A stretch of 64,000 nt of DNA, from assembly GCA_049296775.1 (NCBI GenBank), contig JBAQTB010000003.1, positions 270,068-334,067 of the forward strand, given 5' to 3'. The notes below the pieces were generated by a model. That model did not search any database, had not been told where the DNA came from, and was given only the letters and a program-made list of their open reading frames with translations. Both the position numbers and the translations under genes were made by a program. Of this stretch, positions 1-64,000 are shown piece by piece. Position 1 is the stretch's first letter; every line of letters begins with the position of its first letter. Source of the DNA: Patescibacteria group bacterium. Its GTDB lineage: Bacteria; Patescibacteriota; Patescibacteriia; UBA9934.

Positions 1-277
1 GGTCGATCATGATCAACTGTTGTCCGGCTGGATATCTACCCGCGATATATGGCGAGTAAACGAGTGGTGGCAATGATGAGGCAACTGCGACCACGGGCTG
101 ATTATCAACCACCGCCTCCCCAGCTTCATCCTCCATCACATACTCCTTCACTACGTATCCAAGTACCACAGATTCGATCACAATAAAGACACCGAGCATG
201 GCAGTAATGAGCGGCAAAGCTCCATGATGGCTATGCGGAGTGTCATGCATAGACACTGGCTGTGGCATTTGATCCAT
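1..277 (-). CDS. Partial hypothetical membrane protein (continues beyond window start)
   Basis: Minus-strand ORF starting ATG at 275-277 (MDQMPQPVSMHDTPHSHHGALPLITAMLGVFIVIESVVLGY...) runs off the 5' edge; hydrophobic segment; not in supplied ORF track because it is partial. Confidence 0.3.
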   Translation of the reverse strand, partial: MDQMPQPVSMHDTPHSHHGALPLITAMLGVFIVIESVVLGYVVKEYVMEDEAGEAVVDNQPVVAVASSLPPLVYSPYIAGRYPAGQQLIMID

Positions 278-347
278 ACGATTTGAGATTAAAGTTGAGA
301 GATGAAACTGATATGCATCAGTATACAACACCAAGCAAGCTGAAGAG

Positions 348-1868
348 TTACACCTCGCTCTGCAATCGCTCGGCGATCAACGTCAACGCTTCTTCAGGGG
401 TAGCGACTTGACCCTCGTCTCTCGCGGCTTCGACCATTTGGATGAGTGCGCCGATGCGGGGACCGGGGGTAAGGCTAAACTTAGCAATGATCTCTCCCCC
501 GCTGACTAATGGCGTTTTAGCCTGAGCTTCGAGATCAAACTTGGCGAGTGTAGCGCGAAAAACTTCGCCTTCAGTGTACGGAGCGGTTAGAGCATCGGCT
601 ACACCACGGCCACGTTTGTCGGCTTCAGTCACAGTTAAGAAGACTTCAACTGGGACTCCGGCAAGTCGTCGCAATAAGCGACGCAGAATGTTGGCATACT
701 GCTTCTCATCGATCTCGCCTTTGGTTAACGATTGCCAGTAACGCGTGGTCTTCAGGTGATCACGAGTAATTTTCACAACTTGATCCACGGTATCGTGACT
801 GAAAGTAAAATTCGCACAAAACGAACGTGCTGGAGCCTCACCCGCTGCTTCATGACCCTTCGACCGGATGCGACCATCTTCCACGTGCGTAGTCAGTGCT
901 TTGCCAAAGTCGTGGCATAAGGCGGAGAGCATAGTCGTTAGGGCATCGTCAGGGTAAAGCGATCGCTCAGGCGAGCGCAACAGGTGCGCTGCTTGGTCAA
1001 TCACCATGCCAGTGTGAATCCAAACATTCCCCTCGGGGTGCCACTCAGGCTCTTGTGGAGTGGCTATAAGAGCTTTAAGCTCGGGATAGTATTTGTCGAT
1101 AATGCCAAGCTCGAGCATGAGTTCGAGCCCCTTCGAGGGATAACGGGCTTTGAGAAGAAGCTTCTTCCATTCATCCGTCACCCGCTCTTTTGAGAGCTCA
1201 TCCAGCTGACCGCGTTGCACCATTTGCTTCAACAAATGCAAAGTCTTGGGTTCGATAGTAGCCTCAAGCCGGGCCGACAGTTGCACAGCCCGAAAAACTC
1301 GCAAAGGGTCTTCTTGAAAAGTTGCCTCATCGACCACGCGGAGCACATCGTTAGCGAGGTCAGTGACGCCGTCGTAAGGATCGTGAATCAACCCTGTCAA
1401 CGGATCGAGTGCAATGGCATTCACGGTGAAGTCTCGCCTACGGGCGGCCGCACGGAAGCTCAAACCTGGGTCACTCTCGATAATAAAACCTTTGTGACCT
1501 TGTCCGACCTTGGCTTCTTTCCGCGGAATCGCAACGTCGAGCTCAAAACCACCTGTTAGCATAACTTTGAGCACGCCAAATGATTGACCGATAATGTCGA
1601 CAGGTCCAAACAATTGACTGACGAGCGCCTTCAGTTGCTCCGGCGCCACGCCATAAACCTCGACATCGGCATCTTTAGGTTTTTTACCCAGTATGAGATC
1701 GCGCACATACCCACCCACAATCACGGCGCGTGGTTGTGCAGGTGCATAAGCGTGGTCTGGCTCCATAGCCAAAACTGCCTCGGCTAGCTTGCTGATAGCT
1801 GCCACGAGGATGGGATCTTGCGCAAGAAATTGCTCGCGCCAATGCTTGGGACCGGGAAGTGATGTCAT
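348..1868 (-). CDS. cca: CCA-adding tRNA nucleotidyltransferase with C-terminal HD domain
   Basis: Pol-beta NTase head motifs GGYVRD..DADV and RRDFTVNA; downstream HD-domain signature (HDFGK); 506 aa. Confidence 0.85.
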   Translation of the reverse strand: MTSLPGPKHWREQFLAQDPILVAAISKLAEAVLAMEPDHAYAPAQPRAVIVGGYVRDLILGKKPKDADVEVYGVAPEQLKALVSQLFGPVDIIGQSFGVLKVMLTGGFELDVAIPRKEAKVGQGHKGFIIESDPGLSFRAAARRRDFTVNAIALDPLTGLIHDPYDGVTDLANDVLRVVDEATFQEDPLRVFRAVQLSARLEATIEPKTLHLLKQMVQRGQLDELSKERVTDEWKKLLLKARYPSKGLELMLELGIIDKYYPELKALIATPQEPEWHPEGNVWIHTGMVIDQAAHLLRSPERSLYPDDALTTMLSALCHDFGKALTTHVEDGRIRSKGHEAAGEAPARSFCANFTFSHDTVDQVVKITRDHLKTTRYWQSLTKGEIDEKQYANILRRLLRRLAGVPVEVFLTVTEADKRGRGVADALTAPYTEGEVFRATLAKFDLEAQAKTPLVSGGEIIAKFSLTPGPRIGALIQMVEAARDEGQVATPEEALTLIAERLQSEV

Positions 1869-1893
1869 GATAGGGGTAGTCGGGTATCGGCAA

Positions 1894-3534
1894 TTAGAGC
1901 AACGATGTTCCAGTCATTTGGTCTGGTTTGGGAATGTCCAAGATCGCCAATAGCGTCGGAGCAACATCTGCCAACATACCTACAGGCGGCATCAAGGAGA
2001 GGTCGCCATCTGGAACGTCTCCAGAAATAGATTGTCGCCCTTCAAACTGTTTGCCGATAATCCAAAACGGCACTGGATTAGTACTGTGCTCTTTATCAAT
2101 AGCGTGAGTCTGCAAATTCTGCACCTCCTCGGCATTGCCGTGATCGGCCGTAATACACAAAACGCCATCCGCCTCCAACACAGCTTGCACTAACTTTCCA
2201 ACACACTCATCCACCGCCTCAATGGCCTGAATAGTCGCGGCTAAATTGCCAGTATGTGCCACCATATCCGGGTTAGCAAAATTAGCAATAATGACATCGT
2301 AATTATCAGTTTTGATCTCTCTAATCAAACGCTCCGTCACTTCATAAGTACTCATGGCTGGCACGGTGTCATAACTAGACACATGCGGAGAAGCTATCAA
2401 AGCCCGATCTTCATTTGGAAAGGGCTCTTCCCGTGTCCCGTTCATGAAAAACGTCACGTGCGCGTATTTCTCAGTCTCGGCGATGTGTAACTGAACCAAG
2501 CCCGCTGCGGAAATCACCTCCGCCAAACACTGCGTCACGGCCTCAGGTGGAAACGCTACGCTCACCGGCAAGCCCGCTTCATACTCCGCCATGGTCACCA
2601 CGGTCAGATCTTGAATGTACTCACGCGCGAAATTATCAAACGCCGGCAACACCAACGCCTTAGTCAATTCACGTGAACGATCTGGTCTGAAATTGAAAAT
2701 AATCACCGCATCGCCCGGCTTCACGGTCGCGACCGGCTTGCCACGTTTAGTTACCACGGTCGGCTCAAATTCTTCATCAAAAACATCTTGAGCATAAGAC
2801 TCCTCCAAGGCCGCGAGCGGATCTTCTGTGGTGTGTACACCCTCGCCCAAGACTATAGCTTTATACGCTTTTTCAATGCGATCCCAACGGTTGTCCCGAT
2901 CCATAGCAAAATATCGACCAGCCATGGAAGCCAAATAACCAACACCAGTTGCTTTCATCTGCTCCTCCAGAGTACGGACAAAATCGATCCCGGAATTATA
3001 CAAAGTATCCCTGCCATCCAAAATCGCATGCACAGCTACGTCTTTTAGTTTATTCTTTTTGAAAACTTTCAATAACTGAAAAGCATGATCGTCAAAAGAA
3101 TGTACCTTGCCTGCTGACATCAACCCCACCAAATGTAACGTACCCCCAGAGGCTTTGACCTTAGCGATCGCCTCCGCAAAAGCGGGATTATCCGCAAATT
3201 CACCAGACACAATAGCCTTGTTAATCCTGGGTAAAGTCTGGTAATACACCCGACCAGCACCAATGGCTAAGTGGCCGACTTCTGAATTCCCCATTTCACC
3301 CCAACTCAAACCAACCTCATCACCAGAGGCACGTAAAGTCATGGTGGGATAGCGTTCAGTTAAGAGTTTGAAGTTTGGAGTATTCGCACGAGTAATAGCG
3401 TTACCATCACTATCTGGAGCCACGCCAAAACCATCAATAACCAAAAGAACCGCCGGTCTAGGTCGTCCCGTCTGATCTTTTATATCTCGTTCCATACCAG
3501 GCACATTGTAACATGCCGGGCCCCCAAATTGCAC
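1894..3534 (-). CDS. gpmI: 2,3-bisphosphoglycerate-independent phosphoglycerate mutase
   Basis: Full-length match to iPGM family (LLVIDGFG.., ..ADHGNAE.. motifs), 546 aa. Confidence 0.9.
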   Translation of the reverse strand: MQFGGPACYNVPGMERDIKDQTGRPRPAVLLVIDGFGVAPDSDGNAITRANTPNFKLLTERYPTMTLRASGDEVGLSWGEMGNSEVGHLAIGAGRVYYQTLPRINKAIVSGEFADNPAFAEAIAKVKASGGTLHLVGLMSAGKVHSFDDHAFQLLKVFKKNKLKDVAVHAILDGRDTLYNSGIDFVRTLEEQMKATGVGYLASMAGRYFAMDRDNRWDRIEKAYKAIVLGEGVHTTEDPLAALEESYAQDVFDEEFEPTVVTKRGKPVATVKPGDAVIIFNFRPDRSRELTKALVLPAFDNFAREYIQDLTVVTMAEYEAGLPVSVAFPPEAVTQCLAEVISAAGLVQLHIAETEKYAHVTFFMNGTREEPFPNEDRALIASPHVSSYDTVPAMSTYEVTERLIREIKTDNYDVIIANFANPDMVAHTGNLAATIQAIEAVDECVGKLVQAVLEADGVLCITADHGNAEEVQNLQTHAIDKEHSTNPVPFWIIGKQFEGRQSISGDVPDGDLSLMPPVGMLADVAPTLLAILDIPKPDQMTGTSLL

Positions 3535-3539
3535 CCTAA

Positions 3540-3857
3540 CTAGCGCAGAGCAACTTCTGCATTTCCCGCTTGAATATAAGTCACATTTTGCAGCTTGACT
3601 AAGCCCAAGAAAGCTTCCCGCTCAGACACACTCGCCAGTGAACGTAAACGATCAATCTCAGCTACCAATTTCTCATTTTCACGACGCGCCGCTTGATTGG
3701 CCTGCTCCAAATCACGCATCGTAAATCCTTTAGTGGACGCCGCATTGACCTGCACCACATACAACACCCCGAAAGCCAAGGTGAGCGAGAGCATAAAGAC
3801 TCGCAAAACTTTTTGATTATGTAAAACTGCGTTTAATTTTCCCCCTGATGTAAACAT
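3540..3857 (-). CDS. FtsL/DivIC-like septum formation initiator (small bitopic coiled-coil protein)
   Basis: 105 aa, single N-terminal TM segment followed by coiled coil; positioned immediately downstream of mraZ-rsmH as in dcw clusters. Confidence 0.5.
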   Translation of the reverse strand: MFTSGGKLNAVLHNQKVLRVFMLSLTLAFGVLYVVQVNAASTKGFTMRDLEQANQAARRENEKLVAEIDRLRSLASVSEREAFLGLVKLQNVTYIQAGNAEVALR

Positions 3858-3876
3858 ACCCCCGAATGTTTATCCG

Positions 3877-4728
3877 TTACTTTCGGCGTGCTAGCCTGAG
3901 CTTAGCACTCCGCGAACGGGAATTGGCAAGGATCTCAGTCCGACTAGGAATAATCGGTTTTTTAGTCAACGTCTCAAAAGCTTCAGACTCTTTTAACCAG
4001 TGTTTTACCAATCGATCTTCCAAAGAATGGAAGGTGATCACGGCTAGAATGCCACCAGGCTTCAACACGGTCATAGCTGCCTCAAGTCCCTTCTTGACCT
4101 CACCTAGTTCGTCGTTGACCGCCAAGCGTAAAGCTTGAAAAGTACGCGTGGCTGGATGCATCTTGCCGCGCCGTGGCACGACAGTTGAAATCAACTCAGC
4201 TAACTGGTGCGTGGTCGTAATGCGCTGTGTGCGTCTGGCGTCAAAGATCGCTTTGACGATGCGGTGTGCCGCTGGTTCTTCACCCAAGCGTCGTAGAATT
4301 GTGCCCAGATCTTCCCTGGACCAACTATTGACGATCTCTTCCGCGGTCAGCTCACCCCGCGTGTCATAACGCATATCCAAAGGTCCATCATTCTGAAATG
4401 AGAAACCTCTGTCTGCCGCATCCACATGCACCGAGGAAAAACCCAGGTCCAGTAAAACTGCGTCCACCGTCACATTTAGACTAGCCATCTCGGCAAACGA
4501 GCTGTGCACGTAACGCACGCGTTCCCCAAAAACAGCTAAATTCTGCTGAGCTGTAACCAAGTTTCGATCATCCCGATCGATACCGATTAGCTGTCCATCT
4601 GGCGCAGTCGCTGCCAAAATCAAAGCGGCATGTCCACCTAATCCCAAGGTGCCGTCAATCACGGTCTGACCTGGCTTAAGCTCTAAGCCGGCGATGACTT
4701 CAGTTGCGAGTACAGGAATGTGCTGCAT
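3877..4728 (-). CDS. rsmH: 16S rRNA (cytosine1402-N4)-methyltransferase
   Basis: Classic RsmH/MraW N-terminus MQHIPVL..EV.. and SAM-binding DGTLGLGGH motif; follows mraZ. Confidence 0.9.
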   Translation of the reverse strand: MQHIPVLATEVIAGLELKPGQTVIDGTLGLGGHAALILAATAPDGQLIGIDRDDRNLVTAQQNLAVFGERVRYVHSSFAEMASLNVTVDAVLLDLGFSSVHVDAADRGFSFQNDGPLDMRYDTRGELTAEEIVNSWSREDLGTILRRLGEEPAAHRIVKAIFDARRTQRITTTHQLAELISTVVPRRGKMHPATRTFQALRLAVNDELGEVKKGLEAAMTVLKPGGILAVITFHSLEDRLVKHWLKESEAFETLTKKPIIPSRTEILANSRSRSAKLRLARRK

Positions 4729-4790
4729 AAGGTTGACGATTAGCGCTGATACCGGCCTACCTAGCCTGGTAGCCCGTCAATTGTCAACAC

Positions 4791-5240
4791 TTAAATACCC
4801 ATAGCTCCCAACTGCTCTGCGATCGCTGTGGAATCCTCCTCAGCCTGTTTGGCGTAAGCCTCCCAAGCTGCCTTGTCCCAAATTTCTAGTCGGTTCTGGA
4901 CACCGACCAACACCGCCTCCTTATTGAGACCTGCGTACTGACGCAGATACTCAGGCACGATAAACCTTCCTTGCTTATCCAAACGTGTATCCATGGCACC
5001 CGCAAGCATGAGTCGGGCGAAGGCACGTGAATTAGCTTGTCCCAAGGGTAAACCGGCTAATTTATCAGCCAGCTTCCCCCACTCTTCCAAAGGGAGCAGG
5101 AAGAGTGAAGCGTCGAGACCCCGCGTCACAACTGCCCCAGTTGCTAGGGCCTCGCGAAACTTCACCGGAACGGCAAGCCGTCCCTTATCGTCGATGGTGA
5201 TGTTGTATTCGCCAATGAACATGACAGTTGCGATTACCAC
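4791..5240 (-). CDS. mraZ: Transcriptional regulator MraZ
   Basis: Two MraZ repeats with DxxxR motifs (IDDKGRLAVP / LDKQGRFIVP); 149 aa; first gene of the mraZ-rsmH-ftsL block. Confidence 0.85.
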   Translation of the reverse strand: MVIATVMFIGEYNITIDDKGRLAVPVKFREALATGAVVTRGLDASLFLLPLEEWGKLADKLAGLPLGQANSRAFARLMLAGAMDTRLDKQGRFIVPEYLRQYAGLNKEAVLVGVQNRLEIWDKAAWEAYAKQAEEDSTAIAEQLGAMGI

Positions 5241-5485
5241 GCCACGACAGATACGCAGCCAAAGCTGATGGCGTATCTTTCATGACGAGGGGAAGTTTCC
5301 AGAAATTCGGACGTCACTATTTGCCGCATGGTGATATCACCTTGCCCTGCAGCAAATATCCGTGTCCTTTCTTGCCGAATAGCAAGATACTTGGCACACC
5401 CCACAATGTGCCTTACTTCTCCACTATACACCACTGTTTCACCTTTTCAAACCCCCTAACTCCAATGTGGGGATAAACGTCATTA

Positions 5486-5514
5486 TTGACTTTTTGAGCT
5501 AATTAGAGTAAAAA
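5486..5514 (+). promoter_or_regulatory. Sigma70-like promoter (TTGACT-17 nt-TAAAAT) upstream of 5564 gene
   Basis: Hexamers read directly at 5486-5491 and 5509-5514 with 17-nt spacer; AGGAGA 6 nt before the TTG start. Confidence 0.4.
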
Positions 5515-5563
5515 TGCTTAGTTCTATTAACTCTAGAACGACACTTTTTTTCAGGAGAGTACC

Positions 5564-6010
5564 TTGGGCAATTTGCTGGGGTCCGAACTCGGGCCCGGAA
5601 GTTATGCATTAATCGCCATGATCTTTTGCTTCACAGCTGCAACGGTGCTCTTCACAGAGAAACCCGAGTCAGCAACCCCGCCACCCCCGTTTGGCCTCCC
5701 CCGGCTAGACACGGGCACAGAACCACCGATCATGCCCGAACCGGTCGAGGTCGAGGAGCCGCCACCACCCGATCCTGCGATATACAGTCCGACTGGCTAT
5801 CGGTACGGGGATCCGGACCCGTGTGCTAGCTATATCAAAGCTAAACCGAACTTCTCCAGCGACGAGTGGCTGCTGTGGTGCGAAGAACATCACATGCGTC
5901 CGAGCGATGACATAAACTCGGAATGTCAAAACAGCCTGTATCTGGCCTGGGCCTATGGGGATACCGACAAACACCCGAGCTTCAAAAAACCGGATGGCTG
6001 TCACGACTAG
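5564..6010 (+). CDS. Hypothetical membrane-anchored Pro-rich protein (TTG start)
   Basis: N-terminal TM helix then proline-rich linker (PPPPFGLPRLDTGTEPPIMPEPVEVEEPPPPDP) and Cys-containing C-domain; preceded by promoter and RBS. Confidence 0.45.
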   Translation: MGNLLGSELGPGSYALIAMIFCFTAATVLFTEKPESATPPPPFGLPRLDTGTEPPIMPEPVEVEEPPPPDPAIYSPTGYRYGDPDPCASYIKAKPNFSSDEWLLWCEEHHMRPSDDINSECQNSLYLAWAYGDTDKHPSFKKPDGCHD

Positions 6011-6120
6011 CTCACGCGGCGTCTCTCAAGGACCTTACCTCTCATGGTGGGGTCCTATTTATTTACAAGCTATGCACGCCGACATTCACAGATCGTAAGT
6101 TTCCAGTTAAACTTACGCAT

Positions 6121-6558
6121 ATGAATAAAGCATTAGAATCAACGCCGTCAGCCGTCTCACGAGCGGAAGATGACGCTAAGCAACAAAAAGAGGCCTTCCT
6201 GCAGAACCTCCATCTAATTTCCGATCAGCAACGGACTGAAGTCTTGGCGCTCATCAATCAGCGCCAACTCCGGACTCTAGCCGAACAAGAAACCGCCTTC
6301 CATGAAGTCATGAGTAAATACCAAAAAACTAAAGTCGATAGCGGCGTTGGCGCTGAGACCCTAATCAACCAATACCTACTCATGAATCAGATCGAGACGA
6401 CGGCCGCTGAACAAAAACAGTTACTCAAAAATCTCAAAGCTAGCGAGGCCCTAACGTTACCGACTCCGCAACGTGAACGCGTCGTAGCTCAAATACTCGA
6501 CACATACTTTGGCAAAATTAAAGCCGACGATCAGGATGCCGCCTTGGCCCAAGCTTAG
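6121..6558 (+). CDS. Hypothetical coiled-coil protein
   Basis: ORF track 5923..6558 overlaps the previous gene; first ATG clear of the overlap is 6121 (MNKALESTPS...). No recognisable domain. Confidence 0.4.
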   Translation: MNKALESTPSAVSRAEDDAKQQKEAFLQNLHLISDQQRTEVLALINQRQLRTLAEQETAFHEVMSKYQKTKVDSGVGAETLINQYLLMNQIETTAAEQKQLLKNLKASEALTLPTPQRERVVAQILDTYFGKIKADDQDAALAQA

Positions 6559-7988
6559 TCGCGTTTGATCCCAGACGATTTGGAACGCAAGTTCCGGTGA
6601 TAAGCACCGGCGAATCTATGCGCTTCATCACGAGCTTTTTGAAAAACTTCTTTAAAGGCACTGGTTACCCGTCTTAACTCAGCATTACTAGCGTCATACA
6701 CTAACCGATCTTGTTTACGATCAAAACCTTTAGCAATCCCAACGATGGGAATGTTAAGCTTAAGCTCACGCAAAATTTGCTGAACACGATTAACCTGACC
6801 TTCGCCACCGTCGATAACCATAATGTCCGGCAGTGGCCATGATTCAGCTGACTTTTTTACTTGGTATGCAGGCGTGACTTGGTCGGAAAGAGTCGGCAAG
6901 CGAGCTAAGCGGCGTCTCATGACCTCTTCCATGGCGCCAACGTCATTACTGCTAGTAAAGCCTTTGATTTTAAATTTGCGATACTCGGATTTGCTCGGCT
7001 TGCCGCCCTCAAACACTGACATAGCGGCTACCATGCTCGTACCAGAAATATGGGCAATGTCATACGCTTCCACCCGGCCGAGAGCGTTAATATGACCAGC
7101 TGCAGGCGCGGCCGGCACGTCATAACCAGCGCCATCGTCTTTGATTAATAAACTAATGTCTTGGATGTGCTCCAGCGCGAACACGCGATTACGCAGGACG
7201 GCCGCGGCTTCAAAAGATTTTTTCCTGGCGGCCGCGGCCATTTCGCGTTTGAGCTGACGCAGCAAAGTCGCTTTCTTGCCCTCGAAAAATAACATCAGCT
7301 TCTTGATATTGCGTCGATACGTACGTTTATCGATAGTGCCAGCACAAACTCCCGGACATTTACCAATCTGCGCATCAAAGCACATTTTTGCGTTAGAGTA
7401 CTTCTCCCCCTTTTTTAAGGGGGAGGTTTGGTCGGAGGGGGTACTAGGGGCGGGTGGGTTACAAGTCGACCACGGAATCGAACGACGAATGAGATCGAGA
7501 GCGATCTTCAAAGATCGTCCACTCAGGTACGGACCGTACACAGCCAAGAATTGGCGACGAGCCTTGAGTGACAAGCGCTTGGAAAATGGTTGAATACCGA
7601 TGCGTTCAAGATCAAGTCCACGCATCAAGACTGGCTTAGGAAAGTCCTCGTTGGTAATACAAAGATAAATGAAACTCTTGTCATCGCGACCAAGAATGTT
7701 ATACGGCGGCTTATGCAGGCGAATCTGGTTGGCCTCCAACACCAAAGCCTCAATCACGGTTGGAACTTGAGAATATTTGATCTCGACAATCTTAGACACA
7801 AGCTCCGCCGTACGCGGATGTTTGTAGGTGCCAACGAAGTACGATCCAACGCGCTTCTTCAAGCTCGTCGCCTTACCAACGTACAGCAATTTACCAGCGG
7901 CATCGTAATAAAAATACACGCCTGGCGTATCTGGAAGGTCATTGTTGTGAATTTTGATTTGGTCTGGAATCATAGTTATCATTGACAT
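6555..7988 (-). CDS. uvrC: Excinuclease ABC subunit C (short form, 477 aa) with an in-frame repeat insertion
   Basis: GIY-YIG N-terminus (GVYFYYDAAGKLLYVGKATSLKKRVGSYF), Cys motif C..C..C, UVR region and RNase H-like domain; lacks a long C-terminal HhH tail. Confidence 0.85.
   Translation of the reverse strand: MSMITMIPDQIKIHNNDLPDTPGVYFYYDAAGKLLYVGKATSLKKRVGSYFVGTYKHPRTAELVSKIVEIKYSQVPTVIEALVLEANQIRLHKPPYNILGRDDKSFIYLCITNEDFPKPVLMRGLDLERIGIQPFSKRLSLKARRQFLAVYGPYLSGRSLKIALDLIRRSIPWSTCNPPAPSTPSDQTSPLKKGEKYSNAKMCFDAQIGKCPGVCAGTIDKRTYRRNIKKLMLFFEGKKATLLRQLKREMAAAARKKSFEAAAVLRNRVFALEHIQDISLLIKDDGAGYDVPAAPAAGHINALGRVEAYDIAHISGTSMVAAMSVFEGGKPSKSEYRKFKIKGFTSSNDVGAMEEVMRRRLARLPTLSDQVTPAYQVKKSAESWPLPDIMVIDGGEGQVNRVQQILRELKLNIPIVGIAKGFDRKQDRLVYDASNAELRRVTSAFKEVFQKARDEAHRFAGAYHRNLRSKSSGIKRD
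7404..7460. repeat. G/C-heptamer palindromic element (CTCCCCC-N8-GGGGGAG ... GAGGGGG) embedded in-frame in uvrC
   Basis: Inverted heptamers at 7404-7410 / 7419-7425 plus a third copy at 7435-7441; encodes the extra segment NPPAPSTPSDQTSPLKKGEKY between conserved UvrC Cys residues. Confidence 0.6.
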
Positions 7989-8032
7989 TATGCCTTATAT
8001 CTGCTAGTCTTGCACGTTCCGAATTATTCGGA

Positions 8033-8659
8033 ATGACTATTACGGAGCAAGCCATGCCCCTCGTGCAGCGTCCCTACACCTGGAAAGAGCGGCTCGTCGA
8101 CCAGATGGTCAAATGGATCAACCAGGTCACCGGTCATACCTATGAGCTGTCGTATCGCAAACACCTACCCTACCCAACTACACTCGCCGAAGAGTTGGAT
8201 GTACTCACGAAGTTGCACTTTGCCCTCAACCTCAATCGTGATAATGGTGGTGATACGCTACTCGTCAAACTAACGTGCTCTACAGTGCGACCTGTGTTTG
8301 GCCCTAGATTGTCGCAGCTCACTTACCCTACCGAAAGTTTCGTTCTGCCGAACAAGACAGTGAATGTCTACACCGTACTGTCTCATGAAACGCGCGGCCT
8401 CATACCCCGCCGTGAGGACAAACCCGGCGAATATGACTTCCGACACTGCCCAGTGACTATGCGCGCCTGGCAGGAAATCAAGCGACAGATGCCTCCGACC
8501 GGAACGACCACGATTACTTTAGATGACAAACATGGGAGATTGTCACGTTTTGTTTCAGGCGACTTCTTCATCGGTTCCTACCGCATCTTTAGGGGGCGTA
8601 TCGAGTACTCGCCTGAGATTCTGTCGGTAGTGATCGTACCGCAGTGGCACTCAACATAA
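8033..8659 (+). CDS. Hypothetical protein (between uvrC and uvrA, opposite strand)
   Basis: ORF fills the gap exactly; first ATG at 8033 (MTITEQAMPLVQRPYTW...); no recognisable domain. Confidence 0.4.
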   Translation: MTITEQAMPLVQRPYTWKERLVDQMVKWINQVTGHTYELSYRKHLPYPTTLAEELDVLTKLHFALNLNRDNGGDTLLVKLTCSTVRPVFGPRLSQLTYPTESFVLPNKTVNVYTVLSHETRGLIPRREDKPGEYDFRHCPVTMRAWQEIKRQMPPTGTTTITLDDKHGRLSRFVSGDFFIGSYRIFRGRIEYSPEILSVVIVPQWHST

Positions 8660-8693
8660 CTCGCCCCGCGGCCAACTCTGGCCCGGGGTGTTT

Positions 8694-11243
8694 CTATTTC
8701 AAGACATTACGCAAATATTTGCCCGTATGACTATTGGATTTGCGTGCAATGTCCTCTGGCGTGCCTACAGCCACAACAGTACCACCGCCATCGCCGCCTT
8801 CTGGACCCATATCGATCAACCAATCAGCGGTCTTAATCACGTCCAGGTTATGTTCAATAATAACCATACTATTCCCCTTGTCGACTAACTTATGCAGAAC
8901 CTCTAATAGCTGCTTAACATCATCAAAGTGTAAACCGGTAGTCGGTTCATCAAGCAGGTATAACGTACGTCCGGTCTGACGCTTTGATAATTCACTCGCC
9001 AACTTAATGCGCTGCGCCTCACCACCAGACAACGTGGTCGCGGATTGCCCAAGCTTAATGTACGCCAAACCGACCTCGTTCATGGCCTTCAACTTGTCAT
9101 GTACATCCGGCACATCTTTAAAGAACTCGATGCCGGTCTCCACGGTCATATCTAACACATCAGCGATATTCTTGTCCTTGAAAGTTACTTCCAAAGTCTC
9201 ACGGTTAAAGCGCTTGCCCTTACAAATTTCACAAGTTACATACACCGTTGGCAAGAAGTGCATCTCAATCTCAATCACACCGTGACCTTCGCAGTGATCG
9301 CAACGTCCACCTGGCACGTTGAAGCTAAAACGCCCTGGTTTGTAACCACGGAACCTGGCCTCTTCTGTAGCTGAAAAGAGTTCACGAATCGGCATCCAAG
9401 CGCCAGTGTAAGTGGCTGGGTTAGACCGTGAGGTTCGGCCAATGGCTCCCTGGTCAATCAAAATCGCCTTGTCTAAATACTCTAAACCAAGCACAGACTT
9501 ATGCTTACCCGGCTGCTGCTTGCCACCGTACAATTTCTTAGAGATCGCCTTGTACATGACGTCGTAGGCTAAGGTCGATTTGCCCGAACCCGACACGCCA
9601 GTCACACACACAAATTTACGCAATGGGAAATCGACGTCAACATTCTTTAAGTTATTTTCAACCGCACCACGGACCTTAATAGCACCGGCTTCTTTAACAC
9701 GACGCTCGGTGGGTACTTCGATCTTTAAATCTCCGCGCAAATACGCCGCGGTACGTGAATTTTTGTCCTTAAAAATCTCAGGTGTGGATCCCGCCGCAAC
9801 CACGTGGCCGCCGTGCACTCCAGCTCCAGGACCAATTTCTACCATGTAATCAGAACGGCGAATCGTGTCCTCATCATGCTCCACCACCAACACGGTATTC
9901 CCAAGATCACGAAGATGCTCCAAAGTTTCGATTAAACGTTCATTGTCACGCTGATGCAAGCCGATCGTTGGCTCATCGAGGACGTACATGGCGCCCACCA
10001 AGTGTGAACCGATCTGTGACGCTAAACGGATACGCTGCGCTTCACCACCAGACAACGTGCCAGCAGTTCTGTTCAAAGTTAGATAATGCAAGCCCACGTC
10101 CAACATGAAACTCAAACGGTTACTGATCTCTTTCAGCACGGAAGCCGCAATCTCTTGCTGACGTTCGTCTAATTTTAACTCTAGCAAAAACGTGATCGAC
10201 TCATCGACCGACTTATTGGTCACGCCCACAATCGATTCACCGCCAACATAAACATGCAGCGCTTCAGGCCGTAAACGCGCACCATGACACTCCAGACAAG
10301 CATCATCTGAAAATAAATTCAGCGTGCCCAACCCCGAACAAGTCTGACAGGCACCGTACGGACTATTAAACGAGAACAGTCGAGGTTCAATCTCCGGGAA
10401 AGAAAAACCGTCATCAGGACAACTAAATTTTGAAGATAGCAACCGTTCCTCCCCATCCGGAGTTACGATTAACGCCAAATCTCCACCTCTCTCAACTGCC
10501 TGTTCCAAGGCATCGGCCAAGCGTTGACGAGTGTCTTTGTGCATGTCGATCACAGCCGTGGCTGGCAAAGTATCAATCACAACCTCAATGGTGTGTTGTT
10601 TGTACCGTGACAATTCAACCTTTTCACTCAGTCTGTGGAACTTGCCGTCAATTCTCACTTTGGCAAAACCGGCGTTGTAAAGATCGTAAAGTAACTGGTA
10701 GTACTCGCCCTTTCTACCGCGAATTACGGGCGCTAGAATAACGACCTCTGCACCCGTTTTAAGTCGCGGACGGGTCGCGGATCCGTCCCTACCGCCAACA
10801 CCAGGCGCCTGCACATCGCGCTGCACGATGTCGACCATTTCATCAATAGATAACTTTTCGATCTTACGACCGCATTTAATGCAGTGCGGTTCACCAATTC
10901 TGGCGTACAGCACGCGCAAATAATCGTAAATTTCGGTAATGGTAGCAATGGTGGAACGCGGATTTCTGGAATGGGCTTTTTGATCAATGGAAATTGCCGG
11001 AGATAAACCTTCGATCTCATCCACGTCAGGCTTTTGCATGTTGCCCAGAAACTGCCTGGCATATGCCGAGAGCGATTCCACATACCGGCGCTGACCTTCT
11101 GCGAAAATGGTGTCAAAGGCTAACGAGGACTTGCCTGAGCCGGATAAGCCAGTAAAACAAATCAATTTATTCCTAGGGAGTTCTAGGGAAATATTCTTTA
11201 AATTGTGCTCTCTGGCACCTTTGATGACAATTTTATCTTGCAT
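8694..11243 (-). CDS. uvrA: Excinuclease ABC subunit A
   Basis: Two ABC ATPase modules with Walker [24 protein letters not shown] and [11 protein letters not shown], signature LSGGEAQRI twice, and zinc-finger Cys clusters; 849 aa. Confidence 0.9.
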
Positions 11244-11259
11244 ATGTTAGAGTATTGAC

Positions 11260-11784
11260 GTGAAATTGGAGGTCTCCATGCTGAACGAGGAAGAAATTAG
11301 CCTACATGTGAATCGCCATCGACAGGTGTTAATAGACAACATCTTTAGATGGCGTCACCTTTACAGCGGCAGTCCCGCCGAAGTGGAGGCAAGCATACAG
11401 CGGCGTTTAAAAGTAATTGATCTGCTCGCAAGTTTCCATGTTGACGACTTGGTGATGCAGATCTGCAACCCTACCTTTACAGAAGCTGACCTACAATCAC
11501 TCAAAGACCAGGCTATGCAGCTTGGGATGGGCGGTGCCAGTCAACCGGACACTTGCGGACAGGGCGTAGAAGAGCCGAGCATTGACTACAACGCTTACAG
11601 CGAACCACCGAGTGAAGACGATGGCAAAACTATCGTTACTGCTACCGATGCCGATGCCCGTAGCAATGGCGTTGGCCTGCCCATCCTCGACATCCCCAAG
11701 GGATTAGAAATCATGGACAATCCCCAGGAAGAACAAGATAAAGCTTGGTGGCCAAAGAGGATCTGGAACAAGCTCACCCGTTAG
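11260..11784 (+). CDS. Hypothetical acidic protein (between uvrA and uvrB, opposite strand)
   Basis: 174 aa ORF filling the gap; 4-nt convergent overlap with the uvrB stop; no known domain. Confidence 0.4.
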   Translation: MKLEVSMLNEEEISLHVNRHRQVLIDNIFRWRHLYSGSPAEVEASIQRRLKVIDLLASFHVDDLVMQICNPTFTEADLQSLKDQAMQLGMGGASQPDTCGQGVEEPSIDYNAYSEPPSEDDGKTIVTATDADARSNGVGLPILDIPKGLEIMDNPQEEQDKAWWPKRIWNKLTR

Positions 11785-13919
11785 AGTGGCGTCTTGCCAC
11801 TCCGTCGCCCGGTTCTCCGTTTCTTGGGGACCGGGCTTCCTTTTTTCTGTGCTAACTCGTTTTCTAGCAAGATAATCTCATCACGCAGAATAGCCGCCGT
11901 CTCGTAGAGCAAGTTACCGGCCGCGTCTTTCATCTCGCGTTTCTTGTCTTGAATAACCTCCTCCAACTCTTTGGGACTAGCACTAATTTCGATATTGAGA
12001 ATCTTCTTGGTCTCAGCCTCACTGGTAGCACCGAGCATGGCACGAATGTCTGAAATTTTCTTGCTAATCGTCACCGGCGTAATGCCGTGCGCCTCATTGT
12101 GGGCTAATTGAATCACGCGGCGACGAGCCGTTTCTTTCAGAGCCCGATCCAACGAACCGGTCATATGATCGGCGTACAGCACCACTAAGCCGTTAATGTT
12201 ACGCGCGGCACGACCGATAGTCTGAATCAAGGAAGTTTCTGAGCGCAAGAAACCTTCTTTATCGGCATCCAGAATACCGATCAACGAAACCTCAGGCAAG
12301 TCCAAACCTTCACGTAATAAGTTCACACCCACCAAAACATCGTAAACACCGCGTCTGAGATCGGAAAGAATGGTGATTCTGTCTAAAGTCTCAACGTCAG
12401 AGTGCAAATATGCCACCTTCATGCCGTCCTCCTTCAGATAGCCAGCCAAATCTTCCGCCATTTTCTTGGTCAAAGTCGTAATCAACGCACGCTCGCCATC
12501 CGCAACGCGTTCCTTAATCCGCGCAATAATGTCCTTAACCTGGCCAGGATAGTCAGTCGGTAATTTGTAATCACTGGATTGCAAAGTAAACTCCCCCGTC
12601 AGCGCAGCTGCCGGCGAGACCGGTAGCACTAAAGTTTCTGGGTCCACCAAACCGGTCGGACGAATAATTTGCTCCACGATTTTATCTGAAACTTCCCGCT
12701 CGTACGGCCCAGGCGTGGCCGAAACCATCACCATTTGGCCGACATTTTGAATGAACTCATCAAATTTCAGCGGACGATTATCTTTGGCAGACGGCAAACG
12801 GAAACCGTGCTCCACTAAAGTTTGTTTACGTGCTTGATCGCCAGCGAACATACCGCCGATTTGCGGCAAAGTCACGTGTGATTCATCAATAACCGTCAAG
12901 TAATCCTCTGGGAAGTATGACAGCAGAGAAAACGGTGGCTCGCCTGGAGCGCGGCCGTCAAAGTGACGAGAATAGTTCTCAATCCCGTTACAGAAACCGA
13001 TATTTCTAATCATCTCGATGTCATACCGTGTACGGCGCGATAACCGCTCGTACTCCAGCAGCTTACCTTCACCGTCTAACTCAGCTAAACGCAGCTTCAG
13101 TTCAAGCTCCATGTCTTGCAAGGCACGCTCGCGGTCTGCCGGCGAGGTCATAAAGTGCTTAGCCGGAAACAGCCACATGTCTGGAACGTTTTCCAAGATC
13201 TCCCTAGTAATGGCATCTAATCTAAAAATCTCAGACACTTGCTCACCATCCAAAATGACCCGGTACAACACCTCTTCATTAACCGGCATGATTTCGATCA
13301 CGTCACCGCGAGCCCGGAATTGACCCCGCGTGATATCGGCCGTGGTGCGAGTGAATTGCATGTCGATCATGCGCCGAATCAAATCATCCCGACGCATGCG
13401 CTCCTTGGCGACCACATGCATGACGACTTTTTGATATTCGAGCGGTGAACCCAAACCGTAAATACATGAGACTGACGCCACAATAATGACATCCTTACGA
13501 GTGAGAAGGGCCTGAGTGGCAGCATGGCGCAAGCGATCGATCTCTTGGTTAATCGTCGCTTCTTTTTCAATGTACGTATCCGTCCGCGGCAAATAAGCTT
13601 CCGGCTGGTAATAATCGTAATATGACACGAAATACTCCACCACATTATCTGGGAAAAATTCTCTAAACTCATTACACAGCTGTGCGGCCAAAGTTTTATT
13701 GTGCGCAATCACTAAAGTTGGCCGTTGCACATTCTGAATGACATTGGCCATGGTAAACGTCTTACCCGAACCAGTCACACCTAATAAAGTTTGGCGACCT
13801 AAACCGTCCCGCAAGCCTTGCGTGAGTTCTGCGATCGCTTTGGGCTGATCACCAGCCGGAGCGTAGTCGGAGTGAAGTTTAAACGGCATAAAATCAGGAT
13901 TGAATACCAATGTCCCCAA
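11781..13919 (-). CDS. uvrB: Excinuclease ABC subunit B
   Basis: Helicase motif I GVTGSGKTFTMANVI and following helicase motifs; conserved beta-hairpin region; 712 aa. Confidence 0.9.
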   Translation of the reverse strand: MGTLVFNPDFMPFKLHSDYAPAGDQPKAIAELTQGLRDGLGRQTLLGVTGSGKTFTMANVIQNVQRPTLVIAHNKTLAAQLCNEFREFFPDNVVEYFVSYYDYYQPEAYLPRTDTYIEKEATINQEIDRLRHAATQALLTRKDVIIVASVSCIYGLGSPLEYQKVVMHVVAKERMRRDDLIRRMIDMQFTRTTADITRGQFRARGDVIEIMPVNEEVLYRVILDGEQVSEIFRLDAITREILENVPDMWLFPAKHFMTSPADRERALQDMELELKLRLAELDGEGKLLEYERLSRRTRYDIEMIRNIGFCNGIENYSRHFDGRAPGEPPFSLLSYFPEDYLTVIDESHVTLPQIGGMFAGDQARKQTLVEHGFRLPSAKDNRPLKFDEFIQNVGQMVMVSATPGPYEREVSDKIVEQIIRPTGLVDPETLVLPVSPAAALTGEFTLQSSDYKLPTDYPGQVKDIIARIKERVADGERALITTLTKKMAEDLAGYLKEDGMKVAYLHSDVETLDRITILSDLRRGVYDVLVGVNLLREGLDLPEVSLIGILDADKEGFLRSETSLIQTIGRAARNINGLVVLYADHMTGSLDRALKETARRRVIQLAHNEAHGITPVTISKKISDIRAMLGATSEAETKKILNIEISASPKELEEVIQDKKREMKDAAGNLLYETAAILRDEIILLENELAQKKGSPVPKKRRTGRRSGKTPL

Positions 13920-14014
13920 GAGTTGTGACTCTAGGGGTATGTTCGTATTTTGTACGGTTAGGATATCACGAACCTAAAGCGCCTTCAAGGGATGTCCACA
14001 ACTCCCGGTCAGAG

Positions 14015-14043
14015 TTGACAATTTCCCTATTCCTAGCTAATAT
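14015..14043 (+). promoter_or_regulatory. Strong sigma70-like promoter TTGACA-17-TAATAT for 14101 gene
   Basis: Consensus -35 at 14015-14020 and -10 at 14038-14043; core nearly identical to the promoter at 14636. Confidence 0.5.
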
Positions 14044-14100
14044 CCCACAGCTTTTACCGTAGAAGCTCTGTTCAACACCCCACCGAGTGAGAAATACCAG

Positions 14101-14553
14101 ATGCAGCTCGTAGAACTCGTCGCCCTCATGCGTGACCACAAGGCCGCCCAACCGGTCGTTACGGCAGCCGTCAAAACACTGCCCTTGCCCATCACATCGT
14201 GCCTGCACGTCGCCGTACGTGTCGCCGACGTGCTGGTAGAAAATCGCTCCAGCACGAGCGAGATCGAGCTCATCACCTGGGTGGTAAAAGCTGATCACGG
14301 AGAGACCGCCAAACTCCGTCTACTCATGGCGGCGACGCTGTTTGAACAGCTCCAAAGCGAATTGCTGACTCCAGGTCGAACCCGGAAATTCTGCGAAAAG
14401 GTCATCGAACACTACTTCGAACACCGCAGTGAAAAACTGGACGTGCCGCTCCTCGAACTACACAAATGGGTCTTGTCACCTGACGAGATCAAGTCACTCG
14501 AACGTGACGGCATCGCCGCGTTCGAACAGCAATATCTCCTGCAAGCTGCCTAG
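14101..14553 (+). CDS. Hypothetical protein
   Basis: 150 aa ORF with its own consensus promoter and downstream terminator hairpin; preferred over overlapping antisense ORF 13966..14298. Confidence 0.5.
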   Translation: MQLVELVALMRDHKAAQPVVTAAVKTLPLPITSCLHVAVRVADVLVENRSSTSEIELITWVVKADHGETAKLRLLMAATLFEQLQSELLTPGRTRKFCEKVIEHYFEHRSEKLDVPLLELHKWVLSPDEIKSLERDGIAAFEQQYLLQAA

Positions 14554-14565
14554 AAGGTAGCAGCA

Positions 14566-14602
14566 AGGAGATCGTGGACCCCAAGCCAACTGGCGACGGG
14601 GT
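14566..14602 (+). terminator. Rho-independent terminator
   Basis: GACCCC..GGGGTC stem followed by TTTTTTATT. Confidence 0.5.
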
Positions 14603-14635
14603 CTTTTTTATTGCATAAAGACCAGTTTCACTGTC

Positions 14636-14664
14636 TTGACAATTTGGCTTAAATTAGCTAGTAT
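14636..14664 (+). promoter_or_regulatory. Strong sigma70-like promoter TTGACA-17-TAGTAT for 14697 gene
   Basis: Hexamers at 14636-14641 / 14659-14664; shares TTGACAATTT..TAGCTA.TATCCC with the promoter at 14015. Confidence 0.5.
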
Positions 14665-14696
14665 CCCGTGGCCATACTGGCCATTGGGGGTAGCTA

Positions 14697-15122
14697 ATGC
14701 AGGATATCGATGATACCCAGGTAATCGATCGTGAAAGCCTACAAACGAGGCTCAACAAACTGAAGAGTACGCCTCGATCGCTGAACGATGTCGAAACGCT
14801 GATCGCTGGCGTGACGACCAATTCCGGATACACATTCAAAAGCGAAACCAGCCTACAAATTTGGTGCGACTGTGCGCCAAGTTACAGAATGGCGGTAGAC
14901 CGCACCCGCGTAGTGCGAACACTGATCGCTCGGATGACCGTCTCAGACTCAAAGGTCAACGAGCTGGCCGACAAGCTGCTCGCGCAAACGAGCGGCAAAC
15001 ACAACGCACGTCAAGTGCGTGGACTCGATGAACTCAAAACAGAGAGCGACAAACAAGTCCTCTCCGATCTTGAACTCGAGCATCTCACCCTGAAAAATGA
15101 GCTTTGGCTCTTGCGGGACTGA
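14697..15122 (+). CDS. Hypothetical protein
   Basis: 141 aa ORF with own promoter and terminator; no recognisable domain. Confidence 0.5.
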   Translation: MQDIDDTQVIDRESLQTRLNKLKSTPRSLNDVETLIAGVTTNSGYTFKSETSLQIWCDCAPSYRMAVDRTRVVRTLIARMTVSDSKVNELADKLLAQTSGKHNARQVRGLDELKTESDKQVLSDLELEHLTLKNELWLLRD

Positions 15123-15146
15123 ACCCGCGTCCCCAGCTCATCTCAA

Positions 15147-15177
15147 GACCCCGGCTCGCAACTGCGAGACCGGGGTC
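15147..15177. terminator. Bidirectional terminator hairpin between convergent genes
   Basis: GACCCCGGCTCGC-AACT-GCGAGACCGGGGTC, ~13-bp stem with one bulge. Confidence 0.5.
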
Positions 15178-15186
15178 GAATTTTAT

Positions 15187-15729
15187 CTATTTAGTCGCAT
15201 CTTCAATCACGTCCAGGGCACCAGCCGGAACTTTAGTGCGCCAAGCGGCATCGTGTTTCTGAATTAACGCCCGAATCTCCTCACCAACAATCCCTGGCAC
15301 ATGCACAATTTTCTTGGTCGCAATACCTTTAGCCTCAAAGATGGCACGCACTTGGTCATTACCACTCCAGACCATAGCTTCACTTGGATTACCCGCGGCA
15401 TCCAAAACATACTGGGCCCAAGCGTCATCTGATGCTGCATCTTTAACAACCGCGATAGTCACGTCCAGAATATCAACCGCTAACAAAGCCGCCCCAATCA
15501 TGTCACGGCGTTGATCTAGGCTAAATGTAACAACCCCCTCTATCTCCCCCTTATCCAGGGGGGAGGGCAAGGTGAGCGAAGGGGTCTCGCAAATCACTAC
15601 CACCACTTGATCGGACAGCTTCACCATCCCCTGGATGACCATTAAGTGACCGTTATGAAAAGGCTGAAAGCTGCCTGGAAAAATAATCGTCGCCATAGCT
15701 ATATCAAGTTTAATTATTCTGTCTGCCAA
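15187..15729 (-). CDS. Archaeal-type nicotinamide-nucleotide adenylyltransferase (cytidylyltransferase fold) with in-frame repeat insertion
   Basis: N-terminal GSFQPFHNGH matches the GRFQPFHKGH motif of archaeal NMNAT; 180 aa; contains the G/C-heptamer element. Confidence 0.7.
   Translation of the reverse strand: MADRIIKLDIAMATIIFPGSFQPFHNGHLMVIQGMVKLSDQVVVVICETPSLTLPSPLDKGEIEGVVTFSLDQRRDMIGAALLAVDILDVTIAVVKDAASDDAWAQYVLDAAGNPSEAMVWSGNDQVRAIFEAKGIATKKIVHVPGIVGEEIRALIQKHDAAWRTKVPAGALDVIEDATK
15534..15588. repeat. Second copy of G/C-heptamer palindromic element (CCCCCTC..CTCCCCC-N7-GGGGGGAG) embedded in-frame in the NMNAT gene
   Basis: Heptamers at 15534-15540, 15544-15550, 15558-15565; encodes TPSLTLPSPLDKGEIEG. 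Confidence 0.6.
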
Positions 15730-16643
15730 TCAAGTAAATGTTCACGCGTGGTGGATGGTAATTGGAATGAACGCATGAGATCGTTCAATTGGAGCGGCGG
15801 TACATCGATCTTGGACATGTCATTCACCCCCAAACCCGCCTCCGCCAACAGCTCTAAGTAACCCAGACCATGCGGATCCAAGCCCATGAGAGTCGCCGCT
15901 ACCGCGTCCACTGCCACGGCGTCATAACCTGATAAAGCCAGGCCCATCGCCACCGGACTCCCCTCCACCGGCCCAGAGCCTTCCATGGCTAACACGCCGT
16001 CGATAATCGCCACGTCACACGCCTTCTGCGTATACAAAAACGCCAAGAGCTCATGCATCATGCGCGGTCCACCCACCGACAACCACGGGTAACGCGACCA
16101 CACCCGTCCCTGCACCGTTACGCGTGGCGGCACCAACATAGTTCCTTCTGCCCAATTGCTCACAGCCAAAGCCGCACCGTAATCCTTATGGGTCTTCAGG
16201 TTTGTGATCGAAATAGTTAAATCAGCCTCCATGACGACCTTGGGACGACGCAACACCGATTGGTTACCGCTAACGCTCACAAAAGTCTGCTCAACATAAT
16301 CCTCGTCCTGTAGATCAAGTAATTTTAGATCGGAAAACTGTTCCGGCAAACGTTCGTAGCCAAAATTCCTAAAGGCCGCCTTAGTCCCAAAATGAGCCGC
16401 ATCACCCACAATCACCGGCGCCTTGGTATACATGCGGATCACATCCAGCAAGCCCCGCACGGCATCAACGTGCACCGCGGCTAATTGCAACTCGTAATGG
16501 ACTAAATCGGGCTTAATCAGAATTAATTTTGCAAGCTTTAACTTGTCTACAAAAGACTGCCCAAGAGCCTCAACTGACTCCCGCACAACCTTACGACGAT
16601 TCTCACCCTGGATGATATTTACCTTAGTCATACAATGATCCAA
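15714..16643 (-). CDS. DUF362 domain protein
   Basis: 309 aa; motifs KPDLV, ITNLKTH and DGVLAMEGSGP are typical of the DUF362 family; 16-nt overlap with the NMNAT start. Confidence 0.6.
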   Translation of the reverse strand: MDHCMTKVNIIQGENRRKVVRESVEALGQSFVDKLKLAKLILIKPDLVHYELQLAAVHVDAVRGLLDVIRMYTKAPVIVGDAAHFGTKAAFRNFGYERLPEQFSDLKLLDLQDEDYVEQTFVSVSGNQSVLRRPKVVMEADLTISITNLKTHKDYGAALAVSNWAEGTMLVPPRVTVQGRVWSRYPWLSVGGPRMMHELLAFLYTQKACDVAIIDGVLAMEGSGPVEGSPVAMGLALSGYDAVAVDAVAATLMGLDPHGLGYLELLAEAGLGVNDMSKIDVPPLQLNDLMRSFQLPSTTREHLLDWQTE

Positions 16644-16763
16644 GAATACCTTAACCGTTTAAAAAGTGCCATTCTACCTCAAGCAAACCAGTTGGTTTGC
16701 AGAAATCAAGAATTTGCGCTATTTTACCTCCGCAATCCCATCAGAGTTTACACAAATTAGCCC

Positions 16764-16837
16764 TCCGAGATCGTCTAATGGCAGGACAGCGGCCTTTGAA
16801 GCCGTGAATCTTGGTTCGATCCCAAGTCTCGGAACCA
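16764..16837 (+). tRNA. tRNA-Gln (anticodon UUG)
   Basis: Hand-folded cloverleaf: acceptor TCCGAGA/TCTCGGA, D-stem GTCT/GGAC, anticodon stem GCGGC/GCCGT with loop CTTTGAA, T-arm CTTGG-TTCGATC-CCAAG, discriminator A, encoded CCA; 74 nt. Confidence 0.85.
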
Positions 16838-16894
16838 TGAAGTAGAAACCCAACCGGTTTCTATTTTTTGTTTACCGGTGGGTTTCACTTCATG
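16836..16894 (+). terminator. Long near-perfect hairpin (~21-bp stem, T-rich loop) immediately 3' of tRNA-Gln
   Basis: CATGAAGTAGAAACCCAACCGGT ... ACCGGTGGGTTTCACTTCATG; a 21-bp stem with one mismatch and one bulge; starts inside the tRNA CCA. Confidence 0.55.
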
Positions 16895-17083
16895 GTTACA
16901 CCTTAAGCTAAATGCTAAAAATGGGTGGTCTTGTCCTGAACCATTGCAGGGATTTGAATAGCTATATATAAAATGTTCCACAATAATGAGCTGAGTAGAA
17001 ACAAATCGATAATCTGTCTTCAGCAATGAAGCTAAATTTTTGGCTTGTTCATTACTCTAATATTAATGTAAAGTGTTATTGAT

Positions 17084-17539
17084 ATGTCTGATAAATACGT
17101 TTATAATTTAATTTTCCCTGATCATGTAGACGAGTTTAAGATCGGTGATTATACGTTTAGGCGGACAGCCGACTACGTACACCGCGTCGATCAGATGCAA
17201 CACTTAATCAATGTCACGGGAACCGAGCATTCATTCAGTACTCAGACAGGCACGCATGCACTTACGGCTACAGTACATATTCCTGCCGATGAAAAGCCTG
17301 GAACATTATCCTGGTCCGAAAAAATTCCCAACGCGACACAGCTTCTTGACATCCTATTGCTACTCACTCTATTTACCAAACATAATGTTTTTGCTGAGGA
17401 TGAGGCAATATCACCAGATGTACCGATCATTCAGGATCACCGTTCCCATGCTTACGGTAATGAACTTCGATTGGCACTACCAAGCGACCTGCATGGAGAC
17501 ATAAAGCAACGCGCGTTATATTGGGTGACAGCGAGATGA
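17084..17539 (+). CDS. Hypothetical protein, first gene of AT-rich two-gene module
   Basis: 151 aa; AT-rich relative to its flanks; stop TGA overlaps the ATG of the next gene (ATGA). Confidence 0.5.
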   Translation: MSDKYVYNLIFPDHVDEFKIGDYTFRRTADYVHRVDQMQHLINVTGTEHSFSTQTGTHALTATVHIPADEKPGTLSWSEKIPNATQLLDILLLLTLFTKHNVFAEDEAISPDVPIIQDHRSHAYGNELRLALPSDLHGDIKQRALYWVTAR

Positions 17540-18054
17540 ATTGGCAGCAAATATCAAAATACCATCGTGTAGATCTTGGATTTGAAAAAAATCTTAATCT
17601 AGTGCTAGAGACGATTGAGGATCCTACATGGAGAAATAAATATGATCGTGGTTATTTTCTATTCTTGATTCGGGATGTTTTGCAGCGGCAAATTATTGAG
17701 AAGGCCTTTTTAACATCGTGGACGATCTGGGAACAAATTTTTGCGCTCGAGAATACAAGTTGGTTGTCAGAAGATGAGATCTTTCGTATGAGCGGAGACC
17801 GGAAGATCGCCTATGGCCTAACGACCTACTTCGACGTTAAGCTCACAAAAGTGGGTTGGAAAAACGTAAAACGAATGACGCGCTCTCGGAATCGTTTGAC
17901 TCATTACGGAAAAATTGGTGACGTATCAATCAAGGAAAAACGAATGTTCATTGAATTGACGGAGCAACTAGTCGCTAAAACGTTAGGATTGACACCGTCC
18001 AACGCGTTAAATACACGAGAATACGTTGAGGAATTTCTGGCAAAGACTGATTAG
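17536..18054 (+). CDS. Hypothetical protein with HEPN-like R-x4-6-H motif (RSRNRLTHYG)
   Basis: 172 aa from ATG 17536 (the ORF track starts at TTG 17521); predicted helical; the Rx4-6H motif is in the position typical of HEPN/Abi-type RNase domains; translationally coupled to the upstream gene. Confidence 0.45.
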   Translation: MNWQQISKYHRVDLGFEKNLNLVLETIEDPTWRNKYDRGYFLFLIRDVLQRQIIEKAFLTSWTIWEQIFALENTSWLSEDEIFRMSGDRKIAYGLTTYFDVKLTKVGWKNVKRMTRSRNRLTHYGKIGDVSIKEKRMFIELTEQLVAKTLGLTPSNALNTREYVEEFLAKTD

Positions 18055-18206
18055 AGATTTTGTGAGTTACTTTCTCGTGTACCGAAAAGAACTTTTGTCA
18101 ACAAACTCAGATAATCAAATAAATCAAAAATTATGAGATTCTCAAAAGTAGGCAGGTGACAGGAATTAGCCTACAATGAGTGATAAATTGTTTAGACAGT
18201 ATAAAT

Positions 18207-18746
18207 ATGTTGAATGTTTTAGTGGCTTCTAGGAATCCCGTGAAAATTCAGGCTATAAAACAGGCGTTTGAGAAGATGTTTCCCACTGAAGAATTAACTA
18301 TTAGCGGAGCAGAAATAGAGTCTGGAGTGGCCGAGCAACCCATGAGCAGTGAAGAAACTTTACGTGGTGCCAGAAATAGGAATCAAACTTTAAGACAAAA
18401 TCACCCTCAGGCCGATTATTACGCCAGCATTGAAGGTGGTGTGTTTGCTGACACTAATGACGAACTCATGGTCTTGGCCTGGATAGTTATCACCAATAGC
18501 GCCGGCCAGGAAAGCAAGGCGCAAACTGGAACTTTTTTGTTGCCGCCAGTCATCACAGCTCAAATTAAAAATGGGGTAGAGATGGGGGTAGCGGCAGATA
18601 ACTTGCACGGCACCACTAATGTTAAACAAGGCCTGGGCACCGTAGGTATTTTAACCGACGGCGTTATTAATCGGACGGATTACTACGTGCATGCGGCCGT
18701 GCTGGCACTGATTCCGTTCAAGCAAGGCGAGCTGTATAAATTCTAA
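18207..18746 (+). CDS. yjjX: Inosine/xanthosine triphosphatase (YjjX family non-canonical purine NTPase)
   Basis: Collinear with E. coli YjjX: NPVKIQAI.QAF, ESGV.EQP, ETL.GARNR, AIEGG, WIVI.NSAGQ, LLPP motifs; ATG at 18207 preferred over the GTG at 18180. Confidence 0.75.
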   Translation: MLNVLVASRNPVKIQAIKQAFEKMFPTEELTISGAEIESGVAEQPMSSEETLRGARNRNQTLRQNHPQADYYASIEGGVFADTNDELMVLAWIVITNSAGQESKAQTGTFLLPPVITAQIKNGVEMGVAADNLHGTTNVKQGLGTVGILTDGVINRTDYYVHAAVLALIPFKQGELYKF

Positions 18747-18758
18747 GATCTATCTAGT

Positions 18759-20156
18759 TTAAACGACTAGGGGTAATTCGTGCATTGACCAGTCTTGGCC
18801 TTTGACGACATCCTCAATTCTATACGCGCCATGAGTGGGGGCATTCACGTAACCGTTCCAGGCCATGCGTGCTAAAGCTCCGCCATCAATCCAATCCCAC
18901 AACCACTCCCCCGCATACTCTGGCTCCAAAGCATCGGTACCACCACCAACTTGCCGCAACCAATTACGATTAAAATCTTCTTGACTGCCAACAGTCGGCG
19001 CCATGAGAATCGGTAAACCAAGACCAGTGTAGAACGATAACTCAGACGGCTTAGTCCACAAAATGTCGGTCTTACGCATGAGCTTGTTGAATTCCGCAAA
19101 ATACTCGGCACGATCTGGGGTCGACAAAATTCTCAAGCGGCCATCTTTCAGGGCGCGTCGCAGCGGCGTGACCGCTAGCTCGGCTTCAAAATACTCGGCC
19201 ACTTCCGGCCGAGTGCCAGCCACTAGAGTCATGATCAGGCGATCGTCTAAAATATCCCTGGTTAAACTCTTGGCCACGGCTACACCCATTTCTCGCTGAG
19301 CACCCGCACCACCCACCGCAAAAGTTAGGGCGATCGGCGTGGGACGTTTGCGCTGGATAGCAGCACAAAACGTCTGACCAAAAGCCGCCTCCAACATAGC
19401 CTCAGAATGAAAAGCGAATACACCACGAGGATCTAAATTGCACATGCGGCGTGAGAGATCGGATAAAACGTACTTACCCTCCCGATCCCCCACATTCTCC
19501 ATGGGCAACGGGAAACCAGTCAACAAGATATTCTCCTTGCGCACGCCGTAAAGCTGCAATCTCTCAGCCACCCGGCCCGTTGGTGCTAAATACTTAATCC
19601 GACTTTTGTGAGGATTGAGTGGCACCCAGGCCCGGGAAACATCGGCATCGCAAATGACCAAATAAATATCTTCCGGATAACCAAACTCCTCGGCCGCAAA
19701 CGCCGGCGTCATGAAAGTACAAATTAACGGCTTGGGATTAGCAGCTAATTGCTCAATTAAGTGTTTGCAGTGCTTAGCTTTACGAATCAGGGCGTAAGTC
19801 TGCTTAACCTGCAGGGTTGGAGCCGATAAATCACGCCGGGGGTAAAACGGCTGAATCTCCTGCATCTTGTCCATGACACCAAAGGCCGCTTGACCCACAA
19901 TGGGAAAACGCTTAAACCTAGAAATGCGCTCATACCACGTCTGACCCGTGGACCAAATCTTGCGATCAGCTTCAGGAATACCGGAGTACGTATTAGCTAG
20001 AATGACCTTGCCGCCAACCGCCAAAGAACGCAAAGCTGAGGCGGCCCGTTCATGGCCGTACCCCATACTCACCGCGACCACATGAGCCGCTCCCCCATTT
20101 TTTCCCCCAACTGCCATATGAATAGCCCCAGTATAACAAACAAATTCCCCTCCCAC
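18759..20156 (-). CDS. Conserved hypothetical protein (465 aa)
   Basis: Long ORF with good coding character; no confidently recognisable domain. Confidence 0.5.
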   Translation of the reverse strand: MGGEFVCYTGAIHMAVGGKNGGAAHVVAVSMGYGHERAASALRSLAVGGKVILANTYSGIPEADRKIWSTGQTWYERISRFKRFPIVGQAAFGVMDKMQEIQPFYPRRDLSAPTLQVKQTYALIRKAKHCKHLIEQLAANPKPLICTFMTPAFAAEEFGYPEDIYLVICDADVSRAWVPLNPHKSRIKYLAPTGRVAERLQLYGVRKENILLTGFPLPMENVGDREGKYVLSDLSRRMCNLDPRGVFAFHSEAMLEAAFGQTFCAAIQRKRPTPIALTFAVGGAGAQREMGVAVAKSLTRDILDDRLIMTLVAGTRPEVAEYFEAELAVTPLRRALKDGRLRILSTPDRAEYFAEFNKLMRKTDILWTKPSELSFYTGLGLPILMAPTVGSQEDFNRNWLRQVGGGTDALEPEYAGEWLWDWIDGGALARMAWNGYVNAPTHGAYRIEDVVKGQDWSMHELPLVV

Positions 20157-20237
20157 TTATCCAGGGTGATTTGGGCCTAAGACTTGACCAGTTTTAGGCT
20201 TTAAGGTAAACTCCTGCCAACTTGTTTATACCCTTTT

Positions 20238-20468
20238 ATGTCAAAGATTTGCGCCATTACTGGCAAAAAGCCTAACGTTGCCAACAATGTTAGTCACGCC
20301 AACAACAAGACTAAGCGTCGCCAGATGCCTAATCTCCAAAATCGGACTCTGATCAACCCAAAGACTGGTGAGAAGCACCGTGTCATGATCTCTAGCCGTG
20401 GTCTACGTACGCTGACCAAGTGGTTAGCTGAGGGTAAGCAGATTGACTTCAAGGCTTTAATTGCCTAA
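20238..20468 (+). CDS. rpmB: 50S ribosomal protein L28
   Basis: MSKICAITGKKP..NNVSHANNKTKRR..PNLQ matches bL28 N-terminal consensus; 76 aa. Confidence 0.85.
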   Translation: MSKICAITGKKPNVANNVSHANNKTKRRQMPNLQNRTLINPKTGEKHRVMISSRGLRTLTKWLAEGKQIDFKALIA

Positions 20469-20480
20469 AAGGTCAGACAA

Positions 20481-20507
20481 AAAACCGTCCTGATGGGACG
20501 GTTTTTT
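20481..20507. terminator. Bidirectional rho-independent terminator
   Basis: AAAACCGTCC-TGATG-GGACGGTTTTTT; serves rpmB (+) and the giant gene (-). Confidence 0.6.
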
Positions 20508-23500
20508 AGTTGCTGACCAAGGGGTCTGTGCCATTTTCGACCTCCTGTGAATCAATGAAGCCATCATTATCTGTGTCATTCAAATCTGGATTAGTCTCGT
20601 AGAGCAACTCCTCATCGTCAGTCAGACCATCACGATCCTGATCGTTTCTAGTTAAGCCAAAACGTGTAAAGAAGTCCCGAATCTTCAGAGGCACAGTCAC
20701 CACGAAGGCCTCGCCAAACCAATAATGACGGAACATGGTAGGTGGCACAGTCAGAATAAAGTCTTGCCAATTATCGCCTAAGATAAATCTAGCATCCTCC
20801 TCATTTGAAATGTGGTGCAGGATATTTGGCGCCTCAGATGTATATACTTCTGGCTGACTCTCGATCTGAACTAAGATAACTCCGGTCTGAGGCAAAATTG
20901 GCTCACCCATGGGATAGAGCGATAAGGTTTCATCTGGCACAACCACTAGGCTATCCATATTGGTAAACCAGGTGTAGAAAATCTCTTCATTCCAGAACGG
21001 ACGGCGTAAACCGTCTTCCAGCCAGTACACAGTGGGTAACCCTTCACCCTTAAAGACATCCCCGTTCGCCACTGGACCGGGCGGCGTAGTCTCTCCAGTG
21101 TCTTCATCATCAGTCGTGTCATCGTCAGCACTCGGCGCACAAACGCCAAGATCTACAATCACGGGCACGGTTGGATGACGATTATTCGTTGTCGAAACTA
21201 AGAGCACATACACGGTCTGTAGTCCCTCAGTAGCCGGGATATGCCACGGAATTAACATCGCTTCAATGCCCGCCTCATCGGCCAAACTAGCATCTGGCTC
21301 AAAGTCATACATCTCAGACTCAATAAACTCTGCATCATTAGCTATAAACACCCTCACCGCTCCCCTGGCTTGAATAAAGAGATCGACATTGGCGCCATCA
21401 GTACACGAATTAGTCAGCTGTCTAGCCTCCACGATCACGCCCGTCACAAATGAAGGTGATACTCCCCCTGAACCTGAGCTGTCATTATCCAAAACTTCGA
21501 CCTCAACATCAGCAATCACGAAACCATCGTAAACACCATCAAAGGAGGCGGCGGTGTGAGAAATCGTAACCGTCATTGGACTGGTTTCATCCTGAGAATC
21601 ATCCAGGGCTGTCACGGTGACAGCTTGAGGCGTATCCCAATTAGCATTAGTAAACGTAAAGACCTCAGCACTCACCTCAATTTCAGTAGCATCGTAAGTT
21701 AACGAAATCGCCACGTCAGAGGTTGGTTCACTGGTTAAAACTAAAGTGTAATCATCAGAAGTCGCTCCAAGCTCATCCACGCTGGTTGCGCCGCCAGATT
21801 CAACCACAGTAATCCCAGCTGTGTCATTATCGGTGTTAGTGACGTCAACATCAGCTGGATTTAAACCGTTATAAATCAGATCGTTAGAAACGGCTGCACC
21901 TAAAATAATCATGTACGCCACATCGCCGTCATCCAAATCATCATCCGCACCTGTAACTGTGACGGTTTGCGGAGTGCTGTAATCGCCTACGGTGAAGGTC
22001 AGAGTACCTCCACTCGTCACCGCGCCTTCACTGTCGTCATTGGTCGCCACGGCGATAGTGACGGTGTCACTAGGCTCAGTCTCTAAAACTACGGTGAAAG
22101 TGGCCGTGCCACCGGCTTCAGTGGTATTACCAGAAATCGCCGAGACCGTAATACTAGAAGTATCGTTATCAGTGACGTCAACGTCCAAAGCATCAAAGAC
22201 TAAACCGTCGTAGGTAAGGTCAGAGGATGAAAACTCGAAAGTCACCACCCCGACATGTGGGTCTGTTTCATCCAGATCATCATCAACAGCTGTGACCGTG
22301 ACTTCTTGCGGCGTATCCCAATTTTCAGTGGTAAAAGTCAATTGTGCAGTTGAGCCAGTAATATCCGCATCAAAAGCCAGGTCAACCGTGACATTATTAG
22401 ACGGCTCAGAGGTCAAGACCAATGTAAACGTATCCGAAGTTTCAGATGCCTCAGCCACTGCCGTATTCCCACCAGACTCGACCAAACTAGCACCCAATGC
22501 ATCATTGTCAGTATTCGTGACCGACACATCGTTCGGGTTAATCGCATCGTACGCTGCATCTGCAGTACTCGCGTCATCGGTTGAGGTCTGAATGGAATAA
22601 GCGATATCGCCATCATCCACGTCGTCATTAACACCGGTCACAGTCACGGTTTGTGGAGTGCTCCAATTCAGCGTGGTGAAAGTACGAGTCGCTCCGGAAG
22701 TAACCGTACCCTCCGTACTATCCGACGAAGCCGAGTCTACCCGCACGTCACCAAGCGGCTCAGACGTTAACACGACCGTAAACGTAGCCGTACCCCCGGC
22801 TTCCGTGGTATTGCCAGAAATAACTGAGACAGTCACGCCCGCGGTGTCGTCATCTGTGTTAGTGACTGACACGTCACTTGGATCATAAGCATCATAGCCC
22901 GCATCGAGAGTGCCGGTATCGTTAGTAGACACATCGATAGTATAAACAACATCACCATCATCAACATCATCATTCACGCCGGTCACAGTCACGGTTTGTG
23001 GGGTGTCCCAGTTATCCGTCGTGAAGGTCAAGGACGAACCGTTCGTAACCGTACCTTCCGTAGCATCATTAGTGGCAGAGTCGATGACGACATCATCTAA
23101 AGGTGCAAAATCCAAAACCACTGTATAAGTCGCCGTACCCCCGGCCTCTGTAGTATTGCCAGAAATAGCGGAAACGGTCACACCAATATCTGAAAACCAA
23201 CCATCAGTATTACTACCTTCCTCGGAATTGGCTGGGTTAAGCGGCACCGTCACCGCAGAAGAGTTGTCGATGGCGGTATTGTCTGAAACGGTCAAATAGT
23301 CACCGGTAAAGGTGGAGGCACCAGTAAAATCAAAGGCGGCCTCGCTACCGTCCATGGTAGCGATAATGATGATCTTATCGCTACTATCAAGACCGTTTAA
23401 TAGCAAAGAGCTACCGATAGTCTGTATCGATCCAGAAGCCAGAGTCAAAGTATTACTGGCGGCATCGTTACTCGTCTGTTCATAAATAAAGTCATACCAA

Positions 23501-26448
23501 GTAGTATCACCAGTCAAACTATGATCTGCATCAGCATCAAAAGTGACCGTTCCAGCCTGTGCTGCAAACGTGCCGGCATTAGTCCAGTCTCCCCCAATGG
23601 TCAAAGCGTAATCCTGGCCAGACACCATATTCAAAGTACCGGACGTCAACGTCAAATCAGCATTAACATCTAAAGCAGTAGCTGGTTGAAAAGTGTCAGT
23701 CGCACCGTCAGTGCTATTAATCACGAGGTTAGAGTAGGTATCCTTCAATGTAGTCAAAGTATAAGTATCTATAGCAGTATCGCCGTCTCCTACATACGTC
23801 ACTATAGAGCCGGAGTTGAGAGTTGGATAAGTTGCATTCAAAGTAATCGTTTCTGCGCCTTGAAGCTGAAAATTACCTCCATCTTCAACGATAAACGTAC
23901 CGCTCAGTCCGTTCACCGTTAACGCTTGTCCGCTTAAGTAAAATTTGCCTTCCTCAATAATCAAATCCTGGTTATCTTCATCGACCACAAGAGCTGACAG
24001 CAAATTCACCTGCCCCCCATCTTTGTTAACATATATATCTGCGGTAAATTTATCTGTGGCGCCGGTTAGATCAAAAGACTGGGTAGCCGAACCGCTGAAT
24101 CTCAACGGCACAGTGCTACCATCAAAACCAGCTTGAACGGTCACGTTAGCCTGAGGCTCGATACTGCCTGTAATAGTCGACAGCGTGCCGTTGGTTAAAA
24201 TTAAATTACCAGTCAACGTTAAAATGTCTCCTTCACCAATAGAGGTTCCAGAGATTCTGTTGATGGTTAATTGATTAAAAGTCTGCGTACCATTGAAATT
24301 CCAAGTTCCGCTAGTGACCGTGGCTGTAATCAGCGTAGGCGCAATAAAAGTACCTCCGGTTATGTCGAAATCTCCACTCACATTCCAGGCACTTTGGGCA
24401 CTGGCGTCATAAGAGCCCGCCGCCTGCATCCAATCATCAACTGTGAGCGTAAAATCACTGGGATTATTCAAGGGAATTGCCCCAGAAAAATCAGATGTAG
24501 CCTCAATGGCGTTCAGAGTCGCAGCTGCTCCAATGTCAATATCATCATTTGCATCCGCCGCACTATTCAGACGAATTCTCGGAGCAATACCCCCAGTAAT
24601 AGTGTAGGTTTGTGCCACGGAATCATCACCAAAATCAATATAGGCCGTACCCCCATCAAAACCTGCGCCCTGAGAAATATTAGCTCTGGCATCTACCTGC
24701 GAAGTACTCCCGGTGATTGAGCCGTTAGTTAGGGTCAATAAACCCGTAACCACAAAAGTATCGCCCGCGATCATTGAAACGGAACTAGCACGATTAATTG
24801 TTAATTGATTAAAAGTTAAACTCGTAACCACATTCCAAGAGCCACTCGTACCAGTAGCAGTTACCAAAACTGGGGGCACAAAGGTGTCCACCGACAAAGT
24901 CAGATCACCACTCAAGTTCCAAGCACTTTGGGCACTGGCGTCATAAGTACCGACGGCCTGCGTCCAGGCATCGATAACTAGAGTAAAATCGCTCGGGTTA
25001 TTTAAGGGGATAGCCCCAGAGAAACCCGCATTAGTTTGAATAGCGTTCAAAATGGCCGCCGCTTCAATATTAATGTCATCACTAGCGTCAGCGGCACTAT
25101 CCAAACGAATTCTAGGCGCAGTACCACCGCTCACGGTATACGTCTGCACCAAGCTATCGTTACCAAAATCAATATACCCGTTACCACCGTCAAAACCAGC
25201 GCCCTGGTTGACATCCCCTTGGACGATGATCTCACCAGTCGATCCAGATATTGAGCCGTTAGTCAAAGTCAACGTACCGTCGACCGCTAAAGTGTCATTC
25301 GTTCCAAAAACTAAGGAGCTCGTACGATTAATCGTGAAATCTGCAAAGGTCTGGCTGGTATTGACATCATACGTACCCGTCGTTCCGGAAGCTGTCACCA
25401 AGGCAGGAGCCGTCAATGTACCACCAGATATGGTCAATGATACGATATTCCAAGCAGTTTGCGCGCTGGCGTCATACGTACCAGCCGCCTGCGACCACAA
25501 GGTAAAAGTTGGCACAAAATCACCAGCGTTGCTGAATGGAATAGTTCCAGAAAAACCGGAGGTAACAGTTAAGCTCGTAAATGTGGTGGCGGCGCTATGT
25601 AGAACGGTGTCGCTAGCATCCGCAGCGCTATCTAAACGAATGTTAGGAGCGATACCTCCAGCAGCGGTATAGGTCTGACCCACACCGTCATTACCAAAAT
25701 CAATGATCGCCGAACCACCATCAAAGCCAGACGTTTGGCTAATATCCCCATTAGCCGTAATCGTTCCCGTATTTACCACACCGTTTGTCAGCGTCAGCGT
25801 GCCATCTACCACCAACGTATCTCCTGACGTAATCGTCATCGTGGAAGTACGATTGATAATTAAGTTATTAAAAGTTTCTGTCACGCTCACGTTCCACGTG
25901 GCGGTGGAGCCATCCGCAGTCACCGTACCAGTAGACGGAGCAAAACTTCCTGAACTAACCGTAAAGGCCCCCGCCACTGCCATATTGCCGCTAGTCGACG
26001 TAAACGTTCCGCCCGAAACCGTAAACGCATCATTAAAATCTAAAGCGCCATCACTCCCAGTAAACGTACCGGCGGAAATATCAAAGTCAGACGTGCCAAC
26101 AGTCAGCGTTGCGGCCGCCGCCTGCGTAACCACGCCGGAGTAGCCCGTGTTAATGTCTACGCCACCCACACTGATTGCACCATCAAGAGTGGCAGCCTTG
26201 GTGCTAGTACCGTCAAACGTAGCTATGTCACCAACACCTGGCTCTACATTACTACTCCAGTTAGCATCACACGACCATTTATTGCCGTCACCCACTCCAC
26301 CGCCACATGTACCATCTGCGCCACCGCCGTCCCAAGTAATGACCGCCGCCTGAACTGAACTAGAACTTAACGCAAAAACAACCAAAAGACTGGCAAGACT
26401 AACGCATATGACGCTACTCATCCTCAAAAACCAATAGACACGCTTCAT
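20506..26448 (-). CDS. Giant secreted surface/adhesin-like protein (1980 aa)
   Basis: N-terminal signal peptide; four ~145-aa beta-helix-like tandem repeats; about five Calx-beta/cadherin-like repeats (VTVTGVNDDVDDGD); acidic linker; conserved C-terminal domain also found in the 50512 gene; terminal DxDxDG thrombospondin-type-3-like Ca-binding repeats. Confidence 0.8.
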   Translation of the reverse strand: MKRVYWFLRMSSVICVSLASLLVVFALSSSSVQAAVITWDGGGADGTCGGGVGDGNKWSCDANWSSNVEPGVGDIATFDGTSTKAATLDGAISVGGVDINTGYSGVVTQAAAATLTVGTSDFDISAGTFTGSDGALDFNDAFTVSGGTFTSTSGNMAVAGAFTVSSGSFAPSTGTVTADGSTATWNVSVTETFNNLIINRTSTMTITSGDTLVVDGTLTLTNGVVNTGTITANGDISQTSGFDGGSAIIDFGNDGVGQTYTAAGGIAPNIRLDSAADASDTVLHSAATTFTSLTVTSGFSGTIPFSNAGDFVPTFTLWSQAAGTYDASAQTAWNIVSLTISGGTLTAPALVTASGTTGTYDVNTSQTFADFTINRTSSLVFGTNDTLAVDGTLTLTNGSISGSTGEIIVQGDVNQGAGFDGGNGYIDFGNDSLVQTYTVSGGTAPRIRLDSAADASDDINIEAAAILNAIQTNAGFSGAIPLNNPSDFTLVIDAWTQAVGTYDASAQSAWNLSGDLTLSVDTFVPPVLVTATGTSGSWNVVTSLTFNQLTINRASSVSMIAGDTFVVTGLLTLTNGSITGSTSQVDARANISQGAGFDGGTAYIDFGDDSVAQTYTITGGIAPRIRLNSAADANDDIDIGAAATLNAIEATSDFSGAIPLNNPSDFTLTVDDWMQAAGSYDASAQSAWNVSGDFDITGGTFIAPTLITATVTSGTWNFNGTQTFNQLTINRISGTSIGEGDILTLTGNLILTNGTLSTITGSIEPQANVTVQAGFDGSTVPLRFSGSATQSFDLTGATDKFTADIYVNKDGGQVNLLSALVVDEDNQDLIIEEGKFYLSGQALTVNGLSGTFIVEDGGNFQLQGAETITLNATYPTLNSGSIVTYVGDGDTAIDTYTLTTLKDTYSNLVINSTDGATDTFQPATALDVNADLTLTSGTLNMVSGQDYALTIGGDWTNAGTFAAQAGTVTFDADADHSLTGDTTWYDFIYEQTSNDAASNTLTLASGSIQTIGSSLLLNGLDSSDKIIIIATMDGSEAAFDFTGASTFTGDYLTVSDNTAIDNSSAVTVPLNPANSEEGSNTDGWFSDIGVTVSAISGNTTEAGGTATYTVVLDFAPLDDVVIDSATNDATEGTVTNGSSLTFTTDNWDTPQTVTVTGVNDDVDDGDVVYTIDVSTNDTGTLDAGYDAYDPSDVSVTNTDDDTAGVTVSVISGNTTEAGGTATFTVVLTSEPLGDVRVDSASSDSTEGTVTSGATRTFTTLNWSTPQTVTVTGVNDDVDDGDIAYSIQTSTDDASTADAAYDAINPNDVSVTNTDNDALGASLVESGGNTAVAEASETSDTFTLVLTSEPSNNVTVDLAFDADITGSTAQLTFTTENWDTPQEVTVTAVDDDLDETDPHVGVVTFEFSSSDLTYDGLVFDALDVDVTDNDTSSITVSAISGNTTEAGGTATFTVVLETEPSDTVTIAVATNDDSEGAVTSGGTLTFTVGDYSTPQTVTVTGADDDLDDGDVAYMIILGAAVSNDLIYNGLNPADVDVTNTDNDTAGITVVESGGATSVDELGATSDDYTLVLTSEPTSDVAISLTYDATEIEVSAEVFTFTNANWDTPQAVTVTALDDSQDETSPMTVTISHTAASFDGVYDGFVIADVEVEVLDNDSSGSGGVSPSFVTGVIVEARQLTNSCTDGANVDLFIQARGAVRVFIANDAEFIESEMYDFEPDASLADEAGIEAMLIPWHIPATEGLQTVYVLLVSTTNNRHPTVPVIVDLGVCAPSADDDTTDDEDTGETTPPGPVANGDVFKGEGLPTVYWLEDGLRRPFWNEEIFYTWFTNMDSLVVVPDETLSLYPMGEPILPQTGVILVQIESQPEVYTSEAPNILHHISNEEDARFILGDNWQDFILTVPPTMFRHYWFGEAFVVTVPLKIRDFFTRFGLTRNDQDRDGLTDDEELLYETNPDLNDTDNDGFIDSQEVENGTDPLVSN
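24080..25810. repeat. Tandem ~435-bp coding repeats (x4) inside the giant adhesin gene (approximate bounds)
   Basis: Protein-level repeats ..GFDGG..YIDFG.D...QTYT..GG.APRIRL.SAADA.DDI.I..AA.LNAI....FSGAIPLNNPSDFTL..D.W.QA.G.YDASAQSAWN.. recur four times. Confidence 0.55.
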
Positions 26449-26460
26449 AAGCGTGTCTAT
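26434..26460. promoter_or_regulatory. Perfect 12-bp inverted repeat with the giant gene start codon as its 3-nt loop
   Basis: ATAGACACGCTT-CAT-AAGCGTGTCTAT; CAT 26446-26448 is the ATG of the minus-strand gene. Confidence 0.5.
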
Positions 26461-26480
26461 TTTACCATAGATTAAAGGTA

Positions 26481-26508
26481 AGATTTTAGATCTTAGACTT
26501 TAGATTTT
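26481..26508. repeat. Four tandem heptamers AGATTTT AGATCTT AGACTTT AGATTTT just upstream of the giant gene start
   Basis: Exact 7-nt periodicity; shares AGACTTTAG core with the sites at 41691 and 50405. Confidence 0.55.
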
Positions 26509-26510
26509 GG

Positions 26511-27734
26511 CTAGCTATCCACCAAAGTTGCTAATAGCTCCCTACCCTTCTCTTCCCACTCAGTTAAACTATAAAACTGCTTCTCAAGTACGTAGTCGGT
26601 AACTACCTGAACAGCCTTGTCATGATCTACGTCACGCAGCTCTCTTAAATACTTCTCCATGAACCTAAAGTGCAGTTCTTCACGCGCATCATCATTCTCA
26701 ATTTGGCGCCACAACTGCTCAGCGTAAACATGGGCCACAGTCTCGTTAGCCGCCAAGGACTCGCGCATGTAGGCCTCTAACTCAATCTGCAATTCATCAA
26801 CACTCTTGTATGACAAATCCTCAGGCGATAACCGACCCTCCAGACTAGCGAGCAACGCCGCTACCTGCACTTCAGCGTTATCTGTGTCCAAATGATAATC
26901 CCGGGTCTCGTAATACGGTTTCATGGTTAAGGTGATGTCCTGCGGATGATCGGCGATCTCAGCGGCACGATAGGCGGTGTACAGAGCCTGAGCAGTTTTG
27001 AAATCCAAATCAGTATCGACTAACGAATATAAAATATGTAACAAGGTCGTCGACATCCCATCTCCGCCCAACAATTTCAAGGCCATGTCCTTCATGAAGA
27101 CCGCTTGATTCTGACTCCGTTGTGGATCGCCAATGGCGTAACTCTGGCGATGACGTAACCACTGCAGCGTCTCAGTCGTAGGCAACTGCAACACACGGAA
27201 GATCCCTAAGGCTTGAGAAAACCCGACGGTCGCGACATAGTCCGCTTTCACCCCGACGATTTTTTCAATTTGCGTAACCCCGTAATCTAAACCGCCAAAG
27301 GCACAAGCATTAGACACGTAATAATCTGTTTCCAAATACTCTCGTCCTGGTGGCAAGGGCGTGTAAGTGCCACGCGGCACGGACGTAATCAGCATGCTCC
27401 AATCTTCCAAATCCAAAGTGATCATGTGGATAGCATCGCAATGACGCTCTAGTCCTTCTTTCCTAGAGTCCAGCCCGAGAGTCAGAATATTGATCTGGGA
27501 GTTGGTCCCAAATGGAATACCGGTATCAGCCTCAATCTCCGCCTGACGCGCCTCAACCGCCGCCTCAACCGCATCCCAGGCTGGCGGCGCAGCTGCCTCT
27601 AAAGAAGTATTCGGAGCAGCTTTAACAAACAAAAGTCCGCCGGCCACCACACCGCCGGCCACGGTAGAGAGTAAGAAAATCGGGAGCAACCAAGCCTTCA
27701 TAGCACTGAGCATTACAGAAACAACTATCTTCAC
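26511..27734 (-). CDS. LytR-CpsA-Psr (LCP) family cell-envelope phosphotransferase
   Basis: N-terminal TM anchor; LCP core NILTLGLDSR...HCDAIHMITLD. Confidence 0.7.
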   Translation of the reverse strand: MKIVVSVMLSAMKAWLLPIFLLSTVAGGVVAGGLLFVKAAPNTSLEAAAPPAWDAVEAAVEARQAEIEADTGIPFGTNSQINILTLGLDSRKEGLERHCDAIHMITLDLEDWSMLITSVPRGTYTPLPPGREYLETDYYVSNACAFGGLDYGVTQIEKIVGVKADYVATVGFSQALGIFRVLQLPTTETLQWLRHRQSYAIGDPQRSQNQAVFMKDMALKLLGGDGMSTTLLHILYSLVDTDLDFKTAQALYTAYRAAEIADHPQDITLTMKPYYETRDYHLDTDNAEVQVAALLASLEGRLSPEDLSYKSVDELQIELEAYMRESLAANETVAHVYAEQLWRQIENDDAREELHFRFMEKYLRELRDVDHDKAVQVVTDYVLEKQFYSLTEWEEKGRELLATLVDS

Positions 27735-27785
27735 TTATATATCTATCACATACCAAAAATCTGAGCCTTTGTCGAGAGGCTGTGG

Positions 27786-27820
27786 AAAAATAAAAGAGCC
27801 CCCATATACGCATGGGGACC
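27786..27820 (-). terminator. Rho-independent terminator for hup
   Basis: CCCCAT-ATACGC-ATGGGG stem followed on the minus strand by CTTTTATTTTT. Confidence 0.5.
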
Positions 27821-27837
27821 CTTTTACTGGTAAAAGC

Positions 27838-28122
27838 TTACATCAAGGACTCTTTGGCAGCCTTAGCGACTGAGAACTTCACCACCGTCTTAGCTGGGAT
27901 CTGGATAGTTGCGCCAGTAGCTGGGTTGCGACCCTGACGTGCAGAGCGATGCTTCTTAGCCATCTTACCCAAACCTGGCATCACAAACTCACCAGCGCGC
28001 TTGATCTCCTCGTAAGCGAGCTTAACGAAGTTGTCGTACATCTCACCTGCCTCGCGCTTAGAGACGTTCCAGCGTGAAGAGAGCTCGGCCATGATCTGAG
28101 ACTTAGTCATGCGCTTTGACAT
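27838..28122 (-). CDS. hup: DNA-binding protein HU
   Basis: 94 aa; HU/IHF arm signature RNPATGA.I.IPAK. Confidence 0.85.
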   Translation of the reverse strand: MSKRMTKSQIMAELSSRWNVSKREAGEMYDNFVKLAYEEIKRAGEFVMPGLGKMAKKHRSARQGRNPATGATIQIPAKTVVKFSVAKAAKESLM

Positions 28123-28216
28123 AGCAATTTGCGGTTAAATGAATATTCATTTTTACGGGGAAAATCGTAACACAAGCCTGAAATAGCAACAGGAAGTTAT
28201 GCACATGGTCGAATTT

Positions 28217-28786
28217 TTAAGGTTGCAAAACTTCCTCATCTGGCACACCATCGATCCTAATTACGACCGACTGAATGCTAGAAAATTGCCTTAACGTAGC
28301 CTCAATTTGCGCTCTAGCCGCTGTCACCTTGCATGAGCCCGCTAACCCCGTAGCTAGCTCATTGCTAAAGGTCACCGTAGCCTCACCGTCGGCCACTACC
28401 AAACTTTCTACCCTAGCTCCGGAGGCCAGGTTGGAAATATAGCCCTCGGACTTTTCCACAGCCATGACCCCACTTAAAAGCTGATCCAGAGCCTCCTTGG
28501 CCACGGCTACAGTAGGTGTAATCGCTCGTGTTACCGGGAACACTTGTTCGCAGTTTACAGCGCCTGGATCACGCTGCGTGTTACTGAAAAAGACCTGAAT
28601 TTCACTCACGCTCGGCTCGACTACGGCCGGCTCGTCTGGCTCCCCCACCTCAGGCTCCGGCTCTGGCACCAACGTTTCGTCAGATGGAGTTGGCGCCGTC
28701 ACTACCGACTGATCATGTAAAAAAGTTAAGATTAAAATACCTGCCACGATCACTAACCCGAGTGCGATAAAAATCTTACCTGACAT
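28217..28786 (-). CDS. GerMN domain-containing membrane-anchored protein
   Basis: N-terminal TM helix, Pro/Glu-rich linker, C-terminal GerMN-like fold (VFFSN..CEQVFPVTR). Confidence 0.5.
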   Translation of the reverse strand: MSGKIFIALGLVIVAGILILTFLHDQSVVTAPTPSDETLVPEPEPEVGEPDEPAVVEPSVSEIQVFFSNTQRDPGAVNCEQVFPVTRAITPTVAVAKEALDQLLSGVMAVEKSEGYISNLASGARVESLVVADGEATVTFSNELATGLAGSCKVTAARAQIEATLRQFSSIQSVVIRIDGVPDEEVLQP

Positions 28787-28790
28787 AAGC

Positions 28791-30020
28791 CTAATGATTA
28801 AGCGGCGCCTCCTCTAAAGTTGCCTGCACCGTTTTTGACTCACCGTCGTGTAACAGGTCTAAACTCACAATAGCACCAACCTGGAATTCTTGCAGCCTTA
28901 CGTTCAGAGGATGCTCAGCGTCAACCGGTAGCCCGTTCACTTTAAGAATGATGTCATTTTCCTCTAAGCCTGCTTTATCACCCGGTGACCCAGGCAAAAC
29001 TGCCAACTCCCCAGCACTACCACGCACTAACAAGGCCCCCTCTGCCACGCTTAAATTATTCTCAGCTTGAATAGCTGGCGTCAGCATCAAAAATCTTACG
29101 CCCAGGTAGGCCCGCACCACCCGGCCGTGCTCCCGAATAGAATCCACTGACGCTTTGACAGCATTCGCCGGCAAGGCAAAGCCAATATTCTCAGCCGCCC
29201 CCAATGAAGCAGCAACGTTCACGCCGATCACCCGACCTGATAGATCCAGCAAGGGTCCACCTGAATTCCCTGGATTGATCGCGGCATCAGTCTGAATGAT
29301 GTTGGTTAATTGCTCAGACTGCCCAGAACCATTAGAGGCAGAGATGGAACGCGCTAAGCCAGACACCACACCAACCGACACGGAATTACTAAACTCGCCG
29401 AGGGCATTGCCAATAGCAATCACCGACTGTCCCGCTTTGATAGTCGTGGAATCGCCAAACTCCAAGTACGGCAAAGAGTCAGCGGCAATTTTCAACACGG
29501 CAACGTCTAGCACGGTGTCAGTGGCGACGACCGCAGCTTCGTACTTAGTCCCGTCTGATAGGAACGCGGTGTAGCTGGCCTCCGCATCATCAACTACGTG
29601 AGCATTAGTCACAATGTAACCATCTGCACTCACAAGGAAACCTGACCCACCGCCCACCTCTTTAGACTCCGTACCATTTTGACGATACTGCGGAATTCTA
29701 TACACGCCACCAAACAAACCACCAAACGGATTTTGCTGCTCTTCATAATAACGCTCGATGATCGGCACGTCTTTAGTAATCACAATTGAGACCACAGCCG
29801 GACTAGCCGCCTCTACTACATTCACTACACTGGAATGCTCCCCCGCCGAATCCACCACCGGCACAGCTGTGGTAGACCTCAGCTCCAACCAGTCAGCGAC
29901 CTTAGCTTTACCGTCTGGAGTCTGTAAAAATAGCCAAGCACCGAGTCCAAGCGTAAGATTCACTAATAAGGCGCCTAACATGCCCCACGCAAAAGCTTGT
30001 TGTAGATGTTGCTTATCCAT
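28791..30020 (-). CDS. HtrA/DegP-family serine protease with PDZ domain
   Basis: Catalytic triad context TNAHVV, D, GNSGGPL; C-terminal PDZ; N-terminal TM anchor. Confidence 0.8.
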   Translation of the reverse strand: MDKQHLQQAFAWGMLGALLVNLTLGLGAWLFLQTPDGKAKVADWLELRSTTAVPVVDSAGEHSSVVNVVEAASPAVVSIVITKDVPIIERYYEEQQNPFGGLFGGVYRIPQYRQNGTESKEVGGGSGFLVSADGYIVTNAHVVDDAEASYTAFLSDGTKYEAAVVATDTVLDVAVLKIAADSLPYLEFGDSTTIKAGQSVIAIGNALGEFSNSVSVGVVSGLARSISASNGSGQSEQLTNIIQTDAAINPGNSGGPLLDLSGRVIGVNVAASLGAAENIGFALPANAVKASVDSIREHGRVVRAYLGVRFLMLTPAIQAENNLSVAEGALLVRGSAGELAVLPGSPGDKAGLEENDIILKVNGLPVDAEHPLNVRLQEFQVGAIVSLDLLHDGESKTVQATLEEAPLNH

Positions 30021-30081
30021 ATAGCTGAATTATTCTAAGCTTGAGATCAACTGTCAATTAATCACGTATACTCTGCAACAT

Positions 30082-30990
30082 ATGAAAATTTCGATCATAG
30101 GTCTTGGCGAGATTGGATCAGCTCTGATGCACGTCTTAAGCTCTCAAAATAACGTCGTGGTTACAGGCTGGGATAAAAATGCCTCCAAACGCCCTGAACA
30201 GTTAACCCTAGAGAAGAGTCTAGTTGAGGCTGACTTGATCTTTGTCTGTGTACCCTCCTGGAATCTGCGCGGCGCTCTCATGAGTATAGTGCCGCACATT
30301 CAGCCCACAGTGGGCATCATAGCGCTCGCCAAGGGCATCGAGAAAGAAAGCCACAAGTTCGTTGATCAATTACTCGAAGAACAGCTACCTAAGTATCACA
30401 TTGGTGTGCTGGGTGGGCCGATGCTAGCCGAGGAGATGCTGGCGAATAAAATTACGAGTGGGGTCATAGCAAGCCGCTCCAGTGATCTACGTTCACAAGT
30501 GAAGACTGCCTTTCAGGGCAGCACTTTGCGCATCTTCAAGAGCACCGACATCCGTGGCACAGCTTTATGCGGAGTGCTTAAAAATACTTACACGCTGGGC
30601 ATTGGTATAGCTGAAGGACTAGGACTAGGCGAAAATGCCAAAGGCGCTTTGTTCTCCCAAGCCTTAAGAGAGATGCAGATGATCGCCAAACAGTGCGGCG
30701 GCAAACAGGACACCATTTTAGGCTTGGCGGGAGCGGGAGATTTTTTCGCCACTTGCCAAAGTCCACACTCGCGTAACCGCATGATCGGCATCACCTTGGC
30801 CACGGGCGCCGATGGGCACCTAGAAAGTGAAGGCTTCATGAGTCTGACGTGCCTCAGGGGCCTGTTAGACATCACGAATAAAAACTTACCCTTACTCGAC
30901 TGTCTCATTAAGATCGGCCATGAACGAGCTAATCCGCGTCTTTTGGAACAAGTCATGTTCGACCAAGCTAAACCCCTCCTCATGGCTTAA
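30082..30990 (+). CDS. gpsA: NAD(P)H-dependent glycerol-3-phosphate dehydrogenase
   Basis: N-terminal Rossmann GLGEIGSAL; C-terminal GpsA signature GVLKN..TLGIGIAEGLGLGENAKGAL and GLAGAGDFFATCQSPHSRN. Confidence 0.75.
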   Translation: MKISIIGLGEIGSALMHVLSSQNNVVVTGWDKNASKRPEQLTLEKSLVEADLIFVCVPSWNLRGALMSIVPHIQPTVGIIALAKGIEKESHKFVDQLLEEQLPKYHIGVLGGPMLAEEMLANKITSGVIASRSSDLRSQVKTAFQGSTLRIFKSTDIRGTALCGVLKNTYTLGIGIAEGLGLGENAKGALFSQALREMQMIAKQCGGKQDTILGLAGAGDFFATCQSPHSRNRMIGITLATGADGHLESEGFMSLTCLRGLLDITNKNLPLLDCLIKIGHERANPRLLEQVMFDQAKPLLMA

Positions 30991-31062
30991 TACGCAACCA
31001 CCGGCTTGCAACTTTCAAGTCATTAAGTCTAAGATAGAGCAAATCTTAATCTGTATAAATCT

Positions 31063-31806
31063 ATGTGGGTCTTTCCGGTCATAGTCATCGCTGTCCTCTT
31101 CCTCGGCTGTCTGCGTCAGGTTAACCAGTACGAGCGCGGCATCAAGTTCACCATGGGACGCTACACTGGCATGGTAGACCCAGGTTGGCGCTTGATTATC
31201 CCGGTCTTCCAGTTCATGAAGAAGGTCGACCTCCGTACCAAGGCGGTCGAGGTGCCAGCCCAGGATGCAATTACCAAAGATAACGTCTCAGCTAAAATCA
31301 CAGCCGTGATTTACTACAAGATTTCTGATGCCTCTAAGTCGATTTTGGAAGTTGAAAATGTCAGCTACGCTGTCTTGCAGCTAGCTCAGACCACCATGCG
31401 TAACGTGGTTGGTGAGGTTACGCTCGATGAGCTTTTGACCATGCGTCAAACACTCTCAGAGAAGATCGAAAAGATTGTGGAAGAAAATACTTTGTCTTGG
31501 GGAGTTGAGGTGTCTACCGTAGAACTAAAAGACATTAACCTGCCGCCAGACATGGTCCGAACTATTGCCAAACAAGCTGAGGCTGAACGTGAACGCCGCG
31601 CGGTCATCATCAACTCTGAAGGTGAAGTGGCCGCTGCCGAAAACCTCATGAAAGCCGCTAAGATGTTGGGAGAGACTCCAGGCGCCCTGCACTTACGTAC
31701 TCTAAACGCTATTAACGATATCAGCTCAGACGCTTCCAACACCGTCGTCTTCACAGTGCCGCTAGAAATTCTTTCAGCCATGGCTGGTCATAAGAAAACT
31801 AGCTAA
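31063..31806 (+). CDS. SPFH/band-7 (stomatin/prohibitin-like) membrane protein
   Basis: N-terminal TM helix then SPFH domain (NQYERGIKFTMGRY...); C-terminal coiled coil. Confidence 0.75.
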   Translation: MWVFPVIVIAVLFLGCLRQVNQYERGIKFTMGRYTGMVDPGWRLIIPVFQFMKKVDLRTKAVEVPAQDAITKDNVSAKITAVIYYKISDASKSILEVENVSYAVLQLAQTTMRNVVGEVTLDELLTMRQTLSEKIEKIVEENTLSWGVEVSTVELKDINLPPDMVRTIAKQAEAERERRAVIINSEGEVAAAENLMKAAKMLGETPGALHLRTLNAINDISSDASNTVVFTVPLEILSAMAGHKKTS

Positions 31807-31839
31807 ACAGAAAATCCCTCACCAAGCGTGAGGGATTTT

Positions 31840-32358
31840 TTAATCCGTATCAATATCATGGATGACACGTCGACTGAGTTTATCTACATCTAGTTCATCC
31901 AGAGCACCAATTTTGTCTACGTGAGTAACCTTGAGGTGGTGCATGATAGTATCAAGCGTCCGCATCATCTCAGCAATCTGACGCTCACTAGCAACGTTAA
32001 CCTCGAAATCGATCTCTTCCCGAGTTTCTGCAATTTTGTTAGAACGATTTTGGCTAATCAACACCACTACCGACAAGACGATCGCCTCCAAAGACACGAT
32101 CATGGTCAACATCCCAAACGGGTACGGATCAAAAATACTCAGCTCCGGATGAGCGCCTAGGTTCCAGGCCACCCAACCCACAAAAAAAGTTACGTTCAAG
32201 CCTAAAAAAGCTAGACTCCCAAAGAAACCCGACAGCTTATCTGCAAACTTTTCAATCCAAGTCTTTTGTCGACCAAACCTAAACTTAGTCGGTGTATTCA
32301 CCGATCTCGTCGTCGCTTTCACGACCCTCTTAACTTGCCGAGTCTTCCTCCTAGGCAT
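31840..32358 (-). CDS. DUF1003 family membrane protein
   Basis: FGS.AF...N..FF..W...N......FDPYPF..L....SLEAI.LS..VL.SQNR signature; start set at MPRRKTRQ (32358) rather than the ORF-track 32424. Confidence 0.6.
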   Translation of the reverse strand: MPRRKTRQVKRVVKATTRSVNTPTKFRFGRQKTWIEKFADKLSGFFGSLAFLGLNVTFFVGWVAWNLGAHPELSIFDPYPFGMLTMIVSLEAIVLSVVVLISQNRSNKIAETREEIDFEVNVASERQIAEMMRTLDTIMHHLKVTHVDKIGALDELDVDKLSRRVIHDIDTD

Positions 32359-32470
32359 AATTAGGCAGAGTATAACATGCGATGAAGAGCAAAGACGCTG
32401 CGTCGACCATATAGCGATTACCATCCTGAGGTGAATACCGAAGGACTGTGCCGACCTTCAGAAACAACAC

Positions 32471-32496
32471 GACCGGAGCTCAGAAGAGCTCCGGTC
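32471..32496. terminator. Perfect 11-bp hairpin between convergent genes
   Basis: GACCGGAGCTC-AGAA-GAGCTCCGGTC. Confidence 0.5.
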
Positions 32497-32516
32497 AAGA
32501 AAATATTGAACTATTT

Positions 32517-33065
32517 TCAGCGTGCAAACATCTCGTAAGCACGTCGGATGTAGTCGAGCTGGTATGGGTATGCCAGTGGCTCTGGTAGCTCGTCAAGGTC
32601 GAACAGGCCAACCGCGAGAGTCTCGTCCATGTCCGGTTCAGCGTACGGACGTGGTAACTCCGTTAGGCTAGCGGCCCAGAAGATGAGGTGGGACATTTCA
32701 TCCGTACCTGGACGCTCCCCAATGTACTTCAGCGACAAATCGAGATCATCTGGCGAGCAACGGAAAACCTCTTCCGCAAGCTCTCGCACAGCGGTCCTAT
32801 GGCTGTCCTCTCCCCACTCGGTGAAGCCTGAAGGCACTCCCCAGTGACCACGTTTGGGGTCACGGCCGCGCTGGGTCATGAGAACCATACGCTCGATCAT
32901 CACGATACCGACAGCCACCAGTTGCGGTGAAACAAAGATCAGATGGCCACCGGCACACTTATACGGGTGCCTCGGCCGATGGCGTTCCAACACCTCCGCG
33001 CCACAGCGGGCACAGAAGTTCGGAATGCGATCACGAGGAAAGGGCGGCAAAGCTGAATCAAACAT
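32517..33065 (-). CDS. NUDIX hydrolase with N-terminal zinc ribbon (NudC-like architecture)
   Basis: CxxC..CxxGH ribbon; Nudix box GHWGVPSGFTEWGEDSHRTAVRELAEEV. Confidence 0.7.
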   Translation of the reverse strand: MFDSALPPFPRDRIPNFCARCGAEVLERHRPRHPYKCAGGHLIFVSPQLVAVGIVMIERMVLMTQRGRDPKRGHWGVPSGFTEWGEDSHRTAVRELAEEVFRCSPDDLDLSLKYIGERPGTDEMSHLIFWAASLTELPRPYAEPDMDETLAVGLFDLDELPEPLAYPYQLDYIRRAYEMFAR

Positions 33066-33182
33066 TGACCCTCCAAGGTTGCGATCGTATGTTTACATGA
33101 ACCAGATCGAACTATCAAGCCCCCAGCCTAACTTTACGAACAGATCTTTTTCCGCTATACTGCCGTCGATCCGTAAAGCAAA

Positions 33183-33306
33183 GGAAACCTACTAAGTTTG
33201 TCGGATACGAGGCGCGGGGTAAATTTTTCTGAAGCGTATGTGACCATACGGAGAGGAAAAATTGGGGCCCCGCAACAAAGTAGCCGGCAAACTTGGGTAG
33301 GTTTCC
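33183..33306 (+). ncRNA. Candidate ~125-nt rod-like structured RNA immediately upstream of tRNA-Trp (identity unknown)
   Basis: Terminal 18-bp helix GGAAACCTACTAAGTTTG / CAAACTTGGGTAGGTTTCC encloses nested helices (GCGGGG/CCCCGC, AUUUUUC/GAAAAAU) and an apical CGTATG-TGAC-CATACG hairpin; no ORF. Confidence 0.3.
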
Positions 33307-33313
33307 TACATGA

Positions 33314-33388
33314 AGGGGAATAGTGAAATGGCTATCACAAAGGTCTCCAAAACCTTTATTCAGGGTTCGAATCCCTGTTCCCCTGCCA
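33314..33388 (+). tRNA. tRNA-Trp (anticodon CCA)
   Basis: Hand-folded: acceptor AGGGGAA/TTCCCCT, D-stem GTGA/TCAC, anticodon stem AAGGT/ACCTT with loop CTCCAAA, T-arm CAGGG-TTCGAAT-CCCTG, discriminator G, encoded CCA. Confidence 0.85.
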
Positions 33389-33440
33389 GGCAACTGCCGC
33401 GGTGTCTAGATTTTCACCCGACACCGCGGCAACTGCCTGG
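33386..33440 (+). terminator. Perfect 21-bp hairpin starting in the CCA of tRNA-Trp
   Basis: CCAGGCAACTGCCGCGGTGTC-(13 nt loop)-GACACCGCGGCAACTGCCTGG. Confidence 0.55.
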
Positions 33441-33475
33441 CATGCCACCAACCTTTGCGGTAAAATGAGACAGAT

Positions 33476-33775
33476 ATGTTTCCTGTCTCATTTTATGTTT
33501 ACGTCTGCGTAAGTCTAAAAGATAATAGGCTTTATACGGGCTCGACAAATAACCTCGAGAAAAGATTAGCCGAACATGCTAATGGACTGGTCACATCGAC
33601 CAAGCCGCGCTTGCCTTTGAAGCTCATTTATTATGAAACGTACTCGAACGAGACAGATGCAAGAATGAGAGAGAAGTATTTGAAGGGCGGAGGAAGGGCA
33701 AGAAGGAATTTTCGCTTGCAGCTATCTGAGACTTTGAAGGATTTCGATATAGCCAAGGAACGGAACAAAATATGA
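33476..33775 (+). CDS. Stand-alone GIY-YIG nuclease family protein (COG2827-like)
   Basis: YVYVCVSLKDNRLYTGSTNNLEKRLAEH is the canonical small GIY-YIG signature; 99 aa; AT-rich. Confidence 0.75.
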   Translation: MFPVSFYVYVCVSLKDNRLYTGSTNNLEKRLAEHANGLVTSTKPRLPLKLIYYETYSNETDARMREKYLKGGGRARRNFRLQLSETLKDFDIAKERNKI

Positions 33776-34272
33776 AAAAGACATTGATCATTGCAACGTT
33801 GGTGATATTCGCACTATTTGTTATTACTATTTTCTCTCCGCTGTTATACGGAAAGCGAAGTCTTACCGAAAAAGAACTCACAATTTTGCAACCGGTCTAC
33901 GAATCAAGTGTCGATTTCGACAAAGTTAAGATTAAATCCGGCGGACCGCTAACGTTTGTCTACCCGGGCGTCACCATCGGCAACACCGTTTCTTTTCCAA
34001 AAGACGCTTACAATGAGAATGATCAAAAAGATCAAGCACTCCTCGTCCACGAGCTTTGTCATGTTTGGCAATATCAACATTTTGGCCTGGGCTATATTCC
34101 TCGTTCACTTTGGGAGCTCATCACCCAACGTGATACGTACGTCATCCATTATGATGCCAAAAAATCTTTTCGAGAGTACGATATCGAAGAACAATGCGAG
34201 ATCGTAGCTGAGTATTTTCTAACAGAAGATATTCGATACGCTTCGTACATCGAAGAGCTACGAGCACAATAA
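33772..34272 (+). CDS. Membrane-anchored putative zinc metallopeptidase (HExxH)
   Basis: N-terminal TM helix; LLVHELCHVWQYQHFG zincin-like motif; ATGA overlap with the GIY-YIG gene. Confidence 0.5.
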   Translation: MKKTLIIATLVIFALFVITIFSPLLYGKRSLTEKELTILQPVYESSVDFDKVKIKSGGPLTFVYPGVTIGNTVSFPKDAYNENDQKDQALLVHELCHVWQYQHFGLGYIPRSLWELITQRDTYVIHYDAKKSFREYDIEEQCEIVAEYFLTEDIRYASYIEELRAQ

Positions 34273-34380
34273 GGTTCTAATGCAGCTCATCAGCCGCTGC
34301 CAAACTCCGACCAGCATAATTGCTGGCCGGAGTTTGTTTGGAAAAACGAGAATTGAGAAATTTATAATTTATATATAAAA

Positions 34381-34421
34381 AAGGCCCCGCGCCGTCCCAG
34401 TCGTTTGGGATAGCGTGGGGC
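34381..34421 (-). terminator. Terminator hairpin for the 34427 gene
   Basis: GGCCCCGCG...CGTGGGGCC stem followed on the minus strand by a T/A-rich run. Confidence 0.45.
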
Positions 34422-34426
34422 CAAGT

Positions 34427-35308
34427 CTAGTTGTCCAGCGGGTGATTACGCAGGTGTTCGTCGATGAGTACCTGGATCGCCTCTCGATCCTCTGATGGGA
34501 TCTGCTCGAAGTCAGGCGCTTCGGACGCCCGCATGTAGAAGGCGATAGCTTCATCTCTTCTATTGAGCAAATCGAGGCAGCGACCCGTCTGGACGAAATG
34601 GAAAGCCTTCACAGGTTCCATCTCGCAGCTAGTCATGAAATGCCCGACGGCAGCCTCGGCGTTCCGACGGAACCGGATCAGATACGACGCGTAGTCGTGT
34701 TGAGCAATACTACACTCGGGACTCTCACCCAAGAGCCGCTTGTACAGTTCGTCGGCCCGCTCCAGATCGTTACGAAGAGCCGCGATCATGGCAGAGCGAG
34801 AGAGCTCAGTTCGACCGGCGCCTGGATCGAGAGGGGCACCATCGATCATCGCTACCTGCCCTTCGACGTACTCCTGAAGAGTGTTCACGATCTCGTCAAG
34901 ATACCCAGAGGCGATGCGCTGTGCGAAGCACTCTGCGCCCCGTCCGTACACCGTGTAGATCTTCGTCACGGTCTCGATGAGTGCCCGAAGGCTAGCGAGT
35001 CGCGCACCGTGTGGTGGCTTTGGGAGACTGTCTTGTGGACAGTACTCAAATCGCAGTGTGAACACTTGCTCACGAAGAGCTTGGTACACCTTGTCCTCAG
35101 GAATTCCGAACCCGAGTCCACCGCATCCACTACAGACAGGAATACCGTACGAGGTATCCGAATCTACATCCCTGAACATGCCCGTCCCGATATTGAGACA
35201 AGAGTCTCCGCAGCACCATTCGCAACGTACAACTCCGTCGTTTTCAATGTTCTGAGTCAAAACTACCTCCTGCATCATGACGTTAAGCTCGTTTTTTAAA
35301 ACGAACAT
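34427..35308 (-). CDS. Hypothetical protein with N-terminal Cys-rich zinc-ribbon-like region and helical repeat C-terminus
   Basis: CEWCCGDSC...CSGCGG cluster; preferred over antisense ORF 34598..35299 because of the downstream terminator and upstream promoter. Confidence 0.5.
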   Translation of the reverse strand: MFVLKNELNVMMQEVVLTQNIENDGVVRCEWCCGDSCLNIGTGMFRDVDSDTSYGIPVCSGCGGLGFGIPEDKVYQALREQVFTLRFEYCPQDSLPKPPHGARLASLRALIETVTKIYTVYGRGAECFAQRIASGYLDEIVNTLQEYVEGQVAMIDGAPLDPGAGRTELSRSAMIAALRNDLERADELYKRLLGESPECSIAQHDYASYLIRFRRNAEAAVGHFMTSCEMEPVKAFHFVQTGRCLDLLNRRDEAIAFYMRASEAPDFEQIPSEDREAIQVLIDEHLRNHPLDN

Positions 35309-35311
35309 GAC

Positions 35312-35340
35312 AATATAATATATTTACTCCAAAATGTCAA
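35312..35340 (-). promoter_or_regulatory. Sigma70-like promoter (TTGACA-17-TATATT) ending 3 nt before the ATG; possibly leaderless transcript
   Basis: Minus-strand read: TTGACATTTTGGAGTAAATATATTATATTgtcATG. Confidence 0.35.
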
Positions 35341-35424
35341 TGTTTTGCAGTATCGCTATAATGAGAGTGAAACACGCTTGCATATATCAAGGTTCCAAGT
35401 ACTTCTACCATTCCCTGTCACTAG

Positions 35425-35453
35425 AACATCAGCCAAAACGGCTGGCGTTTTTG
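35425..35453 (+). repeat. Member of conserved hairpin family (AACATCAGCC-AAAAC-GGCTGGCGTTTTT)
   Basis: Shares the GGCTGG(T/C)GTTTT arm with at least seven other intergenic hairpins. Confidence 0.5.
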
Positions 35454-35485
35454 GTTGGTACATGCCTATACTCAAGATAATTTTT

Positions 35486-36118
35486 ATGAAAATAAGAACA
35501 GCCTTCGTAATCACCTTTATTACTGTCATTATTATATACGCAGCCGTTTGGATTCCCTGGCTCGTGCTTCGCGAAACCAGCGACATAACAAGCTCGCTTG
35601 AAGATCTTGAAAAACACGATGTCGCTGTCATCTTCGGCGGCTTACACGAAAGTGGCAAAGATCTTACCGAGACTAACCGGGAACGGCTCTTGGCAGGCGC
35701 GGCTCTGATTAAAGAAGAAAAAGTTACTAGCCTGATTGTTTCAAATACTTCTGAAGCAACTAAGGCTATGAAGACCTTTCTCCTCGAACAAGGGATTTCT
35801 GAAAACCAAATCGAACTCGACACCACCGCCGTAGTCACGGCAGATAGCTGCGTCGCCGAAAGGAATGCTCATCCCGAAGGCAGATCTGTCATTTTTGTTT
35901 CACATGGATATCATCTGCCCCGGATCCTTTATTCATGTCATCGCCTAAGTGTGTCCGGAGTCGGCGTACCGGCAGAAGAAATTGCGACTATCCAACGACA
36001 AGAATTGTCGCAGTTCGATACCCTGCGAATACGTTTTGGAAGGAATCAACGTGAAGCTCTCCTTACTCTATTGAACATTTTGGGCATATACGGTCCAACA
36101 CTGGAAAAAGAGTTCTAA
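35486..36118 (+). CDS. DUF218 (SanA/YdcF-like) membrane-anchored protein
   Basis: N-terminal TM helix; DVAVIFGG...RL..A..L profile of DUF218; start at ATG 35486 because the ORF-track extension contains the hairpin. Confidence 0.55.
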   Translation: MKIRTAFVITFITVIIIYAAVWIPWLVLRETSDITSSLEDLEKHDVAVIFGGLHESGKDLTETNRERLLAGAALIKEEKVTSLIVSNTSEATKAMKTFLLEQGISENQIELDTTAVVTADSCVAERNAHPEGRSVIFVSHGYHLPRILYSCHRLSVSGVGVPAEEIATIQRQELSQFDTLRIRFGRNQREALLTLLNILGIYGPTLEKEF

Positions 36119-36464
36119 CTCCGTCCGCTAGCCCATGCCAAAAATACTTCGCTTATTTTAGCGGAGTATTTTCATAGGACAAACGCGAGTTAGAACTTTT
36201 TGAAATATTACCTAAAAAAGAATGTCCGGGGTGCAAGATAGCAACCCCGGACAACGCGCTCGTTAACAACTTGTTAGACGAGCGGAAACGGCGGTCCCGC
36301 ACAGCGTTCCCATCCGCCCCCTGTCACTACCATAACCTAATAATAATGTCAATATATCATGCGAGCACTTTTCTAAGCGCCTCTACCATGCCCTGCCAAA
36401 AACCCATCAACTGTAGGTTGGCGATTTTCTGATACACTACGATCAATATAATTTTACAAACTTT

Positions 36465-37043
36465 ATGAAGACCTCCGCAACACCCTTCAGATCGGGCGCG
36501 ACTCAATCAGTGCAGAAGATAATAATTTTAATGAGCGCATTTTGCTTAGGATTAATTGTTCCTTTGATAGCCATGTATTTTGGAATGTCCTTGACCCCCT
36601 CGGCGACGGATGCGTTCGTTTCACCAGAAGGCGCCCGTGTAGAGCTCGTCAAGAAAAATAACAAAGATTGGTTTGGTGACGCATATTATTTCTACCAAGA
36701 TTCTGAGAGAGAAAATCAGTTACTCATAGCCCCTTCGTTGACTATGGAAAACCAGGGAGTGACAAATTCTTTCGATTCCGTTTTCTATACCGATGCGATC
36801 TTATCCCCGGATGGTCGCTGGGTGGCACTGCCCGCAACCTGCTGGGAGGAAACGTGTTTACGGATTTATGATGTAAAACGTCAATCACTTCACTGGGCTG
36901 ATCGCGCAGCCATGAACGTATCCTGGTCAACGGATGGCCGTCTGCACGCTGAGGGTGATTGTGCCGCTCCGAAGGTAACCGCATGCGGACCATTTGAATC
37001 AACCTCGGCTAATGAACCTTGGAGGATGCAGTCTGTTAAATAG
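36465..37043 (+). CDS. Hypothetical secreted/membrane-anchored protein
   Basis: 192 aa with N-terminal hydrophobic anchor; no domain recognised. Confidence 0.45.
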   Translation: MKTSATPFRSGATQSVQKIIILMSAFCLGLIVPLIAMYFGMSLTPSATDAFVSPEGARVELVKKNNKDWFGDAYYFYQDSERENQLLIAPSLTMENQGVTNSFDSVFYTDAILSPDGRWVALPATCWEETCLRIYDVKRQSLHWADRAAMNVSWSTDGRLHAEGDCAAPKVTACGPFESTSANEPWRMQSVK

Positions 37044-37090
37044 ATGCTCTAAATAGTCGAGTTCTAACCTCGCTCACTAGCCCCTGCCAG

Positions 37091-37120
37091 AAATCACCAG
37101 CCTTTACGGGCTGGTGTTTT
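37091..37120 (+). terminator. Hairpin family member (AAATCACCAGCC-TTTAC-GGGCTGGTGTTTT)
   Basis: Perfect stem plus T-run after the 36465 gene. Confidence 0.55.
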
Positions 37121-37126
37121 CTGTTA

Positions 37127-37171
37127 TTGACATCCCCTTCCCTGCATGATTAACTTAAGATAATCTTAAGT
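37127..37171 (+). promoter_or_regulatory. Promoter TTGACA-17-TTAACT overlapping a 19-nt perfect palindrome ACTTAAGATAATCTTAAGT (putative TA operator)
   Basis: Palindrome at 37153-37171 sits between the -10 and the antitoxin start codon. Confidence 0.45.
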
Positions 37172-37177
37172 TAATCT

Positions 37178-37399
37178 ATGAAAAATCTGATCACCTTAAA
37201 GGAATTTAGGCAGGACGTGGCGAAATACGCCGAACGAGTAGCTAAAGGCGAGTCCTTAATCATCACCAAACGATCTCGGCCGCTATTTCGAGTCGGCCCG
37301 GTAGAAGAGGAAGGCTGGGAAACACTCATAGATTTCACAAAATTCCGCAAGGGTGGCATCCCGGCGAGCGAGATTCTCAAGATTCTGAAATCAGTTTAG
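37178..37399 (+). CDS. Type II antitoxin, Phd/YefM-like
   Basis: 73 aa; N-terminus LITLKEFRQDVAKYAERVAKGESLIITKRSRP matches the Phd/YefM consensus; 2 nt before the toxin gene. Confidence 0.65.
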   Translation: MKNLITLKEFRQDVAKYAERVAKGESLIITKRSRPLFRVGPVEEEGWETLIDFTKFRKGGIPASEILKILKSV

Positions 37400-37401
37400 G
37401 T

Positions 37402-37650
37402 ATGGTTGATCGCATTCGTAAAATCTTGCGACAATTACTACCCAAAGACTTGAAGCGGTTACAAGAAGTCGTTCAAAAAGTTCACGACAACGATGTGATT
37501 GGTCTCGATGTAAAAAAACTTGAAGGACGAGATGATGTCTATCGTGTCAGAAAGGGAGACTTCAGAATTATCTTTCAACGTGTTCCGGGTAAGGAAAACT
37601 TGATTATCGCTATCGAGCGTCGTTCAGATACAACATACAACGAGCTCTAA
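37402..37650 (+). CDS. Type II toxin, RelE/ParE family
   Basis: 82 aa; VYRVRKGDFRIIFQRVPGKENLIIAIERR matches the RelE/ParE core (YRiRvGdYRiiy...i.HRkd.Y). Confidence 0.7.
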   Translation: MVDRIRKILRQLLPKDLKRLQEVVQKVHDNDVIGLDVKKLEGRDDVYRVRKGDFRIIFQRVPGKENLIIAIERRSDTTYNEL

Positions 37651-37700
37651 CGTCGTTCACTAAGGCCTGCCCCGTCATTCGCAACCGACGTGTCTTGCCA

Positions 37701-37733
37701 CAAACCCATCAGCCCAAACGGCTGGTGTTTTTG
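37701..37733 (+). terminator. Hairpin family member (CAAACCCATCAGCC-CAAAC-GGCTGGTGTTTTTG)
   Basis: Follows the TA operon and precedes the QueC-like gene. Confidence 0.55.
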
Positions 37734-37777
37734 TTTGAGGCGTGATAATTTCGGCGTGCGCAAAAAGGAGGAGTTCA

Positions 37778-38388
37778 TGCCGAACCCTGCGGGTACGTGT
37801 CTCGTGATGTTGTCGGGCGGAGTCGATTCAGCCGTCCTATTATATGAACAACTAGCGTCCGGAGAGAAGCCGGTGGCCATGACTCGCGCCACGAAGGCGC
37901 GTGAGGTAGAGGCAGCGAAGCAAATTGCGGATCTGGCCGGTGTCCCGCACATCATCCTGAATCCTCGAGAGGAGGCCCAAAGGCTATTCGATTCCGCAAT
38001 CTTCGAACGAATGGACCCGAGAGACCATTTAGGACCGGGGGCATTCCCTCATATCTGTTCGTTGGCGGATTCGCTGGCGTTTGCGGCGCTCTTTTCCATC
38101 CCGAAGGTGCTCTGGGGCTGGCGCCGTTCAGAGATGCATCCGCTCGAGCAGCCGGACATTTTCCCTGACTACCTGGCCTACATCAGCCTGCACAGCAGCT
38201 TGCGACAATGCCCCACTATCGAAGCACCGTTTTTCGAGTGGACGAAGAACATGGTATTGGAAACGGGTTCCAAGCTCGGTGTCCCCCTTCACTACACCTT
38301 CAGCTGCATCAAGGACCAATCCGAACCCTGCGGCGACTGCCGCCGCTGTGTGGAACGTGAGGCCGCGTTCCGGGAGGCTGGCTACTAA
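37778..38388 (+). CDS. QueC-like PP-loop ATPase (7-cyano-7-deazaguanine synthase family), orphan
   Basis: PP-loop LVMLSGGVDS; C-terminal zinc motif C-x7-C-x2-C-x2-C (CIKDQSEPCGDCRRC); strong AAGGAGG RBS 8 nt upstream of ATG 37778. Confidence 0.65.
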
Positions 38389-38400
38389 GATCGTCACGAG

Positions 38401-38452
38401 AACCGCTCCTCACGGGGCGGTTCATTTTTTTAAAGCACGGGCTGGTGTTTTT
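38401..38452 (+). terminator. Terminator hairpin AACCGCTCC-TCAC-GGGGCGGTT + T7, followed by a half-copy of the family hairpin (CACGGGCTGGTGTTTTT)
   Basis: Read directly from the sequence. Confidence 0.5.
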
Positions 38453-38458
38453 ACTTCA

Positions 38459-38941
38459 TCAACGCACCGGTTTATTCTTTAAGAAAGCTTTAAACTTAAA
38501 AGTAAAGTAAATAAGTACAATCACTGAAGAAAAAATAAGAACGTACGTACTCACCGTTTTATTGTCCTGAATTAAGTCTTCCTGCACGCTTGCCGTCTGT
38601 TCAGAGAGACTTGGATAGGCTGGATCATATAAAAGGTCGATTTGCTGACCAACGCTATACTGCTCCATCTTTGAATGTGAGAGCATGGTCAATCTGTATG
38701 TATACGTCGTACCATCCACATCGTAATCAGCTGATATCCTCCAACCCCGTCGTACTGGACTGATATTTGTCACTGTCGCGGTGGTTGTCATACCCCTTTC
38801 GAGCAAAACAAGTCCACTCGCCTCTCTTACACCGATACTCTTAAACTCATTCCACATAACAAAAGCCACGATGACGGCAATGAGAGCAAAAATACCTATA
38901 CGAAAAATATCTTGTAGAGATTTTTTGCTTTGCTTAGTCAT
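38459..38941 (-). CDS. DUF3592-like membrane protein
   Basis: Two TM helices flanking a beta-rich domain; start taken at MTKQSKK. Confidence 0.45.
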   Translation of the reverse strand: MTKQSKKSLQDIFRIGIFALIAVIVAFVMWNEFKSIGVREASGLVLLERGMTTTATVTNISPVRRGWRISADYDVDGTTYTYRLTMLSHSKMEQYSVGQQIDLLYDPAYPSLSEQTASVQEDLIQDNKTVSTYVLIFSSVIVLIYFTFKFKAFLKNKPVR

Positions 38942-38975
38942 ATGCACACATGATAGCACTAGGGCTACATCGCCT

Positions 38976-39010
38976 CAAAACACTCAGCCTTTACGAGTCG
39001 AGTGTTTTTG
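38976..39010 (+). repeat. Hairpin family variant (CAAAACACTC-AGCCTTTACGAG-TCGAGTGTTTTTG)
   Basis: Shares the AGCCTTTACG loop with the 37091 copy. Confidence 0.45.
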
Positions 39011-39040
39011 TTTAATGAAAAATAACAGCTCCCCTGAATT

Positions 39041-39331
39041 TCAGAGGAGCTTGAGAACGATATGCGCGATGCGATCATCACCGATAGTAATATCGCCGAA
39101 GACATCGAACCAGGCGGTAAGGCCAAGTTCGTTTTGAGATGAAGGATCGGTGCCAGGCATGAAGTTGTTGGGACTAGCTGGGCCCGAGATCTCAAACGAG
39201 CACAGCTCTACCTCCGGCAACTGACGATTAATATAACACCGCCAATGCATCGGGTCACCGAGCGTTTTAATACGCCTCACATTCCCGGCGATACGAATCC
39301 AAGTCGACATAGCTTTCACGTCTACCTCCAT
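39041..39331 (-). CDS. Hypothetical small protein
   Basis: ORF track 39041..39418; internal start MEVDVKAMSTWIR preferred to avoid overlap with the divergent gene. Confidence 0.35.
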   Translation of the reverse strand: MEVDVKAMSTWIRIAGNVRRIKTLGDPMHWRCYINRQLPEVELCSFEISGPASPNNFMPGTDPSSQNELGLTAWFDVFGDITIGDDRIAHIVLKLL

Positions 39332-39442
39332 AGGTAGCAGACCGTAACATATATTGAAAGAGCTGCCAAATAGATGATAAGATGATCCTAAAGTGACGTG
39401 AGAAACTCCTCTCAACACTCATATATATTCAAAAACTCATCT

Positions 39443-40408
39443 ATGCCGGAGATTAAAGAAGATAAGCGCTCAACACCTCAAGAGACACTCACTCAAGAAG
39501 GCCTGAGTGACGTAAGAGAACTCCCCCAGCAAAAATCGGATGTTTGGTTATTTGAGGCCGTGAAGGATGGTCAACCTGTGTTCGTCAAAGGATCGGTAGA
39601 AGTCAGTAATGGCGTTGACCGCATTGAGAATCAAGTCTTAGCGCAAAAACTATTACATACTGAGCTCTTAGAGCAAGCTCTCAAAGTGCCTGATGCTGAG
39701 CTTGTGCGCAGTAACGGACTATCTTTAGCAATCATGGAACGTGTTGAGGGGTCGCTACTTGGTGAATCGCGGCCTGATGGTCTCAAGGAGAAAATGTCCG
39801 AAGCTGAGCTTGAAACACTTGTGGATTGGCTAGTAGCGGCGCGCCGCATTCCAGCCGAGAAGCTACCTGAACAATTCCGTGAGATCGCAGACAAGGTTTG
39901 GAATCAAGATTTTTATAGCCAACGCCTGGAGCAGAATGCTAAAGAGCCACTGGCGCTTGGTCTACTCACTGACCAAGAGCTGCAAACACTCCAGCAATTG
40001 TGGGCCGAAAATTACGGGCTACTTACCTTCCAACACCACGACATCGTACCCTTCAACCTAATGCGTGATCAGGAGCAAAAACTGTGGTTACTCGACGGCG
40101 AATTCGCCCGTCTAGGCATGGCCGGCTATGACTCTGCGTACTTTGCACTCCAGTCATACGGTTTATATGGTGACGGTGAGAGTGCAGCGATAATGCTTGA
40201 GAAAAGCTTATCTGCTTGGGAGAAAAACTTCCCAGAAGACCAGTTGGAATCGGCGATTCTAGCTCCGTTAGCCTACCGGATCGTGGCCAGTCTCAACGAT
40301 GCCCCAACCAAGAATAATCAAGCTGTCCGTGAACGCACCATCTTTTTAAAAGACTTAATCCTGAGCGGAGATGTCAGAAAGTTAATTGCCGGTCTGCGTA
40401 GCACATAA
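39443..40408 (+). CDS. Aminoglycoside/choline-kinase-like phosphotransferase (APH fold)
   Basis: Catalytic loop HHDIVPFNLM and LLDGEFARLG (DxE metal site) are typical of the APH/ChoK protein-kinase-like family. Confidence 0.55.
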   Translation: MPEIKEDKRSTPQETLTQEGLSDVRELPQQKSDVWLFEAVKDGQPVFVKGSVEVSNGVDRIENQVLAQKLLHTELLEQALKVPDAELVRSNGLSLAIMERVEGSLLGESRPDGLKEKMSEAELETLVDWLVAARRIPAEKLPEQFREIADKVWNQDFYSQRLEQNAKEPLALGLLTDQELQTLQQLWAENYGLLTFQHHDIVPFNLMRDQEQKLWLLDGEFARLGMAGYDSAYFALQSYGLYGDGESAAIMLEKSLSAWEKNFPEDQLESAILAPLAYRIVASLNDAPTKNNQAVRERTIFLKDLILSGDVRKLIAGLRST

Positions 40409-40462
40409 ATGTACGAGCCATGAGTGAATTCATCGTGTACCGTCCGGCCTAGTACACAACCA

Positions 40463-40495
40463 CAAAACCATCAGCCCAAACGGCTGGTGGTTTTG
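40463..40495 (+). terminator. Hairpin family member (CAAAACCATCAGCC-CAAAC-GGCTGGTGGTTTTG)
   Basis: Nearly identical to the 37701 copy. Confidence 0.55.
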
Positions 40496-40538
40496 TTTTC
40501 ATGATACAATCTTTGCAATAAATCATCTAAGTTACCCC

Positions 40539-41078
40539 ATGAAAAAATTCGAAACTCCTACAGTCATAGGACTCGTAACAGTAAGCGTGGTCCTAGGAGC
40601 GATATTCGGTCTCGGTATCGCGCCACTGTTAAAAGACATGAACGTCGCATCTACACAGGATGCTGACATGCTAACAGCTGGTACCAAGCTGAACGATGAC
40701 TACCTTGCAAAAACTTACGGCTTTAACATTAATACTCCAGACAATTACTCTCTGTTTACCACTGCCGAACCGAATACGATTTGGGTTGGAATGAGCAGCA
40801 CTCCCGATACGAGTAAGGGTTTTTACGTCCGCCCCGTCGACGATCGAGAGGATCGTATTGCAGCCATCAAAGAAGACGCAACCAAAATTATCCAAGAACG
40901 ACAATCATTCGCCGTCGGTAATGTGAATGGCCATAAACTTACCGTACAAACGGATGATGGCCAACAAATCACCCACTTCATGGTTACAGGAGAAGCAGAA
41001 ATTGAAGTCGCCGACGCCAATACAACGGCTTACACCGCCATTGTGGATACATTTTTCGCAGCCGAAATCATGAACTAA
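40539..41078 (+). CDS. Hypothetical membrane-anchored protein
   Basis: 179 aa; N-terminal TM helix; no domain recognised. Confidence 0.45.
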   Translation: MKKFETPTVIGLVTVSVVLGAIFGLGIAPLLKDMNVASTQDADMLTAGTKLNDDYLAKTYGFNINTPDNYSLFTTAEPNTIWVGMSSTPDTSKGFYVRPVDDREDRIAAIKEDATKIIQERQSFAVGNVNGHKLTVQTDDGQQITHFMVTGEAEIEVADANTTAYTAIVDTFFAAEIMN

Positions 41079-41107
41079 CGGCCGATCTCCGTACAAATCA
41101 TGTTCGT

Positions 41108-41139
41108 AAAAACACCAACCGTAATGGCTGGTGTTTTTT
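41108..41139 (+). terminator. Hairpin family member (AAAAACACCAACC-GTAAT-GGCTGGTGTTTTTT)
   Basis: Read directly from the sequence. Confidence 0.55.
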
Positions 41140-41167
41140 GTATGGTCGAGGAGAAGTAGAGTGTGAT

Positions 41168-41248
41168 TTAGAACAGTTGGATGAGAACCCAGATCACGAG
41201 TACGAGGCCGAGGGGCACGCCTAAAAGCCAGAGGAGAAGATATTTCAT
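41168..41248 (-). CDS. Candidate 26-aa hydrophobic micro-peptide (MKYLLLWLLGVPLGLVLVIWVLIQLF)
   Basis: Uninterrupted ATG..TAA ORF 19 nt downstream of the 41267 gene on the same strand; below the ORF-track length cutoff. Confidence 0.25.
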   Translation of the reverse strand: MKYLLLWLLGVPLGLVLVIWVLIQLF

Positions 41249-41266
41249 AATGGTGGAATTAAACTT

Positions 41267-41617
41267 TTATTTAAGTCCGGCAACCACGGTCTTCCACTGA
41301 TCCTCTAGGTCTTGCTTGAGACCAGATAATTCGTCCTTGGAAACATCTTTCATGTTCTCATAACGTTTTAGCACGGCGCTGATAATGCCGGTGTAAGCTT
41401 CACGTGTCACATGCGGAATCTTCTGCAGTTCGTCCATGACGTCTGCCTTGGCACGCAGAATCCAAGCTTGCGCGGTCTGGGCTGCACTCTTCTTCTTGGA
41501 ACGGCTCATGAGATACAGGCCACCAATGGTAGCTGCCAGTGCTCCGGCTGCCACCAATCCCTTGGCGCCTCCTTCCATGGTTGCGGGCGGAGCGTTCTTT
41601 TTGACAAGTTTAGTCAT
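41267..41617 (-). CDS. YtxH-like small amphipathic membrane-associated protein
   Basis: Gly/Ala-rich N-terminal helix GAKGLVAAGALAATIGGLYLMSRSKKK followed by a charged coiled-coil region. Confidence 0.4.
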   Translation of the reverse strand: MTKLVKKNAPPATMEGGAKGLVAAGALAATIGGLYLMSRSKKKSAAQTAQAWILRAKADVMDELQKIPHVTREAYTGIISAVLKRYENMKDVSKDELSGLKQDLEDQWKTVVAGLK

Positions 41618-41690
41618 AGAAGAAAAGTGAAGAGTTATTCATTGACAATAGCACCCTCAGCTCAAAGCACAAGTGCCAGTGATAAGAACT

Positions 41691-41724
41691 GGATTTTAGA
41701 ATATAGACTTTAGTTGAAAGTATC
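41691..41724. repeat. Tandem heptamers GGATTTT AGAATAT AGACTTT AGTTGAA AGTATCA in the divergent intergenic region
   Basis: Shares AGACTTTAG with the repeats at 26481 and 50405. Confidence 0.45.
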
Positions 41725-41727
41725 ATC

Positions 41728-42018
41728 GTGCTGTATCATGGCAGATACATGAAAATCAACAATTCCCTCCTCCTGCCCTTTAGTCTGACCGGTGGCTTGA
41801 TCCTGATGGTCGTGATGAGCAACTTCGGGACTAAATGTCACCTAGTTGAACCAGGCGGAATCAATGAAGGCGGCACAGGCTTTCCATTCCACTACCATAC
41901 CTGCGGCGTTTGGGGCGAAGCTTTTAACTGGCTCATCGTCGCCATTGATTTCGCTATACTCTCCCTCGCCGTTTATCTGGTGTTGAAACTCATCCAACGA
42001 TTGACCCAAAAACACTAG
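41728..42018 (+). CDS. Hypothetical small membrane protein
   Basis: Two hydrophobic helices; start could alternatively be MKINN at 41749. Confidence 0.4.
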   Translation: MLYHGRYMKINNSLLLPFSLTGGLILMVVMSNFGTKCHLVEPGGINEGGTGFPFHYHTCGVWGEAFNWLIVAIDFAILSLAVYLVLKLIQRLTQKH

Positions 42019-42038
42019 CCAACACGGCTAGTGTTTTT
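42008..42038 (+). terminator. Hairpin family variant (AAAAACACTAGCC-AACAC-GGCTAGTGTTTTT)
   Basis: Read directly from the sequence. Confidence 0.5.
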
Positions 42039-42165
42039 ACATATATCGATGCACTCAACAAGAGAATCGACTGCGCTAAGCATCTGGCTAAGGTCAGCGT
42101 GATATTAGTGGTATGCTGTAGTCAATTAATTCATACGGTGCCGCCGAGCACGTAGATCCTCTAAC

Positions 42166-44016
42166 ATGAAAAGATATACTCAAGCATTAGGAGGCCTCGT
42201 GGCCTTGGTTTTAATCTTTGGATCCCTGCAGCCCATGACAGCATCGGCGGCAACGACGGTTGATCTGGGCACAGCCGAAACTTTTGCAGTTTTGGCAGGT
42301 ACGGCAATTTCAGATACGGCTCCTTCTGTCATTACAGGGGACGTGGGTTTAAGTCCTGCCGCTGGTACTAACATCACCGGACTAACTTCAGGAGAAGTCT
42401 CCGGCACCATTTACGCAGTTGACGCTAATGGACCCGACGGCGCTTCTGGTAATGAGCCGGCATTCGTGAATGGCGCTAAAACCGATTTAGTCGCTGCCTA
42501 TTCTAGTGCTAGTCAAGTCACAACCGGAGTCATCGCCGCCGATCTTGGTGGGCAAACCCTGACGGCCGGCGTTTACGATGATAACGATGCACCTAACTCA
42601 CTTTCTATTGATGCCGGTGAAACGCTCACGCTCGACGCAGAAGGTGACGCTGATGCAGTCTTCATTTTCAAGACAGGGTCAACCCTGACAACAGGTGCCG
42701 GGAGTACAGTCTCACTGATCAATGGCGCCAGCGCCTGCAACGTCTTCTGGCAAATCGGGAGTTCCGCAACTCTAGGGACGGGCACTACTTTCGCCGGTAA
42801 TATCTTAGCTCTTACTTCGATTACTGATGATGGTGGTGCGACCGTTAATGGTCGCTTGTTGGCCCGTAACGGTGCAGTGACCCTGAATGACACTACCGTC
42901 ACCGTACCAGACTGTGCCGACCCTGAACCACCAGCTTCTGGCCCATCTTTCACAGGCAGTATCAACGTCGTTAAAATCGTCATCAATGACAACGGCGGCA
43001 CCGCCACTATCGACGACTTCCCACTCTTTGTGAACGGTACAGCGGTAGTCTCAGGTCGACCAGGTAATTTCACCGCCGGGACCTACACCATTACCGAAAC
43101 TAGCAATGCCAACTACACCCAGAGTTTCTCGGGAAGCTGTGATGCTGCCGGTAGATTAACTCTAAGTGCTTTCGAAACCACAGCCTGTATTGTTACCAAT
43201 GACGATATCGGTACGCCAGCTGTCATACCGCCAGCACCCCCTATCATCACGGTCGTCAAAGTACCTAGTCCACTTAGCTTGCCAGATGGTCCAGGCCCAG
43301 TCACATACACCTTCACTTTAAACAATATTGGAACTGTAGCCGTTACCAATGTCACCATGATTGATGACACTTGCAGCCCTGCTGCCTTAATCTCTGGCGA
43401 TACCAATGGGGACGCGGCGCTCGATATTAGTGAAACTTGGACCTACAGCTGTTCTGCCCTACTCTCGGAAACTCACACGAATACAGTCGTCGCGACTGGC
43501 TGGGCCAACGGCCTCAGTACCACCGATATCGCCTTTGCGACCGTGGTCGTAGGTGAACCGATCATTCCACCCTTCATTCACGTCACCAAAGTCCCAGATC
43601 CATTGACACTACTCGCTGGTGGTGGCTTAGTCACTTACACAGAAACCATCACCAACCCAGGTGAAGTCGCCCTAGAGAACGTCACTTTAACTGACGATAA
43701 ATGTTCACCGGTAAACTACATTTCCGGCGACACCAACGGTGATAACAGACTTGATCCGAACGAAGCCTGGGTACACACGTGTCAGGACACACTTACCGTA
43801 ACCACCACGAATATCGCTACCGCCACTGGTGAAGCTAACGGCCTAACGGCTACGGATTTTGCAGTGGTCACAGTCTTAGTCGCCGAATCTCTGCCAAGCC
43901 TGCCAAACGCCGGCATTGCCCCTCTGAATCGCAACCTAGCCCTACCAATCATTGCAGCTAACCTTGGTGTCATCACTGTACTTGGTTATTTGACCCTGAA
44001 AAAACTCTCTGTCTAA
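42166..44016 (+). CDS. Secreted ice-binding-like (DUF3494) protein with DUF11-type repeats and C-terminal LPNAG sorting signal
   Basis: Signal peptide; DLGTAETFAVLAGTAISDT..ITGDVGLSPAAG is the DUF3494/IBP signature; two ~100-aa DUF11-like repeats; C-terminal LPNAG + hydrophobic stretch + KK tail. Confidence 0.7.
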   Translation: MKRYTQALGGLVALVLIFGSLQPMTASAATTVDLGTAETFAVLAGTAISDTAPSVITGDVGLSPAAGTNITGLTSGEVSGTIYAVDANGPDGASGNEPAFVNGAKTDLVAAYSSASQVTTGVIAADLGGQTLTAGVYDDNDAPNSLSIDAGETLTLDAEGDADAVFIFKTGSTLTTGAGSTVSLINGASACNVFWQIGSSATLGTGTTFAGNILALTSITDDGGATVNGRLLARNGAVTLNDTTVTVPDCADPEPPASGPSFTGSINVVKIVINDNGGTATIDDFPLFVNGTAVVSGRPGNFTAGTYTITETSNANYTQSFSGSCDAAGRLTLSAFETTACIVTNDDIGTPAVIPPAPPIITVVKVPSPLSLPDGPGPVTYTFTLNNIGTVAVTNVTMIDDTCSPAALISGDTNGDAALDISETWTYSCSALLSETHTNTVVATGWANGLSTTDIAFATVVVGEPIIPPFIHVTKVPDPLTLLAGGGLVTYTETITNPGEVALENVTLTDDKCSPVNYISGDTNGDNRLDPNEAWVHTCQDTLTVTTTNIATATGEANGLTATDFAVVTVLVAESLPSLPNAGIAPLNRNLALPIIAANLGVITVLGYLTLKKLSV

Positions 44017-44194
44017 GTCAGTTCACTATACAACCGTAAGAAGACGTATCGTCGGCATTTTTGCAGTCTCGACTAGTCTTCTTGGTGTATTCGCCTTCCT
44101 TGGTTGGCACAACCTCTCAGCTTACGAGCCATCAGTCATTCCCGTCGCAGTTGCCATAGCCGAGCCCGAGATCGAACCTGCCATAGCCGTTCAT

Positions 44195-44671
44195 GTGATC
44201 GTCACTCCCCCACCCGTCAAAATTAGCGACCCTGTCAGACTTAAAATTCCCAGTCTCAAAATTGACGCTGCTGTTGAACAGGTGACCGTTACCGCCGCCG
44301 GGGCCATGGCCGTCCCCACCGATCCTATGATCACGGGTTGGTATCAACACGGACCTCGTCCCGGCGAATCAGGTAGTGCCACCATCTCTGGACACGTCAA
44401 TTGGTGGTCAGGAGTTGAAGGTATTTTTATCGATCTCCATAAACTAAAAATCGGCGAAACTATCGTAGTCCAAGATGATCAAGGACAAGACGTTACTTTT
44501 GCGGTAAGAGACATTCAAAAGTTAGACTCAAACGCCGACACTACGGCCGTTTTTACCTCAGACGATGACCGAGCCCATCTCAACCTCATCACCTGCTCCG
44601 GCGCCTGGGATTCTGCAGCTAGGCAATATACCCAACGCCTAGTGGTCTTTACGGATAAGGTTGGCGAGTAG
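44195..44671 (+). CDS. Sortase (class E/F-like) adjacent to its LPNAG substrate
   Basis: Catalytic His (ISGHVNWW), TLITC motif (LNLITCSG) and Arg (RLVVF); GTG start at 44195; upstream in-frame TM anchor lacks a canonical start codon. Confidence 0.7.
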   Translation: MIVTPPPVKISDPVRLKIPSLKIDAAVEQVTVTAAGAMAVPTDPMITGWYQHGPRPGESGSATISGHVNWWSGVEGIFIDLHKLKIGETIVVQDDQGQDVTFAVRDIQKLDSNADTTAVFTSDDDRAHLNLITCSGAWDSAARQYTQRLVVFTDKVGE

Positions 44672-44712
44672 GGGCTGGCTTTTTTGGGAGGTTAGGCATA
44701 AGGTGTGGGTAT

Positions 44713-44988
44713 ATGCAAATGAAAAAACTTTATAGAAGCTCAACAGACAAGATGGTGGCTGGCGTATGTGGTGGCCTAGCTGATTACCTAGATATTGACG
44801 CGACTGTCTTGCGCCTCATCTGGGCACTCGTGGTGGTCTTCACAGGCTTCGTGCCAGGCGTGCTGGTCTACATAGTGGCGGCGGTCATTACCCCGCTCAA
44901 CCCCGTGTCCGTTATACCAGCAGAGAATGTGACAGCTACTCCAGTTAGCGAAACTGAAACCCCCACCGACAAACCAACTCAAACCTAA
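44713..44988 (+). CDS. PspC domain-containing membrane protein
   Basis: LYRSSTDKMVAGVCGGLADYLDIDATVLRLIWAL is the PspC signature. Confidence 0.7.
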   Translation: MQMKKLYRSSTDKMVAGVCGGLADYLDIDATVLRLIWALVVVFTGFVPGVLVYIVAAVITPLNPVSVIPAENVTATPVSETETPTDKPTQT

Positions 44989-44991
44989 CCT

Positions 44992-45028
44992 AAAACCCCT
45001 TCTGTAATTTCAGAGGGGGTTTTGAGAT
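44992..45028 (+). terminator. Rho-independent terminator (AAAACCCCTTCTG-TAATTTCA-GAGGGGGTTTT)
   Basis: Loop sequence resembles the hairpin at 39020. Confidence 0.55.
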
Positions 45029-45044
45029 ATGCTACGCTACCGGC

Positions 45045-45470
45045 ATGAAAGCTCCGCATAAACTAAGATCGGGAAGTAACTCACGTGCGCGTCAGCAGCT
45101 ACAACGCGAGGTGTACTTATATATCGCTGTCGGCATTCTGGGGTTAGTCATTGATTTTGCCTGTTTCTTTTTAGCTCAAAATCTCGGCTTCTCACTCATA
45201 GTGGCACAGTGGATCGGTGCTACGGTTGGCTTTGCACATAATCACCTGTGGCATCACTACAAAGTTTTTTCACACTCGGAACGCCTTACAAAAACGACGA
45301 CTTGGTCATTCATCATGTCCGTGGTCAGCATTATTCTCTCGGGGCCACTCCTATTGGGCCTGAATTCGCTCGTTGACCAGGTCGTAATCAATAAAATCCT
45401 CCTCTTGATTGTCATTAGTTTGCTCCAATTTTTAGTCAGGAAATATTGGATCTTTAAAATCAGACTCTAA
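45045..45470 (+). CDS. GtrA-family polysaccharide-synthesis membrane protein
   Basis: Four TM helices; GtrA-like conserved Lys/Trp pattern (KYWIFK). Confidence 0.6.
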   Translation: MKAPHKLRSGSNSRARQQLQREVYLYIAVGILGLVIDFACFFLAQNLGFSLIVAQWIGATVGFAHNHLWHHYKVFSHSERLTKTTTWSFIMSVVSIILSGPLLLGLNSLVDQVVINKILLLIVISLLQFLVRKYWIFKIRL

Positions 45471-45528
45471 ACTAGGTCGCTAATTATGCTACTCTATCAA
45501 GCATAAACGGTAATCATCGCATTCGATT

Positions 45529-46650
45529 ATGCCAAAAAAGAAGCTGCTGTGGTGGCAAAAAACGATCCTATTATTCGGACTCTGGCTAATTGCCATTAAC
45601 GTATTTGCCGTGGTCGCCAATAACCGCGTCAATCTCACCCCTGACACCGCCTACGGCTGGATGTGGCCAGATGATCTGCCAGTGTTACGGGTCAATAATT
45701 TAATCGATCTCCATAACCGCTGGGACTCAAAATGGTATTTGGAATTAGCTGAAGATGGCTACGTATACAACGGCCCGGACAAGCTATCAAACATCGTCTT
45801 CTTCCCCCTGTATCCCGGCATGATCTGGATCCTCTCCCCCCTATTCGGTCTGCCACTCGCCGGTTGGCTTATTAGCTTGACTGCACTCCTCGGCGTTTTA
45901 CTGCTACTCCATAAGTACGTCGCAACTTATCACCCAGAACTTGATCCGGAAGAAGTTCAATTCCTACTCCTCACCTTTCCGACCGCTTTCTTCTTAAACG
46001 CCATCTACACCGAGTCACTCTTTCTGCTCTTGGCTTTAAGCTCATTTTATTTTGCCCTCAAAAGAAACTTTGTGGTTGCGTCCATGTTCGCCATGGGTGC
46101 CGCGCTAACCCGCGTGACTGGCGTCCTGTTGTTCTTGCCTATTCTCATTGAATACGTCGTCGCCTGGACCAAAGAAAAGCGCGGTCTCAAGCTAGACGTT
46201 CTGTCCCTGGCCTTAATTCCCGCCGGCACCATTGGCTTCTTTGCCTTTCACTGGCTCAAATTTGGCAGTCCGACTTTGTTCTTTGAAGTCCAAAGCAATT
46301 GGGGCCGTGGCTTCACCGTCGCCACCGAACACTTCCTACGTTCTTCCCCACCGGCCACCACCAATCTGTACCTAGACATTGCCTTCATTGTTTTTACCCT
46401 AATTTGTTCGCTGTTAATCTGGAAAAAATTCCGCTTGTCCTACGCCGTGTTTACCTTCCTGGGCGTTCTAGTCCCCGTGATCACCGGCACACTTATGAGT
46501 ATTGGTCGGTATGTCATCGTCCTCTTCCCAATCTTCTTTTTGTTAGCCGCTAGCAAAAATACGGTCTTCAAAAAAATCTGGCTATTACTTTCGATCCTGC
46601 TACTAGCTCTCTACACCCTCCTGTTTGTTTCCAACTACTGGGCTGGATAA
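45529..46650 (+). CDS. GT-C fold integral-membrane glycosyltransferase (PIG-V/mannosyltransferase-like)
   Basis: Multi-pass membrane protein with WDSKWYLELA..GY and FFPLYP motifs. Confidence 0.5.
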   Translation: MPKKKLLWWQKTILLFGLWLIAINVFAVVANNRVNLTPDTAYGWMWPDDLPVLRVNNLIDLHNRWDSKWYLELAEDGYVYNGPDKLSNIVFFPLYPGMIWILSPLFGLPLAGWLISLTALLGVLLLLHKYVATYHPELDPEEVQFLLLTFPTAFFLNAIYTESLFLLLALSSFYFALKRNFVVASMFAMGAALTRVTGVLLFLPILIEYVVAWTKEKRGLKLDVLSLALIPAGTIGFFAFHWLKFGSPTLFFEVQSNWGRGFTVATEHFLRSSPPATTNLYLDIAFIVFTLICSLLIWKKFRLSYAVFTFLGVLVPVITGTLMSIGRYVIVLFPIFFLLAASKNTVFKKIWLLLSILLLALYTLLFVSNYWAG

Positions 46651-46651
46651 T

Positions 46652-47383
46652 ATGGCCCTACCTGAAATTTCGATCATCATCCCGTTCAAGAATGAAGCGG
46701 CTCGTTTGCCGAAAAGTCTCGCCACAGTCTTAGTTTATGCCAACCAGAATTTCAAAAACGCAGAGATCCTCCTAGTAAATGACGGGAGCACGGACAATAC
46801 GGAACAACTCATCAAAAAACAGCTCAAAGATCCACGGGTTAAATTGCTCACGCACTCGCAAACACAGGGTAAAGGTGCAGCTATACGTACCGGCGTCCTC
46901 GCCGCCACAGGTAAATTGATTCTGTTTACAGATGCCGATCTCTCGACTCCAATTCAGGAATTAAGTAAACTCATCATCACCCTCGCAGCTAATGACTGCG
47001 ATATCGTCATTGGTTCTAGGGCAGTAACCGGCGCTACCGTCCTAGTCCATCAACCTCTCAGTCGCGTTCTGATTGGGAAAAGTGGCAACCTGCTAATTCG
47101 CTCAGTCACTGGACTCCCCTTTCATGATACGCAGTGTGGCTTTAAACTCTTTAAAGCCAAGGTCGCTAAAGAATTGTTCCGTGAGCAGCATTTTCCTAGT
47201 TGGAGCTTTGATATCGAGATTCTGTACAAAGCTAAACTCAAGGATTATCGTATTTGCGAAGTCGGTGTCGAGTGGCGTGACATGCCGGGATCCAAAGTTC
47301 AGAGCCTATCAGACCCCATCCGCGTCCTACGAGACGTCTTTAAGATCAAACACATGTACCATCGCAACAAGGAAAGAATTTAA
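46652..47383 (+). CDS. GT2 polyprenyl-phosphate glycosyltransferase (Dpm1/GtrB-like)
   Basis: ISIIIPFKNEA, LLVNDGSTDNT and TDADLSTP motifs; start at ATG 46652. Confidence 0.75.
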   Translation: MALPEISIIIPFKNEAARLPKSLATVLVYANQNFKNAEILLVNDGSTDNTEQLIKKQLKDPRVKLLTHSQTQGKGAAIRTGVLAATGKLILFTDADLSTPIQELSKLIITLAANDCDIVIGSRAVTGATVLVHQPLSRVLIGKSGNLLIRSVTGLPFHDTQCGFKLFKAKVAKELFREQHFPSWSFDIEILYKAKLKDYRICEVGVEWRDMPGSKVQSLSDPIRVLRDVFKIKHMYHRNKERI

Positions 47384-47390
47384 AATCCCT

Positions 47391-48203
47391 ATGAAATATA
47401 CGCTCGCACTCGTACAGATGCGCATTACTTGGCAGGATCATGAGGCTAATTTGCGAGCCATGGAGGCAGCGATTAGCGAGTCAGTCAGCGCTGGAGCGCA
47501 GGTGGTCGTCTTCCCAGAATACGCCATCACGGGCGACCTCCCCCAAGCTGCCGAAAGTGCCGGTTTGCATAAAAATATCAAGACCAAACTCCAGGCTTTA
47601 GCTAAAAAATATCGAGTCGACCTAGTGCCGGGCTCCATGGCAGAAAAGGTCGGTAAAGATTTTTTTAACACCGCTTACTACATTGATCATACCGGTAAAA
47701 TTCTTGGTAAGTATAAAAAAAATAATTTGTGGCATCCAGAACGCGCTACGCTTACCGCTGGAGATAAAGTCAGCGTATTTAAAACTCGTTTCGGCAAAGC
47801 AGGCTTGATTATTTGTTGGGATTTAATCTTCCCAGAAATTTTTAGAGCCATGATCAAAAAAGGTGTAGAAGTGGTGTATTGCCCTAGCTACTGGTCTGTG
47901 GAAGACGCCGGTCCAGGCCTAACGATTGATAAACGTTCAGAAGAAAAATTAGTGGACGCCGCTTGCAGCCTAAGAGCCACAGAAAATGAAATTATCTTAG
48001 CGTACTGCAACCCCGCTAAACCAAAGTGGCCGAGCCATGGCGCCACCACCTTGGGACATTCACAAATCACCGCGCCATTTAGCGGCGTCCTTGGCAAACT
48101 TAATCACGACAAAGAAGATATCTTAATACGGGAAATCGACACCGATATTTTGAAAGTGGCAGCCAAGGCTTATACCATCCGCGAAGATCTGCGCAGAGCT
48201 TAA
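47391..48203 (+). CDS. Carbon-nitrogen hydrolase (nitrilase superfamily)
   Basis: LALVQM..FPEYA (catalytic Glu), K and C (IICWDLIFPE) of the E-K-C triad; start at ATG 47391. Confidence 0.7.
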   Translation: MKYTLALVQMRITWQDHEANLRAMEAAISESVSAGAQVVVFPEYAITGDLPQAAESAGLHKNIKTKLQALAKKYRVDLVPGSMAEKVGKDFFNTAYYIDHTGKILGKYKKNNLWHPERATLTAGDKVSVFKTRFGKAGLIICWDLIFPEIFRAMIKKGVEVVYCPSYWSVEDAGPGLTIDKRSEEKLVDAACSLRATENEIILAYCNPAKPKWPSHGATTLGHSQITAPFSGVLGKLNHDKEDILIREIDTDILKVAAKAYTIREDLRRA

Positions 48204-48205
48204 CT

Positions 48206-48880
48206 ATGGCGAGTTTTAGAACTCACATGGCGTTTGGAGTGGCTTTTGGCGTCATGAGTGCCGTAGCTATCGCCAGCCTAGCTGTCTTGCCGCCCAACTG
48301 GAGCCTGTCTATTCTGATTGGCTTGGCCGTCACTTTAGGTGCCCAATTACCTGACATAGACAGCGACTCTGGCCTGCCTTTTCATATCACCTTTGGTTCG
48401 TTAGCCTTAAGTGCCGGCGGTTTAAGTTTGCTTTACGCCATTGATCACTATCCCGGCGACTATCTGTTAATCACCGTCATTCCCCTCTTAGCAATTTTTG
48501 CAGTTTGGGTCATCCTCGGCACGGCCATTAAGAAATTTACCCGTCACCGGGGCATGGCGCATTCTTTGCCAGCGGCAATCCTGGCAGGCTTGATCACTTT
48601 TCGCCTCATGACCTGGCTAGACTTTGCAGCCACTCAGGCCGCCTGTTTAGGGCTAGCTATCAGCCTAGGCTATACACTCCATCTCATCCTGGACGAGGTG
48701 TGGGCCGGTATGAATTTTCATGGGCAATTATTCGTGCCCAACAAAGCGTTTGGAAGCGCCCTAAAACTCATCTCTCACGATCATAAGCTCACGGTACTGA
48801 CCTACTTCGCCATAGCCCTCATGCTCACTCTAGACGGCCAACTCATCCTCACCACCCTAAACACACTTGTCAACAGCTAA
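48206..48880 (+). CDS. Membrane-bound metal-dependent hydrolase (YdjM/DUF457-like)
   Basis: Multi-TM protein with HRGMAHS and conserved His/Asp pattern. Confidence 0.55.
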   Translation: MASFRTHMAFGVAFGVMSAVAIASLAVLPPNWSLSILIGLAVTLGAQLPDIDSDSGLPFHITFGSLALSAGGLSLLYAIDHYPGDYLLITVIPLLAIFAVWVILGTAIKKFTRHRGMAHSLPAAILAGLITFRLMTWLDFAATQAACLGLAISLGYTLHLILDEVWAGMNFHGQLFVPNKAFGSALKLISHDHKLTVLTYFAIALMLTLDGQLILTTLNTLVNS

Positions 48881-49888
48881 TTAAACACGCTCAAGTAAAG
48901 AGACTAAATTCAGCTCATCCGGCGTCAAATGCCTGTAACGACGGCGCAATATTCGCAAAGATCTAGGTAACTTAAAATTGCCAGACAAGTAATGTTCAAG
49001 AATTTTAGGGTGAATATAACTATGTCGACACACCGCCGCGGTATTTCTCAAAGCCTCGGCTGCGACTTTGACAGCAGCAACTACCGTGCGCTTACGTTCC
49101 GTTAGCGACGCACTAGCTTCATGTCTAGCTAAATAGGCCAAAGCCACCACTGAGCCGTGCCAAGTCCTAAAATCTTTAGCCGTAATTTGCGCGCCGGTAG
49201 TGACGTGGAGATAGTGATTCACGTCCTCTGAATACAGGCGACGCGACTCACCCAGATCGTCCAAATAAGCGAAGAGCTCTTGGCCCGGTAAATCCTGACA
49301 AGCTGCGATCACCTTAATTACACGCTCGTCTTTCAGGGATACGTCATGAGCGACACCGCTTTTACCTTTAAAGATCAGATGCATGCGTAAGCCCCGGCCG
49401 TAAACATGGCGCTGAAGCAACGTCGTCAAACCGTAAGAATGATGATTCTTGGCATAAACTTCATTGCCAACACGCACATACTTGGTATCCAGCAACCTCA
49501 CAATCGCCGCCAAGATCTTGTCCTTTGGCAAACCTCGTAACCGCAAATCCCTGTTCACTTGACGGCGCACTGCACCAAGCGCACTCGCAAACGGGAGTAA
49601 ATGAGCAAACTTTGCGGCTTCTAAGCGTGCTTGCCAAGCGGAATGATAAAAATAATGCTTACGCCCCAGCTTATCTAAAGCCGTGGCCTGTAAATGCGCC
49701 TTAGGATCAGTCGCAATCCAAACATGCTGGTACGCCGGCGGTATTCCCAAACTCTCACATCTAGCGATCACGTCAGGACGAGTAACTTGCCTCTCATTAG
49801 CCGTAAAAAAACAAAATTTAGACCCGATTTTCTTCCGAGTCAGGCCGGGCAGATGACCCGAGGTATGCTGTGACTGTGCAGACGACAT
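48881..49888 (-). CDS. DNA topoisomerase IB (poxvirus-type, bacterial form)
   Basis: IPPAY..VWI..DP.AHLQATALD.LGRKHYFYH, GLTTL, ITAKDFRTWHGS, LRNTAAVCRHSYIHP with active-site Tyr; start chosen at MSSAQ (the ORF track extends to 49996). Confidence 0.65.
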   Translation of the reverse strand: MSSAQSQHTSGHLPGLTRKKIGSKFCFFTANERQVTRPDVIARCESLGIPPAYQHVWIATDPKAHLQATALDKLGRKHYFYHSAWQARLEAAKFAHLLPFASALGAVRRQVNRDLRLRGLPKDKILAAIVRLLDTKYVRVGNEVYAKNHHSYGLTTLLQRHVYGRGLRMHLIFKGKSGVAHDVSLKDERVIKVIAACQDLPGQELFAYLDDLGESRRLYSEDVNHYLHVTTGAQITAKDFRTWHGSVVALAYLARHEASASLTERKRTVVAAVKVAAEALRNTAAVCRHSYIHPKILEHYLSGNFKLPRSLRILRRRYRHLTPDELNLVSLLERV

Positions 49889-49913
49889 AATTTCTTGTAC
49901 CCTAGCAGTATAT

Positions 49914-50387
49914 ATGACGATTGATATCATCTTCACCATCCTCCTCTGCCTAGGCCTACTCCTCACCTTCATCCCGACCTTGCCCGGAGTGCCCATGATG
50001 TTCGGTACACTGTTTATTTACGGCTTAATCGATAAATTCCAGACACTTGAAGCTTGGCATCTCGCCGTCTTTGGTGGCCTAGCACTTCTGTCCATTCTCA
50101 TCGACTACTCCTCTGGATTGATTGGTGCCAAACTTGGCGGTGCCAATAAAAAGTCTTTGCTCTTCGGTATCATCGGACTCTTTGTAGGCTTAATTGTCTT
50201 CCCACCGTTTGGAGCGTTTATCGGTCTATTCTTGGGCGTCTTCGTAGCCGAACTCGTGCAATTCAAAGATAAACACAAAGCCTTAAAAGCGGCCTCCTAC
50301 TCACTCGCCGCCACCGTCACGGGCGCCGCCGCCAATATCCTCATCGCCATCGCCTGCTTGGTAGGTTTTTTGATCATCATCATTTAG
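49914..50387 (+). CDS. DUF456 family membrane protein
   Basis: Four TM helices; glycine-zipper-rich DUF456 pattern. Confidence 0.55.
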   Translation: MTIDIIFTILLCLGLLLTFIPTLPGVPMMFGTLFIYGLIDKFQTLEAWHLAVFGGLALLSILIDYSSGLIGAKLGGANKKSLLFGIIGLFVGLIVFPPFGAFIGLFLGVFVAELVQFKDKHKALKAASYSLAATVTGAAANILIAIACLVGFLIIII

Positions 50388-50404
50388 CGTGATACGGGAA
50401 GAAA

Positions 50405-50432
50405 TTAGAATTTAGAGTTTAGACTTTAGAAA
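50405..50432. repeat. Tandem heptamers AGAATTT AGAGTTT AGACTTT AGAAACT upstream of the 50512 gene
   Basis: Exact 7-nt periodicity; same family as 26481 and 41691. Confidence 0.55.
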
Positions 50433-50511
50433 CTGGGGTACTGTGGGTAAATTTTACGATTAGATCTGGATTCTTGTTATCATATAAACAAATTAATCCT
50501 TTTCCTTGTAG

Positions 50512-52128
50512 GTGCCTATGTACTCACTAAAATTAACTCCTTTATCGCTCCTACGTACGGCAGCGGTGTTTGGCTTAGTAGCTATCGCTTCCCTAGCCTT
50601 CTTCAGCCAGGCCCACGCCGCCGACACCATTAACTCCGCCGTCTACCAGGATGCTAACGGTGACGGTACGGTAGATAGAATTCGCTGGACCATGGATGAA
50701 AACGTCACCGCCTGTACTTACGAAGCCGGTGACTGGACCGTTAACACCGCTAGTCAGATGACCGTCGTTATCACGGGCTTAACCTGTGCTACTAACGATG
50801 CCTTCCTTTACATCAACATCACCACTGACGCCAATGAAACTGGCGCCGCTACCAGCCCAGTCGTGAGCTACGCCAACGCCGTCACCGCTGGAAGTGTTAC
50901 TCTAACCAGCGGTAACATGGCAGCACATGCCAGCATAACTGCAGATGATGGTGCTGCTCCAGTACTGGTCAGCACATCACCTACCAGTGCTGCCACCGGT
51001 GTTGCGACCTCTGCAAGTGTCGTTTTAACCTTTTCTGAAGCCATGGCGACCACCTTCGTGGAAGGCACGGAATTCACCATCTCTCCTGATCCAGGTGCCT
51101 TCTCAGCAGCCTGGACTGTGAGCGACTCTGTAGTCACTTTGAGCATGACGGATCTTCACTGTTCGCTGGCATACACCATCACTACAGTCGAAGCTGAAGT
51201 CCTGGCTTCAGCAGGTACACCTGACGCTTTAATCACCACTGGTCCACAAGATGGTGACTGGACTTTTACGGCCTCGCCTTGTGGCAGCAGTACAGGTTCA
51301 TCTAGCCCAGCTGTCATCAGCTCATTCACTTACGCTGGTCCAGTATGTTCGGCTACTAACACCCACTCTTTCTCAATTACCGGTAGCAATATTGACGCGC
51401 ATCTAGTCTCAGGTGACATGTATTTCGCCGATGCTACTTGGGAATCAAATAACATTGAAGGTTCAGCAACCATTGAGGCTGCTTTTGCGGCTAACGCCAC
51501 TACGGCCTATTTAGCTCTTAAGAGCGACTCCGGCGCCGTCAGCAACACCCATTCTTTCAGCTTGAGCAGCTGGGCCTCAGCCTGTGCTAGCTCAACGGAT
51601 GACGAAACACCTACAGATGATTCAGAAACTGACGATAACGATAGTAGTGAAGATGAAATCGTTCCAGTGGCCGGAGTTTCTCCAGGCGACGTCATTCACA
51701 GCAGTAGCTCAACCGCTGTTTACTACGTGACTCCAACCTACGGTCGCCGCGTCTTCATTAACGAGGCTACCTACTTTACCTGGTTCCATTCCTTTGACGT
51801 GGTGAAGGAAGTTAGCACCAGTACCCTGGCCGCTCTTCCACTAGAAGGCAACATGTTACCAAAGGCCGGTGTGGTACTCGTTAAAATCCAATCATCTCCA
51901 GTAGTTTACTTCTTGGATGATAGCAACACCTATCTAGTCCCTGCTCTACGTGAAATTCGTGATGAGGCTACAGCTATTACCCTCTTTGGTAGTGCCTGGG
52001 CTGATTACGTGATCGATGTTGAGCCAACCTTCTTCATGAAGTTTGAAGCCGGCCTGGATGTAGAGGTTGGTGAAGACCTAGACATTGACATCGGTACCAT
52101 GAAAAAGCGGGTTAACTTGCACGAGTAA
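50512..52128 (+). CDS. Secreted surface protein sharing a C-terminal ~120-aa domain with the giant adhesin
   Basis: Signal peptide, Ig-like region, acidic D/T/E linker, then a C-terminal domain alignable to the 20506..26448 protein (YY/YW..R..F.NE..FTWF..D..V......L...P..LP..GV.LV.I.S.P.VY). Confidence 0.6.
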   Translation: MPMYSLKLTPLSLLRTAAVFGLVAIASLAFFSQAHAADTINSAVYQDANGDGTVDRIRWTMDENVTACTYEAGDWTVNTASQMTVVITGLTCATNDAFLYINITTDANETGAATSPVVSYANAVTAGSVTLTSGNMAAHASITADDGAAPVLVSTSPTSAATGVATSASVVLTFSEAMATTFVEGTEFTISPDPGAFSAAWTVSDSVVTLSMTDLHCSLAYTITTVEAEVLASAGTPDALITTGPQDGDWTFTASPCGSSTGSSSPAVISSFTYAGPVCSATNTHSFSITGSNIDAHLVSGDMYFADATWESNNIEGSATIEAAFAANATTAYLALKSDSGAVSNTHSFSLSSWASACASSTDDETPTDDSETDDNDSSEDEIVPVAGVSPGDVIHSSSSTAVYYVTPTYGRRVFINEATYFTWFHSFDVVKEVSTSTLAALPLEGNMLPKAGVVLVKIQSSPVVYFLDDSNTYLVPALREIRDEATAITLFGSAWADYVIDVEPTFFMKFEAGLDVEVGEDLDIDIGTMKKRVNLHE

Positions 52129-52142
52129 TCATTAAGTAGATT

Positions 52143-52174
52143 AAAAACACCAGTCTACCCAGGCTGGTGTTTTT
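52143..52174 (+). terminator. Hairpin family member (AAAAACACCAGTCT-ACCC-AGGCTGGTGTTTTT)
   Basis: Read directly from the sequence. Confidence 0.55.
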
Positions 52175-52388
52175 GCTTACTTTATGGTAGGCTGGTTCTT
52201 TATGACTAGTCGCCAAATCATCATCTTAGGCAGTCTCATTGGCTCCACGTTAACCGTGCTCTTTTTGATGGCGTATATTTTGATTTGGATTGCTAGAGGC
52301 TAAACAACTGAGCACAGGCCACTCTTCACTAATTGCCACAGCTACGTTAAAATAGACAAGTTGTAAGTCAATTAAGCCTGAAATTGTT

Positions 52389-52868
52389 ATGAGTAAAAAA
52401 GCCTTCGCGAGTTTAGCTTTAATTCTATTAGCTGGTGCTGGTTGCTCGAGTACAGCGACCGTGACACCGGAAGTACCGATCACCATAGAAGATAGCATTT
52501 TAGACACAGAACCGGTCATTGAAATTATTACCGATCACGAAGACCCCACCACACCTCCCAACTCAGACAATGCCGATGACGCAGAAGGCGCCGTAAAAGA
52601 ATTTACCATTACCGGCGGCAATTTTGCCTTCACTCCAGATGTCATGACTGTAAAGAAAGGTGACACTGTACGAATTACTTTCAAGAATGATGACGGCTTT
52701 CATGATTTAGTCATCGATGAATTTGCAGTTGCTACCAAACAAATCCAAGCTGGCGCCAGTGAAGTCGTGGAGTTTGTAGCTGACAAGGCTGGAACTTTTG
52801 AATACTACTGCTCAGTTGGTAAGCACCGCGAAATGGGCATGAAGGGCGTCCTCACTGTAACAGAATAA
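52389..52868 (+). CDS. Cupredoxin-like (type-1 blue copper) lipoprotein
   Basis: Lipobox LLAGAGCSS; copper-ligand pattern FHDL...YYCSVGKHREMGM (His, Cys, His, Met). Confidence 0.7.
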   Translation: MSKKAFASLALILLAGAGCSSTATVTPEVPITIEDSILDTEPVIEIITDHEDPTTPPNSDNADDAEGAVKEFTITGGNFAFTPDVMTVKKGDTVRITFKNDDGFHDLVIDEFAVATKQIQAGASEVVEFVADKAGTFEYYCSVGKHREMGMKGVLTVTE

Positions 52869-52871
52869 GAT

Positions 52872-53249
52872 ATGGCTAATGCCAGACAATACTTAATCGG
52901 CTTAGTGGTAAGCGTATTTTTGGCCGGCGGACTCATAATCGTCATCTGGAACGAGTCCCAAGCCGAGCCAGCCGCTGACGTCGACAATCCTCCCACCACA
53001 TCACAAACTGAAACTTACAACCTGGCCACCATCCAAGTACACGGAGACGCTACCAGCTGTTGGACCGCCATTGAAGGCAACGTCTACGACCTCACAGATT
53101 ACATTGCCAACCATCCTGGTGGCTCTAAAGCCATTCTAGCCGTATGTGGCAGTGATGGCACAGGTTCATTCAACAGCATGCCGGGCAGCGTCATGGTGGC
53201 GGCACGTCTAGCGCTCAGCAAATTCAAAATCGGTACTCTCAGCGACTAA
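52872..53249 (+). CDS. Membrane-anchored cytochrome b5-like heme-binding protein
   Basis: N-terminal TM helix; HPGG motif with flanking His (ANHPGGSKAIL) of the cytochrome b5 fold. Confidence 0.65.
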   Translation: MANARQYLIGLVVSVFLAGGLIIVIWNESQAEPAADVDNPPTTSQTETYNLATIQVHGDATSCWTAIEGNVYDLTDYIANHPGGSKAILAVCGSDGTGSFNSMPGSVMVAARLALSKFKIGTLSD

Positions 53250-53259
53250 CGCTTAGCTT

Positions 53260-53670
53260 ATGCGAAATACCGATCACTTTGCACCCATTATCTTACGCCT
53301 GGGATTAGCCGTAGTCTTCCTGTGGTTTGGTCTGCAGCAATTCATTGCGCCAAGTGACTGGACGGCCTTTGTGCCAGGTTTTACGGCTAACCCCTGGGTC
53401 TCCCCCACGTCCATCATCCTTCTAAATGCCTGGTTTGAAGTCATGGCCGCCGCTCTCCTCATCAAGGGATTCCTGGTTAGGCCCGTGGCGATTACGCTTA
53501 GCTTACACATGCTGCTCATCACCCTGGATACGGGCGGCGCCATTGGTATGCGGGATTTCGGCATTGCCATGGCCTGTCTCGCCCTAGCTAGCCTAACTCC
53601 TGACCGCTGGAGCCTGGATAGCTGGCTCAAGAATCGTGAAATAAACCCTAAACACACACCCGTAGTCTAA
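53260..53670 (+). CDS. DoxX family membrane protein
   Basis: RLGLAVVFLWFGLQQF N-terminus and 3-4 TM pattern typical of DoxX. Confidence 0.6.
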   Translation: MRNTDHFAPIILRLGLAVVFLWFGLQQFIAPSDWTAFVPGFTANPWVSPTSIILLNAWFEVMAAALLIKGFLVRPVAITLSLHMLLITLDTGGAIGMRDFGIAMACLALASLTPDRWSLDSWLKNREINPKHTPVV

Positions 53671-53675
53671 AAAGC

Positions 53676-53702
53676 AAAAAACCACCGCTTAGGTGGTTTT
53701 TT
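53676..53702 (+). terminator. Rho-independent terminator (AAAAAACCACC-GCTTA-GGTGGTTTTTT)
   Basis: Perfect stem with flanking A/T runs. Confidence 0.6.
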
Positions 53703-53715
53703 ACTTACGCTGTGC

Positions 53716-53844
53716 TTAGGCCTGAGCCTCTGGCATAGCTTCCTCTGTAGGAGCTGCGACCTCCTCAACTGAGGTATCATCAGCCATAGGAGCTGCTGCA
53801 GTATCATCGGTCATCGGAGCTGCTACGGTTTCATCGTCGAACAT
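53716..53844 (-). CDS. Candidate 42-aa acidic repeat micro-protein (MFDDETVAAPMTDDTAAAPMADDTSVEEVAAPTEEAMPEAQA)
   Basis: ATG..TAA ORF on the minus strand with AAPM(T/A)DD tandem motif; below the ORF-track cutoff; no RBS evident. Confidence 0.2.
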   Translation of the reverse strand: MFDDETVAAPMTDDTAAAPMADDTSVEEVAAPTEEAMPEAQA

Positions 53845-53969
53845 AATAAATATGCTTAAAGAATCAGACGAGTCCCCCCACAAAGATGAGGACTAAATAA
53901 GTATACGCCTCTAAGCTCATAAGTCAATGAAGATTAGCTAAAAATCGCGGTAATCAAAGCAAGCCCTAT

Positions 53970-54581
53970 ATGACCTACACCACCCTAGCTGATCAAGCCA
54001 CCATCAAGAGGACTCTAACCGCCCTAGAAGGGCGCAATATCCACACTAAACACGTCAAAACTGCCGCCGAGGCACTCGAAGCTATCAAAAGTCTGATTCC
54101 AGCCGGGGCCTCAATCATGTCTGGCGGCTCGACTACGCTAGAACAGATTGGCTATATTGAAATCCTAAAAAATAATGATCATCCCTGGAAGAATCTGAAG
54201 AATGAAATCCTGGCAGAAACAGACCCCGCTGAACAGAATAAGCTCAGAGCACAAAGCTCACTAGCTGACTTCTTTCTTGGCAGCGTTCACGCCGTCACTG
54301 AAAACGGCGAACTACTCATCGCCTCCGCTACCGGCAGCCAACTTGGCCCCTACGCCTTCACTAGCCCCAACGTCATTTGGATCGTGGGAGCACAAAAAAT
54401 CGTCCCCAATCTAGAGGCGGCATTTTCACGTGTCAGAGAACATGTCTTTCCACTTGAAGATGCACGCATGAAAGCCACCGGCGCCCCAGGGAGCGTGTTT
54501 GGAAAGTGGCTGATCTTTGAACGTGAAGTCATGCCACGCAATCTCCATCTCATCTTAGTTGATGAAGTTCTAGGGTTCTAA
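53970..54581 (+). CDS. LUD domain protein (LutC/YkgG-like)
   Basis: SGGSTTLEQIG...NG.LLIAS.TGSQ pattern of the LUD fold. Confidence 0.55.
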   Translation: MTYTTLADQATIKRTLTALEGRNIHTKHVKTAAEALEAIKSLIPAGASIMSGGSTTLEQIGYIEILKNNDHPWKNLKNEILAETDPAEQNKLRAQSSLADFFLGSVHAVTENGELLIASATGSQLGPYAFTSPNVIWIVGAQKIVPNLEAAFSRVREHVFPLEDARMKATGAPGSVFGKWLIFEREVMPRNLHLILVDEVLGF

Positions 54582-54584
54582 ACT

Positions 54585-55043
54585 ATGGCCAAACCCACCT
54601 ATCGTCTCTTTCTGATGATTGATGGACTCCTCATTCTTGGAGCTATCTTTGCATTTACGCTTCGTGATACCCCTCAGGATAACGTGACATCGAGCGTTCA
54701 CGGTGTCGTCAGTCTCAAGACAGGCAATTGCATGCCCATGGTGGTGCCAGATGATCAACCAGTGGCGACCACCTGCGCCAGCAATCCTGCTATCGCCGAG
54801 ATTTACCTGTATCGTAACCTGGGTCTAGATACCCCCGTCATTCCCGATCTCAACACGCTCGGCGAGCCCATAAACTCCACTATCTCTAACGCCCAAGGCG
54901 AATATAGTTTTAACAGCCTCCCTCCCGGCACCTATACTCTCATCGCAACCACGACCGATCACGAGACTAAGACTCTCGAAAATATCGATCTCCAAACAAC
55001 CCCCATACAACTCGACCTTACCCTCGACCAAGCAGCATACTAG
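54585..55043 (+). CDS. Membrane-anchored carboxypeptidase-regulatory-like domain protein
   Basis: N-terminal TM helix; beta-sandwich signature GEYSFNSLPPGTYTL. Confidence 0.45.
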   Translation: MAKPTYRLFLMIDGLLILGAIFAFTLRDTPQDNVTSSVHGVVSLKTGNCMPMVVPDDQPVATTCASNPAIAEIYLYRNLGLDTPVIPDLNTLGEPINSTISNAQGEYSFNSLPPGTYTLIATTTDHETKTLENIDLQTTPIQLDLTLDQAAY

Positions 55044-55045
55044 AC

Positions 55046-55077
55046 AAAAATACCCCTGACCAAGTCAGGGGTATTTT
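55046..55077. terminator. Bidirectional terminator (AAAAATACCCCTGAC-CAAG-TCAGGGGTATTTT)
   Basis: Perfect stem; A-run on one side and T-run on the other. Confidence 0.6.
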
Positions 55078-55088
55078 CTTACAAACGA

Positions 55089-56378
55089 CTAATTAGCAGC
55101 GCTGGCGAAATGGAAAGTTAGGTACGCTTTACGTGTACCATTGGCGACTGGGTTGAAATACACGCCCACGGCCGTGACGTCCCAGCGGGCATCGACAACA
55201 TTCTGGAAATGCATGCCGTTATAGGATTCTTCGCTCATAAACATTGCGAATGATTCGGCTAACATGCGCTGCATTTCAGACGCCTCTGTATCGGCGTAAA
55301 CCATACTCAGATTCTCGCCAAAATCGTAAGTATCGTATGAACCTTTGGCCCAAGCCAATAAATTCTCGCCGTACGGACGCGTATGTGTAAGCGTTTGGCG
55401 TGTTCCCAAATACGCCGACCAATTAGCGCTAGTGTCCACTAACCCCTGAACAGTATCTAACGGTGCCAGTCCCCGCCCTGTCCGTTCAGTATTCAACATG
55501 TCTAGCCACAAGCTATTCAGTTCAACAATATCAAAGCCACCTGGCAAAGCACCGGCCTGGTATTCGCTAAGTTCAATCACCCGTACCTCATCCGTCTCAC
55601 CCAAAACTTCACCAATCCCGTCATCACCGTACGGACGCAGGGTCAGCTCAGCTTCTGTAATCGCGGTCAAATCGAGATCAGTAATACCTAAACTGTGTAA
55701 ACGCATGACAGCGTAAGCGGCTGGGCCATCGGCCAAGTAATACACGGTGCCGTTAGGGTGAATGTAATAAGCCTCACCATATTCCTCAACGCGCAGCACA
55801 ATGCGTCCGCGTAAACGTCTGCGCAATTCCCCGTCACTCGCCGCTAAAATGGCATAATCGGCCTCTGTCATGCCCAAACCAAACGTCCGCATCATTTCAT
55901 AAGCCGTTGGCCCGTCTTTCATGTAAAAACGTTGTCCAGTTAATGGATCCACGTACCAGGCCTCACCATGAGCCTCCGTCTGCAACAAGATATAGCCCCT
56001 GGTTCTGGCCCGAATACCCGCCGCCGCTGATGACGACAGTGGCGTCTGGCTAGCTGATTCTGTGTATAGCGCTTCTGTCACGGCCAAGAGCTGAGCACCC
56101 ACCCAGCCTTCTGTACCGTTACTCAACCGAACACGCCACCAACCATCAGTCTCGCCAGTCACCGCCAGTTTTGTGCCAGCACTCAAAGTCGTCATGACCA
56201 GAGAGCCCTCCATACAAGCCACATCACGCACAAAAGCACCGCTAATCACAACCCCTGTCCAAGTATGGTCAAGCACGGGATCGCTAAAGCAGTCACCGGC
56301 CATAGCTGGCCTAACACCCAGCGTAGCACTTAGTAAAGCCACGCCCAAGATAACGCTACAGAGCTTAGAAAATTTCAT
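55089..56378 (-). CDS. Secreted CAP/SCP/YkwD-domain protein with two ~55-aa GEAWY repeats
   Basis: Signal peptide; repeats ..GYILLQTEAHGEAWYVDP.. / ..GRIVLRVEEYGEAYYIHP..; C-terminal CAP domain (HTRPYGENL...MSEESYNGMHFQNV). Confidence 0.6.
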   Translation of the reverse strand: MKFSKLCSVILGVALLSATLGVRPAMAGDCFSDPVLDHTWTGVVISGAFVRDVACMEGSLVMTTLSAGTKLAVTGETDGWWRVRLSNGTEGWVGAQLLAVTEALYTESASQTPLSSSAAAGIRARTRGYILLQTEAHGEAWYVDPLTGQRFYMKDGPTAYEMMRTFGLGMTEADYAILAASDGELRRRLRGRIVLRVEEYGEAYYIHPNGTVYYLADGPAAYAVMRLHSLGITDLDLTAITEAELTLRPYGDDGIGEVLGETDEVRVIELSEYQAGALPGGFDIVELNSLWLDMLNTERTGRGLAPLDTVQGLVDTSANWSAYLGTRQTLTHTRPYGENLLAWAKGSYDTYDFGENLSMVYADTEASEMQRMLAESFAMFMSEESYNGMHFQNVVDARWDVTAVGVYFNPVANGTRKAYLTFHFASAAN

Positions 56379-56420
56379 ACCTTCATATACTATCAGACTT
56401 GGAACTGCTATGATACAGCT

Positions 56421-57476
56421 ATGCGAAAATATCTTGTATTTCTAGGCTTAGCGGCGCTACTTATGCCCGTGCCTAGTCAGGCCGCTACCAGCTTAGCTGA
56501 GCGCCTCAGCGGGCGCGTCCTTTTAGCGGTGGAAGCGCACGGTGAAGCCTGGTACGTGGATCCGGTGAGTTTAAATCGAGCTTTTCTCAACAGGCCCGCT
56601 GACGCCTTCAGAATCATGACCAGCTACGGACTAGGTATTACCAATCAAGACTTAAACAAAATCCCCACTGTAGCTAGCTCCAGCACTGGCGACCTCGCCC
56701 TAAGGCGCCGTCTGGCTGGCAGAATTTTATTGCAAGTACAGGGGCATGGTGAAGCTTGGTATGTTGATCCTGTGAGTTTGAAACGCGTCTTCCTGAATCG
56801 CCCCGAAGATGCCTTTGGTATCATGACTGATTACGGACTCGGCATCACCAATGCTAACTTAGCCAGCATTACCCTAGCTATGAGCAGTAATAGCATCAAG
56901 GTCGCTCAAACGGTGCCATTCACTACTCAAGCACCGCTTGGGGCCTGGAGTGACCCGCGTCAACAAGATGGCTGTGAGGAAGCCGCGGTGCTTATGGCAC
57001 TCGCCTGGGCCAAGGGCGAAAGTTTAACGCCCGCCTCCGCTGCAGCAACTATCATCGCCATGTCTGACTGGGAAGAACAAACTTTTGGCTATTTTCAAGA
57101 CACCAGCATCCAGGACACCGCCACTCGCCTAATGGCTACTTACTCAAATTTCACAAATTACGCCGTTAAAACTCCGGCCAATCTCACTGATTTAATCGTC
57201 AGTCTAAACGCTGGTAAAATCGCGATTGTACCCATCAACGGCCAGGTCTTCTCACCCTTTCATTACACTCCCCCAGGACCAGCCAGACACGTCATCGTCG
57301 TCCACGGCTACGATTCGGCTACACAAATGTTCAGCGTACATGATCCCGGCACTAGCTCCGGCGCCAATCTACAAGTCACCGCGCAAGTTCTAGACACCGC
57401 TTGGCGTGATTACGCCTCAGGTGAACAAATACCCATTCCAGAGCTCCCCAATGCTATGATAGTCGTCAGTAGATAA
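56421..57476 (+). CDS. Secreted protein with two GEAWY repeats and C-terminal peptidase C39-like (papain-fold) domain
   Basis: Repeats GRVLLAVEAHGEAWYVDPVSL x2; C39_2-like Q..GCEEAAVLMAL (Cys), HVIVVHGYD (His), D. Confidence 0.6.
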   Translation: MRKYLVFLGLAALLMPVPSQAATSLAERLSGRVLLAVEAHGEAWYVDPVSLNRAFLNRPADAFRIMTSYGLGITNQDLNKIPTVASSSTGDLALRRRLAGRILLQVQGHGEAWYVDPVSLKRVFLNRPEDAFGIMTDYGLGITNANLASITLAMSSNSIKVAQTVPFTTQAPLGAWSDPRQQDGCEEAAVLMALAWAKGESLTPASAAATIIAMSDWEEQTFGYFQDTSIQDTATRLMATYSNFTNYAVKTPANLTDLIVSLNAGKIAIVPINGQVFSPFHYTPPGPARHVIVVHGYDSATQMFSVHDPGTSSGANLQVTAQVLDTAWRDYASGEQIPIPELPNAMIVVSR

Positions 57477-57492
57477 ACTTTGTCAGTAACTT

Positions 57493-57966
57493 ATGCGGAG
57501 TCCCCAAGGTTTTAGCCGAACAGATACCACCGTGGTACTGGGTCTTATAGCCATCATTGCCGTCATACTTTTGGCGACCCTCAATCCGGCTGCTCGTTTC
57601 CAAGAGGCTAGAGATGCCAAACGCTGGAGCGACGCTGAAAATATCCTCGAAGCGATTAAGCAGGCACAAATTGAAAATGGCGGGAGCTACCCTGCAAGCG
57701 TTGCCAATACGGCCGCAAATAAACTGTATCAAATCGGTACGGCTGAATCTGGTTGTGACACTGGCTGTGGCGATTTTGTCACAGAGCCAACGTGCGTGAA
57801 CTTAACCGACCTCGTCAACCAAGGTCAGCTAACAGAAGTACCGCTCGCGCCAGGCATGTATTCAGACGCTATGACCGGTTATTATCTCATCCGCAAACTT
57901 TCCGGCAGTCTTGAGGTTGGGGCCTGTGACCCCGGCCAAACCGAGAATATCTCCGTGTCGCGCTAA
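57493..57966 (+). CDS. Type IV pilin-like protein (prepilin-type N-terminus)
   Basis: QGFSRTDTTVVLGLIAIIAVILLATL resembles a class III signal (G/F, acidic +5, hydrophobic helix), followed by pilin-like ARDAKRWSD..YP and a Cys-rich head. Confidence 0.5.
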   Translation: MRSPQGFSRTDTTVVLGLIAIIAVILLATLNPAARFQEARDAKRWSDAENILEAIKQAQIENGGSYPASVANTAANKLYQIGTAESGCDTGCGDFVTEPTCVNLTDLVNQGQLTEVPLAPGMYSDAMTGYYLIRKLSGSLEVGACDPGQTENISVSR

Positions 57967-58010
57967 CAATCCCGGAGAGCAGCAGATTTGCGTTATACTA
58001 GTAGCAAAAC

Positions 58011-59255
58011 ATGCTAAAAAAACGCCTCAAAAAACCCAGTCTAGGCCAACGTGTCTTGAAGGCTTTGCATACCGGACTCAAGAATCATTTCATTCCGCAT
58101 GCTGGCAATCAACACGTCCCCAAAATTCTGCACAGACGGAGTTTATTTGGCTTTAGCATTCTCTTGATTACTCTCAAAGTCTTGGTTATTGGGGTTGGCA
58201 TCAGTTTTCCAGCCGCGAGTTTATTTTCAAGCGCTGTCACCCCCACCAACATCATCAATCTCACCAATGAGACCAGAACGAGCCTTGATCTACCAACCTT
58301 AAGCACAGACACTAAACTCATGCAGGCTGCCCAAGCTAAGGCGGAAGACATGTTCCTCAATGATTACTTCGCTCATACCAGCCCAGAAGGCACTACTCCT
58401 TGGTATTGGTTCAAAACTTTTGGATATAATTATCGCTCTGCCGGCGAAAATCTCGCGGCCCACTTCAGTCAGGCCGAGGATGTCGAGGCGGGTTGGATGG
58501 CTAGCCCGAGCCACCGAGATAATATCGTCAGTGATCGTTACAATGAAATCGGCGTAGGCGTGGCGCAAGGCATGTTCGAAGGCTACCAAACTACCTTTGT
58601 CGTGCAAATGTTTGGCTATGAGCTCAATCAGGCCGCCAGCCACGACGCTGTAGTCACTCCGACTCCTACCACTGACCAAACCGAACCAGTACAGATTGCC
58701 GTGGTAGACACTCTGCCGCCAATGACAGAAGATACTGTCGATGACAGCGAGGCTCTAGTAATTGAGGCGGAAAGTCTCGTACTGACACCTATCCAGGGCG
58801 GCTATGCAGCCACTATTTACATGGAGAATGTGAATGAGGCCGTGTTGTACATTGGCAACAACAGGGTACCCTTCGTGCCGGCCACAGCGCCAAACACCTG
58901 GCAAAGCGTAGTGCTCTACGATGACAAAACGATCAGCGAGGAAGGTGAAAGACTGTATTTAGTGGCAGGTAGTGCCCAAGGAGAACAGAAGATCGTCGAC
59001 CTAGCCTGGATCATGCCGGGCGCGGATGCACCCAAAGTTTACGCCTTCAAACAAGCAGAAACGCCTAAACTCTTAGGCGTCATGGATATAGCTAACCTAG
59101 ATGACAACGTCAAAAAAATCTACCTCTTTGCCCTGCTCTTCTTGGGCAGTGCTCTAGCCGTCGCCGTCTTGGTCAAGTTCGAGATTCAAAAACCAACCAT
59201 GATCGCCCACAGCCTAGCAGTGATGGCCCTGATTCTAATTCTGACTTTCATCTAG
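58011..59255 (+). CDS. Membrane-anchored CAP/SCP/YkwD-domain protein
   Basis: N-terminal TM anchor; CAP motifs YFAHTSPEGTTPW, GENLA, GWMASPSHRDNI, EIGVGVA; C-terminal TM helix. Confidence 0.65.
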   Translation: MLKKRLKKPSLGQRVLKALHTGLKNHFIPHAGNQHVPKILHRRSLFGFSILLITLKVLVIGVGISFPAASLFSSAVTPTNIINLTNETRTSLDLPTLSTDTKLMQAAQAKAEDMFLNDYFAHTSPEGTTPWYWFKTFGYNYRSAGENLAAHFSQAEDVEAGWMASPSHRDNIVSDRYNEIGVGVAQGMFEGYQTTFVVQMFGYELNQAASHDAVVTPTPTTDQTEPVQIAVVDTLPPMTEDTVDDSEALVIEAESLVLTPIQGGYAATIYMENVNEAVLYIGNNRVPFVPATAPNTWQSVVLYDDKTISEEGERLYLVAGSAQGEQKIVDLAWIMPGADAPKVYAFKQAETPKLLGVMDIANLDDNVKKIYLFALLFLGSALAVAVLVKFEIQKPTMIAHSLAVMALILILTFI

Positions 59256-59849
59256 CTCTGCGATTACAATAAACCGCTGTAAAGCCGTACCAAGCGGATA
59301 AGAGGCCTGTAAGCTCAAGATCTTACGTTCGTAATTATACTGATCCAAAACGCTCAAGTCTCTTGGGCTCACGATTTTAGTTTCAAAAACAGTATACGTA
59401 AACACCTGACCCTCCGCATTGCTAACCTTGATTTGACTACCTAAAGCAATTTCTGGCAAACGAGCAAAAACGGTCTTGTAATTACCGGGTGTCCACACGT
59501 AATCACTAGAATGTCCAAAAATATACACGTTGCCCAACTCCCCTGGTTCTGGCGTTTGCGGGAATCTGACTACGCCGTCACGTAGCGCCAACTGATAAGC
59601 CGCTTCTGACTCTTCTTCCGTGTATTTAATTGGTGCCTCAATGCCTAAACTGGGGATTTGGAGCGTGTCTGGTGCCATGACCTCTGATGTCTGTTCGAGC
59701 GTCGCTTCTGGCTCTGGCAAGGGCTGAATCGGACTTAAACGCGCCTTAGCGTACGGATAAGCCAATACCAGAATCAGTCCCGCGAATACCATGGTCGCGA
59801 TCAGAGAAGCCTTAGCCTGAAACATATAGCTAGCAGAAAACCCCGCCAT
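59235..59849 (-). CDS. Sortase homologue with catalytic Cys replaced by Ser
   Basis: N-terminal TM anchor, conserved His (IFGHSS) and Arg (RFIV), but LSLQASYP where sortases have TLxTC. Confidence 0.6.
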   Translation of the reverse strand: MAGFSASYMFQAKASLIATMVFAGLILVLAYPYAKARLSPIQPLPEPEATLEQTSEVMAPDTLQIPSLGIEAPIKYTEEESEAAYQLALRDGVVRFPQTPEPGELGNVYIFGHSSDYVWTPGNYKTVFARLPEIALGSQIKVSNAEGQVFTYTVFETKIVSPRDLSVLDQYNYERKILSLQASYPLGTALQRFIVIAELDESQN

Positions 59850-59906
59850 CTCACCTGATCAATCAGGAAAAAGAGCGGGGTTTTGGATTAAACTCGTGAC
59901 TTAAGC

Positions 59907-62900
59907 CTAGTGTCTGCGACGGGCCATGAAGGCAAGGACGGAACCAACCGCGATCACGCCGGCCAGTGGCACACCAGTGCGCGGCAACTGGTCAGTCGCA
60001 CCTGCTACAACTGGATCTGGCTGTTCTTCCAGAGTACCGCCACTAGACTCGTCAGTAGTACCTGGTTGCTCATCAGACTCACCCAACACCTCGCCTGGAG
60101 TGGTGTCAGTATCAGTCGCGGAATCGTCTGTATTGTCATCAGTGCTGTCATCGGTACTGTTGTCAGTGTCGCCGTCAGTATTTTCATCGGTATCACCTAG
60201 AACAGCACCGTCACCCGTGCCCGAACCAGAGCCGCCATTACCACCACCATTAGTCGACCCACCAGATGATGAACCGCCACCTGACGGCAAACCACCAAAA
60301 GTGTTGGTGATAGTACAAATCGCATCCTCATCCGAGGCGATATTTCCTACAGCATTGTTAATAGATGTCTCCACACAGTCCCCAGAGAAACTAGACTCGT
60401 AACCGCTTCTAATATCTTCAAAAACGGTGTAGTCACCTGGAGGCAGTACGGTTGGCGCACCAACATCTACCTGTACGCCATTTAGATACAATCCAAAGCC
60501 ATCTTCTGGAGCATCGCCGCCGACAACGACAACGTTAATCGTCAAACTGCCGTCAAACATTTCGCCAGCAACATCGTCATTAGTGATATCACACACCTGC
60601 TCATCACCAGCTCTCACGATGAACTCGCCGTTGATACAGTCATTACTAAAGGTGGTCACGTAACGGTCAGAAACCTGTTCGCCTTCAGTTGGCTCAACTA
60701 CATATTCCTCGGTAATCACGTGGAAAACATCAGGGGTAACTTCAATTGGCGTATCCAACGCTACTTCTGTGCCGTCAATGAAGAAAGCGAAGTTAGCTAG
60801 CTCATCCACCGCGCCGTTATCCTGAATCAAAGTCTTCCGCAACGTAATCGTGGTTGGACCTAATTCTTCATCCATCACATCACAGTAAGTCGAATTGGCA
60901 TCAGCTGTGACGGAGTTTGGTTCGGTACTTACAATGGTCCAGGTCAACGGAATACTTCCAGCAAAGATAACTTCTGTGTAATCTCCCATGCTGTCTGTCT
61001 CAAAAGTGGAAGGCTGACCCTGATCCTGATCTAACAAACCACCACCAACAAATCGGTTCTCAAAAGTACCGGCCTGAATAAAGACTGGGCCTGGGTTAGA
61101 GGACGTATAGCCGAAGAGACCTCTCAACATCCCTTCACCGACGTCTTCAACGCACACCACGTGCGGAATGATCGAGGCAGTGACGCTAAAGAGTTCCGTA
61201 TCTTGCAAAGTAATCACACAGGCTAAGTCACCTCCAGTTGTCATGTCACCTGCACAATCATCACTATAATCAACGGTATAGCCCGTAGTATCACCAACCA
61301 AGTCAGTGCTAAAGGCGCCAGTAACCACAGCGTCAATGCCTGTTTCGCTACCCGCGACAGACTGATCACCAACGGTATCGGTAATTGTAACGGTAAAATC
61401 ATCAGCCTCCGCTACGCCGCCTTCGTCATTCTGCACGTTCACGGTAACGTTCAAGTTGCCAACTGGCGCCAACGGCTCAAAGCCAAAGCGCAAATATTTC
61501 CACTGACGATTCTGCGCCAATTCAACACGGTAACAATACTGACCAGCAACATTTGGATCAGCTTCTGAAGTAATTTTTACTGGAGCAGCAACCAGCGGCT
61601 CTTTATAGCCGTCAGCCGGAGAAGTTTGCCTAAAACCAGCGCCCATATCCTCGGCACACACATGGTAAACACCAGCTGGCAGACCCATAAAACGATACTG
61701 ACCAACTAGCAAGGGGCCAGTGTCATCTGTCTCAGTACCGGTCACAACGCTACTCATGAAGCCAAAAGTCTCATTGTAAAGGCTAATCGTGACGCCATCT
61801 AAACGATTCGTCTCCCCACCTGGGTGAACGCCGTCACCATCAACGTCAGCATAAACTATACCCTGCATGATAGCGTTATCCGTACTCACACCAATGTAAG
61901 TATTGGTAATCGTACAGTCTAAATGCTGACCAAGCGTCAAAGTACCAGACTCACAACCCTCTGAAATCAACGCGAGGTAATCAGGGTTCTCAATTTCGTA
62001 CAGCAAAAAGTCACCAGCGTCTAAGCTGAGATCAATACCGGTAGCACTCGCTTGGAAGACCTGCTCGGAGACTGGCCCAAGTGGCGCTGTATTAAGATCC
62101 TCATCTTGATCAACAAACACGTCAGCGCCCTCAACAGCTAGGCTAAAATCGCTAGCGCTGACTGCTGGGCCACCGTTGATCAACTTGGTCACCGTGATGG
62201 TAGCTGGTTTGTCGTCATTAACAATAGTACAGAAGGTTTCCTCACCCTCAAGCACGACCAAATGGGCGATACCATCAACATCCTCATAGCAATCCCCTTC
62301 GTAAGTCACGTCATACCAATCAGCAATCTCAAGATCACCGTGATCTCCTACCCAGCTCTCAACCAAAATGTAATCACCGGCGAAATAGTTGAAAGGCACA
62401 CCTGAAACAGCGTTAGTGACCGCTGGTGAACCATCTCGGTTGTAGACGTTGAACACAAAGTCAGAATCAGTTTCTGTGCCACCGTTATCGTTCGGCAAAG
62501 TCTTAAAGATGGTGACTGGAGCAACCTGAGGGGTGTAAGTGTTCGTAATCGTACAGGTCAAATCAGCCTCAGCCGCCATCACACCCGTACAGAATTCACT
62601 GCTCTCACGCTGATAGGTTGGGTAATCTGACTCAACCACTGAGAAAGCTGCACCGTCTGGAATAATATATCCTGTACCGCCCTCCTCAAAAGCGACTGGA
62701 CCGATAGCATCCTGATCGCCAATTTGAATGGTGTATGTGAAGTCAGCCACGCTAGCGTCACTATTTACGACCTCTTTAACAACCGTGAGCGTGCCGGGAC
62801 CAGGAACAACCTCAATTGGCTCAAAGCCAAAGCGTAAGAATTCCCAGGTCTTATTAGGCGTCAGGTTAACAACATAACAAAACTGACCAGGAACATTCGG

Positions 62901-63854
62901 ATCTAATTCAGGCTGAATTTTAACTGGCGCAGCTACCACTGGCTCTTTGTAACCTTCAGTTGGTGAAGTTTGCTGATACCCCGCCCCCATCTCCTCTACA
63001 CACACGTGGTAGAAAGCTGGAGTCAAATTGTTAAATTTGAACTGACCCACCAAAACCGGTCCAGTTTCTGGAGTTTCCACACCAGTCACCGAGCTGCGGA
63101 TAAATTCGAAAGACTCATTGTAAAGCGAGACTTCAATGCCGTCTAAACGATTAGCGATACCGTTTGGGTGCACACCATCACCGTCAACGTCGTTATATAC
63201 GATTCCCTGCAAACCAGAGTTACCCTGGTTACACGTTACGGACACATTATCGAGAAAAGTACCAAAACCATCCGCTGGAGTACCGCGATCCGCAAAAGCC
63301 ACTGAGGCGCCATCACCTGCGGCGGTCACTGTAAAAGTATAAGTCGACCAGGCAGTGTTGTCGCTAATGGCCGCGTCCGTAGTAATCACACCAAGAGAAT
63401 CGCCGTTCCAAAAAACCTCAACGGCATTATTTTCAATTGCAGTATCTGGACGAGCTGAAAAAGCAAAGCTCAGAGTGTATTCGGCTCCTGGCGTGGTCAA
63501 CAAACGCTGCCCAATGATAGTTGGTACGGTACTATCTAGTTCCGCGAATTGCTCACCTTCCGCTGCCAACCAACCGGCGTAACCAGACTGAATCTCTAAT
63601 TCTGAGCTAATGCTGTCATCGCTAGCCTCAGACACATACCACTCCAAGCCCTCGGTCTCGTCTGGAAAACTGTCCCATGTACCACCGTCATTACCTAAAA
63701 TCGGATCGACAACTGGCGTTTCAAAACTGCCATTAGCTACAATGTTGCCTGGCAAACACTCCAACTGCGGATCAATCGCGGCTAAGGCCGAGCTCAAAGG
63801 CAAGACGTTAAGACACATCGCAAGTACCGATACTGAGGCAATAAATCGTTTCAT
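59907..63854 (-). CDS. LPXTG (LPRTG)-anchored adhesin-like protein with SdrD-B/Cna-B-type repeats
   Basis: Signal peptide; two ~250-aa repeats each containing GIVY.DVDGDGVHP.G..NRLDG...SLYNE.F (SdrD-B-like); Gly/Ser and Asp/Thr low-complexity linker; C-terminal LPRTG + hydrophobic stretch + RRRH. Confidence 0.8.
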   Translation of the reverse strand: MKRFIASVSVLAMCLNVLPLSSALAAIDPQLECLPGNIVANGSFETPVVDPILGNDGGTWDSFPDETEGLEWYVSEASDDSISSELEIQSGYAGWLAAEGEQFAELDSTVPTIIGQRLLTTPGAEYTLSFAFSARPDTAIENNAVEVFWNGDSLGVITTDAAISDNTAWSTYTFTVTAAGDGASVAFADRGTPADGFGTFLDNVSVTCNQGNSGLQGIVYNDVDGDGVHPNGIANRLDGIEVSLYNESFEFIRSSVTGVETPETGPVLVGQFKFNNLTPAFYHVCVEEMGAGYQQTSPTEGYKEPVVAAPVKIQPELDPNVPGQFCYVVNLTPNKTWEFLRFGFEPIEVVPGPGTLTVVKEVVNSDASVADFTYTIQIGDQDAIGPVAFEEGGTGYIIPDGAAFSVVESDYPTYQRESSEFCTGVMAAEADLTCTITNTYTPQVAPVTIFKTLPNDNGGTETDSDFVFNVYNRDGSPAVTNAVSGVPFNYFAGDYILVESWVGDHGDLEIADWYDVTYEGDCYEDVDGIAHLVVLEGEETFCTIVNDDKPATITVTKLINGGPAVSASDFSLAVEGADVFVDQDEDLNTAPLGPVSEQVFQASATGIDLSLDAGDFLLYEIENPDYLALISEGCESGTLTLGQHLDCTITNTYIGVSTDNAIMQGIVYADVDGDGVHPGGETNRLDGVTISLYNETFGFMSSVVTGTETDDTGPLLVGQYRFMGLPAGVYHVCAEDMGAGFRQTSPADGYKEPLVAAPVKITSEADPNVAGQYCYRVELAQNRQWKYLRFGFEPLAPVGNLNVTVNVQNDEGGVAEADDFTVTITDTVGDQSVAGSETGIDAVVTGAFSTDLVGDTTGYTVDYSDDCAGDMTTGGDLACVITLQDTELFSVTASIIPHVVCVEDVGEGMLRGLFGYTSSNPGPVFIQAGTFENRFVGGGLLDQDQGQPSTFETDSMGDYTEVIFAGSIPLTWTIVSTEPNSVTADANSTYCDVMDEELGPTTITLRKTLIQDNGAVDELANFAFFIDGTEVALDTPIEVTPDVFHVITEEYVVEPTEGEQVSDRYVTTFSNDCINGEFIVRAGDEQVCDITNDDVAGEMFDGSLTINVVVVGGDAPEDGFGLYLNGVQVDVGAPTVLPPGDYTVFEDIRSGYESSFSGDCVETSINNAVGNIASDEDAICTITNTFGGLPSGGGSSSGGSTNGGGNGGSGSGTGDGAVLGDTDENTDGDTDNSTDDSTDDNTDDSATDTDTTPGEVLGESDEQPGTTDESSGGTLEEQPDPVVAGATDQLPRTGVPLAGVIAVGSVLAFMARRRH

Positions 63855-64000
63855 ACAATTTGTCAGTTAATCCAAGTACAGATTAGAGAATAATTTGTTT
63901 GAGATTACCATAAAATAAGCTAAAATGTCAAAGTAACTTTAAACGTTCGCGTATGGGAATTGAAACCAAGCTCATTTTGCTAATTTTAAGTGCAATTGCG

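What the first reader, a model, noticed from the sequence alone, without database searches (positions are those of the whole stretch)
7404..7460. G/C-heptamer palindromic element inserted in-frame inside uvrC
A short structured DNA element, not ordinary coding sequence, sits inside the uvrC reading frame.
- The inverted heptamers CTCCCCC (7404-7410) and GGGGGAG (7419-7425) flank an 8-nt TTTTTTAA loop, with a third copy GAGGGGG at 7435-7441 and further G-runs.
- Read in frame, it adds the segment NPPAPSTPSDQTSPLKKGEKY between the conserved Cys of the UvrC GIY-YIG-distal Cys motif (STC | SNAKMCF...GKCPGVC), where canonical UvrC proteins have no insert.
- A second copy sits in-frame in an unrelated gene (see the next finding).
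- This behaves like Rickettsia palindromic elements (RPEs), which are known to insert in-frame into ORFs and be tolerated as extra surface loops.
Basis: partly seen in the sequence, partly recalled or inferred. Interest (0 to 1): 0.6.

Follow-up and report, generated by a model that had tools for sequence, protein, structure and literature searches.

The report
In-frame hairpin repeat inside uvrC
A short hairpin-forming repeat has been inserted, without breaking the reading frame, into a flexible loop of the DNA-repair gene uvrC of a Patescibacteria (CPR) bacterium; it belongs to a repeat family found in many bacterial phyla that often flanks genes for a small endonuclease of unknown role (DUF559).

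Summary
CTCCCCCTT (7404-7412) and AAGGGGGAG (7417-7425) form a 9-bp hairpin inside uvrC (6555-7988, minus strand). GAGGGGG at 7435-7441 is a third unit, a mirror image of the hairpin arm. A second copy lies at 15531-15567 in a nucleotidyltransferase gene.

Close UvrC orthologues have an 11-residue loop (NPPSVTGTTKP); this one has 26. Related elements (consensus ACCCCCTCTAACTCCCCCTT-N3-5-AAGGGGGAG, read as TPSNSPLxKGE) sit at this site and at two other UvrC sites in scattered relatives. A tree implies at least three independent gains. AlphaFold models the loop as disordered.

The element behaves like Rickettsia RPEs and the intragenic REPs already reported in uvrABC genes, but it carries neither the RPE/REP sequence tags nor an associated RAYT transposase.

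The same module occurs in contigs of 28-70% GC, and related versions occur in Moraxella, cyanobacteria, Deinococcus and E. coli. It is mostly intergenic, in alternating-orientation clusters. It repeatedly forms the inverted flanks of DUF559 (Vsr-like) endonuclease genes, and one such cassette sits at different loci in two syntenic CPR genomes.

Best reading: a solo copy of a REP-like repeat, translated and tolerated. Spread by a DUF559 nuclease is inferred, not shown. No DUF559 gene was found in this window.

The parts
6555..7988 (-). Host gene uvrC (477-aa ORF; the public protein P0001 starts 5 codons later). It is the short CPR form.
   Evidence: ORF list. Pfam GIY-YIG, UVR and UvrC_RNaseH_dom. 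100% identical to a Patescibacteria MAG protein.
7383..7460 (-). Enlarged loop between Cys176 and Cys203: NPPAPSTPSDQTSPLKKGEKYSNAKM, 26 codons against 11 (NPPSVTGTTKP) in insert-free orthologues.
   Evidence: Alignment of 40 orthologues. Loop lengths in 120 homologues. AlphaFold gives pLDDT below 50 and coil for residues 174-217.
7402..7443 (-). The repeat module ('H') itself, sense to uvrC: ACCCCCTCC-GACCAAAC-CTCCCCCTT-AAAA-AAGGGGGAG.
   Evidence: nhmmer hit 7443..7402, E = 1.9e-6, with a profile built from copies in relatives and metagenomes. DNA comparison with relatives.
7404..7425 (.). Hairpin core: arms at 7404-7412 and 7417-7425 (9 bp), loop at 7413-7416.
   Evidence: Sequence. Folding. 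Chance expectation 0.
7435..7441 (-). Unit U (CCCCCTC on the sense strand), the mirror image of the pyrimidine arm CTCCCCC. It sets the polarity of the module.
   Evidence: Sequence. The mirror relation is the commonest same-composition arrangement for five arm types.
7437..7458 (+). G-run tract GGGGGTACTAGGGGCGGGTGGG on the antisense strand. It fits the G3+N1-7 x4 quadruplex pattern and partly overlaps unit U.
   Evidence: Read directly from the sequence. Structure not tested.
15531..15567 (+). Second copy of the module: AACCCCCTCTAT-CTCCCCCTT-ATCC-AGGGGGGAG. Hairpin at 15544-15565, unit U at 15534-15540. It is antisense to its host gene and is read as ..SPLDKGEIEGV..
   Evidence: Pattern search. 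nhmmer E = 2.4e-8 on the plus strand.
15187..15729 (-). Host gene of the second copy: a cytidylyltransferase-like nucleotidyltransferase. It is 11 codons longer at this point than three orthologues (ICDGKKNGDEDPF becomes ICETPSLTLPSPLDKGEIEGVVTF).
   Evidence: Pfam CTP_transf_like. Alignment A3. DNA comparison.

Best explanation
The feature is a solo copy of a small REP-like dispersed repeat. Its module ('H') is a pyrimidine unit U, 2-4 nt, the mirror-image pyrimidine arm M, a 3-5 nt loop, and the complementary purine arm. The canonical form is 33 nt.

The copy was installed in a flexible loop of UvrC. It survives because it keeps the reading frame and has no stop codon. It is most likely translated as about 15 extra disordered residues and is neutral or nearly so for UvrC.

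Elsewhere the same module is mostly intergenic and sits in clusters of alternating orientation. It also forms the inverted flanks of small cassettes that encode a DUF559 (Vsr-like PD-(D/E)XK) endonuclease. That is the architecture REPs have around their RAYT transposase.

I infer that copies spread by a nuclease-initiated copy or repair process, with a DUF559 enzyme acting in trans. In gene-dense CPR genomes the only surviving landing sites are tolerant protein loops.

Shown: the in-frame, lineage-specific insertion; recurrence at several sites; the cross-phylum family; the physical association with DUF559; the mobility of one DUF559 cassette.

Inferred: translation of the insert; DUF559 as the mobilising enzyme; triplex-type folding implied by the mirror symmetry.
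For: Insertion:
- Orthologues at 75-86% identity (alignment A1) have NPPSVTGTTKP at this point. The window has 26 residues.
- In a neighbour-joining tree, the insert-bearing sequences (window; P0004; P0002 with P0006) each nest among insert-free sisters, which implies at least 3 gains.
- The DNA of relatives shows ACCCCCTCTA[AG]CTCCCCCTT-loop-AAGGGGGAG at the Cys loop (L081), in the linker before WPLPD (L088) and after FRIK (L089).
- The sister genomes L086 and L087 carry one subfamily variant at different UvrC sites.
- About 17 of 120 UvrC homologues carry recognisable copies. More copies lie in uvrA of L081 and at the uvrC stop codon of L088.
- The insert region has pLDDT below 50 and no secondary structure.

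Family:
- 24 of 35 viral contigs selected only for the hairpin also carry unit U.
- A metagenome scan hit its 120-stretch limit, in contigs of 28-66% GC. About 10-20% of the copies lie inside long ORFs and the rest lie in short non-coding spacers.
- The two-hairpin composite form of the module, used as a blastn query, matched Moraxella and Pseudanabaena plasmids at about 80% identity.
- Pfam-confirmed in-frame copies occur in FtsK (twice, at the same site), Wzy_C, an aminotransferase, a ComM-like protein, an Exo_endo_phos protein and a ComEA-like protein.

DUF559 link:
- DUF559 is the most recurrent protein family near the metagenome copies, in 5 loci against at most 4 for any other. Pfam E-values are 1e-29 to 1e-35.
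- A DUF559 gene is present in 11 of the 155 motif-selected loci (two look like duplicates), and in none of the 89 control loci or the window.
- The usual arrangement is rc(H)-gene-H, directly abutting the ORF.
- From the gene side, many of 120 DUF559 homologues have H-encoded termini such as ..PPDKGGKGGY.. and ..NPPNPLYQGG.
- Similar flanks appear in Photobacterium, Pseudanabaena, Deinococcus, Synechocystis, PCC 7002 and E. coli ycjD.
- In two syntenic Patescibacteria MAGs, the cassette lies between a ferredoxin (Fer4) gene and uvrC in L253. It is absent from that site in L254, where a related DUF559 gene (both 65-68% identical to the query) sits elsewhere with near-identical upstream flanks.
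- Solo copies in those two genomes carry the same sequence variant as their cassette flanks.
Against: - No DUF559 gene was found in the 64-kb window or in nine syntenic loci of close relatives. The link for this particular genome is therefore indirect.
- The insertions are not clean. Five to ten flanking codons are also replaced, and no target-site duplication or exact boundary could be defined.
- The enrichment statistic is modest: 11 of 155 loci (about 10 distinct) against 0 of 89, roughly p = 0.01.
- E. coli ycjD is single-copy, and it matched at essentially one place per genome in the 3378 of 5426 genomes that carry it, so it does not look mobile there.
- A DUF559 gene might instead home into pre-existing repeat clusters rather than mobilise them.
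- Translation of the insert is not shown.
- A pyrimidine-motif triplex with five consecutive protonated C+.G-C triplets is unfavourable at neutral pH (general knowledge).
Confidence: 0.6

Rival explanations
1. This is a classical REP/REPIN-type element, moved as single-stranded DNA by a RAYT (Y1 HUH) transposase encoded elsewhere in the genome. The association with DUF559 is incidental.
For: Its size, hairpin, alternating-orientation dimers and clusters, and occasional intragenic copies in repair genes all match the published description of REPs (PMC3733652; clusters seen).
Against: There is no GTAG or CGTC tag. No transposase family recurs near the copies; the most recurrent neighbour is DUF559. 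According to the same paper, CGTC REPs also lack a known transposase.
Confidence: 0.15
2. DUF559 genes are homing-endonuclease-like parasites that insert into pre-existing H clusters. H itself spreads by some other route, such as host recombination or repair, or replication template switching at hairpins.
For: Gene-less forms, rc(H)-short spacer-H, exist. The Vsr/DUF559 clade includes a group I intron homing endonuclease (PMC3424549). The replaced flanking codons look like repair or conversion tracts.
Against: Within a genome, the solo-copy variant matches the cassette-flank variant. That fits co-evolution of enzyme and substrate at least as well.
Confidence: 0.2
3. The hairpin has been taken over for a function within uvrC, for example ribosome pausing at the Shine-Dalgarno-like AAGGGGGAG, control of mRNA stability, or a triplex or quadruplex structure that the repair machinery senses.
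For: UvrC is hit repeatedly at three sites in many lineages. uvrA and other DNA-handling genes are also hit. A published survey likewise found intragenic REPs concentrated in UvrABCD and RecBCD genes and doubted that this is chance. The antisense strand has a G-quadruplex pattern.
Against: Copies occur in both orientations, at different sites, and in unrelated genes including an aminotransferase and an O-antigen ligase. Most orthologues do without the insert. The sites are disordered loops, which fits simple tolerance.
Confidence: 0.1
4. This is an ordinary, fast-evolving protein loop or an assembly artefact, not an inserted element.
For: The Cys loop and the linker vary in length across UvrC homologues.
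Against: The same 33-nt DNA motif occurs at different sites and in different genes and assemblies. The palindrome is far beyond chance. The reading frames are intact.
Confidence: 0.02

Closest known systems
Intragenic REPs in repair and replication genes (GTAG/CGTC REP superfamilies; Di Nocera et al. 2013, PMC3733652)
   Same: Short GC-rich hairpin repeats, mostly extragenic and in inverted dimers. Some copies lie in frame inside uvrA, uvrB, polA, recBCD and similar genes and encode 20-30 extra residues in loops or linkers.
   Different: This element has no GTAG or CGTC tag. It has a poly-C/poly-G stem and an extra mirror-image unit. No RAYT was seen; the recurrent neighbour is DUF559. The host phylum, Patescibacteria, was not covered in that survey.
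Rickettsia palindromic elements (RPE-1 to RPE-8)
   Same: Palindromic repeats that are tolerated in frame inside essential genes. Per PMC3733652, RPE-1-decorated proteins are expressed in vivo.
   Different: RPE-1 is a longer palindromic insertion (about 100-150 bp from my own knowledge), and RPE-4/-6 are CGTC-tagged REPs (PMC3733652). This element is 33-42 nt, has an unrelated sequence, sits in a different phylum and belongs to a cross-phylum family.
REPtrons / REPINs (a RAYT gene flanked by inverted REPs)
   Same: A nuclease gene is bracketed by inverted copies of the very repeat that is dispersed around the genome. The repeat variant matches between cassette and solo copies.
   Different: The enzyme here is a PD-(D/E)XK Vsr-like DUF559 protein, not a Y1 HUH transposase. 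No activity on the repeat has been demonstrated.
E. coli BoxC repeats (name recalled from memory; listed at 22-32 copies in PMC2267715)
   Same: A GC-rich, complex palindromic extragenic repeat of unknown function. The fabI-ycjD spacer next to E. coli's DUF559 gene ycjD holds hairpins of the same C-run/G-run design. One of them is repeated a median of 16, and up to 29, times per genome.
   Different: No direct sequence homology to the CPR module was established. That the spacer repeat is BoxC rests on my memory and on the copy number. ycjD is single-copy and matched at essentially one place per genome.
Vsr-like homing endonuclease I-Bth0305I (same PD-(D/E)XK clade as DUF559, per PMC3424549)
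   Same: A small nuclease of the same clade with a selfish, mobile lifestyle. This fits the presence/absence of the DUF559 cassette seen between L253 and L254.
   Different: That enzyme is encoded in a group I intron. The cassettes here are free-standing and bracketed by hairpin repeats.
Very small dispersed repeats of cyanobacteria (SDR families, 21-27 nt; recalled from memory, Elhai et al. 2008)
   Same: Mobile-looking hairpin elements under 35 nt that nest within one another.
   Different: Those were described as confined to one cyanobacterial subgroup, with no associated nuclease. Any relationship to this module was not tested.

Membership tests
Rickettsia palindromic elements (RPE) | Inserted in frame in ORFs without disrupting them | tested here: met
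   The uvrC and nucleotidyltransferase ORFs are intact. The inserts are absent from orthologues.
Rickettsia palindromic elements (RPE) | Palindromic and predicted to fold as a stable hairpin | tested here: met
   9-bp stem, -10 kcal/mol as DNA, z = -3.4.
Rickettsia palindromic elements (RPE) | RPE sequence families: a longer palindromic RPE-1, or short CGTC-tagged RPE-4/-6 (PMC3733652); described in Rickettsia | tested here: not met
   The element is 33-42 nt, has no CGTC tag and sits in a Patescibacteria host. No direct alignment to RPE sequences was possible.
REP / REPIN (RAYT-mobilised) | 20-40 nt imperfect palindrome present in multiple dispersed copies | tested here: met
   Two copies in the window and several in relatives. 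More than 120 stretches in metagenomes.
REP / REPIN (RAYT-mobilised) | Unpaired terminal GTAG (or CGTC) tag | tested here: not met
   The aligned copies start A-CCCCCTCT and end GGGGGAG-RAY.
REP / REPIN (RAYT-mobilised) | Mainly extragenic, in inverted dimers or clusters | tested here: inconclusive
   True for the metagenome, Moraxella and cyanobacterial copies. In the window both copies are single and intragenic.
REP / REPIN (RAYT-mobilised) | A Y1 (RAYT) transposase gene flanked by the repeat | tested here: not met
   All-against-all clustering of ORFs near 120 metagenome loci finds DUF559 as the most recurrent family (5 loci) and no transposase family among the recurrent ones. Whole genomes were not available.
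MITE | Terminal inverted repeats plus a target-site duplication, 50-500 bp, derived from an IS | tested here: not met
   No duplication at filled versus empty sites, and the element is under 45 nt.
DUF559-flanking repeat (proposed here; no published definition) | The same module forms inverted flanks of a DUF559 gene in the same genome | not testable with these tools
   Shown for other genomes. No DUF559 gene in the 64-kb window, and the rest of the source genome could not be fetched.
Intramolecular triplex / H-DNA-type motif | Homopurine-homopyrimidine mirror repeat with a third strand of the correct polarity | tested here: met
   Unit U is the reverse of arm M. This is the commonest same-composition arrangement for the arms CTCCCCC, CCTCCCC, TCTCCCC, CCCCTCC and TCCCCCC.
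Intramolecular triplex / H-DNA-type motif | Actual triplex formation in DNA or RNA | not testable with these tools
   The available folding tools model only Watson-Crick and wobble pairs.

The most novel reading that the evidence does not exclude
The poly-C/poly-G hairpin modules and DUF559 genes together form a widespread, undescribed REPtron-like system. A Vsr-like PD-(D/E)XK nuclease, instead of a Y1 transposase, would recognise and propagate a mirror-symmetric, triplex-capable hairpin repeat. The system would span Patescibacteria, cyanobacteria, Deinococcus and Proteobacteria, possibly including the orphan E. coli pair BoxC and YcjD. In gene-dense CPR genomes it would repeatedly remodel loops of DNA-repair and DNA-handling proteins.
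Probability: 0.3. Interest if true: 0.8.

Novelty: new variant of a known kind. Interest (0 to 1): 0.6.

Why it matters
In-frame palindromic repeats in repair genes have already been described for Rickettsia, Opitutus and others. The bare finding therefore adds a new host phylum (CPR) and a new repeat family to a known phenomenon.

Three things go beyond that. First, one module is recognisable from 28% to 70% GC and, in related forms, across phyla. Second, its mirror symmetry cannot arise by any duplication mechanism, so it points to a structural constraint of the triplex type. Third, it is physically tied to DUF559, a very common 'endonuclease domain-containing protein' with no known role.

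If the link is functional, it would give DUF559 (and E. coli YcjD) a testable substrate. It would name a candidate mobilising enzyme for a class of REP-like repeats that lack a RAYT. It would also explain many odd N- and C-terminal extensions and loop insertions in annotated proteins, and some assembly breaks in metagenomes.

Tried and rejected
- Rfam at gathering thresholds found only tRNAs, both in the window and in nine motif-bearing viral contigs.
- The exact-protein look-up of the source contig failed, so no genome-wide census of the source MAG was possible.
It served only as a control set.
- A search for target-site duplications and clean boundaries by comparing filled and empty sites failed. 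Flanking codons are replaced and no duplication is present.
- A 3' extension shared by the L081 and L089 copies (GCGMAGCRATATGYTA) is absent from the linker copies. I did not accept it as part of the element.
- The hairpin is not terminator-like; no T-run follows it and the scan did not list it.
- My first reading, that both window copies have the same orientation relative to their genes, was wrong. The hairpin is palindromic, and unit U shows that the second copy is antisense.
- The scan of viral contigs for DUF559 genes returned only 6 loci.
- Literature searches by sequence, by peptide, by 'DUF559', and by palindromic elements or REPs with Patescibacteria/CPR found no description of this family.
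- Enrichment in DNA-metabolism genes could not be tested rigorously with the sample available.
Full report
**Observation**

On the plus strand, CTCCCCC lies at 7404-7410 and GGGGGAG at 7419-7425, around TTTTTTAA, and GAGGGGG lies at 7435-7441. The true stem is 9 bp (CTCCCCCTT/AAGGGGGAG) with a 4-nt loop. It folds at -10 kcal/mol as DNA, z = -3.4, with 0 of 200 shuffles folding as well. The 91-nt sense-strand RNA gives z = -2.7. The pattern CTCCCCC-N4-12-GGGGGAG occurs twice in 64 kb, at 7404 and 15544, against 0.00 expected. The scan for terminator-like sites does not list it.

**Host gene**

The element lies in a 477-codon ORF on the minus strand (6555-7988). Pfam finds GIY-YIG, UVR and UvrC RNase H-like domains. 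The protein is 100% identical to a protein of a Patescibacteria MAG. The insert sits between Cys176 and Cys203.

**It is an insertion**

In an alignment of 40 orthologues, most of the close ones (75-86% identity) have the loop NPPSVTGTTKP, 11 residues. The window has NPPAPSTPSDQTSPLKKGEKYSNAKM, 26 residues.

A few relatives have inserts at the same place:
- P0004: NPPTPSNSPLTKGERAKQYAKP
- P0006: NPPTLPNPPLLKGGKQVVLGRP
- P0002: a degraded copy

On a neighbour-joining tree built from the gap-free columns, these are not one clade. The window pairs with insert-free P0021. P0004 pairs with insert-free P0012. P0002 and P0006 are sisters but carry different variants. At least three gains are needed. 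Precise losses that restore SVTGTT are implausible.

Other relatives carry the same peptide signature at other UvrC sites. In the linker before WPLPD these are P0003, P0030, P0036, P0049, P0055 and P0090. After FRIK it is P0025. In all, about 17 of 120 homologues carry a recognisable copy.

**The element at DNA level**

I fetched the contigs of six relatives. They show one nucleotide motif at these different sites: ACCCCCTCTA[AG]CTCCCCCTT, a 3-5 nt loop, then AAGGGGGAG. That is 33 nt in canonical form, read as T-P-S-N-S-P-L-x-K-G-E.

The sister genomes L086 and L087 share a distinct variant (CTCCCT(C)TTATTCCTCCTCTT...). It lies in the Cys loop in one and in the linker in the other.

A profile built from these copies finds the window's uvrC copy on the minus strand (7443-7402, E = 1.9e-6). 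It finds the second window copy on the plus strand (15531-15567, E = 2.4e-8). It also finds a copy in uvrA of L081 (TPSNSLSGRGR, in a variable UvrA loop) and one at the uvrC stop codon of L088. No further copies appear in the window.

**The second copy**

It lies in a cytidylyltransferase-like gene (15187-15729, minus strand). Three orthologues are 11 codons shorter there. Because the hairpin is palindromic, it looked co-oriented with the uvrC copy. Unit U shows that it is antisense to its gene, where it reads ..SPLDKGEIEGV... In-gene copies in other contigs show the same antisense signature..KGELEGV...

**Boundaries are not clean**

The net gain is 11 codons at three sites: the L081 Cys loop, the L089 FRIK site and the window nucleotidyltransferase. 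It is 15 codons in the window's uvrC. In each case 5-10 neighbouring codons are also replaced, and there is no target-site duplication. This looks more like a repair or conversion patch than cut-and-paste transposition. That reading is an inference.

**Tolerance**

AlphaFold2 with the 40-sequence alignment gives pLDDT below 50 and no secondary structure for residues 174-217, which include the insert, and for 368-380, the linker hot-spot. The catalytic domains are confident.

**The family is not CPR-specific**

- I scanned IMG/VR for the hairpin alone (CTCCCCCTT-N3-7-AAGGGGGAG) and got 35 stretches in contigs of 30-70% GC. In 24 of them a CCCCCTC unit lies just 5' of the hairpin, or GAGGGGG lies just 3' on the other strand.
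- Most copies lie in short non-coding spacers. About 10-20% lie inside long ORFs.
- Pfam-confirmed in-gene copies occur in FtsK (two contigs, same site), a Wzy_C protein, an aminotransferase, a ComM/Mg-chelatase-like ATPase, an Exo_endo_phos protein and a ComEA-like protein.
- The modules are commonly arranged in alternating orientation, as H-spacer-rc(H) and rc(H)-short spacer-H, like BIMEs or REPINs.
- That two-hairpin composite, used as a blastn query, matches Moraxella osloensis plasmids (in one, in the spacer between the nitrate reductase alpha-subunit gene and narH) and a Pseudanabaena plasmid at about 80% identity.
- Rfam has no matching family.

**Mirror symmetry**

Unit U is the reverse, not the reverse complement, of the pyrimidine arm M. 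I compared all same-composition permutations in the 20 nt upstream of each hairpin. The mirror permutation is the commonest for the arms CTCCCCC, CCTCCCC, TCTCCCC, CCCCTCC and TCCCCCC. The direct repeat is rare. For example, for TCTCCCC the counts are 14 mirror against 0 direct in 32 hairpins, and for CCTCCCC they are 23 against 3 in 71.

No replication process produces mirror repeats. The arrangement Py(third strand)-turn-Py-loop-Pu is exactly that of an intramolecular Py.Pu-Py triplex. On the complementary strand it is that of a Pu.Pu-Py triplex. This comes from established triplex pairing rules. Formation of a triplex was not tested.

**Link to DUF559**

- All-against-all clustering of ORFs in the metagenome loci gives one family in five loci, the most of any; no other exceeds four. 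It is DUF559, the Vsr-like PD-(D/E)XK family (Pfam E = 1e-29 to 1e-35).
- tblastn finds it in 11 of the 155 motif-selected loci (1.08 Mb). It finds none in the 89 control loci (1.35 Mb) or in the window.
- The genes are directly bracketed as rc(H)-gene-H. The G-rich unit sits where a ribosome-binding site would be.
- From the gene side, many of 120 DUF559 homologues have termini encoded by such modules, for example ..SYPPDKGGKGGY....SPLxKGxxG....NPPNPLYQGG and ..HPNPPLSGRG. Many sit on contigs under 2 kb.
- In named organisms, the flanks of DUF559 genes show the same design: Photobacterium, Pseudanabaena, Deinococcus (here H-gene-rc(H), inserted between paaD and paaZ), Synechocystis, Picosynechococcus PCC 7002 and E. 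coli ycjD.
- Two Patescibacteria MAGs share the gene order HisKA-IVP-response regulator-ferredoxin (Fer4)-uvrC. L253 has the cassette between the ferredoxin gene and uvrC. L254 lacks it there and carries a related DUF559 gene elsewhere, with near-identical upstream flanks (both genes are 65-68% identical to the search query).
- Solo copies in these genomes use the same variant as the cassette flanks. One of them lies in frame in the uvrC linker of L254.
- In E. coli, a hairpin repeat in the fabI-ycjD spacer occurs a median of 16, and up to 29, times per genome. This fits the BoxC family, listed at 22-32 copies in PMC2267715. The name is from my memory.

**Comparison with the literature**

Di Nocera et al. 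[quoted passage not shown] They equated Rickettsia RPE-4/-6 with CGTC REPs. The present case has the same behaviour. It fails the sequence criteria of those superfamilies (tags and stem rules) and lacks a RAYT. PMC3424549 places DUF559 with Vsr and a group I intron homing endonuclease. I found no paper linking DUF559 to flanking repeats, and none describing such elements in CPR. The library searched is incomplete.

**Verdict**

The RPE-like interpretation is right about behaviour and wrong about family. The most likely mechanism is passive tolerance of a solo REP-like module in a disordered loop. Propagation of the family probably depends on DUF559 nucleases. My rough confidence is 0.9 for the insertion, about 0.75 for the family-DUF559 association, and about 0.35 for DUF559 as the mobilising enzyme.

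Noticed in passing
L253 10001-10435 and L254 3614-3976 (two Patescibacteria MAGs): A DUF559 cassette bracketed by hairpin modules lies immediately upstream of uvrC in L253. It is absent from the syntenic site in L254, where a related cassette sits elsewhere beside a nest of interrupted modules (L254 3980-4230).
   Followed up: partly
L261 (E. coli K-12 NC_000913.3) 4040-4408, the fabI-ycjD spacer: E. coli's DUF559 gene ycjD is followed by three C-run/G-run hairpins. One of them is a dispersed repeat with a median of 16 and up to 29 places per genome, probably the BoxC family (name from memory). A BoxC-YcjD connection appears untested.
   Followed up: partly
L132 about 3400 and L214 (two low-GC metagenome contigs): FtsK carries an in-frame module (TPSNSPLSGGE / TPSSSPLSGGE) at the same position in both contigs, just before the LPYIVIIIDELAD motif. 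L214 has a second module next to it.
   Followed up: partly
window about 10760-10810 (uvrA, 8694-11243 minus strand): UvrA has a variable G-rich loop ([19 protein letters not shown]). The relative L081 has a degraded hairpin module (TPSNSLSGRGR) at the same place, so this loop may be the relic of an older insertion.
   Followed up: partly
L187 883-1962: Five modules sit in a head-to-tail array with a 103-nt period, ending at a DUF559 gene. The inter-module segments are similar to each other, so this is a tandem repeat and not a CRISPR-like array.
   Followed up: no
L129, L139, L143, L149, L154, L160, L168, L183, L189, L194: A conserved element of about 100 nt recurs across contigs, with up to three copies in L154. 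It consists of a module, then AACACGCT.CATTGT.ACATTGAAGCG..TTCTTGCGTTCGTCT, then a second hairpin CTCCCCCTGTG.AAGGGGG. It has no Rfam match among the loci scanned. It may be a larger structured repeat or a non-coding RNA.
   Followed up: no
window 35418-42042 and 37091-37120, 52144-52173: A family of hairpins, (A)AAACACCAGCC-loop-GGCTGGTGTTTTT, follows short genes. They have the look of intrinsic terminators and are unrelated to the poly-C/G module.
   Followed up: no
window 21584-23031 and 24370-25734: There are long in-gene tandem repeats, with periods of about 685 nt and 533 nt at 62-78% identity, on the minus-strand coding side. They are presumably repeated domains of large surface proteins.
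   Followed up: no
window 33384-33442: A 23-nt inverted repeat (91% complementary, 13-nt spacer) starts at the last base of the tRNA at 33314-33385.
   Followed up: no
table (DUF559 homologues): A large share of DUF559 homologues sit on contigs shorter than 2 kb. This suggests that the cassettes and their flanking repeats break metagenome assemblies.
   Followed up: no
L258 and L259 (Synechocystis sp. B12 and Picosynechococcus PCC 7002 plasmids): In both cyanobacterial plasmids the DUF559 gene lies next to a DUF1156 gene. In Synechocystis B12 a DUF1156 gene lies just upstream, and it may have been split by the cassette.
   Followed up: no

What the first reader, a model, noticed from the sequence alone, without database searches (positions are those of the whole stretch)
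16764..18054. tRNA-Gln-adjacent AT-rich two-gene module with a HEPN-like Rx4-6H protein (candidate defence/abortive-infection island)
- **Context.** tRNA-Gln is followed by an unusually long hairpin (a 21-bp stem with one mismatch and one bulge) and then a ~1 kb AT-rich segment, with GC well below the ~50% of its flanks.
- **Coupling.** The segment carries two translationally coupled genes, with the stop of gene 1 overlapping the ATG of gene 2 as ATGA at 17536-17539.
- **Gene 2.** This 172-aa protein is predicted all-helical and contains RSRNRLTHYG, which fits the HEPN Rx4-6H RNase motif found in Abi, Cas and toxin families.
- **Gene 1.** This 151-aa protein has no recognisable domain.
- **Inference.** A tRNA-flanked position, compositional deviation and a HEPN-like partner pair are the usual footprint of horizontally acquired phage-defence or toxin modules. 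This pair does not match a named system that I recognise.
Basis: partly seen in the sequence, partly recalled or inferred. Interest (0 to 1): 0.65.

Follow-up and report, generated by a model that had tools for sequence, protein, structure and literature searches.

The report
Frameshift-split HEPN RNase defence-type gene
The two "coupled genes" next to tRNA-Gln are the two halves of one ~320-residue protein with a C-terminal HEPN (ApeA-like) RNase domain; its relatives often sit inside restriction-modification and other phage-defence loci, and here the gene is cut in two by a one-base frameshift.

Summary

The "two-gene module" reading is wrong. A profile search found 183 cluster representatives. 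Most are single chains of 300-335 aa that cover ORF1 and ORF2 colinearly. The two ORFs are therefore one gene, interrupted by a frameshift in the codons for the variable interdomain linker (about 17482-17536).

- **Fold.** AlphaFold2 models the rejoined 323-aa protein as one compact unit (pLDDT 93.9, pTM 0.91).
- **N-terminal domain.** This α/β domain of about 135 aa matches no family or solved fold.
- **Context.** Nine of eleven loci carry restriction-modification (R-M), toxin-antitoxin, TIR, BrxC/D-like or nuclease genes nearby.
- **Relatives.** The two closest relatives lack the gene. There is no integrase and no tRNA-derived direct repeat.

My best reading is an uncharacterised short ApeA-like single-protein HEPN defence candidate. 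This copy is split and may be inactive. Two other copies are also disrupted.

The parts
16764..16837 (+). tRNA-Gln (anticodon TTG). It is the upstream neighbour, not part of the gene.
   Evidence: ARAGORN and Rfam RF00005 at 61.2 bits. It is 100% identical to the tRNA-Gln of relative L002.
16833..16897 (+). Long hairpin that starts in the tRNA 3' end. An inner terminator-like stem with a T-run lies at 16839-16867. Most likely it is the tRNA-Gln terminator.
   Evidence: Fold z-score -7.4 and a terminator scan hit. Relatives L002, L006 and L013 also have strong hairpins after tRNA-Gln, and L002 shares the distal arm TTCATGGTT.
17084..17539 (+). ORF1 (151 aa). It encodes the N-terminal α/β domain (about residues 1-135) plus part of the linker of the family protein. 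Conserved residues include N8, F11, Y31, G56, T61, D89, R100, D118, R120 and G125.
17482..17536 (+). Zone that holds the frameshift. Both reading frames are open here. It encodes the variable, low-confidence interdomain linker.
   Evidence: Frame translations. Hybrid proteins that switch frame anywhere from 17482 to 17524 score 356-357 bits against the family HMM, so the exact base cannot be placed. The model's pLDDT falls to 56-77 for residues 131-160. An independent Logan assembly gives the identical sequence.
17536..18054 (+). ORF2 (172 aa). It encodes the C-terminal HEPN domain. The catalytic-type motif R269-N270-R-L-T-H274-Y-G276 (fused numbering) lies at about 17886-17909. The helix-1 motif reads WTIWEQ where most members have WTIWEH.

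Best explanation
ORF1 and ORF2 are one gene, not a pair. The gene belongs to an uncharacterised family of single-chain proteins of about 300-335 aa. [quoted passage not shown]

By analogy with ApeA and other HEPN defence proteins, I infer the following mechanism. Two HEPN domains dimerise to form a composite Rx4H RNase site. The N-terminal domain acts as the sensor or regulator that licenses RNA cleavage (tRNA or phage RNA) on infection. The outcome is growth arrest or direct restriction.

In this genome a one-base frameshift in the linker-coding stretch (about 17482-17536) splits the gene. It yields a 151-aa N-domain ORF and a 172-aa HEPN ORF that happen to overlap as ATGA. The copy is either recently inactivated or expressed as two pieces that could reassemble.

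Shown here: the split, the colinearity with single-chain homologues, HEPN homology and fold, motif conservation, defence-type neighbourhoods, absence from relatives and low GC. Inferred: RNase activity, dimerisation, the sensor role, the defence phenotype and the functional state of this copy.
For: - **Fusion in the nearest homologue.** The only close homologue, P0002/L001, reads straight through the ORF1/ORF2 junction. The rejoined sequences align colinearly at 44% identity with no gap at the junction.
- **Family size and architecture.** The profile search found 183 representatives at E<=1e-3 and 99 at E<=1e-30. Most are 300-335 aa and cover profile positions 1-324. A further 104 proteins have 91-100% coverage for nearly all.
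- **Structure.** AF2 of the rejoined 323-aa protein gives pLDDT 93.9 and pTM 0.91, with a dip only at the linker.
- **Neighbourhoods.** The gene sits between hsdM and hsdS, with AbiEii nearby (L020). It overlaps a Type ISP/IIG R-M enzyme gene by 4 nt (L027). It follows a Type III R-M mod/res set and a PDDEXK gene (L022). It lies beside BrxC/D-like ATPases and a helicase (L019). It has TIR neighbours (L023, L028). It lies near HicA and Hypoth_Ymh (L014), MNT/HEPN and PemK (L025), and a NucS_C nuclease (L001).
- **Published ApeA data.** ApeA is a single-protein HEPN defence system with motif RNKITH. It is activated through a pocket between the N-terminal and HEPN domains and cleaves tRNA or phage RNA (bioRxiv 10.64898/2026.01.26.701840; 10.64898/2026.03.20.713152).
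- **Accessory status.** No nucleotide or protein trace exists in relatives L002 and L006. This is the lowest-GC stretch of the window.
Against: - The window protein itself, split or rejoined, hits no Pfam or PADLOC HEPN model. The HEPN assignment is by transitive homology plus fold.
- No family member has been tested experimentally, so the defence role rests on neighbourhood and analogy.
- This locus has no recognisable defence neighbours, and one homologue (L017) sits among housekeeping genes.
- The window copy has Q where most members have the helix-1 His (WTIWEH).
- The AF2 model used a rejoined sequence that I reconstructed.
Confidence: 0.75

Rival explanations
1. It is a true two-component module, such as toxin-antitoxin or sensor-effector. 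ORF1 and ORF2 would be made as separate, translationally coupled proteins, with ORF1 restraining or activating the HEPN ORF2.
For: - The ATGA overlap is real, and each ORF is otherwise intact with no further lesion.
- The split falls exactly in the flexible interdomain linker, where split proteins often still assemble.
- The catalytic motif is intact.
Against: - Nearly all full-length homologues are single chains.
- No other genome examined shows the same split.
- The other short copies checked are a frameshift in an A7 run (L001) and an in-frame stop (L025). Those look like damage, not design.
- SD evidence is uninformative, because 46 of 52 long ORFs in the window lack an SD motif.
Confidence: 0.2
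2. The frameshift is a sequencing or assembly error, and the organism carries an intact single ~323-aa gene.
For: - The source is a metagenome-assembled genome.
- Exactly one base separates the two frames.
- The linker length matches that of the nearest homologue, 48 residues between conserved anchors.
Against: - The NCBI MAG and an independent Logan assembly of SRR28012402 are 100% identical over 4272 nt, including the junction. The sample link between the two was not checked, so they may share reads.
- The zone has no homopolymer longer than GGG.
Confidence: 0.12
3. It is a housekeeping or non-defence RNA-processing protein of Patescibacteria that only happens to carry a HEPN-like helical domain.
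For: - This locus and L017 sit among housekeeping genes.
- HEPN domains also occur in RNA-processing proteins (PMC3710099).
Against: - The gene is absent from the closest relatives, in a variable region.
- It is patchily distributed across phyla.
- It is repeatedly embedded in R-M and defence loci.
- Recurrent disruption of copies is typical of costly accessory genes.
Confidence: 0.07

Closest known systems
ApeA (single-protein HEPN anti-phage system; Gao et al. 2020; Pfam HEPN_Apea PF18739; the ApeA/BMEI1217 family of Anantharaman et al. 2013)
   Same: - It is a single polypeptide with an N-terminal region lacking sequence-detectable homology to known proteins and a C-terminal HEPN.
- The motif is R-N-[KR]-[IL]-T-H: RNKITH in Ec1ApeA and RNRLTH here.
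- Pfam HEPN_Apea is the best-matching HEPN model for family members.
- ApeA was noted as embedded in R-M operons in epsilonproteobacteria (PMC3710099), which several members of this family also are.
   Different: - ApeA is about 580-600 aa, and its minimal homologue is 467 aa. It has an N-terminal domain (1-198), a Mid domain (199-309) and a split HEPN with insertions (335-583), and most tested homologues form decamers or dodecamers (10.64898/2026.01.26.701840; 10.64898/2026.03.20.713152).
- This family is about 320 aa, with a 135-aa α/β N-domain and a compact HEPN of about 160 aa.
- No PADLOC hit to a Gao-type ApeA system model was returned; only weak 'Cas13-ApeA' HEPN models hit.
- HEPN_Apea scores are marginal (at most 28.5 bits against a cutoff of 24.4), and HEPN_Swt1 is nearly as good.
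Minimal HEPN toxins of MNT/HepT toxin-antitoxin pairs (e.g. 7AE8, 5YEP, HI0074)
   Different: Those are proteins of about 130-150 aa, neutralised by a separate MNT nucleotidyltransferase antitoxin. Here the partner (ORF1) is not an MNT, and in homologues it is covalently fused as an N-terminal domain.
Abi-type HEPN proteins (AbiD/AbiF Abi_2/Swt1-like, AbiJ, AbiV, AbiU2)
   Same: They are single-gene abortive-infection proteins of about 200-350 aa with a C-terminal HEPN. There are weak HEPN_Swt1 hits in 22 of 104 members.
   Different: No hit to any Abi model in PADLOC or Pfam at E<=0.01. The N-terminal domain is unrelated.

Membership tests
HEPN superfamily | Conserved Rx4-6H motif with a polar residue after R | tested here: met
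   RNRLTH in the window. R269 and H274 are invariant and N270 and G276 at least 90% conserved across 104 homologues.
HEPN superfamily | All-α four-helix core fold with the motif near a helix end | tested here: met
HEPN superfamily | Metal-independent RNase activity that depends on the R and H residues | not testable with these tools
   This needs biochemistry.
ApeA defence system | HEPN_Apea (PF18739) domain above Pfam's gathering score | tested here: inconclusive
   Met by homologues P0218, P0220, P0226, P0004 and P0243 at 25.5-28.5 bits against a cutoff of 24.4, and by 34 of 104 members at E<=0.01. The window protein, split or rejoined, gives no hit.
ApeA defence system | Protein of about 470-600 aa with ApeA N-terminal plus Mid domains (ApeA-NTD1 of about 300 aa) | tested here: not met
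ApeA defence system | Match to PADLOC ApeA system model | tested here: not met
   Only weak 'Cas13-ApeA', DUF3644 and CARF_HEPN hits with E>=9.5e-5.
ApeA defence system | Experimentally shown anti-phage protection, and oligomerisation into dimers or doughnut-shaped assemblies | not testable with these tools
   No multimer prediction tool or experiment was available.
Type II toxin-antitoxin pair (HEPN toxin plus cognate antitoxin) | Two separate, conserved, co-occurring genes | tested here: not met
   Homologues are single fused chains. The split is seen only here.
tRNA-integrated genomic island | Integrase plus a direct repeat of the tRNA 3' end at the far boundary | tested here: not met
   There is no direct repeat of the tRNA 3' end in 16600-18400. 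The flanking genes that could be identified are ITPase, a DUF362-like protein, NMNAT and DUF6938, and several other neighbouring ORFs gave no family hit. Low GC and absence from relatives are met.

The most novel reading that the evidence does not exclude
The family would be a previously unrecognised, compact (~320 aa) single-protein HEPN anti-phage system, a 'mini-ApeA' with a new sensor domain. It would be frequently carried as a passenger inside Type I, III and ISP R-M operons. The copy here would be a naturally split version whose sensor and RNase halves still assemble and work as a two-piece system.
Probability: 0.15. Interest if true: 0.6.

Novelty: new variant of a known kind. Interest (0 to 1): 0.4.

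Why it matters
The work corrects a plausible mis-annotation: two "hypothetical proteins" (WAZ14_04195 and WAZ14_04200) are one broken gene.

It also defines a sizeable, unannotated family of at least 183 clusters at 50% identity. The family joins a HEPN RNase domain to a novel N-terminal domain and keeps turning up inside R-M and other defence loci, including in Patescibacteria. If the family is a defence system, it would be a minimal scaffold for asking how a small sensor domain gates a HEPN nuclease.

The specific copy in this window may be inactive. Its own biological importance is therefore modest.

Tried and rejected
- **Direct family scans.** Scans of ORF1 and ORF2 against Pfam, PADLOC, PHROGs and NCBIfam gave nothing. 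The weak AHL_synthase hit (E 0.031) was dismissed.
- **Word-indexed searches.** Searches with each ORF alone found only self plus one homologue.
- **Pattern scans.** Scans of viral contigs and metagenome contigs found no relatives.
- **PDB sequence search.** A search with the family profile gave nothing.
- **Foldseek against PDB.** Nothing significant.
- **Frameshift position.** I tried to pin the frameshift base with an HMM scan of hybrid proteins. It could not be resolved within 17482-17524, where scores differ by less than 1.3 bits.
- **Programmed -1 frameshifting.** By eye, I found no X XXY YYZ slippery heptamer near TTATATTGGGTG or AGATGA, so I rejected this.
- **Alternative genetic code.** Reading through the ORF1 TGA would only extend ORF1 by 10 codons to a TAG, so I rejected this.
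- **SD motif upstream of ORF2.** A GGTGA lies 7 nt upstream, but it is uninformative in this genome.
- **Hairpin as an island boundary.** Rejected, because relatives have analogous tRNA-Gln terminator hairpins.

Full report
**Observation**

The features are all present.
- tRNA-Gln(TTG) lies at 16764-16837 (Rfam).
- A very stable hairpin spans 16833-16897 (-37.3 kcal/mol, z -7.4).
- Two + strand ORFs lie at 17084-17539 (151 aa) and 17536-18054 (172 aa). They overlap as ATGA.
- The ORF pair has 0.423 GC, against a window mean of 0.491 (sd 0.025). The 15 lowest-GC 971-nt windows of the 64 kb all start between 16501 and 17601.
- Neither ORF hits Pfam, PADLOC, PHROGs or NCBIfam.
- The source is an NCBI MAG labelled "Patescibacteria group bacterium", locus tags WAZ14_04195 and WAZ14_04200.

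**The two ORFs are one gene**

The only close homologue found by the word-indexed search is P0002, on a 1.77-kb Logan contig (L001). It is a single ORF covering the C-terminal half of ORF1 and all of ORF2. The N-terminal half of ORF1 is encoded just upstream in L001, in another frame. The break there is at an A7 run.

The rejoined window and L001 proteins align colinearly at 44% identity with no gap at the window's ORF1/ORF2 junction. There are 48 residues between the conserved anchors PII.DHR and RVDLG in both.

A profile of these sequences was searched against 1.84 billion cluster representatives. It returned 183 proteins at E<=1e-3 and 99 at E<=1e-30. The great majority are single chains of 300-335 aa covering profile positions 1-324. 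A second profile search gave 104 proteins, nearly all with 91-100% coverage of the rejoined query.

In the window, ORF2's frame is open from about 17461 and ORF1's frame until 17537. Hybrids that switch frame anywhere between 17482 and 17524 score 356-357 bits against the family HMM. The lesion therefore lies in the variable linker and cannot be placed to the base.

An independent Logan assembly of SRR28012402 is 100% identical over 4272 nt, including the junction. An assembler artefact is therefore unlikely. A read-level check was not possible, and I did not verify that the two assemblies come from different reads. I saw no slippery heptamer, so programmed frameshifting is unlikely (by inspection).

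**What the protein is**

AlphaFold2 on the rejoined 323-aa sequence with 104 homologues gives pLDDT 93.9 and pTM 0.91. That is one compact two-domain unit. Low confidence (56-77) is confined to residues 131-160, the linker where the split lies.

The C-terminal domain:
- It is all-helical.
- R269 and H274 are invariant, and N270 and G276 are at least 90% conserved (RNxxxHxG). A CWTIWEH motif is also strongly conserved.
- Members P0218, P0220, P0226, P0004 and P0243 pass Pfam's gathering cutoff for HEPN_Apea.
- Across 104 members the only recurrent Pfam hits are HEPN families: Apea 34, Swt1 22 and RiboL-PSP 9.
- Foldseek against PDB is not significant.

**Context**

Among the loci fetched for homologues:
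- The gene lies between hsdM and hsdS of a Type I R-M operon, with AbiEii and a Schlafen-AlbA_2 protein nearby (L020).
- It overlaps the end of a Type ISP/IIG R-M enzyme gene by 4 nt (L027).
- It follows a Type III mod, an AAA_15 ATPase, res and a PDDEXK gene, and lies near a resolvase (L022).
- It lies beside BrxC/D-like ATPases and a DEAD helicase (L019).
- It has TIR neighbours (L023, L028).
- It lies near Hypoth_Ymh and HicA (L014).
- It lies near MNT/HEPN and PemK (L025).
- It lies near a NucS_C-type nuclease (L001).
- Only L017 and the window itself lack such neighbours.

The family matches no named PADLOC 2.0 system and no NCBIfam model.

Copies are recurrently damaged:
- the window, by a frameshift;
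- L001, by a frameshift in an A7 run;
- L025, by an in-frame stop;
- several other short representatives on long contigs, which I did not inspect.

**Is it an acquired island?**

Relatives were found through the flanking 465-aa DUF6938 protein. L002 and L006 are 81% identical to it, and both keep L28 and the ITPase beside it; L002 also keeps DUF362 and NMNAT. Neither shows any protein or nucleotide trace of the module.

The segment between the ITPase and tRNA-Gln differs in each relative. L002 carries two unrelated ORFs and an inverted, 100% identical tRNA-Gln. L006 has about 6.7 kb of other genes.

The gene is therefore accessory and sits in a variable spot. There is no tRNA-derived direct repeat, and no integrase turned up among the flanking ORFs scanned.

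The long hairpin is best read as the tRNA-Gln terminator. Relatives have equivalent hairpins, and L002 shares the distal arm TTCATGGTT.

**Mechanism (inferred)**

The analogy is with ApeA, a ~600-aa single-protein HEPN defence system with motif RNKITH.
- Its HEPN domains dimerise.
- It is activated by ligand binding in a pocket between the N-terminal and HEPN domains.
- It cleaves tRNA anticodon loops or phage genomic RNA (bioRxiv 10.64898/2026.01.26.701840; 10.64898/2026.03.20.713152).
- The family was noted as embedded in R-M operons in epsilonproteobacteria (PMC3710099).

By this analogy, the family here most likely acts as an infection-gated HEPN RNase, with the small N-domain as sensor or regulator. 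It is not a bona fide ApeA. It is half the length, lacks the ApeA N and Mid domains, and matches the HEPN_Apea model only marginally.

Whether the split copy in this window is functional cannot be decided. The catalytic motif and both halves are otherwise intact, and the split is at a linker. Against that, the conserved helix-1 His is Gln here, other copies of the family are clearly decaying, and SD evidence is uninformative in this genome.

**Verdict**

It is a new variant of a known kind and of moderate interest.

Noticed in passing
L025 4001-4930; L001 726-1734: Two other copies of the same family are also disrupted. L025 has an in-frame stop after codon 179 (LILAQ*AFRRQ). L001 has a frameshift at an A7 run near 935-945. 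Several further short representatives sit on long contigs (P0010, P0089, P0116). Together these suggest recurrent inactivation of a costly gene.
   Followed up: partly
L002 4782-4855 versus window 16764-16837: The tRNA-Gln of the 81%-identity relative L002 is 100% identical to the window's. It is inverted relative to the flanking DUF362 and ITPase genes. The DUF362-ITPase interval is rearranged or variable in every relative examined.
   Followed up: partly
window, whole (long ORFs): 46 of 52 ORFs of at least 150 aa with an ATG start have no Shine-Dalgarno-like motif within 4-12 nt upstream. The genome appears to make little use of SD-led initiation.
   Followed up: no
window 20506-26448 (-): A giant 1980-aa repeat-rich secreted-type protein lies just downstream of rpmB (L28). 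It has a signal-peptide-like N-terminus and a weak TSP3_bac Pfam hit.
   Followed up: no
L003, L004, L005, L007, L008, L010, L011: Contigs with the same L28-DUF6938 gene pair (57-67% identity to the window's 465-aa protein) are labelled 'uncultured Gammaproteobacteria', 'Methylococcaceae' or 'Candidatus Kapaibacterium' in their records. The labels look inconsistent with the Patescibacteria-type synteny.
   Followed up: no
window 14101-14553 (+), 14697-15122 (+), 11260-11784 (+), 7982-8659 (+): Several upstream ORFs of 140-225 aa have no Pfam match at E<=0.01. They are unannotated neighbours of unknown function.
   Followed up: partly
L028 5276-6004; L023 5706-5987: In two homologous loci a gene with no Pfam hit (242 aa and 93 aa) lies immediately upstream of the family gene, with a 4-nt overlap and a 13-nt gap respectively. 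These could be lineage-specific partners. They were not compared with each other.
   Followed up: no

What the first reader, a model, noticed from the sequence alone, without database searches (positions are those of the whole stretch)
26434..26460. Start codon of the 1980-aa adhesin gene lies in the 3-nt loop of a perfect 12-bp hairpin
ATAGACACGCTT-CAT-AAGCGTGTCTAT is a perfect 12/12 inverted repeat, and its loop is the ATG (minus strand) of the giant surface-protein gene.
- The first codons (MKRV) are encoded by one arm.
- A 12-bp perfect palindrome is far beyond chance in 64 kb.
- In the mRNA it would bury the AUG in a triloop, suggesting translational control.
- At the DNA level it is an ideal dimeric-repressor operator overlapping the translation start.
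- Either reading implies tight or conditional control of a very costly surface protein.
Basis: seen in the sequence. Interest (0 to 1): 0.5.

Follow-up and report, generated by a model that had tools for sequence, protein, structure and literature searches.

The report
Terminator hairpin straddling a gene start
The perfect hairpin around the giant surface-protein gene's start codon is real and conserved, but it is most likely the transcription terminator of the upstream gene, squeezed onto the next gene's promoter and start in a very compact genome, rather than a dedicated switch for the big protein.

Summary
The palindrome exists and is slightly longer than reported: 13+13 bp, 26433-26461, with the loop being the ATG of ORF 20506..26448(-). 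It is not chance. Five orthologous loci keep a hairpin at the same place with different stem sequences: 92% of cells pair, 4 pairs show changes on both sides, and 10 G.U cells pair only on the sense strand. This points to a selected sense-strand RNA structure, not a conserved DNA operator.

Context argues against control of the gene's own mRNA. An invariant extended -10 box (TGnTAAAAT) overlaps the left arm, 9-10 nt before the start codon, and there is no Shine-Dalgarno sequence. The gene's own transcript therefore probably begins inside the left arm and cannot form the hairpin.

The hairpin lies 49 nt after the stop of the upstream LCP gene. It is followed by GGUUUUUG and is the only terminator candidate there. 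In three orthologs it scores as a canonical intrinsic terminator. Relatives lacking it carry a separate terminator after LCP. Two other junctions in the window also put a terminator hairpin over the next gene's start.

Best reading: an overlapping terminator and leaderless promoter. No transcript ends were mapped. Confidence about 0.6; interest is modest.

The parts
26433..26461 (-). Hairpin: 13-bp perfect arms (26449-26461 is the 5' arm on the - strand, 26433-26445 the 3' arm). The loop 26446-26448 is the ATG of the giant gene.
   Evidence: RNA fold -18.0 kcal/mol, z = -4.7. Conserved with compensatory changes in 5 orthologs. Flagged terminator-like.
26422..26432 (-). U-rich tail of the hairpin (GGUUUUUGAGG; U run 26426-26430). 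It is encoded by codons 6-9 (W F L R) of the giant gene.
   Evidence: It is weaker than the U-tracts of the window's canonical terminators (nT 2.8 versus 4-4.8). The orthologs L073, L074 and L080 have UUUUUCUUUUC.
26459..26467 (-). Extended -10 promoter element TGGTAAAAT. Its last three bases (AAT) are the first three of the hairpin's 5' arm. Ten nt separate it from the ATG.
   Evidence: TGnTAAAATA is invariant in 6 aligned orthologs. The same type of element lies 6-13 nt before the start in orthologs that have no hairpin. Nine of 62 genes in the window have such an element 5-13 nt upstream, against 0.5 expected.
20506..26448 (-). Gene for a 1980-aa secreted repeat protein (signal peptide MKRVYWFLRMSSVICVSLASLLVVFALSSSSVQA|AV). 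There is no Shine-Dalgarno sequence upstream.
   Evidence: Pfam finds only TSP3_bac at the C-terminus.
26511..27713 (-). Upstream co-directional LCP (LytR-CpsA-Psr) family gene. Its stop codon is 49 nt before the hairpin.
   Evidence: No other hairpin lies between its stop and the giant gene.
20479..20507 (-). Canonical terminator of the giant gene (AAAAAACCGUCC-CAUCA-GGACGGUUUUUU). It is shared head-to-head with rpmB on the + strand.
26479..26506 (-). Four tandem heptads TCTAA(A/G)N / TCTTACC between the LCP stop and the -10 box. Function unknown. Not conserved in orthologs.

Best explanation
The palindrome encodes a sense-strand RNA hairpin that acts as the Rho-independent (intrinsic) terminator, or at least the 3'-end hairpin, of the upstream LCP transcription unit. 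It is physically superimposed on the promoter and start of the giant gene.

Reading 5'->3' on the - strand:
- The extended -10 box TGGTAAAAT supplies the A-rich 5' flank and the first 3 nt of the left arm.
- The rest of the left arm is the discriminator and initial transcribed region.
- The start codon is the loop.
- Codons 2-5 (K R V Y) are the right arm.
- Codons 5-8 (UAU UGG UUU UUG) give the U-rich tail.

RNA polymerase arriving from LCP transcribes both arms and terminates. Any read-through RNA also has its SD-less AUG locked in a -18 kcal/mol stem. RNA polymerase starting at the gene's own promoter begins about 7 nt after the -10 box, that is inside the left arm and 0-4 nt before the AUG. 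That leaderless or near-leaderless mRNA cannot form the hairpin, so it escapes both termination and occlusion.

Shown here: the structure, its conservation with covariation, its strand specificity, the invariant -10 box, the position after LCP, and canonical terminator features in orthologs.

Inferred: the transcription start site, actual termination, and leaderless translation.
For: 1. Structure is selected as RNA on the sense strand.
- Six orthologous junctions (window, L002, L018, L073, L074, L080) keep a 13-pair helix with the start codon in the loop.
- 92.3% of cells pair, 4 pairs change on both sides, and there are 14 extra pair types. No shuffle out of 500 reaches the observed score. 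Slid controls give 32-59% pairing.
- RNAalifold finds the same helix independently.
- Ten G.U cells would be mismatches on the antisense strand or in duplex-DNA symmetry. Antisense terminator scores are poor.

2. Terminator features.
- The hairpin lies 49 nt after the LCP stop, is followed by GGTTTTTG, and is flagged by the terminator scan.
- It is the only hairpin in that intergenic region.
- With my Carafa-type score, the window's canonical terminators give +14 to +40. The start hairpins of L073 and L074 give +24.7 and +16.7. The window's gives -9.3, in the top 1.3% of random 80-nt windows.

3. Mostly complementary distribution.
- L003 has a separate hairpin plus T7 tract right after the LCP stop and no start hairpin.
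- L075 and L076 lack the giant gene and have a terminator directly after LCP.
- In L081 the homologous hairpin follows TGTTAGAAT, but the start codon lies 12 nt downstream of it. The loop position of the start codon is therefore not the conserved requirement.

4. The gene has its own promoter.
- TGnTAAAATA is invariant.
- Extended -10 boxes sit 6-13 nt before the start in orthologs without a hairpin: L004, L005, L017, L041, L045.
- The window has 9 of 62 genes of this class against 0.5 expected.
- No SD precedes the ATG.
- An ATG or GTG at an mRNA 5' end is sufficient for translation in mycobacteria (PMC4633059).

5. The same architecture recurs in the window.
- Hairpin 33461-33495(+) lies after tRNA-Trp, with the ATG of the GIY-YIG gene in its loop and TAAAAT in its left arm.
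- Hairpin 59837-59884(-) lies after the 1315-aa gene, with the sortase ATG in its stem.
- Elsewhere, terminators abut the next -10 box within 5-6 nt (40462-40496 then 40502; 44992-45023 then 45030).
Against: - The window's U-tract is interrupted (UAUUGGUUUUUG). Its score (-9.3) is well below the canonical terminators of the same window.
- L002 has no U-tract and L018 only a weak one (scores -50 and -37), yet both keep the stem through compensatory changes. The stem may therefore have a function beyond classical termination.
- L004, L078 and L005 have neither a separate terminator nor a strong start hairpin, so the complementary distribution is imperfect.
- The 9-10 nt between the -10 box and the start codon is longer than the 6-7 nt expected for a strictly leaderless mRNA. 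A 2-4 nt leader is implied, and its translatability in this phylum is unknown.
- No transcript 5' or 3' ends were available.
- The terminator score formula was written from memory and is only a relative yardstick.
Confidence: 0.6

Rival explanations
1. One reading: a cis-regulatory hairpin in the giant gene's own 5' region. Transcription would start upstream of the left arm, for example from the second TAAAAT at about 26476-26481 on the - strand. The hairpin plus U-tail would then act as a promoter-proximal attenuator and/or bury the AUG. Expression of the giant protein would need antitermination, a helicase, heat or some other trigger.
For: - The AUG or GUG sits in the loop in six orthologs and the stem is kept by covariation.
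- L002 and L018 keep the stem without a good U-tract. That fits occlusion better than termination.
- The window has a second TAAAAT about 30 nt upstream of the ATG.
Against: - The upstream TAAAAT is not conserved in L002, L018, L073 or L074. The -10 box that overlaps the left arm is invariant.
- Orthologs without a hairpin have the same promoter-proximal start.
- A perfect 13-bp stem of -18 kcal/mol with no mismatches is not the metastable type seen in RNA thermometers (established knowledge of ROSE and fourU elements).
- In L081 the homologous hairpin does not contain the start codon.
- No Rfam family matches.
Confidence: 0.15
2. A hairpin on LCP read-through RNA that does not terminate transcription. 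It would serve as a 3'-end stabiliser or processing site for the LCP mRNA, or as a pure translational insulator that keeps read-through RNA from being translated into the giant protein.
For: - The stem is conserved in L002 and L018, where the U-tract is poor.
- The pairing is sense-strand specific.
- The hairpin lies after the LCP stop.
Against: - L073, L074 and L080 have textbook U-tracts encoded by unusual n-region codons (Y F S F = UAU UUU UCU UUU). This argues for selection on the U-run itself.
- Relatives that lack the hairpin put a canonical terminator after LCP.
Confidence: 0.15
3. One reading: a palindromic operator for a dimeric repressor, covering -10 to +17 of the giant gene's promoter.
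For: - The palindrome is perfect over 13 bp and centred on the promoter-proximal start, which is a classical operator position.
- The window does contain one palindrome that looks like a true operator: 37148-37176, in front of a Phd/YefM-ParE pair.
Against: - The core half-site sequence differs among orthologs (GACACG / TGTGTG / CGAGGG / CAGGTG). Only complementarity is kept, and 10 cells are G.U, which means asymmetric DNA.
- There is no second copy in the window or in the fetched loci.
- No regulator gene is adjacent. The neighbours are HU, LCP, Germane and HtrA.
Confidence: 0.05

Closest known systems
Rho-independent (intrinsic) terminators of the A-tract/stem/U-tract type
   Same: It is a stable stem-loop on the sense RNA, shortly after a stop codon, followed by a U-rich run. 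An A-rich 5' flank can pair with the U-run. The three orthologs scored (L073, L074) or read by eye (L080) match the window's canonical terminators.
   Different: It lies on top of the next gene's -10 box, start codon and first eight codons. The stem is less GC-rich (5 G-C pairs of 13). The U-run is interrupted by GG in the window and is nearly absent in L002.
Leaderless genes of Actinobacteria and Deinococcus (a -10 box a few nt upstream of an ATG or GTG that is also the transcript 5' end; PMC4633059)
   Same: A -10 box lies 6-12 nt before the start codon, there is no SD, and ATG or GTG starts are used. The class makes up about 15% of genes in the window.
   Different: Here the gap is 9-10 nt rather than 6-7, so a 2-4 nt leader is possible. 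No transcription start data exist for this organism. My four literature searches that included 'leaderless' found no statement about leaderless genes in Patescibacteria. A fifth search on TSS mapping in Nanosynbacter lyticus added none.
Start-codon or SD-sequestering 5'-UTR hairpins (RNA thermometers such as ROSE and fourU; translational operators)
   Same: The start codon is enclosed by a hairpin.
   Different: Those elements lie within the gene's own leader and are metastable, with mismatches and weak pairs. This stem is perfect at -18 kcal/mol, and its 5' arm overlaps the gene's own -10 box.
Transcription attenuators (promoter-proximal terminators such as the trp, pyr and bgl leaders)
   Same: A terminator-like hairpin lies at the very 5' end of a gene.
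   Different: No alternative antiterminator structure, leader peptide or binding motif was found. The promoter geometry predicts that the transcript lacks the 5' arm.

Membership tests
Intrinsic (Rho-independent) terminator | Stable stem-loop in the sense-strand RNA | tested here: met
   13-bp perfect stem, -18.0 kcal/mol, z = -4.7. Conserved with covariation in 6 loci.
Intrinsic (Rho-independent) terminator | U-rich tract immediately 3' of the stem | tested here: inconclusive
   Window: UAUU(in stem)-GG-UUUUU-G. The scan flags it, but my Carafa-type score of -9.3 is below the window's canonical +14 to +40. L073 and L074 score +24.7 and +16.7; L018 and L002 are poor.
Intrinsic (Rho-independent) terminator | Located shortly downstream of the stop of a co-directional gene that has no other terminator | tested here: met
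   The hairpin starts 49 nt after the LCP stop, with no other hairpin in between. Relatives without it have a separate terminator after LCP: L003, L075, L076.
Intrinsic (Rho-independent) terminator | Transcript 3' ends map to the U-tract | not testable with these tools
   No transcriptome data are accessible.
Leaderless or near-leaderless mRNA | -10 promoter element a few nt upstream of the start codon, conserved | tested here: met
   TGGTAAAAT ends 10 nt before the ATG. TGnTAAAATA is invariant in 6 orthologs. The element is 6-13 nt upstream in hairpin-less orthologs. Genome-level enrichment is 9 of 62 genes against 0.5 expected.
Leaderless or near-leaderless mRNA | No Shine-Dalgarno sequence | tested here: met
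   The upstream 20 nt (GGUAAAAUAGACACGCUU) has no purine-rich anti-SD complement. Other genes in the window do carry GGAGG-type sites.
Leaderless or near-leaderless mRNA | Transcription start site at or within about 5 nt of the start codon | not testable with these tools
   Needs dRNA-seq or 5'-RACE.
5'-UTR translational hairpin / RNA thermometer | Both arms lie inside the gene's own transcript | not testable with these tools
   Indirect evidence is against it: the only conserved -10 box overlaps the 5' arm.
5'-UTR translational hairpin / RNA thermometer | Metastable stem (mismatches, weak pairs) that can open under physiological change | tested here: not met
   The window's stem is 13 bp perfect at -18 kcal/mol.
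Palindromic transcription-factor operator | Half-site sequence conserved among orthologous promoters | tested here: not met
   The core of the arms differs in every lineage while pairing is kept. Ten G.U cells break DNA symmetry.
Palindromic transcription-factor operator | Further copies in the genome (a regulon) | tested here: inconclusive
   None in the 64-kb window with up to 3 mismatches, and none in 78 other loci. The rest of the genome could not be scanned.
Any curated Rfam RNA family | Covariance-model match | tested here: not met
   The only hits in the window are two tRNAs. Nothing meaningful appears at 26300-26620 even at E <= 10.

The most novel reading that the evidence does not exclude
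A roughly 45-bp promoter-terminator fusion works as a self-insulating junction. It stops and translationally silences transcripts arriving from the upstream gene. The same DNA fires a leaderless mRNA that is immune because it starts inside the hairpin's 5' arm. This design has been maintained by compensatory evolution across a clade of Uhrbacteria-like Patescibacteria. It is reused at at least three junctions in 64 kb, which would make it a general compaction strategy of CPR genomes and would imply widespread leaderless expression in this phylum.
Probability: 0.45. Interest if true: 0.45.

Novelty: new variant of a known kind. Interest (0 to 1): 0.33.

Why it matters
If correct, it shows how an ultra-small, uncultured (CPR/Patescibacteria) genome packs three signals into about 45 bp: a terminator, a promoter and a coding start. 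A leaderless start lets the downstream mRNA ignore a terminator that is lethal to read-through transcripts.

The practical lesson for genome annotation is that a striking palindrome over a start codon need not be a regulatory switch. Terminator predictors that exclude coding sequence will miss such sites.

It also gives sequence-level evidence, still without transcription start mapping, that leaderless-type promoters are common in this phylum. It does not support special conditional control of the large surface protein.

Tried and rejected
- Regulon search. No other copy of the palindrome or its half-site was found in the window or in the fetched loci.
- Rfam at gathering threshold and at E <= 10 gave nothing at the site.
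- A protein search with the giant protein's N-terminus returned only distant paralogs or orthologs (at most 60% identity). It added no new junctions.
- Alternative start at codon 10 (MSSVICV...). Rejected because it gives no charged n-region, orthologs align from M1, and GAGG abuts that ATG with zero spacing.
- A scan of 427 kb of fetched Patescibacteria loci for hairpins of at least 9 bp enclosing a first start codon found only a handful. The architecture is recurrent in this genome but not ubiquitous.
- Literature searches for leaderless genes in Patescibacteria/CPR and for terminator/promoter overlap gave no directly relevant report. One paper (PMC12641261) notes unusually variable -10-to-TSS distance in the one CPR species with mapped start sites.
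- The shared 11-mer TAAAATAGACA (26454-26465 and 52347-52358) is not significant by the shuffle test.
- My simple per-gene terminator scan under-calls terminators whose U-run is paired with the A-tract. It was used only qualitatively.
Full report
**1. Observation**

On the - strand the region reads ...ctaTGgTAAAATAGACACGCTT-ATG-AAGCGTGTCTATTggtttttgaggATGagt....

- The inverted repeat is perfect over 13 bp: arms 26433-26445 and 26449-26461, with a 3-nt loop.
- The loop is the ATG of the 1980-aa ORF 20506..26448(-).
- An independent gene call on a Logan contig uses the same start.
- No shuffle reproduces the palindrome.
- The sense RNA folds at -18.0 kcal/mol, z = -4.7.
- M1 is the likely true start. 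Orthologs align from residue 1 (MKRVYWFL / MKHAYPNL / MNNAYPRL), and only M1 gives a charged signal-peptide n-region.

It must be read against its background. The window has 12 separate perfect hairpins of at least 9 bp. Many gene 3' ends carry A-tract/stem/U-tract terminators.

**2. Organism and neighbourhood**

The LCP-family gene upstream (26511..27713, -) has its best relatives in MAGs labelled Patescibacteria or Candidatus Uhrbacteria. An identical protein is annotated in an NCBI Patescibacteria MAG. The local gene order is HtrA, Germane, HU, LCP, giant gene, and then rpmB on the opposite strand. HU has its own terminator. The giant gene ends in a textbook terminator at 20479-20507.

**3. 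The hairpin is a conserved sense-strand RNA structure**

Orthologous LCP-to-giant-gene junctions were recovered from genome and metagenome collections and through LCP homologs. Five of them (L002, L018, L073, L074, L080) keep a hairpin in the same register, with the ATG or GTG start codon in the loop. The stem cores differ:

| Locus | Left core / right core |
|---|---|
| window | GACACGC / GCGTGTC |
| L002 | TGTGTGC / GCACGCG |
| L018 | CGAGGGC / GTCTTTG |
| L073 | CAGGTGC / GCATCTG |
| L074 | TAGGTGC / GCACTTA |
| L080 | TAGGTGC / GCATTTG |

On the six-sequence alignment:

- 92.3% of cells pair.
- 4 pairs change on both sides, and there are 14 extra pair types.
- No shuffle out of 500 reaches the observed covariation score or pairing percentage.
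- Sliding the 3' partner by 1-3 columns drops pairing to 32-59%.
- RNAalifold predicts the same helix on its own.
- Ten cells are G.U. These pair only in RNA of the sense strand, and the antisense versions fold and score much worse.

This rules out chance. It also argues against a DNA operator, because the sequence is not conserved and only the pairing is.

**4. The gene's own promoter overlaps the left arm**

TGnTAAAATA is invariant in all six loci. It is an extended -10 element whose last three bases start the left arm, 9-10 nt before the start codon.

Orthologs that have no start hairpin still have an extended -10 box 6-11 nt before their start codon:

| Locus | Element | Gap to start |
|---|---|---|
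| L004 | TGcTAGAAT | 9 nt (GTG) |
| L005 | TGaTAAAAT | 6 nt (GTG) |
| L017 | TGaTATAAT | 11 nt |
| L041 | TGgTAGAAT | 9 nt |
| L045 | TGgTATACT | 8 nt |

In the window, 9 of 62 genes have such an element 5-13 nt upstream, against 0.5 expected and a maximum of 3 in 500 random trials. The gaps fall into two groups, 6-17 nt and 26-48 nt.

No SD precedes the giant gene's ATG, although other genes in the window have one.

By established promoter geometry, transcription starts about 7 nt after the -10 hexamer. That places the start inside the left arm, leaving a 0-4 nt leader. At most a 4-bp remnant of the stem could then form. An ATG or GTG at the 5' end suffices for translation in mycobacteria (PMC4633059). 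The one CPR species with mapped start sites shows unusually variable -10-to-TSS distances (PMC12641261). The start-site position is inferred here, not shown.

**5. Terminator evidence**

- The hairpin starts 49 nt after the LCP stop and is followed by GGTTTTTG.
- It is the only candidate terminator for LCP, and the consensus scan flags it.
- I used a d'Aubenton-Carafa-type score, written from memory and used only as a relative yardstick.

| Site | Score |
|---|---|
| Canonical terminators in the window | +14 to +40 |
| Start hairpin of L073 | +24.7 |
| Start hairpin of L074 | +16.7 |
| Window hairpin | -9.3 (top 1.3% of random windows) |
| L018 | -37 |
| L002 | -50 |

The L073 and L074 hairpins have 14-bp stems followed by UUUUUCUUUUC.

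In L073, L074 and L080 the U-run is encoded by the odd n-region codons Y-F-S-F. In the window it is encoded by Y-W-F-L. This suggests selection on the RNA rather than on the peptide.

Relatives resolve the same need differently:

- L003 has a separate hairpin plus T7 tract immediately after the LCP stop, and no start hairpin.
- L075 and L076 lack the giant gene altogether and have a terminator right after LCP, facing rpmB.
- L081 has the homologous hairpin after TGTTAGAAT, but the start codon lies 12 nt downstream of it.

So 'start codon in the loop' is not the conserved requirement. 'A hairpin after LCP, abutting the A-rich -10 box' is.

**6. Recurrence in the same window**

- Hairpin 33461-33495(+) is TAAAATGAGACAG-atATGtttc-CTGTCTCATTTTA. 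It follows tRNA-Trp (33314-33388). The only possible start of the GIY-YIG gene lies in its loop, and TAAAAT lies in its left arm.
- Hairpin 59837-59884(-), at -29.5 kcal/mol, follows the stop of the 1315-aa gene. The called ATG of the sortase gene lies in its stem.
- Elsewhere, terminators abut the next extended -10 box within 5-6 nt (40462-40496 then 40502; 44992-45023 then 45030, with the ATG 6 nt further on).

The giant-gene junction is the overlapping end of a continuum of tight packing.

**7. Interpretation**

Best explanation (about 0.6): the hairpin is the intrinsic terminator of the LCP unit, fused with a leaderless-type promoter and start.

- Read-through RNA is terminated, and its AUG is occluded.
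- Promoter-initiated RNA lacks the 5' arm and is unaffected.

Weak points:

- The window's U-run is interrupted.
- L002 and L018 keep the stem with poor U-tracts.
- L004 and L005 have neither element.
- The 9-10 nt gap implies a short leader.
- No transcript ends were mapped.

Rivals:

| Rival | Confidence |
|---|---|
| Own-mRNA attenuator or translational occlusion | 0.15 |
| Non-terminating 3'-stabiliser or insulator hairpin | 0.15 |
| DNA operator | 0.05 |

**8. Comparison and novelty**

Each ingredient is a known kind: an intrinsic terminator and a leaderless promoter. The variant feature is the complete superposition:

- the -10 box serves as the A-flank;
- the start codon is the loop;
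- signal-peptide codons supply the 3' arm and the U-run.

This arrangement is maintained by compensatory evolution in a CPR clade. I found no description of it in the searchable literature, which is a limited search. It does not indicate special conditional control of the surface protein. Interest is modest (0.33).

Noticed in passing
window 33461-33495 (+): A 13-bp perfect hairpin, TAAAATGAGACAG / CTGTCTCATTTTA, with a 9-nt loop. The loop contains the only possible ATG (33476) of a 99-aa GIY-YIG gene. The hairpin lies 72 nt after tRNA-Trp, and TAAAAT is 9 nt before the ATG. This is the same architecture as the finding.
   Followed up: partly
window 59837-59884 (-): A strong hairpin (-29.5 kcal/mol, AAAACCCCGC...GCGGGGUUUU) after the stop of the 1315-aa DUF642-like gene. 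Its 3' arm encodes codons 2-4 of the sortase gene (ATG at 59849, as also called on the Logan contig). AGGTGAG lies just before that ATG.
   Followed up: partly
window 37148-37176 (+): An AT-rich perfect 14-bp palindrome, GATTAACTTAAGAT-A-ATCTTAAGTTAATC, ending 1 nt before the ATG of a Phd/YefM-like antitoxin gene (37178-37399). A ParE-like toxin gene follows (37402-37650). It has no U-tail and follows a separate terminator. It looks like a classical toxin-antitoxin operator and makes a useful contrast to the finding.
   Followed up: partly
window 26479-26506 (-); also 31026-31048 (+), 50404-50432 (-), 41695-41709 (-): Tandem 7-nt repeats TCTAA(A/G)N lie upstream of the giant gene's -10 box. 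The composite TCTAAGAT-N(3-5)-AAATCTTA also occurs upstream of the Band_7 gene: 2 matches against 0.01 expected. It is not conserved in orthologs. It may be a protein-binding array or an UP-like element.
   Followed up: partly
window 33384-33442 (+): A 23-bp hairpin (91% complementary) whose 5' arm starts inside the 3' end (CCA) of tRNA-Trp. It has no U-tract. Its function is unknown. Possibilities are a processing signal, an integration-site remnant or a repeat element.
   Followed up: no
window, genome-wide feature (for example 11245, 45030, 56406 on +; 56395, 32377, 20138 on -): About 15% of genes (9 of 62) have an extended -10 box 5-13 nt before the start codon and no SD. Other genes have the -10 box 26-48 nt upstream. 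This suggests a large leaderless class in this Patescibacteria genome.
   Followed up: partly
L075, L076 versus window 20506-26448; also L002, L004, L073, L074: The giant gene is a variable insert between LCP and rpmB. It is absent in some close relatives (LCP about 75-78% identical). Where present, it ranges from about 1013 to 2519 aa.
   Followed up: no
window 52347-52358 (+) versus 26454-26465 (-): The 11-mer TAAAATAGACA (-10 box plus the following bases) is shared with the region about 40 nt upstream of gene 52389-52868. It is not significant by the shuffle test, so it may be coincidence or a preferred promoter/discriminator word.
   Followed up: partly
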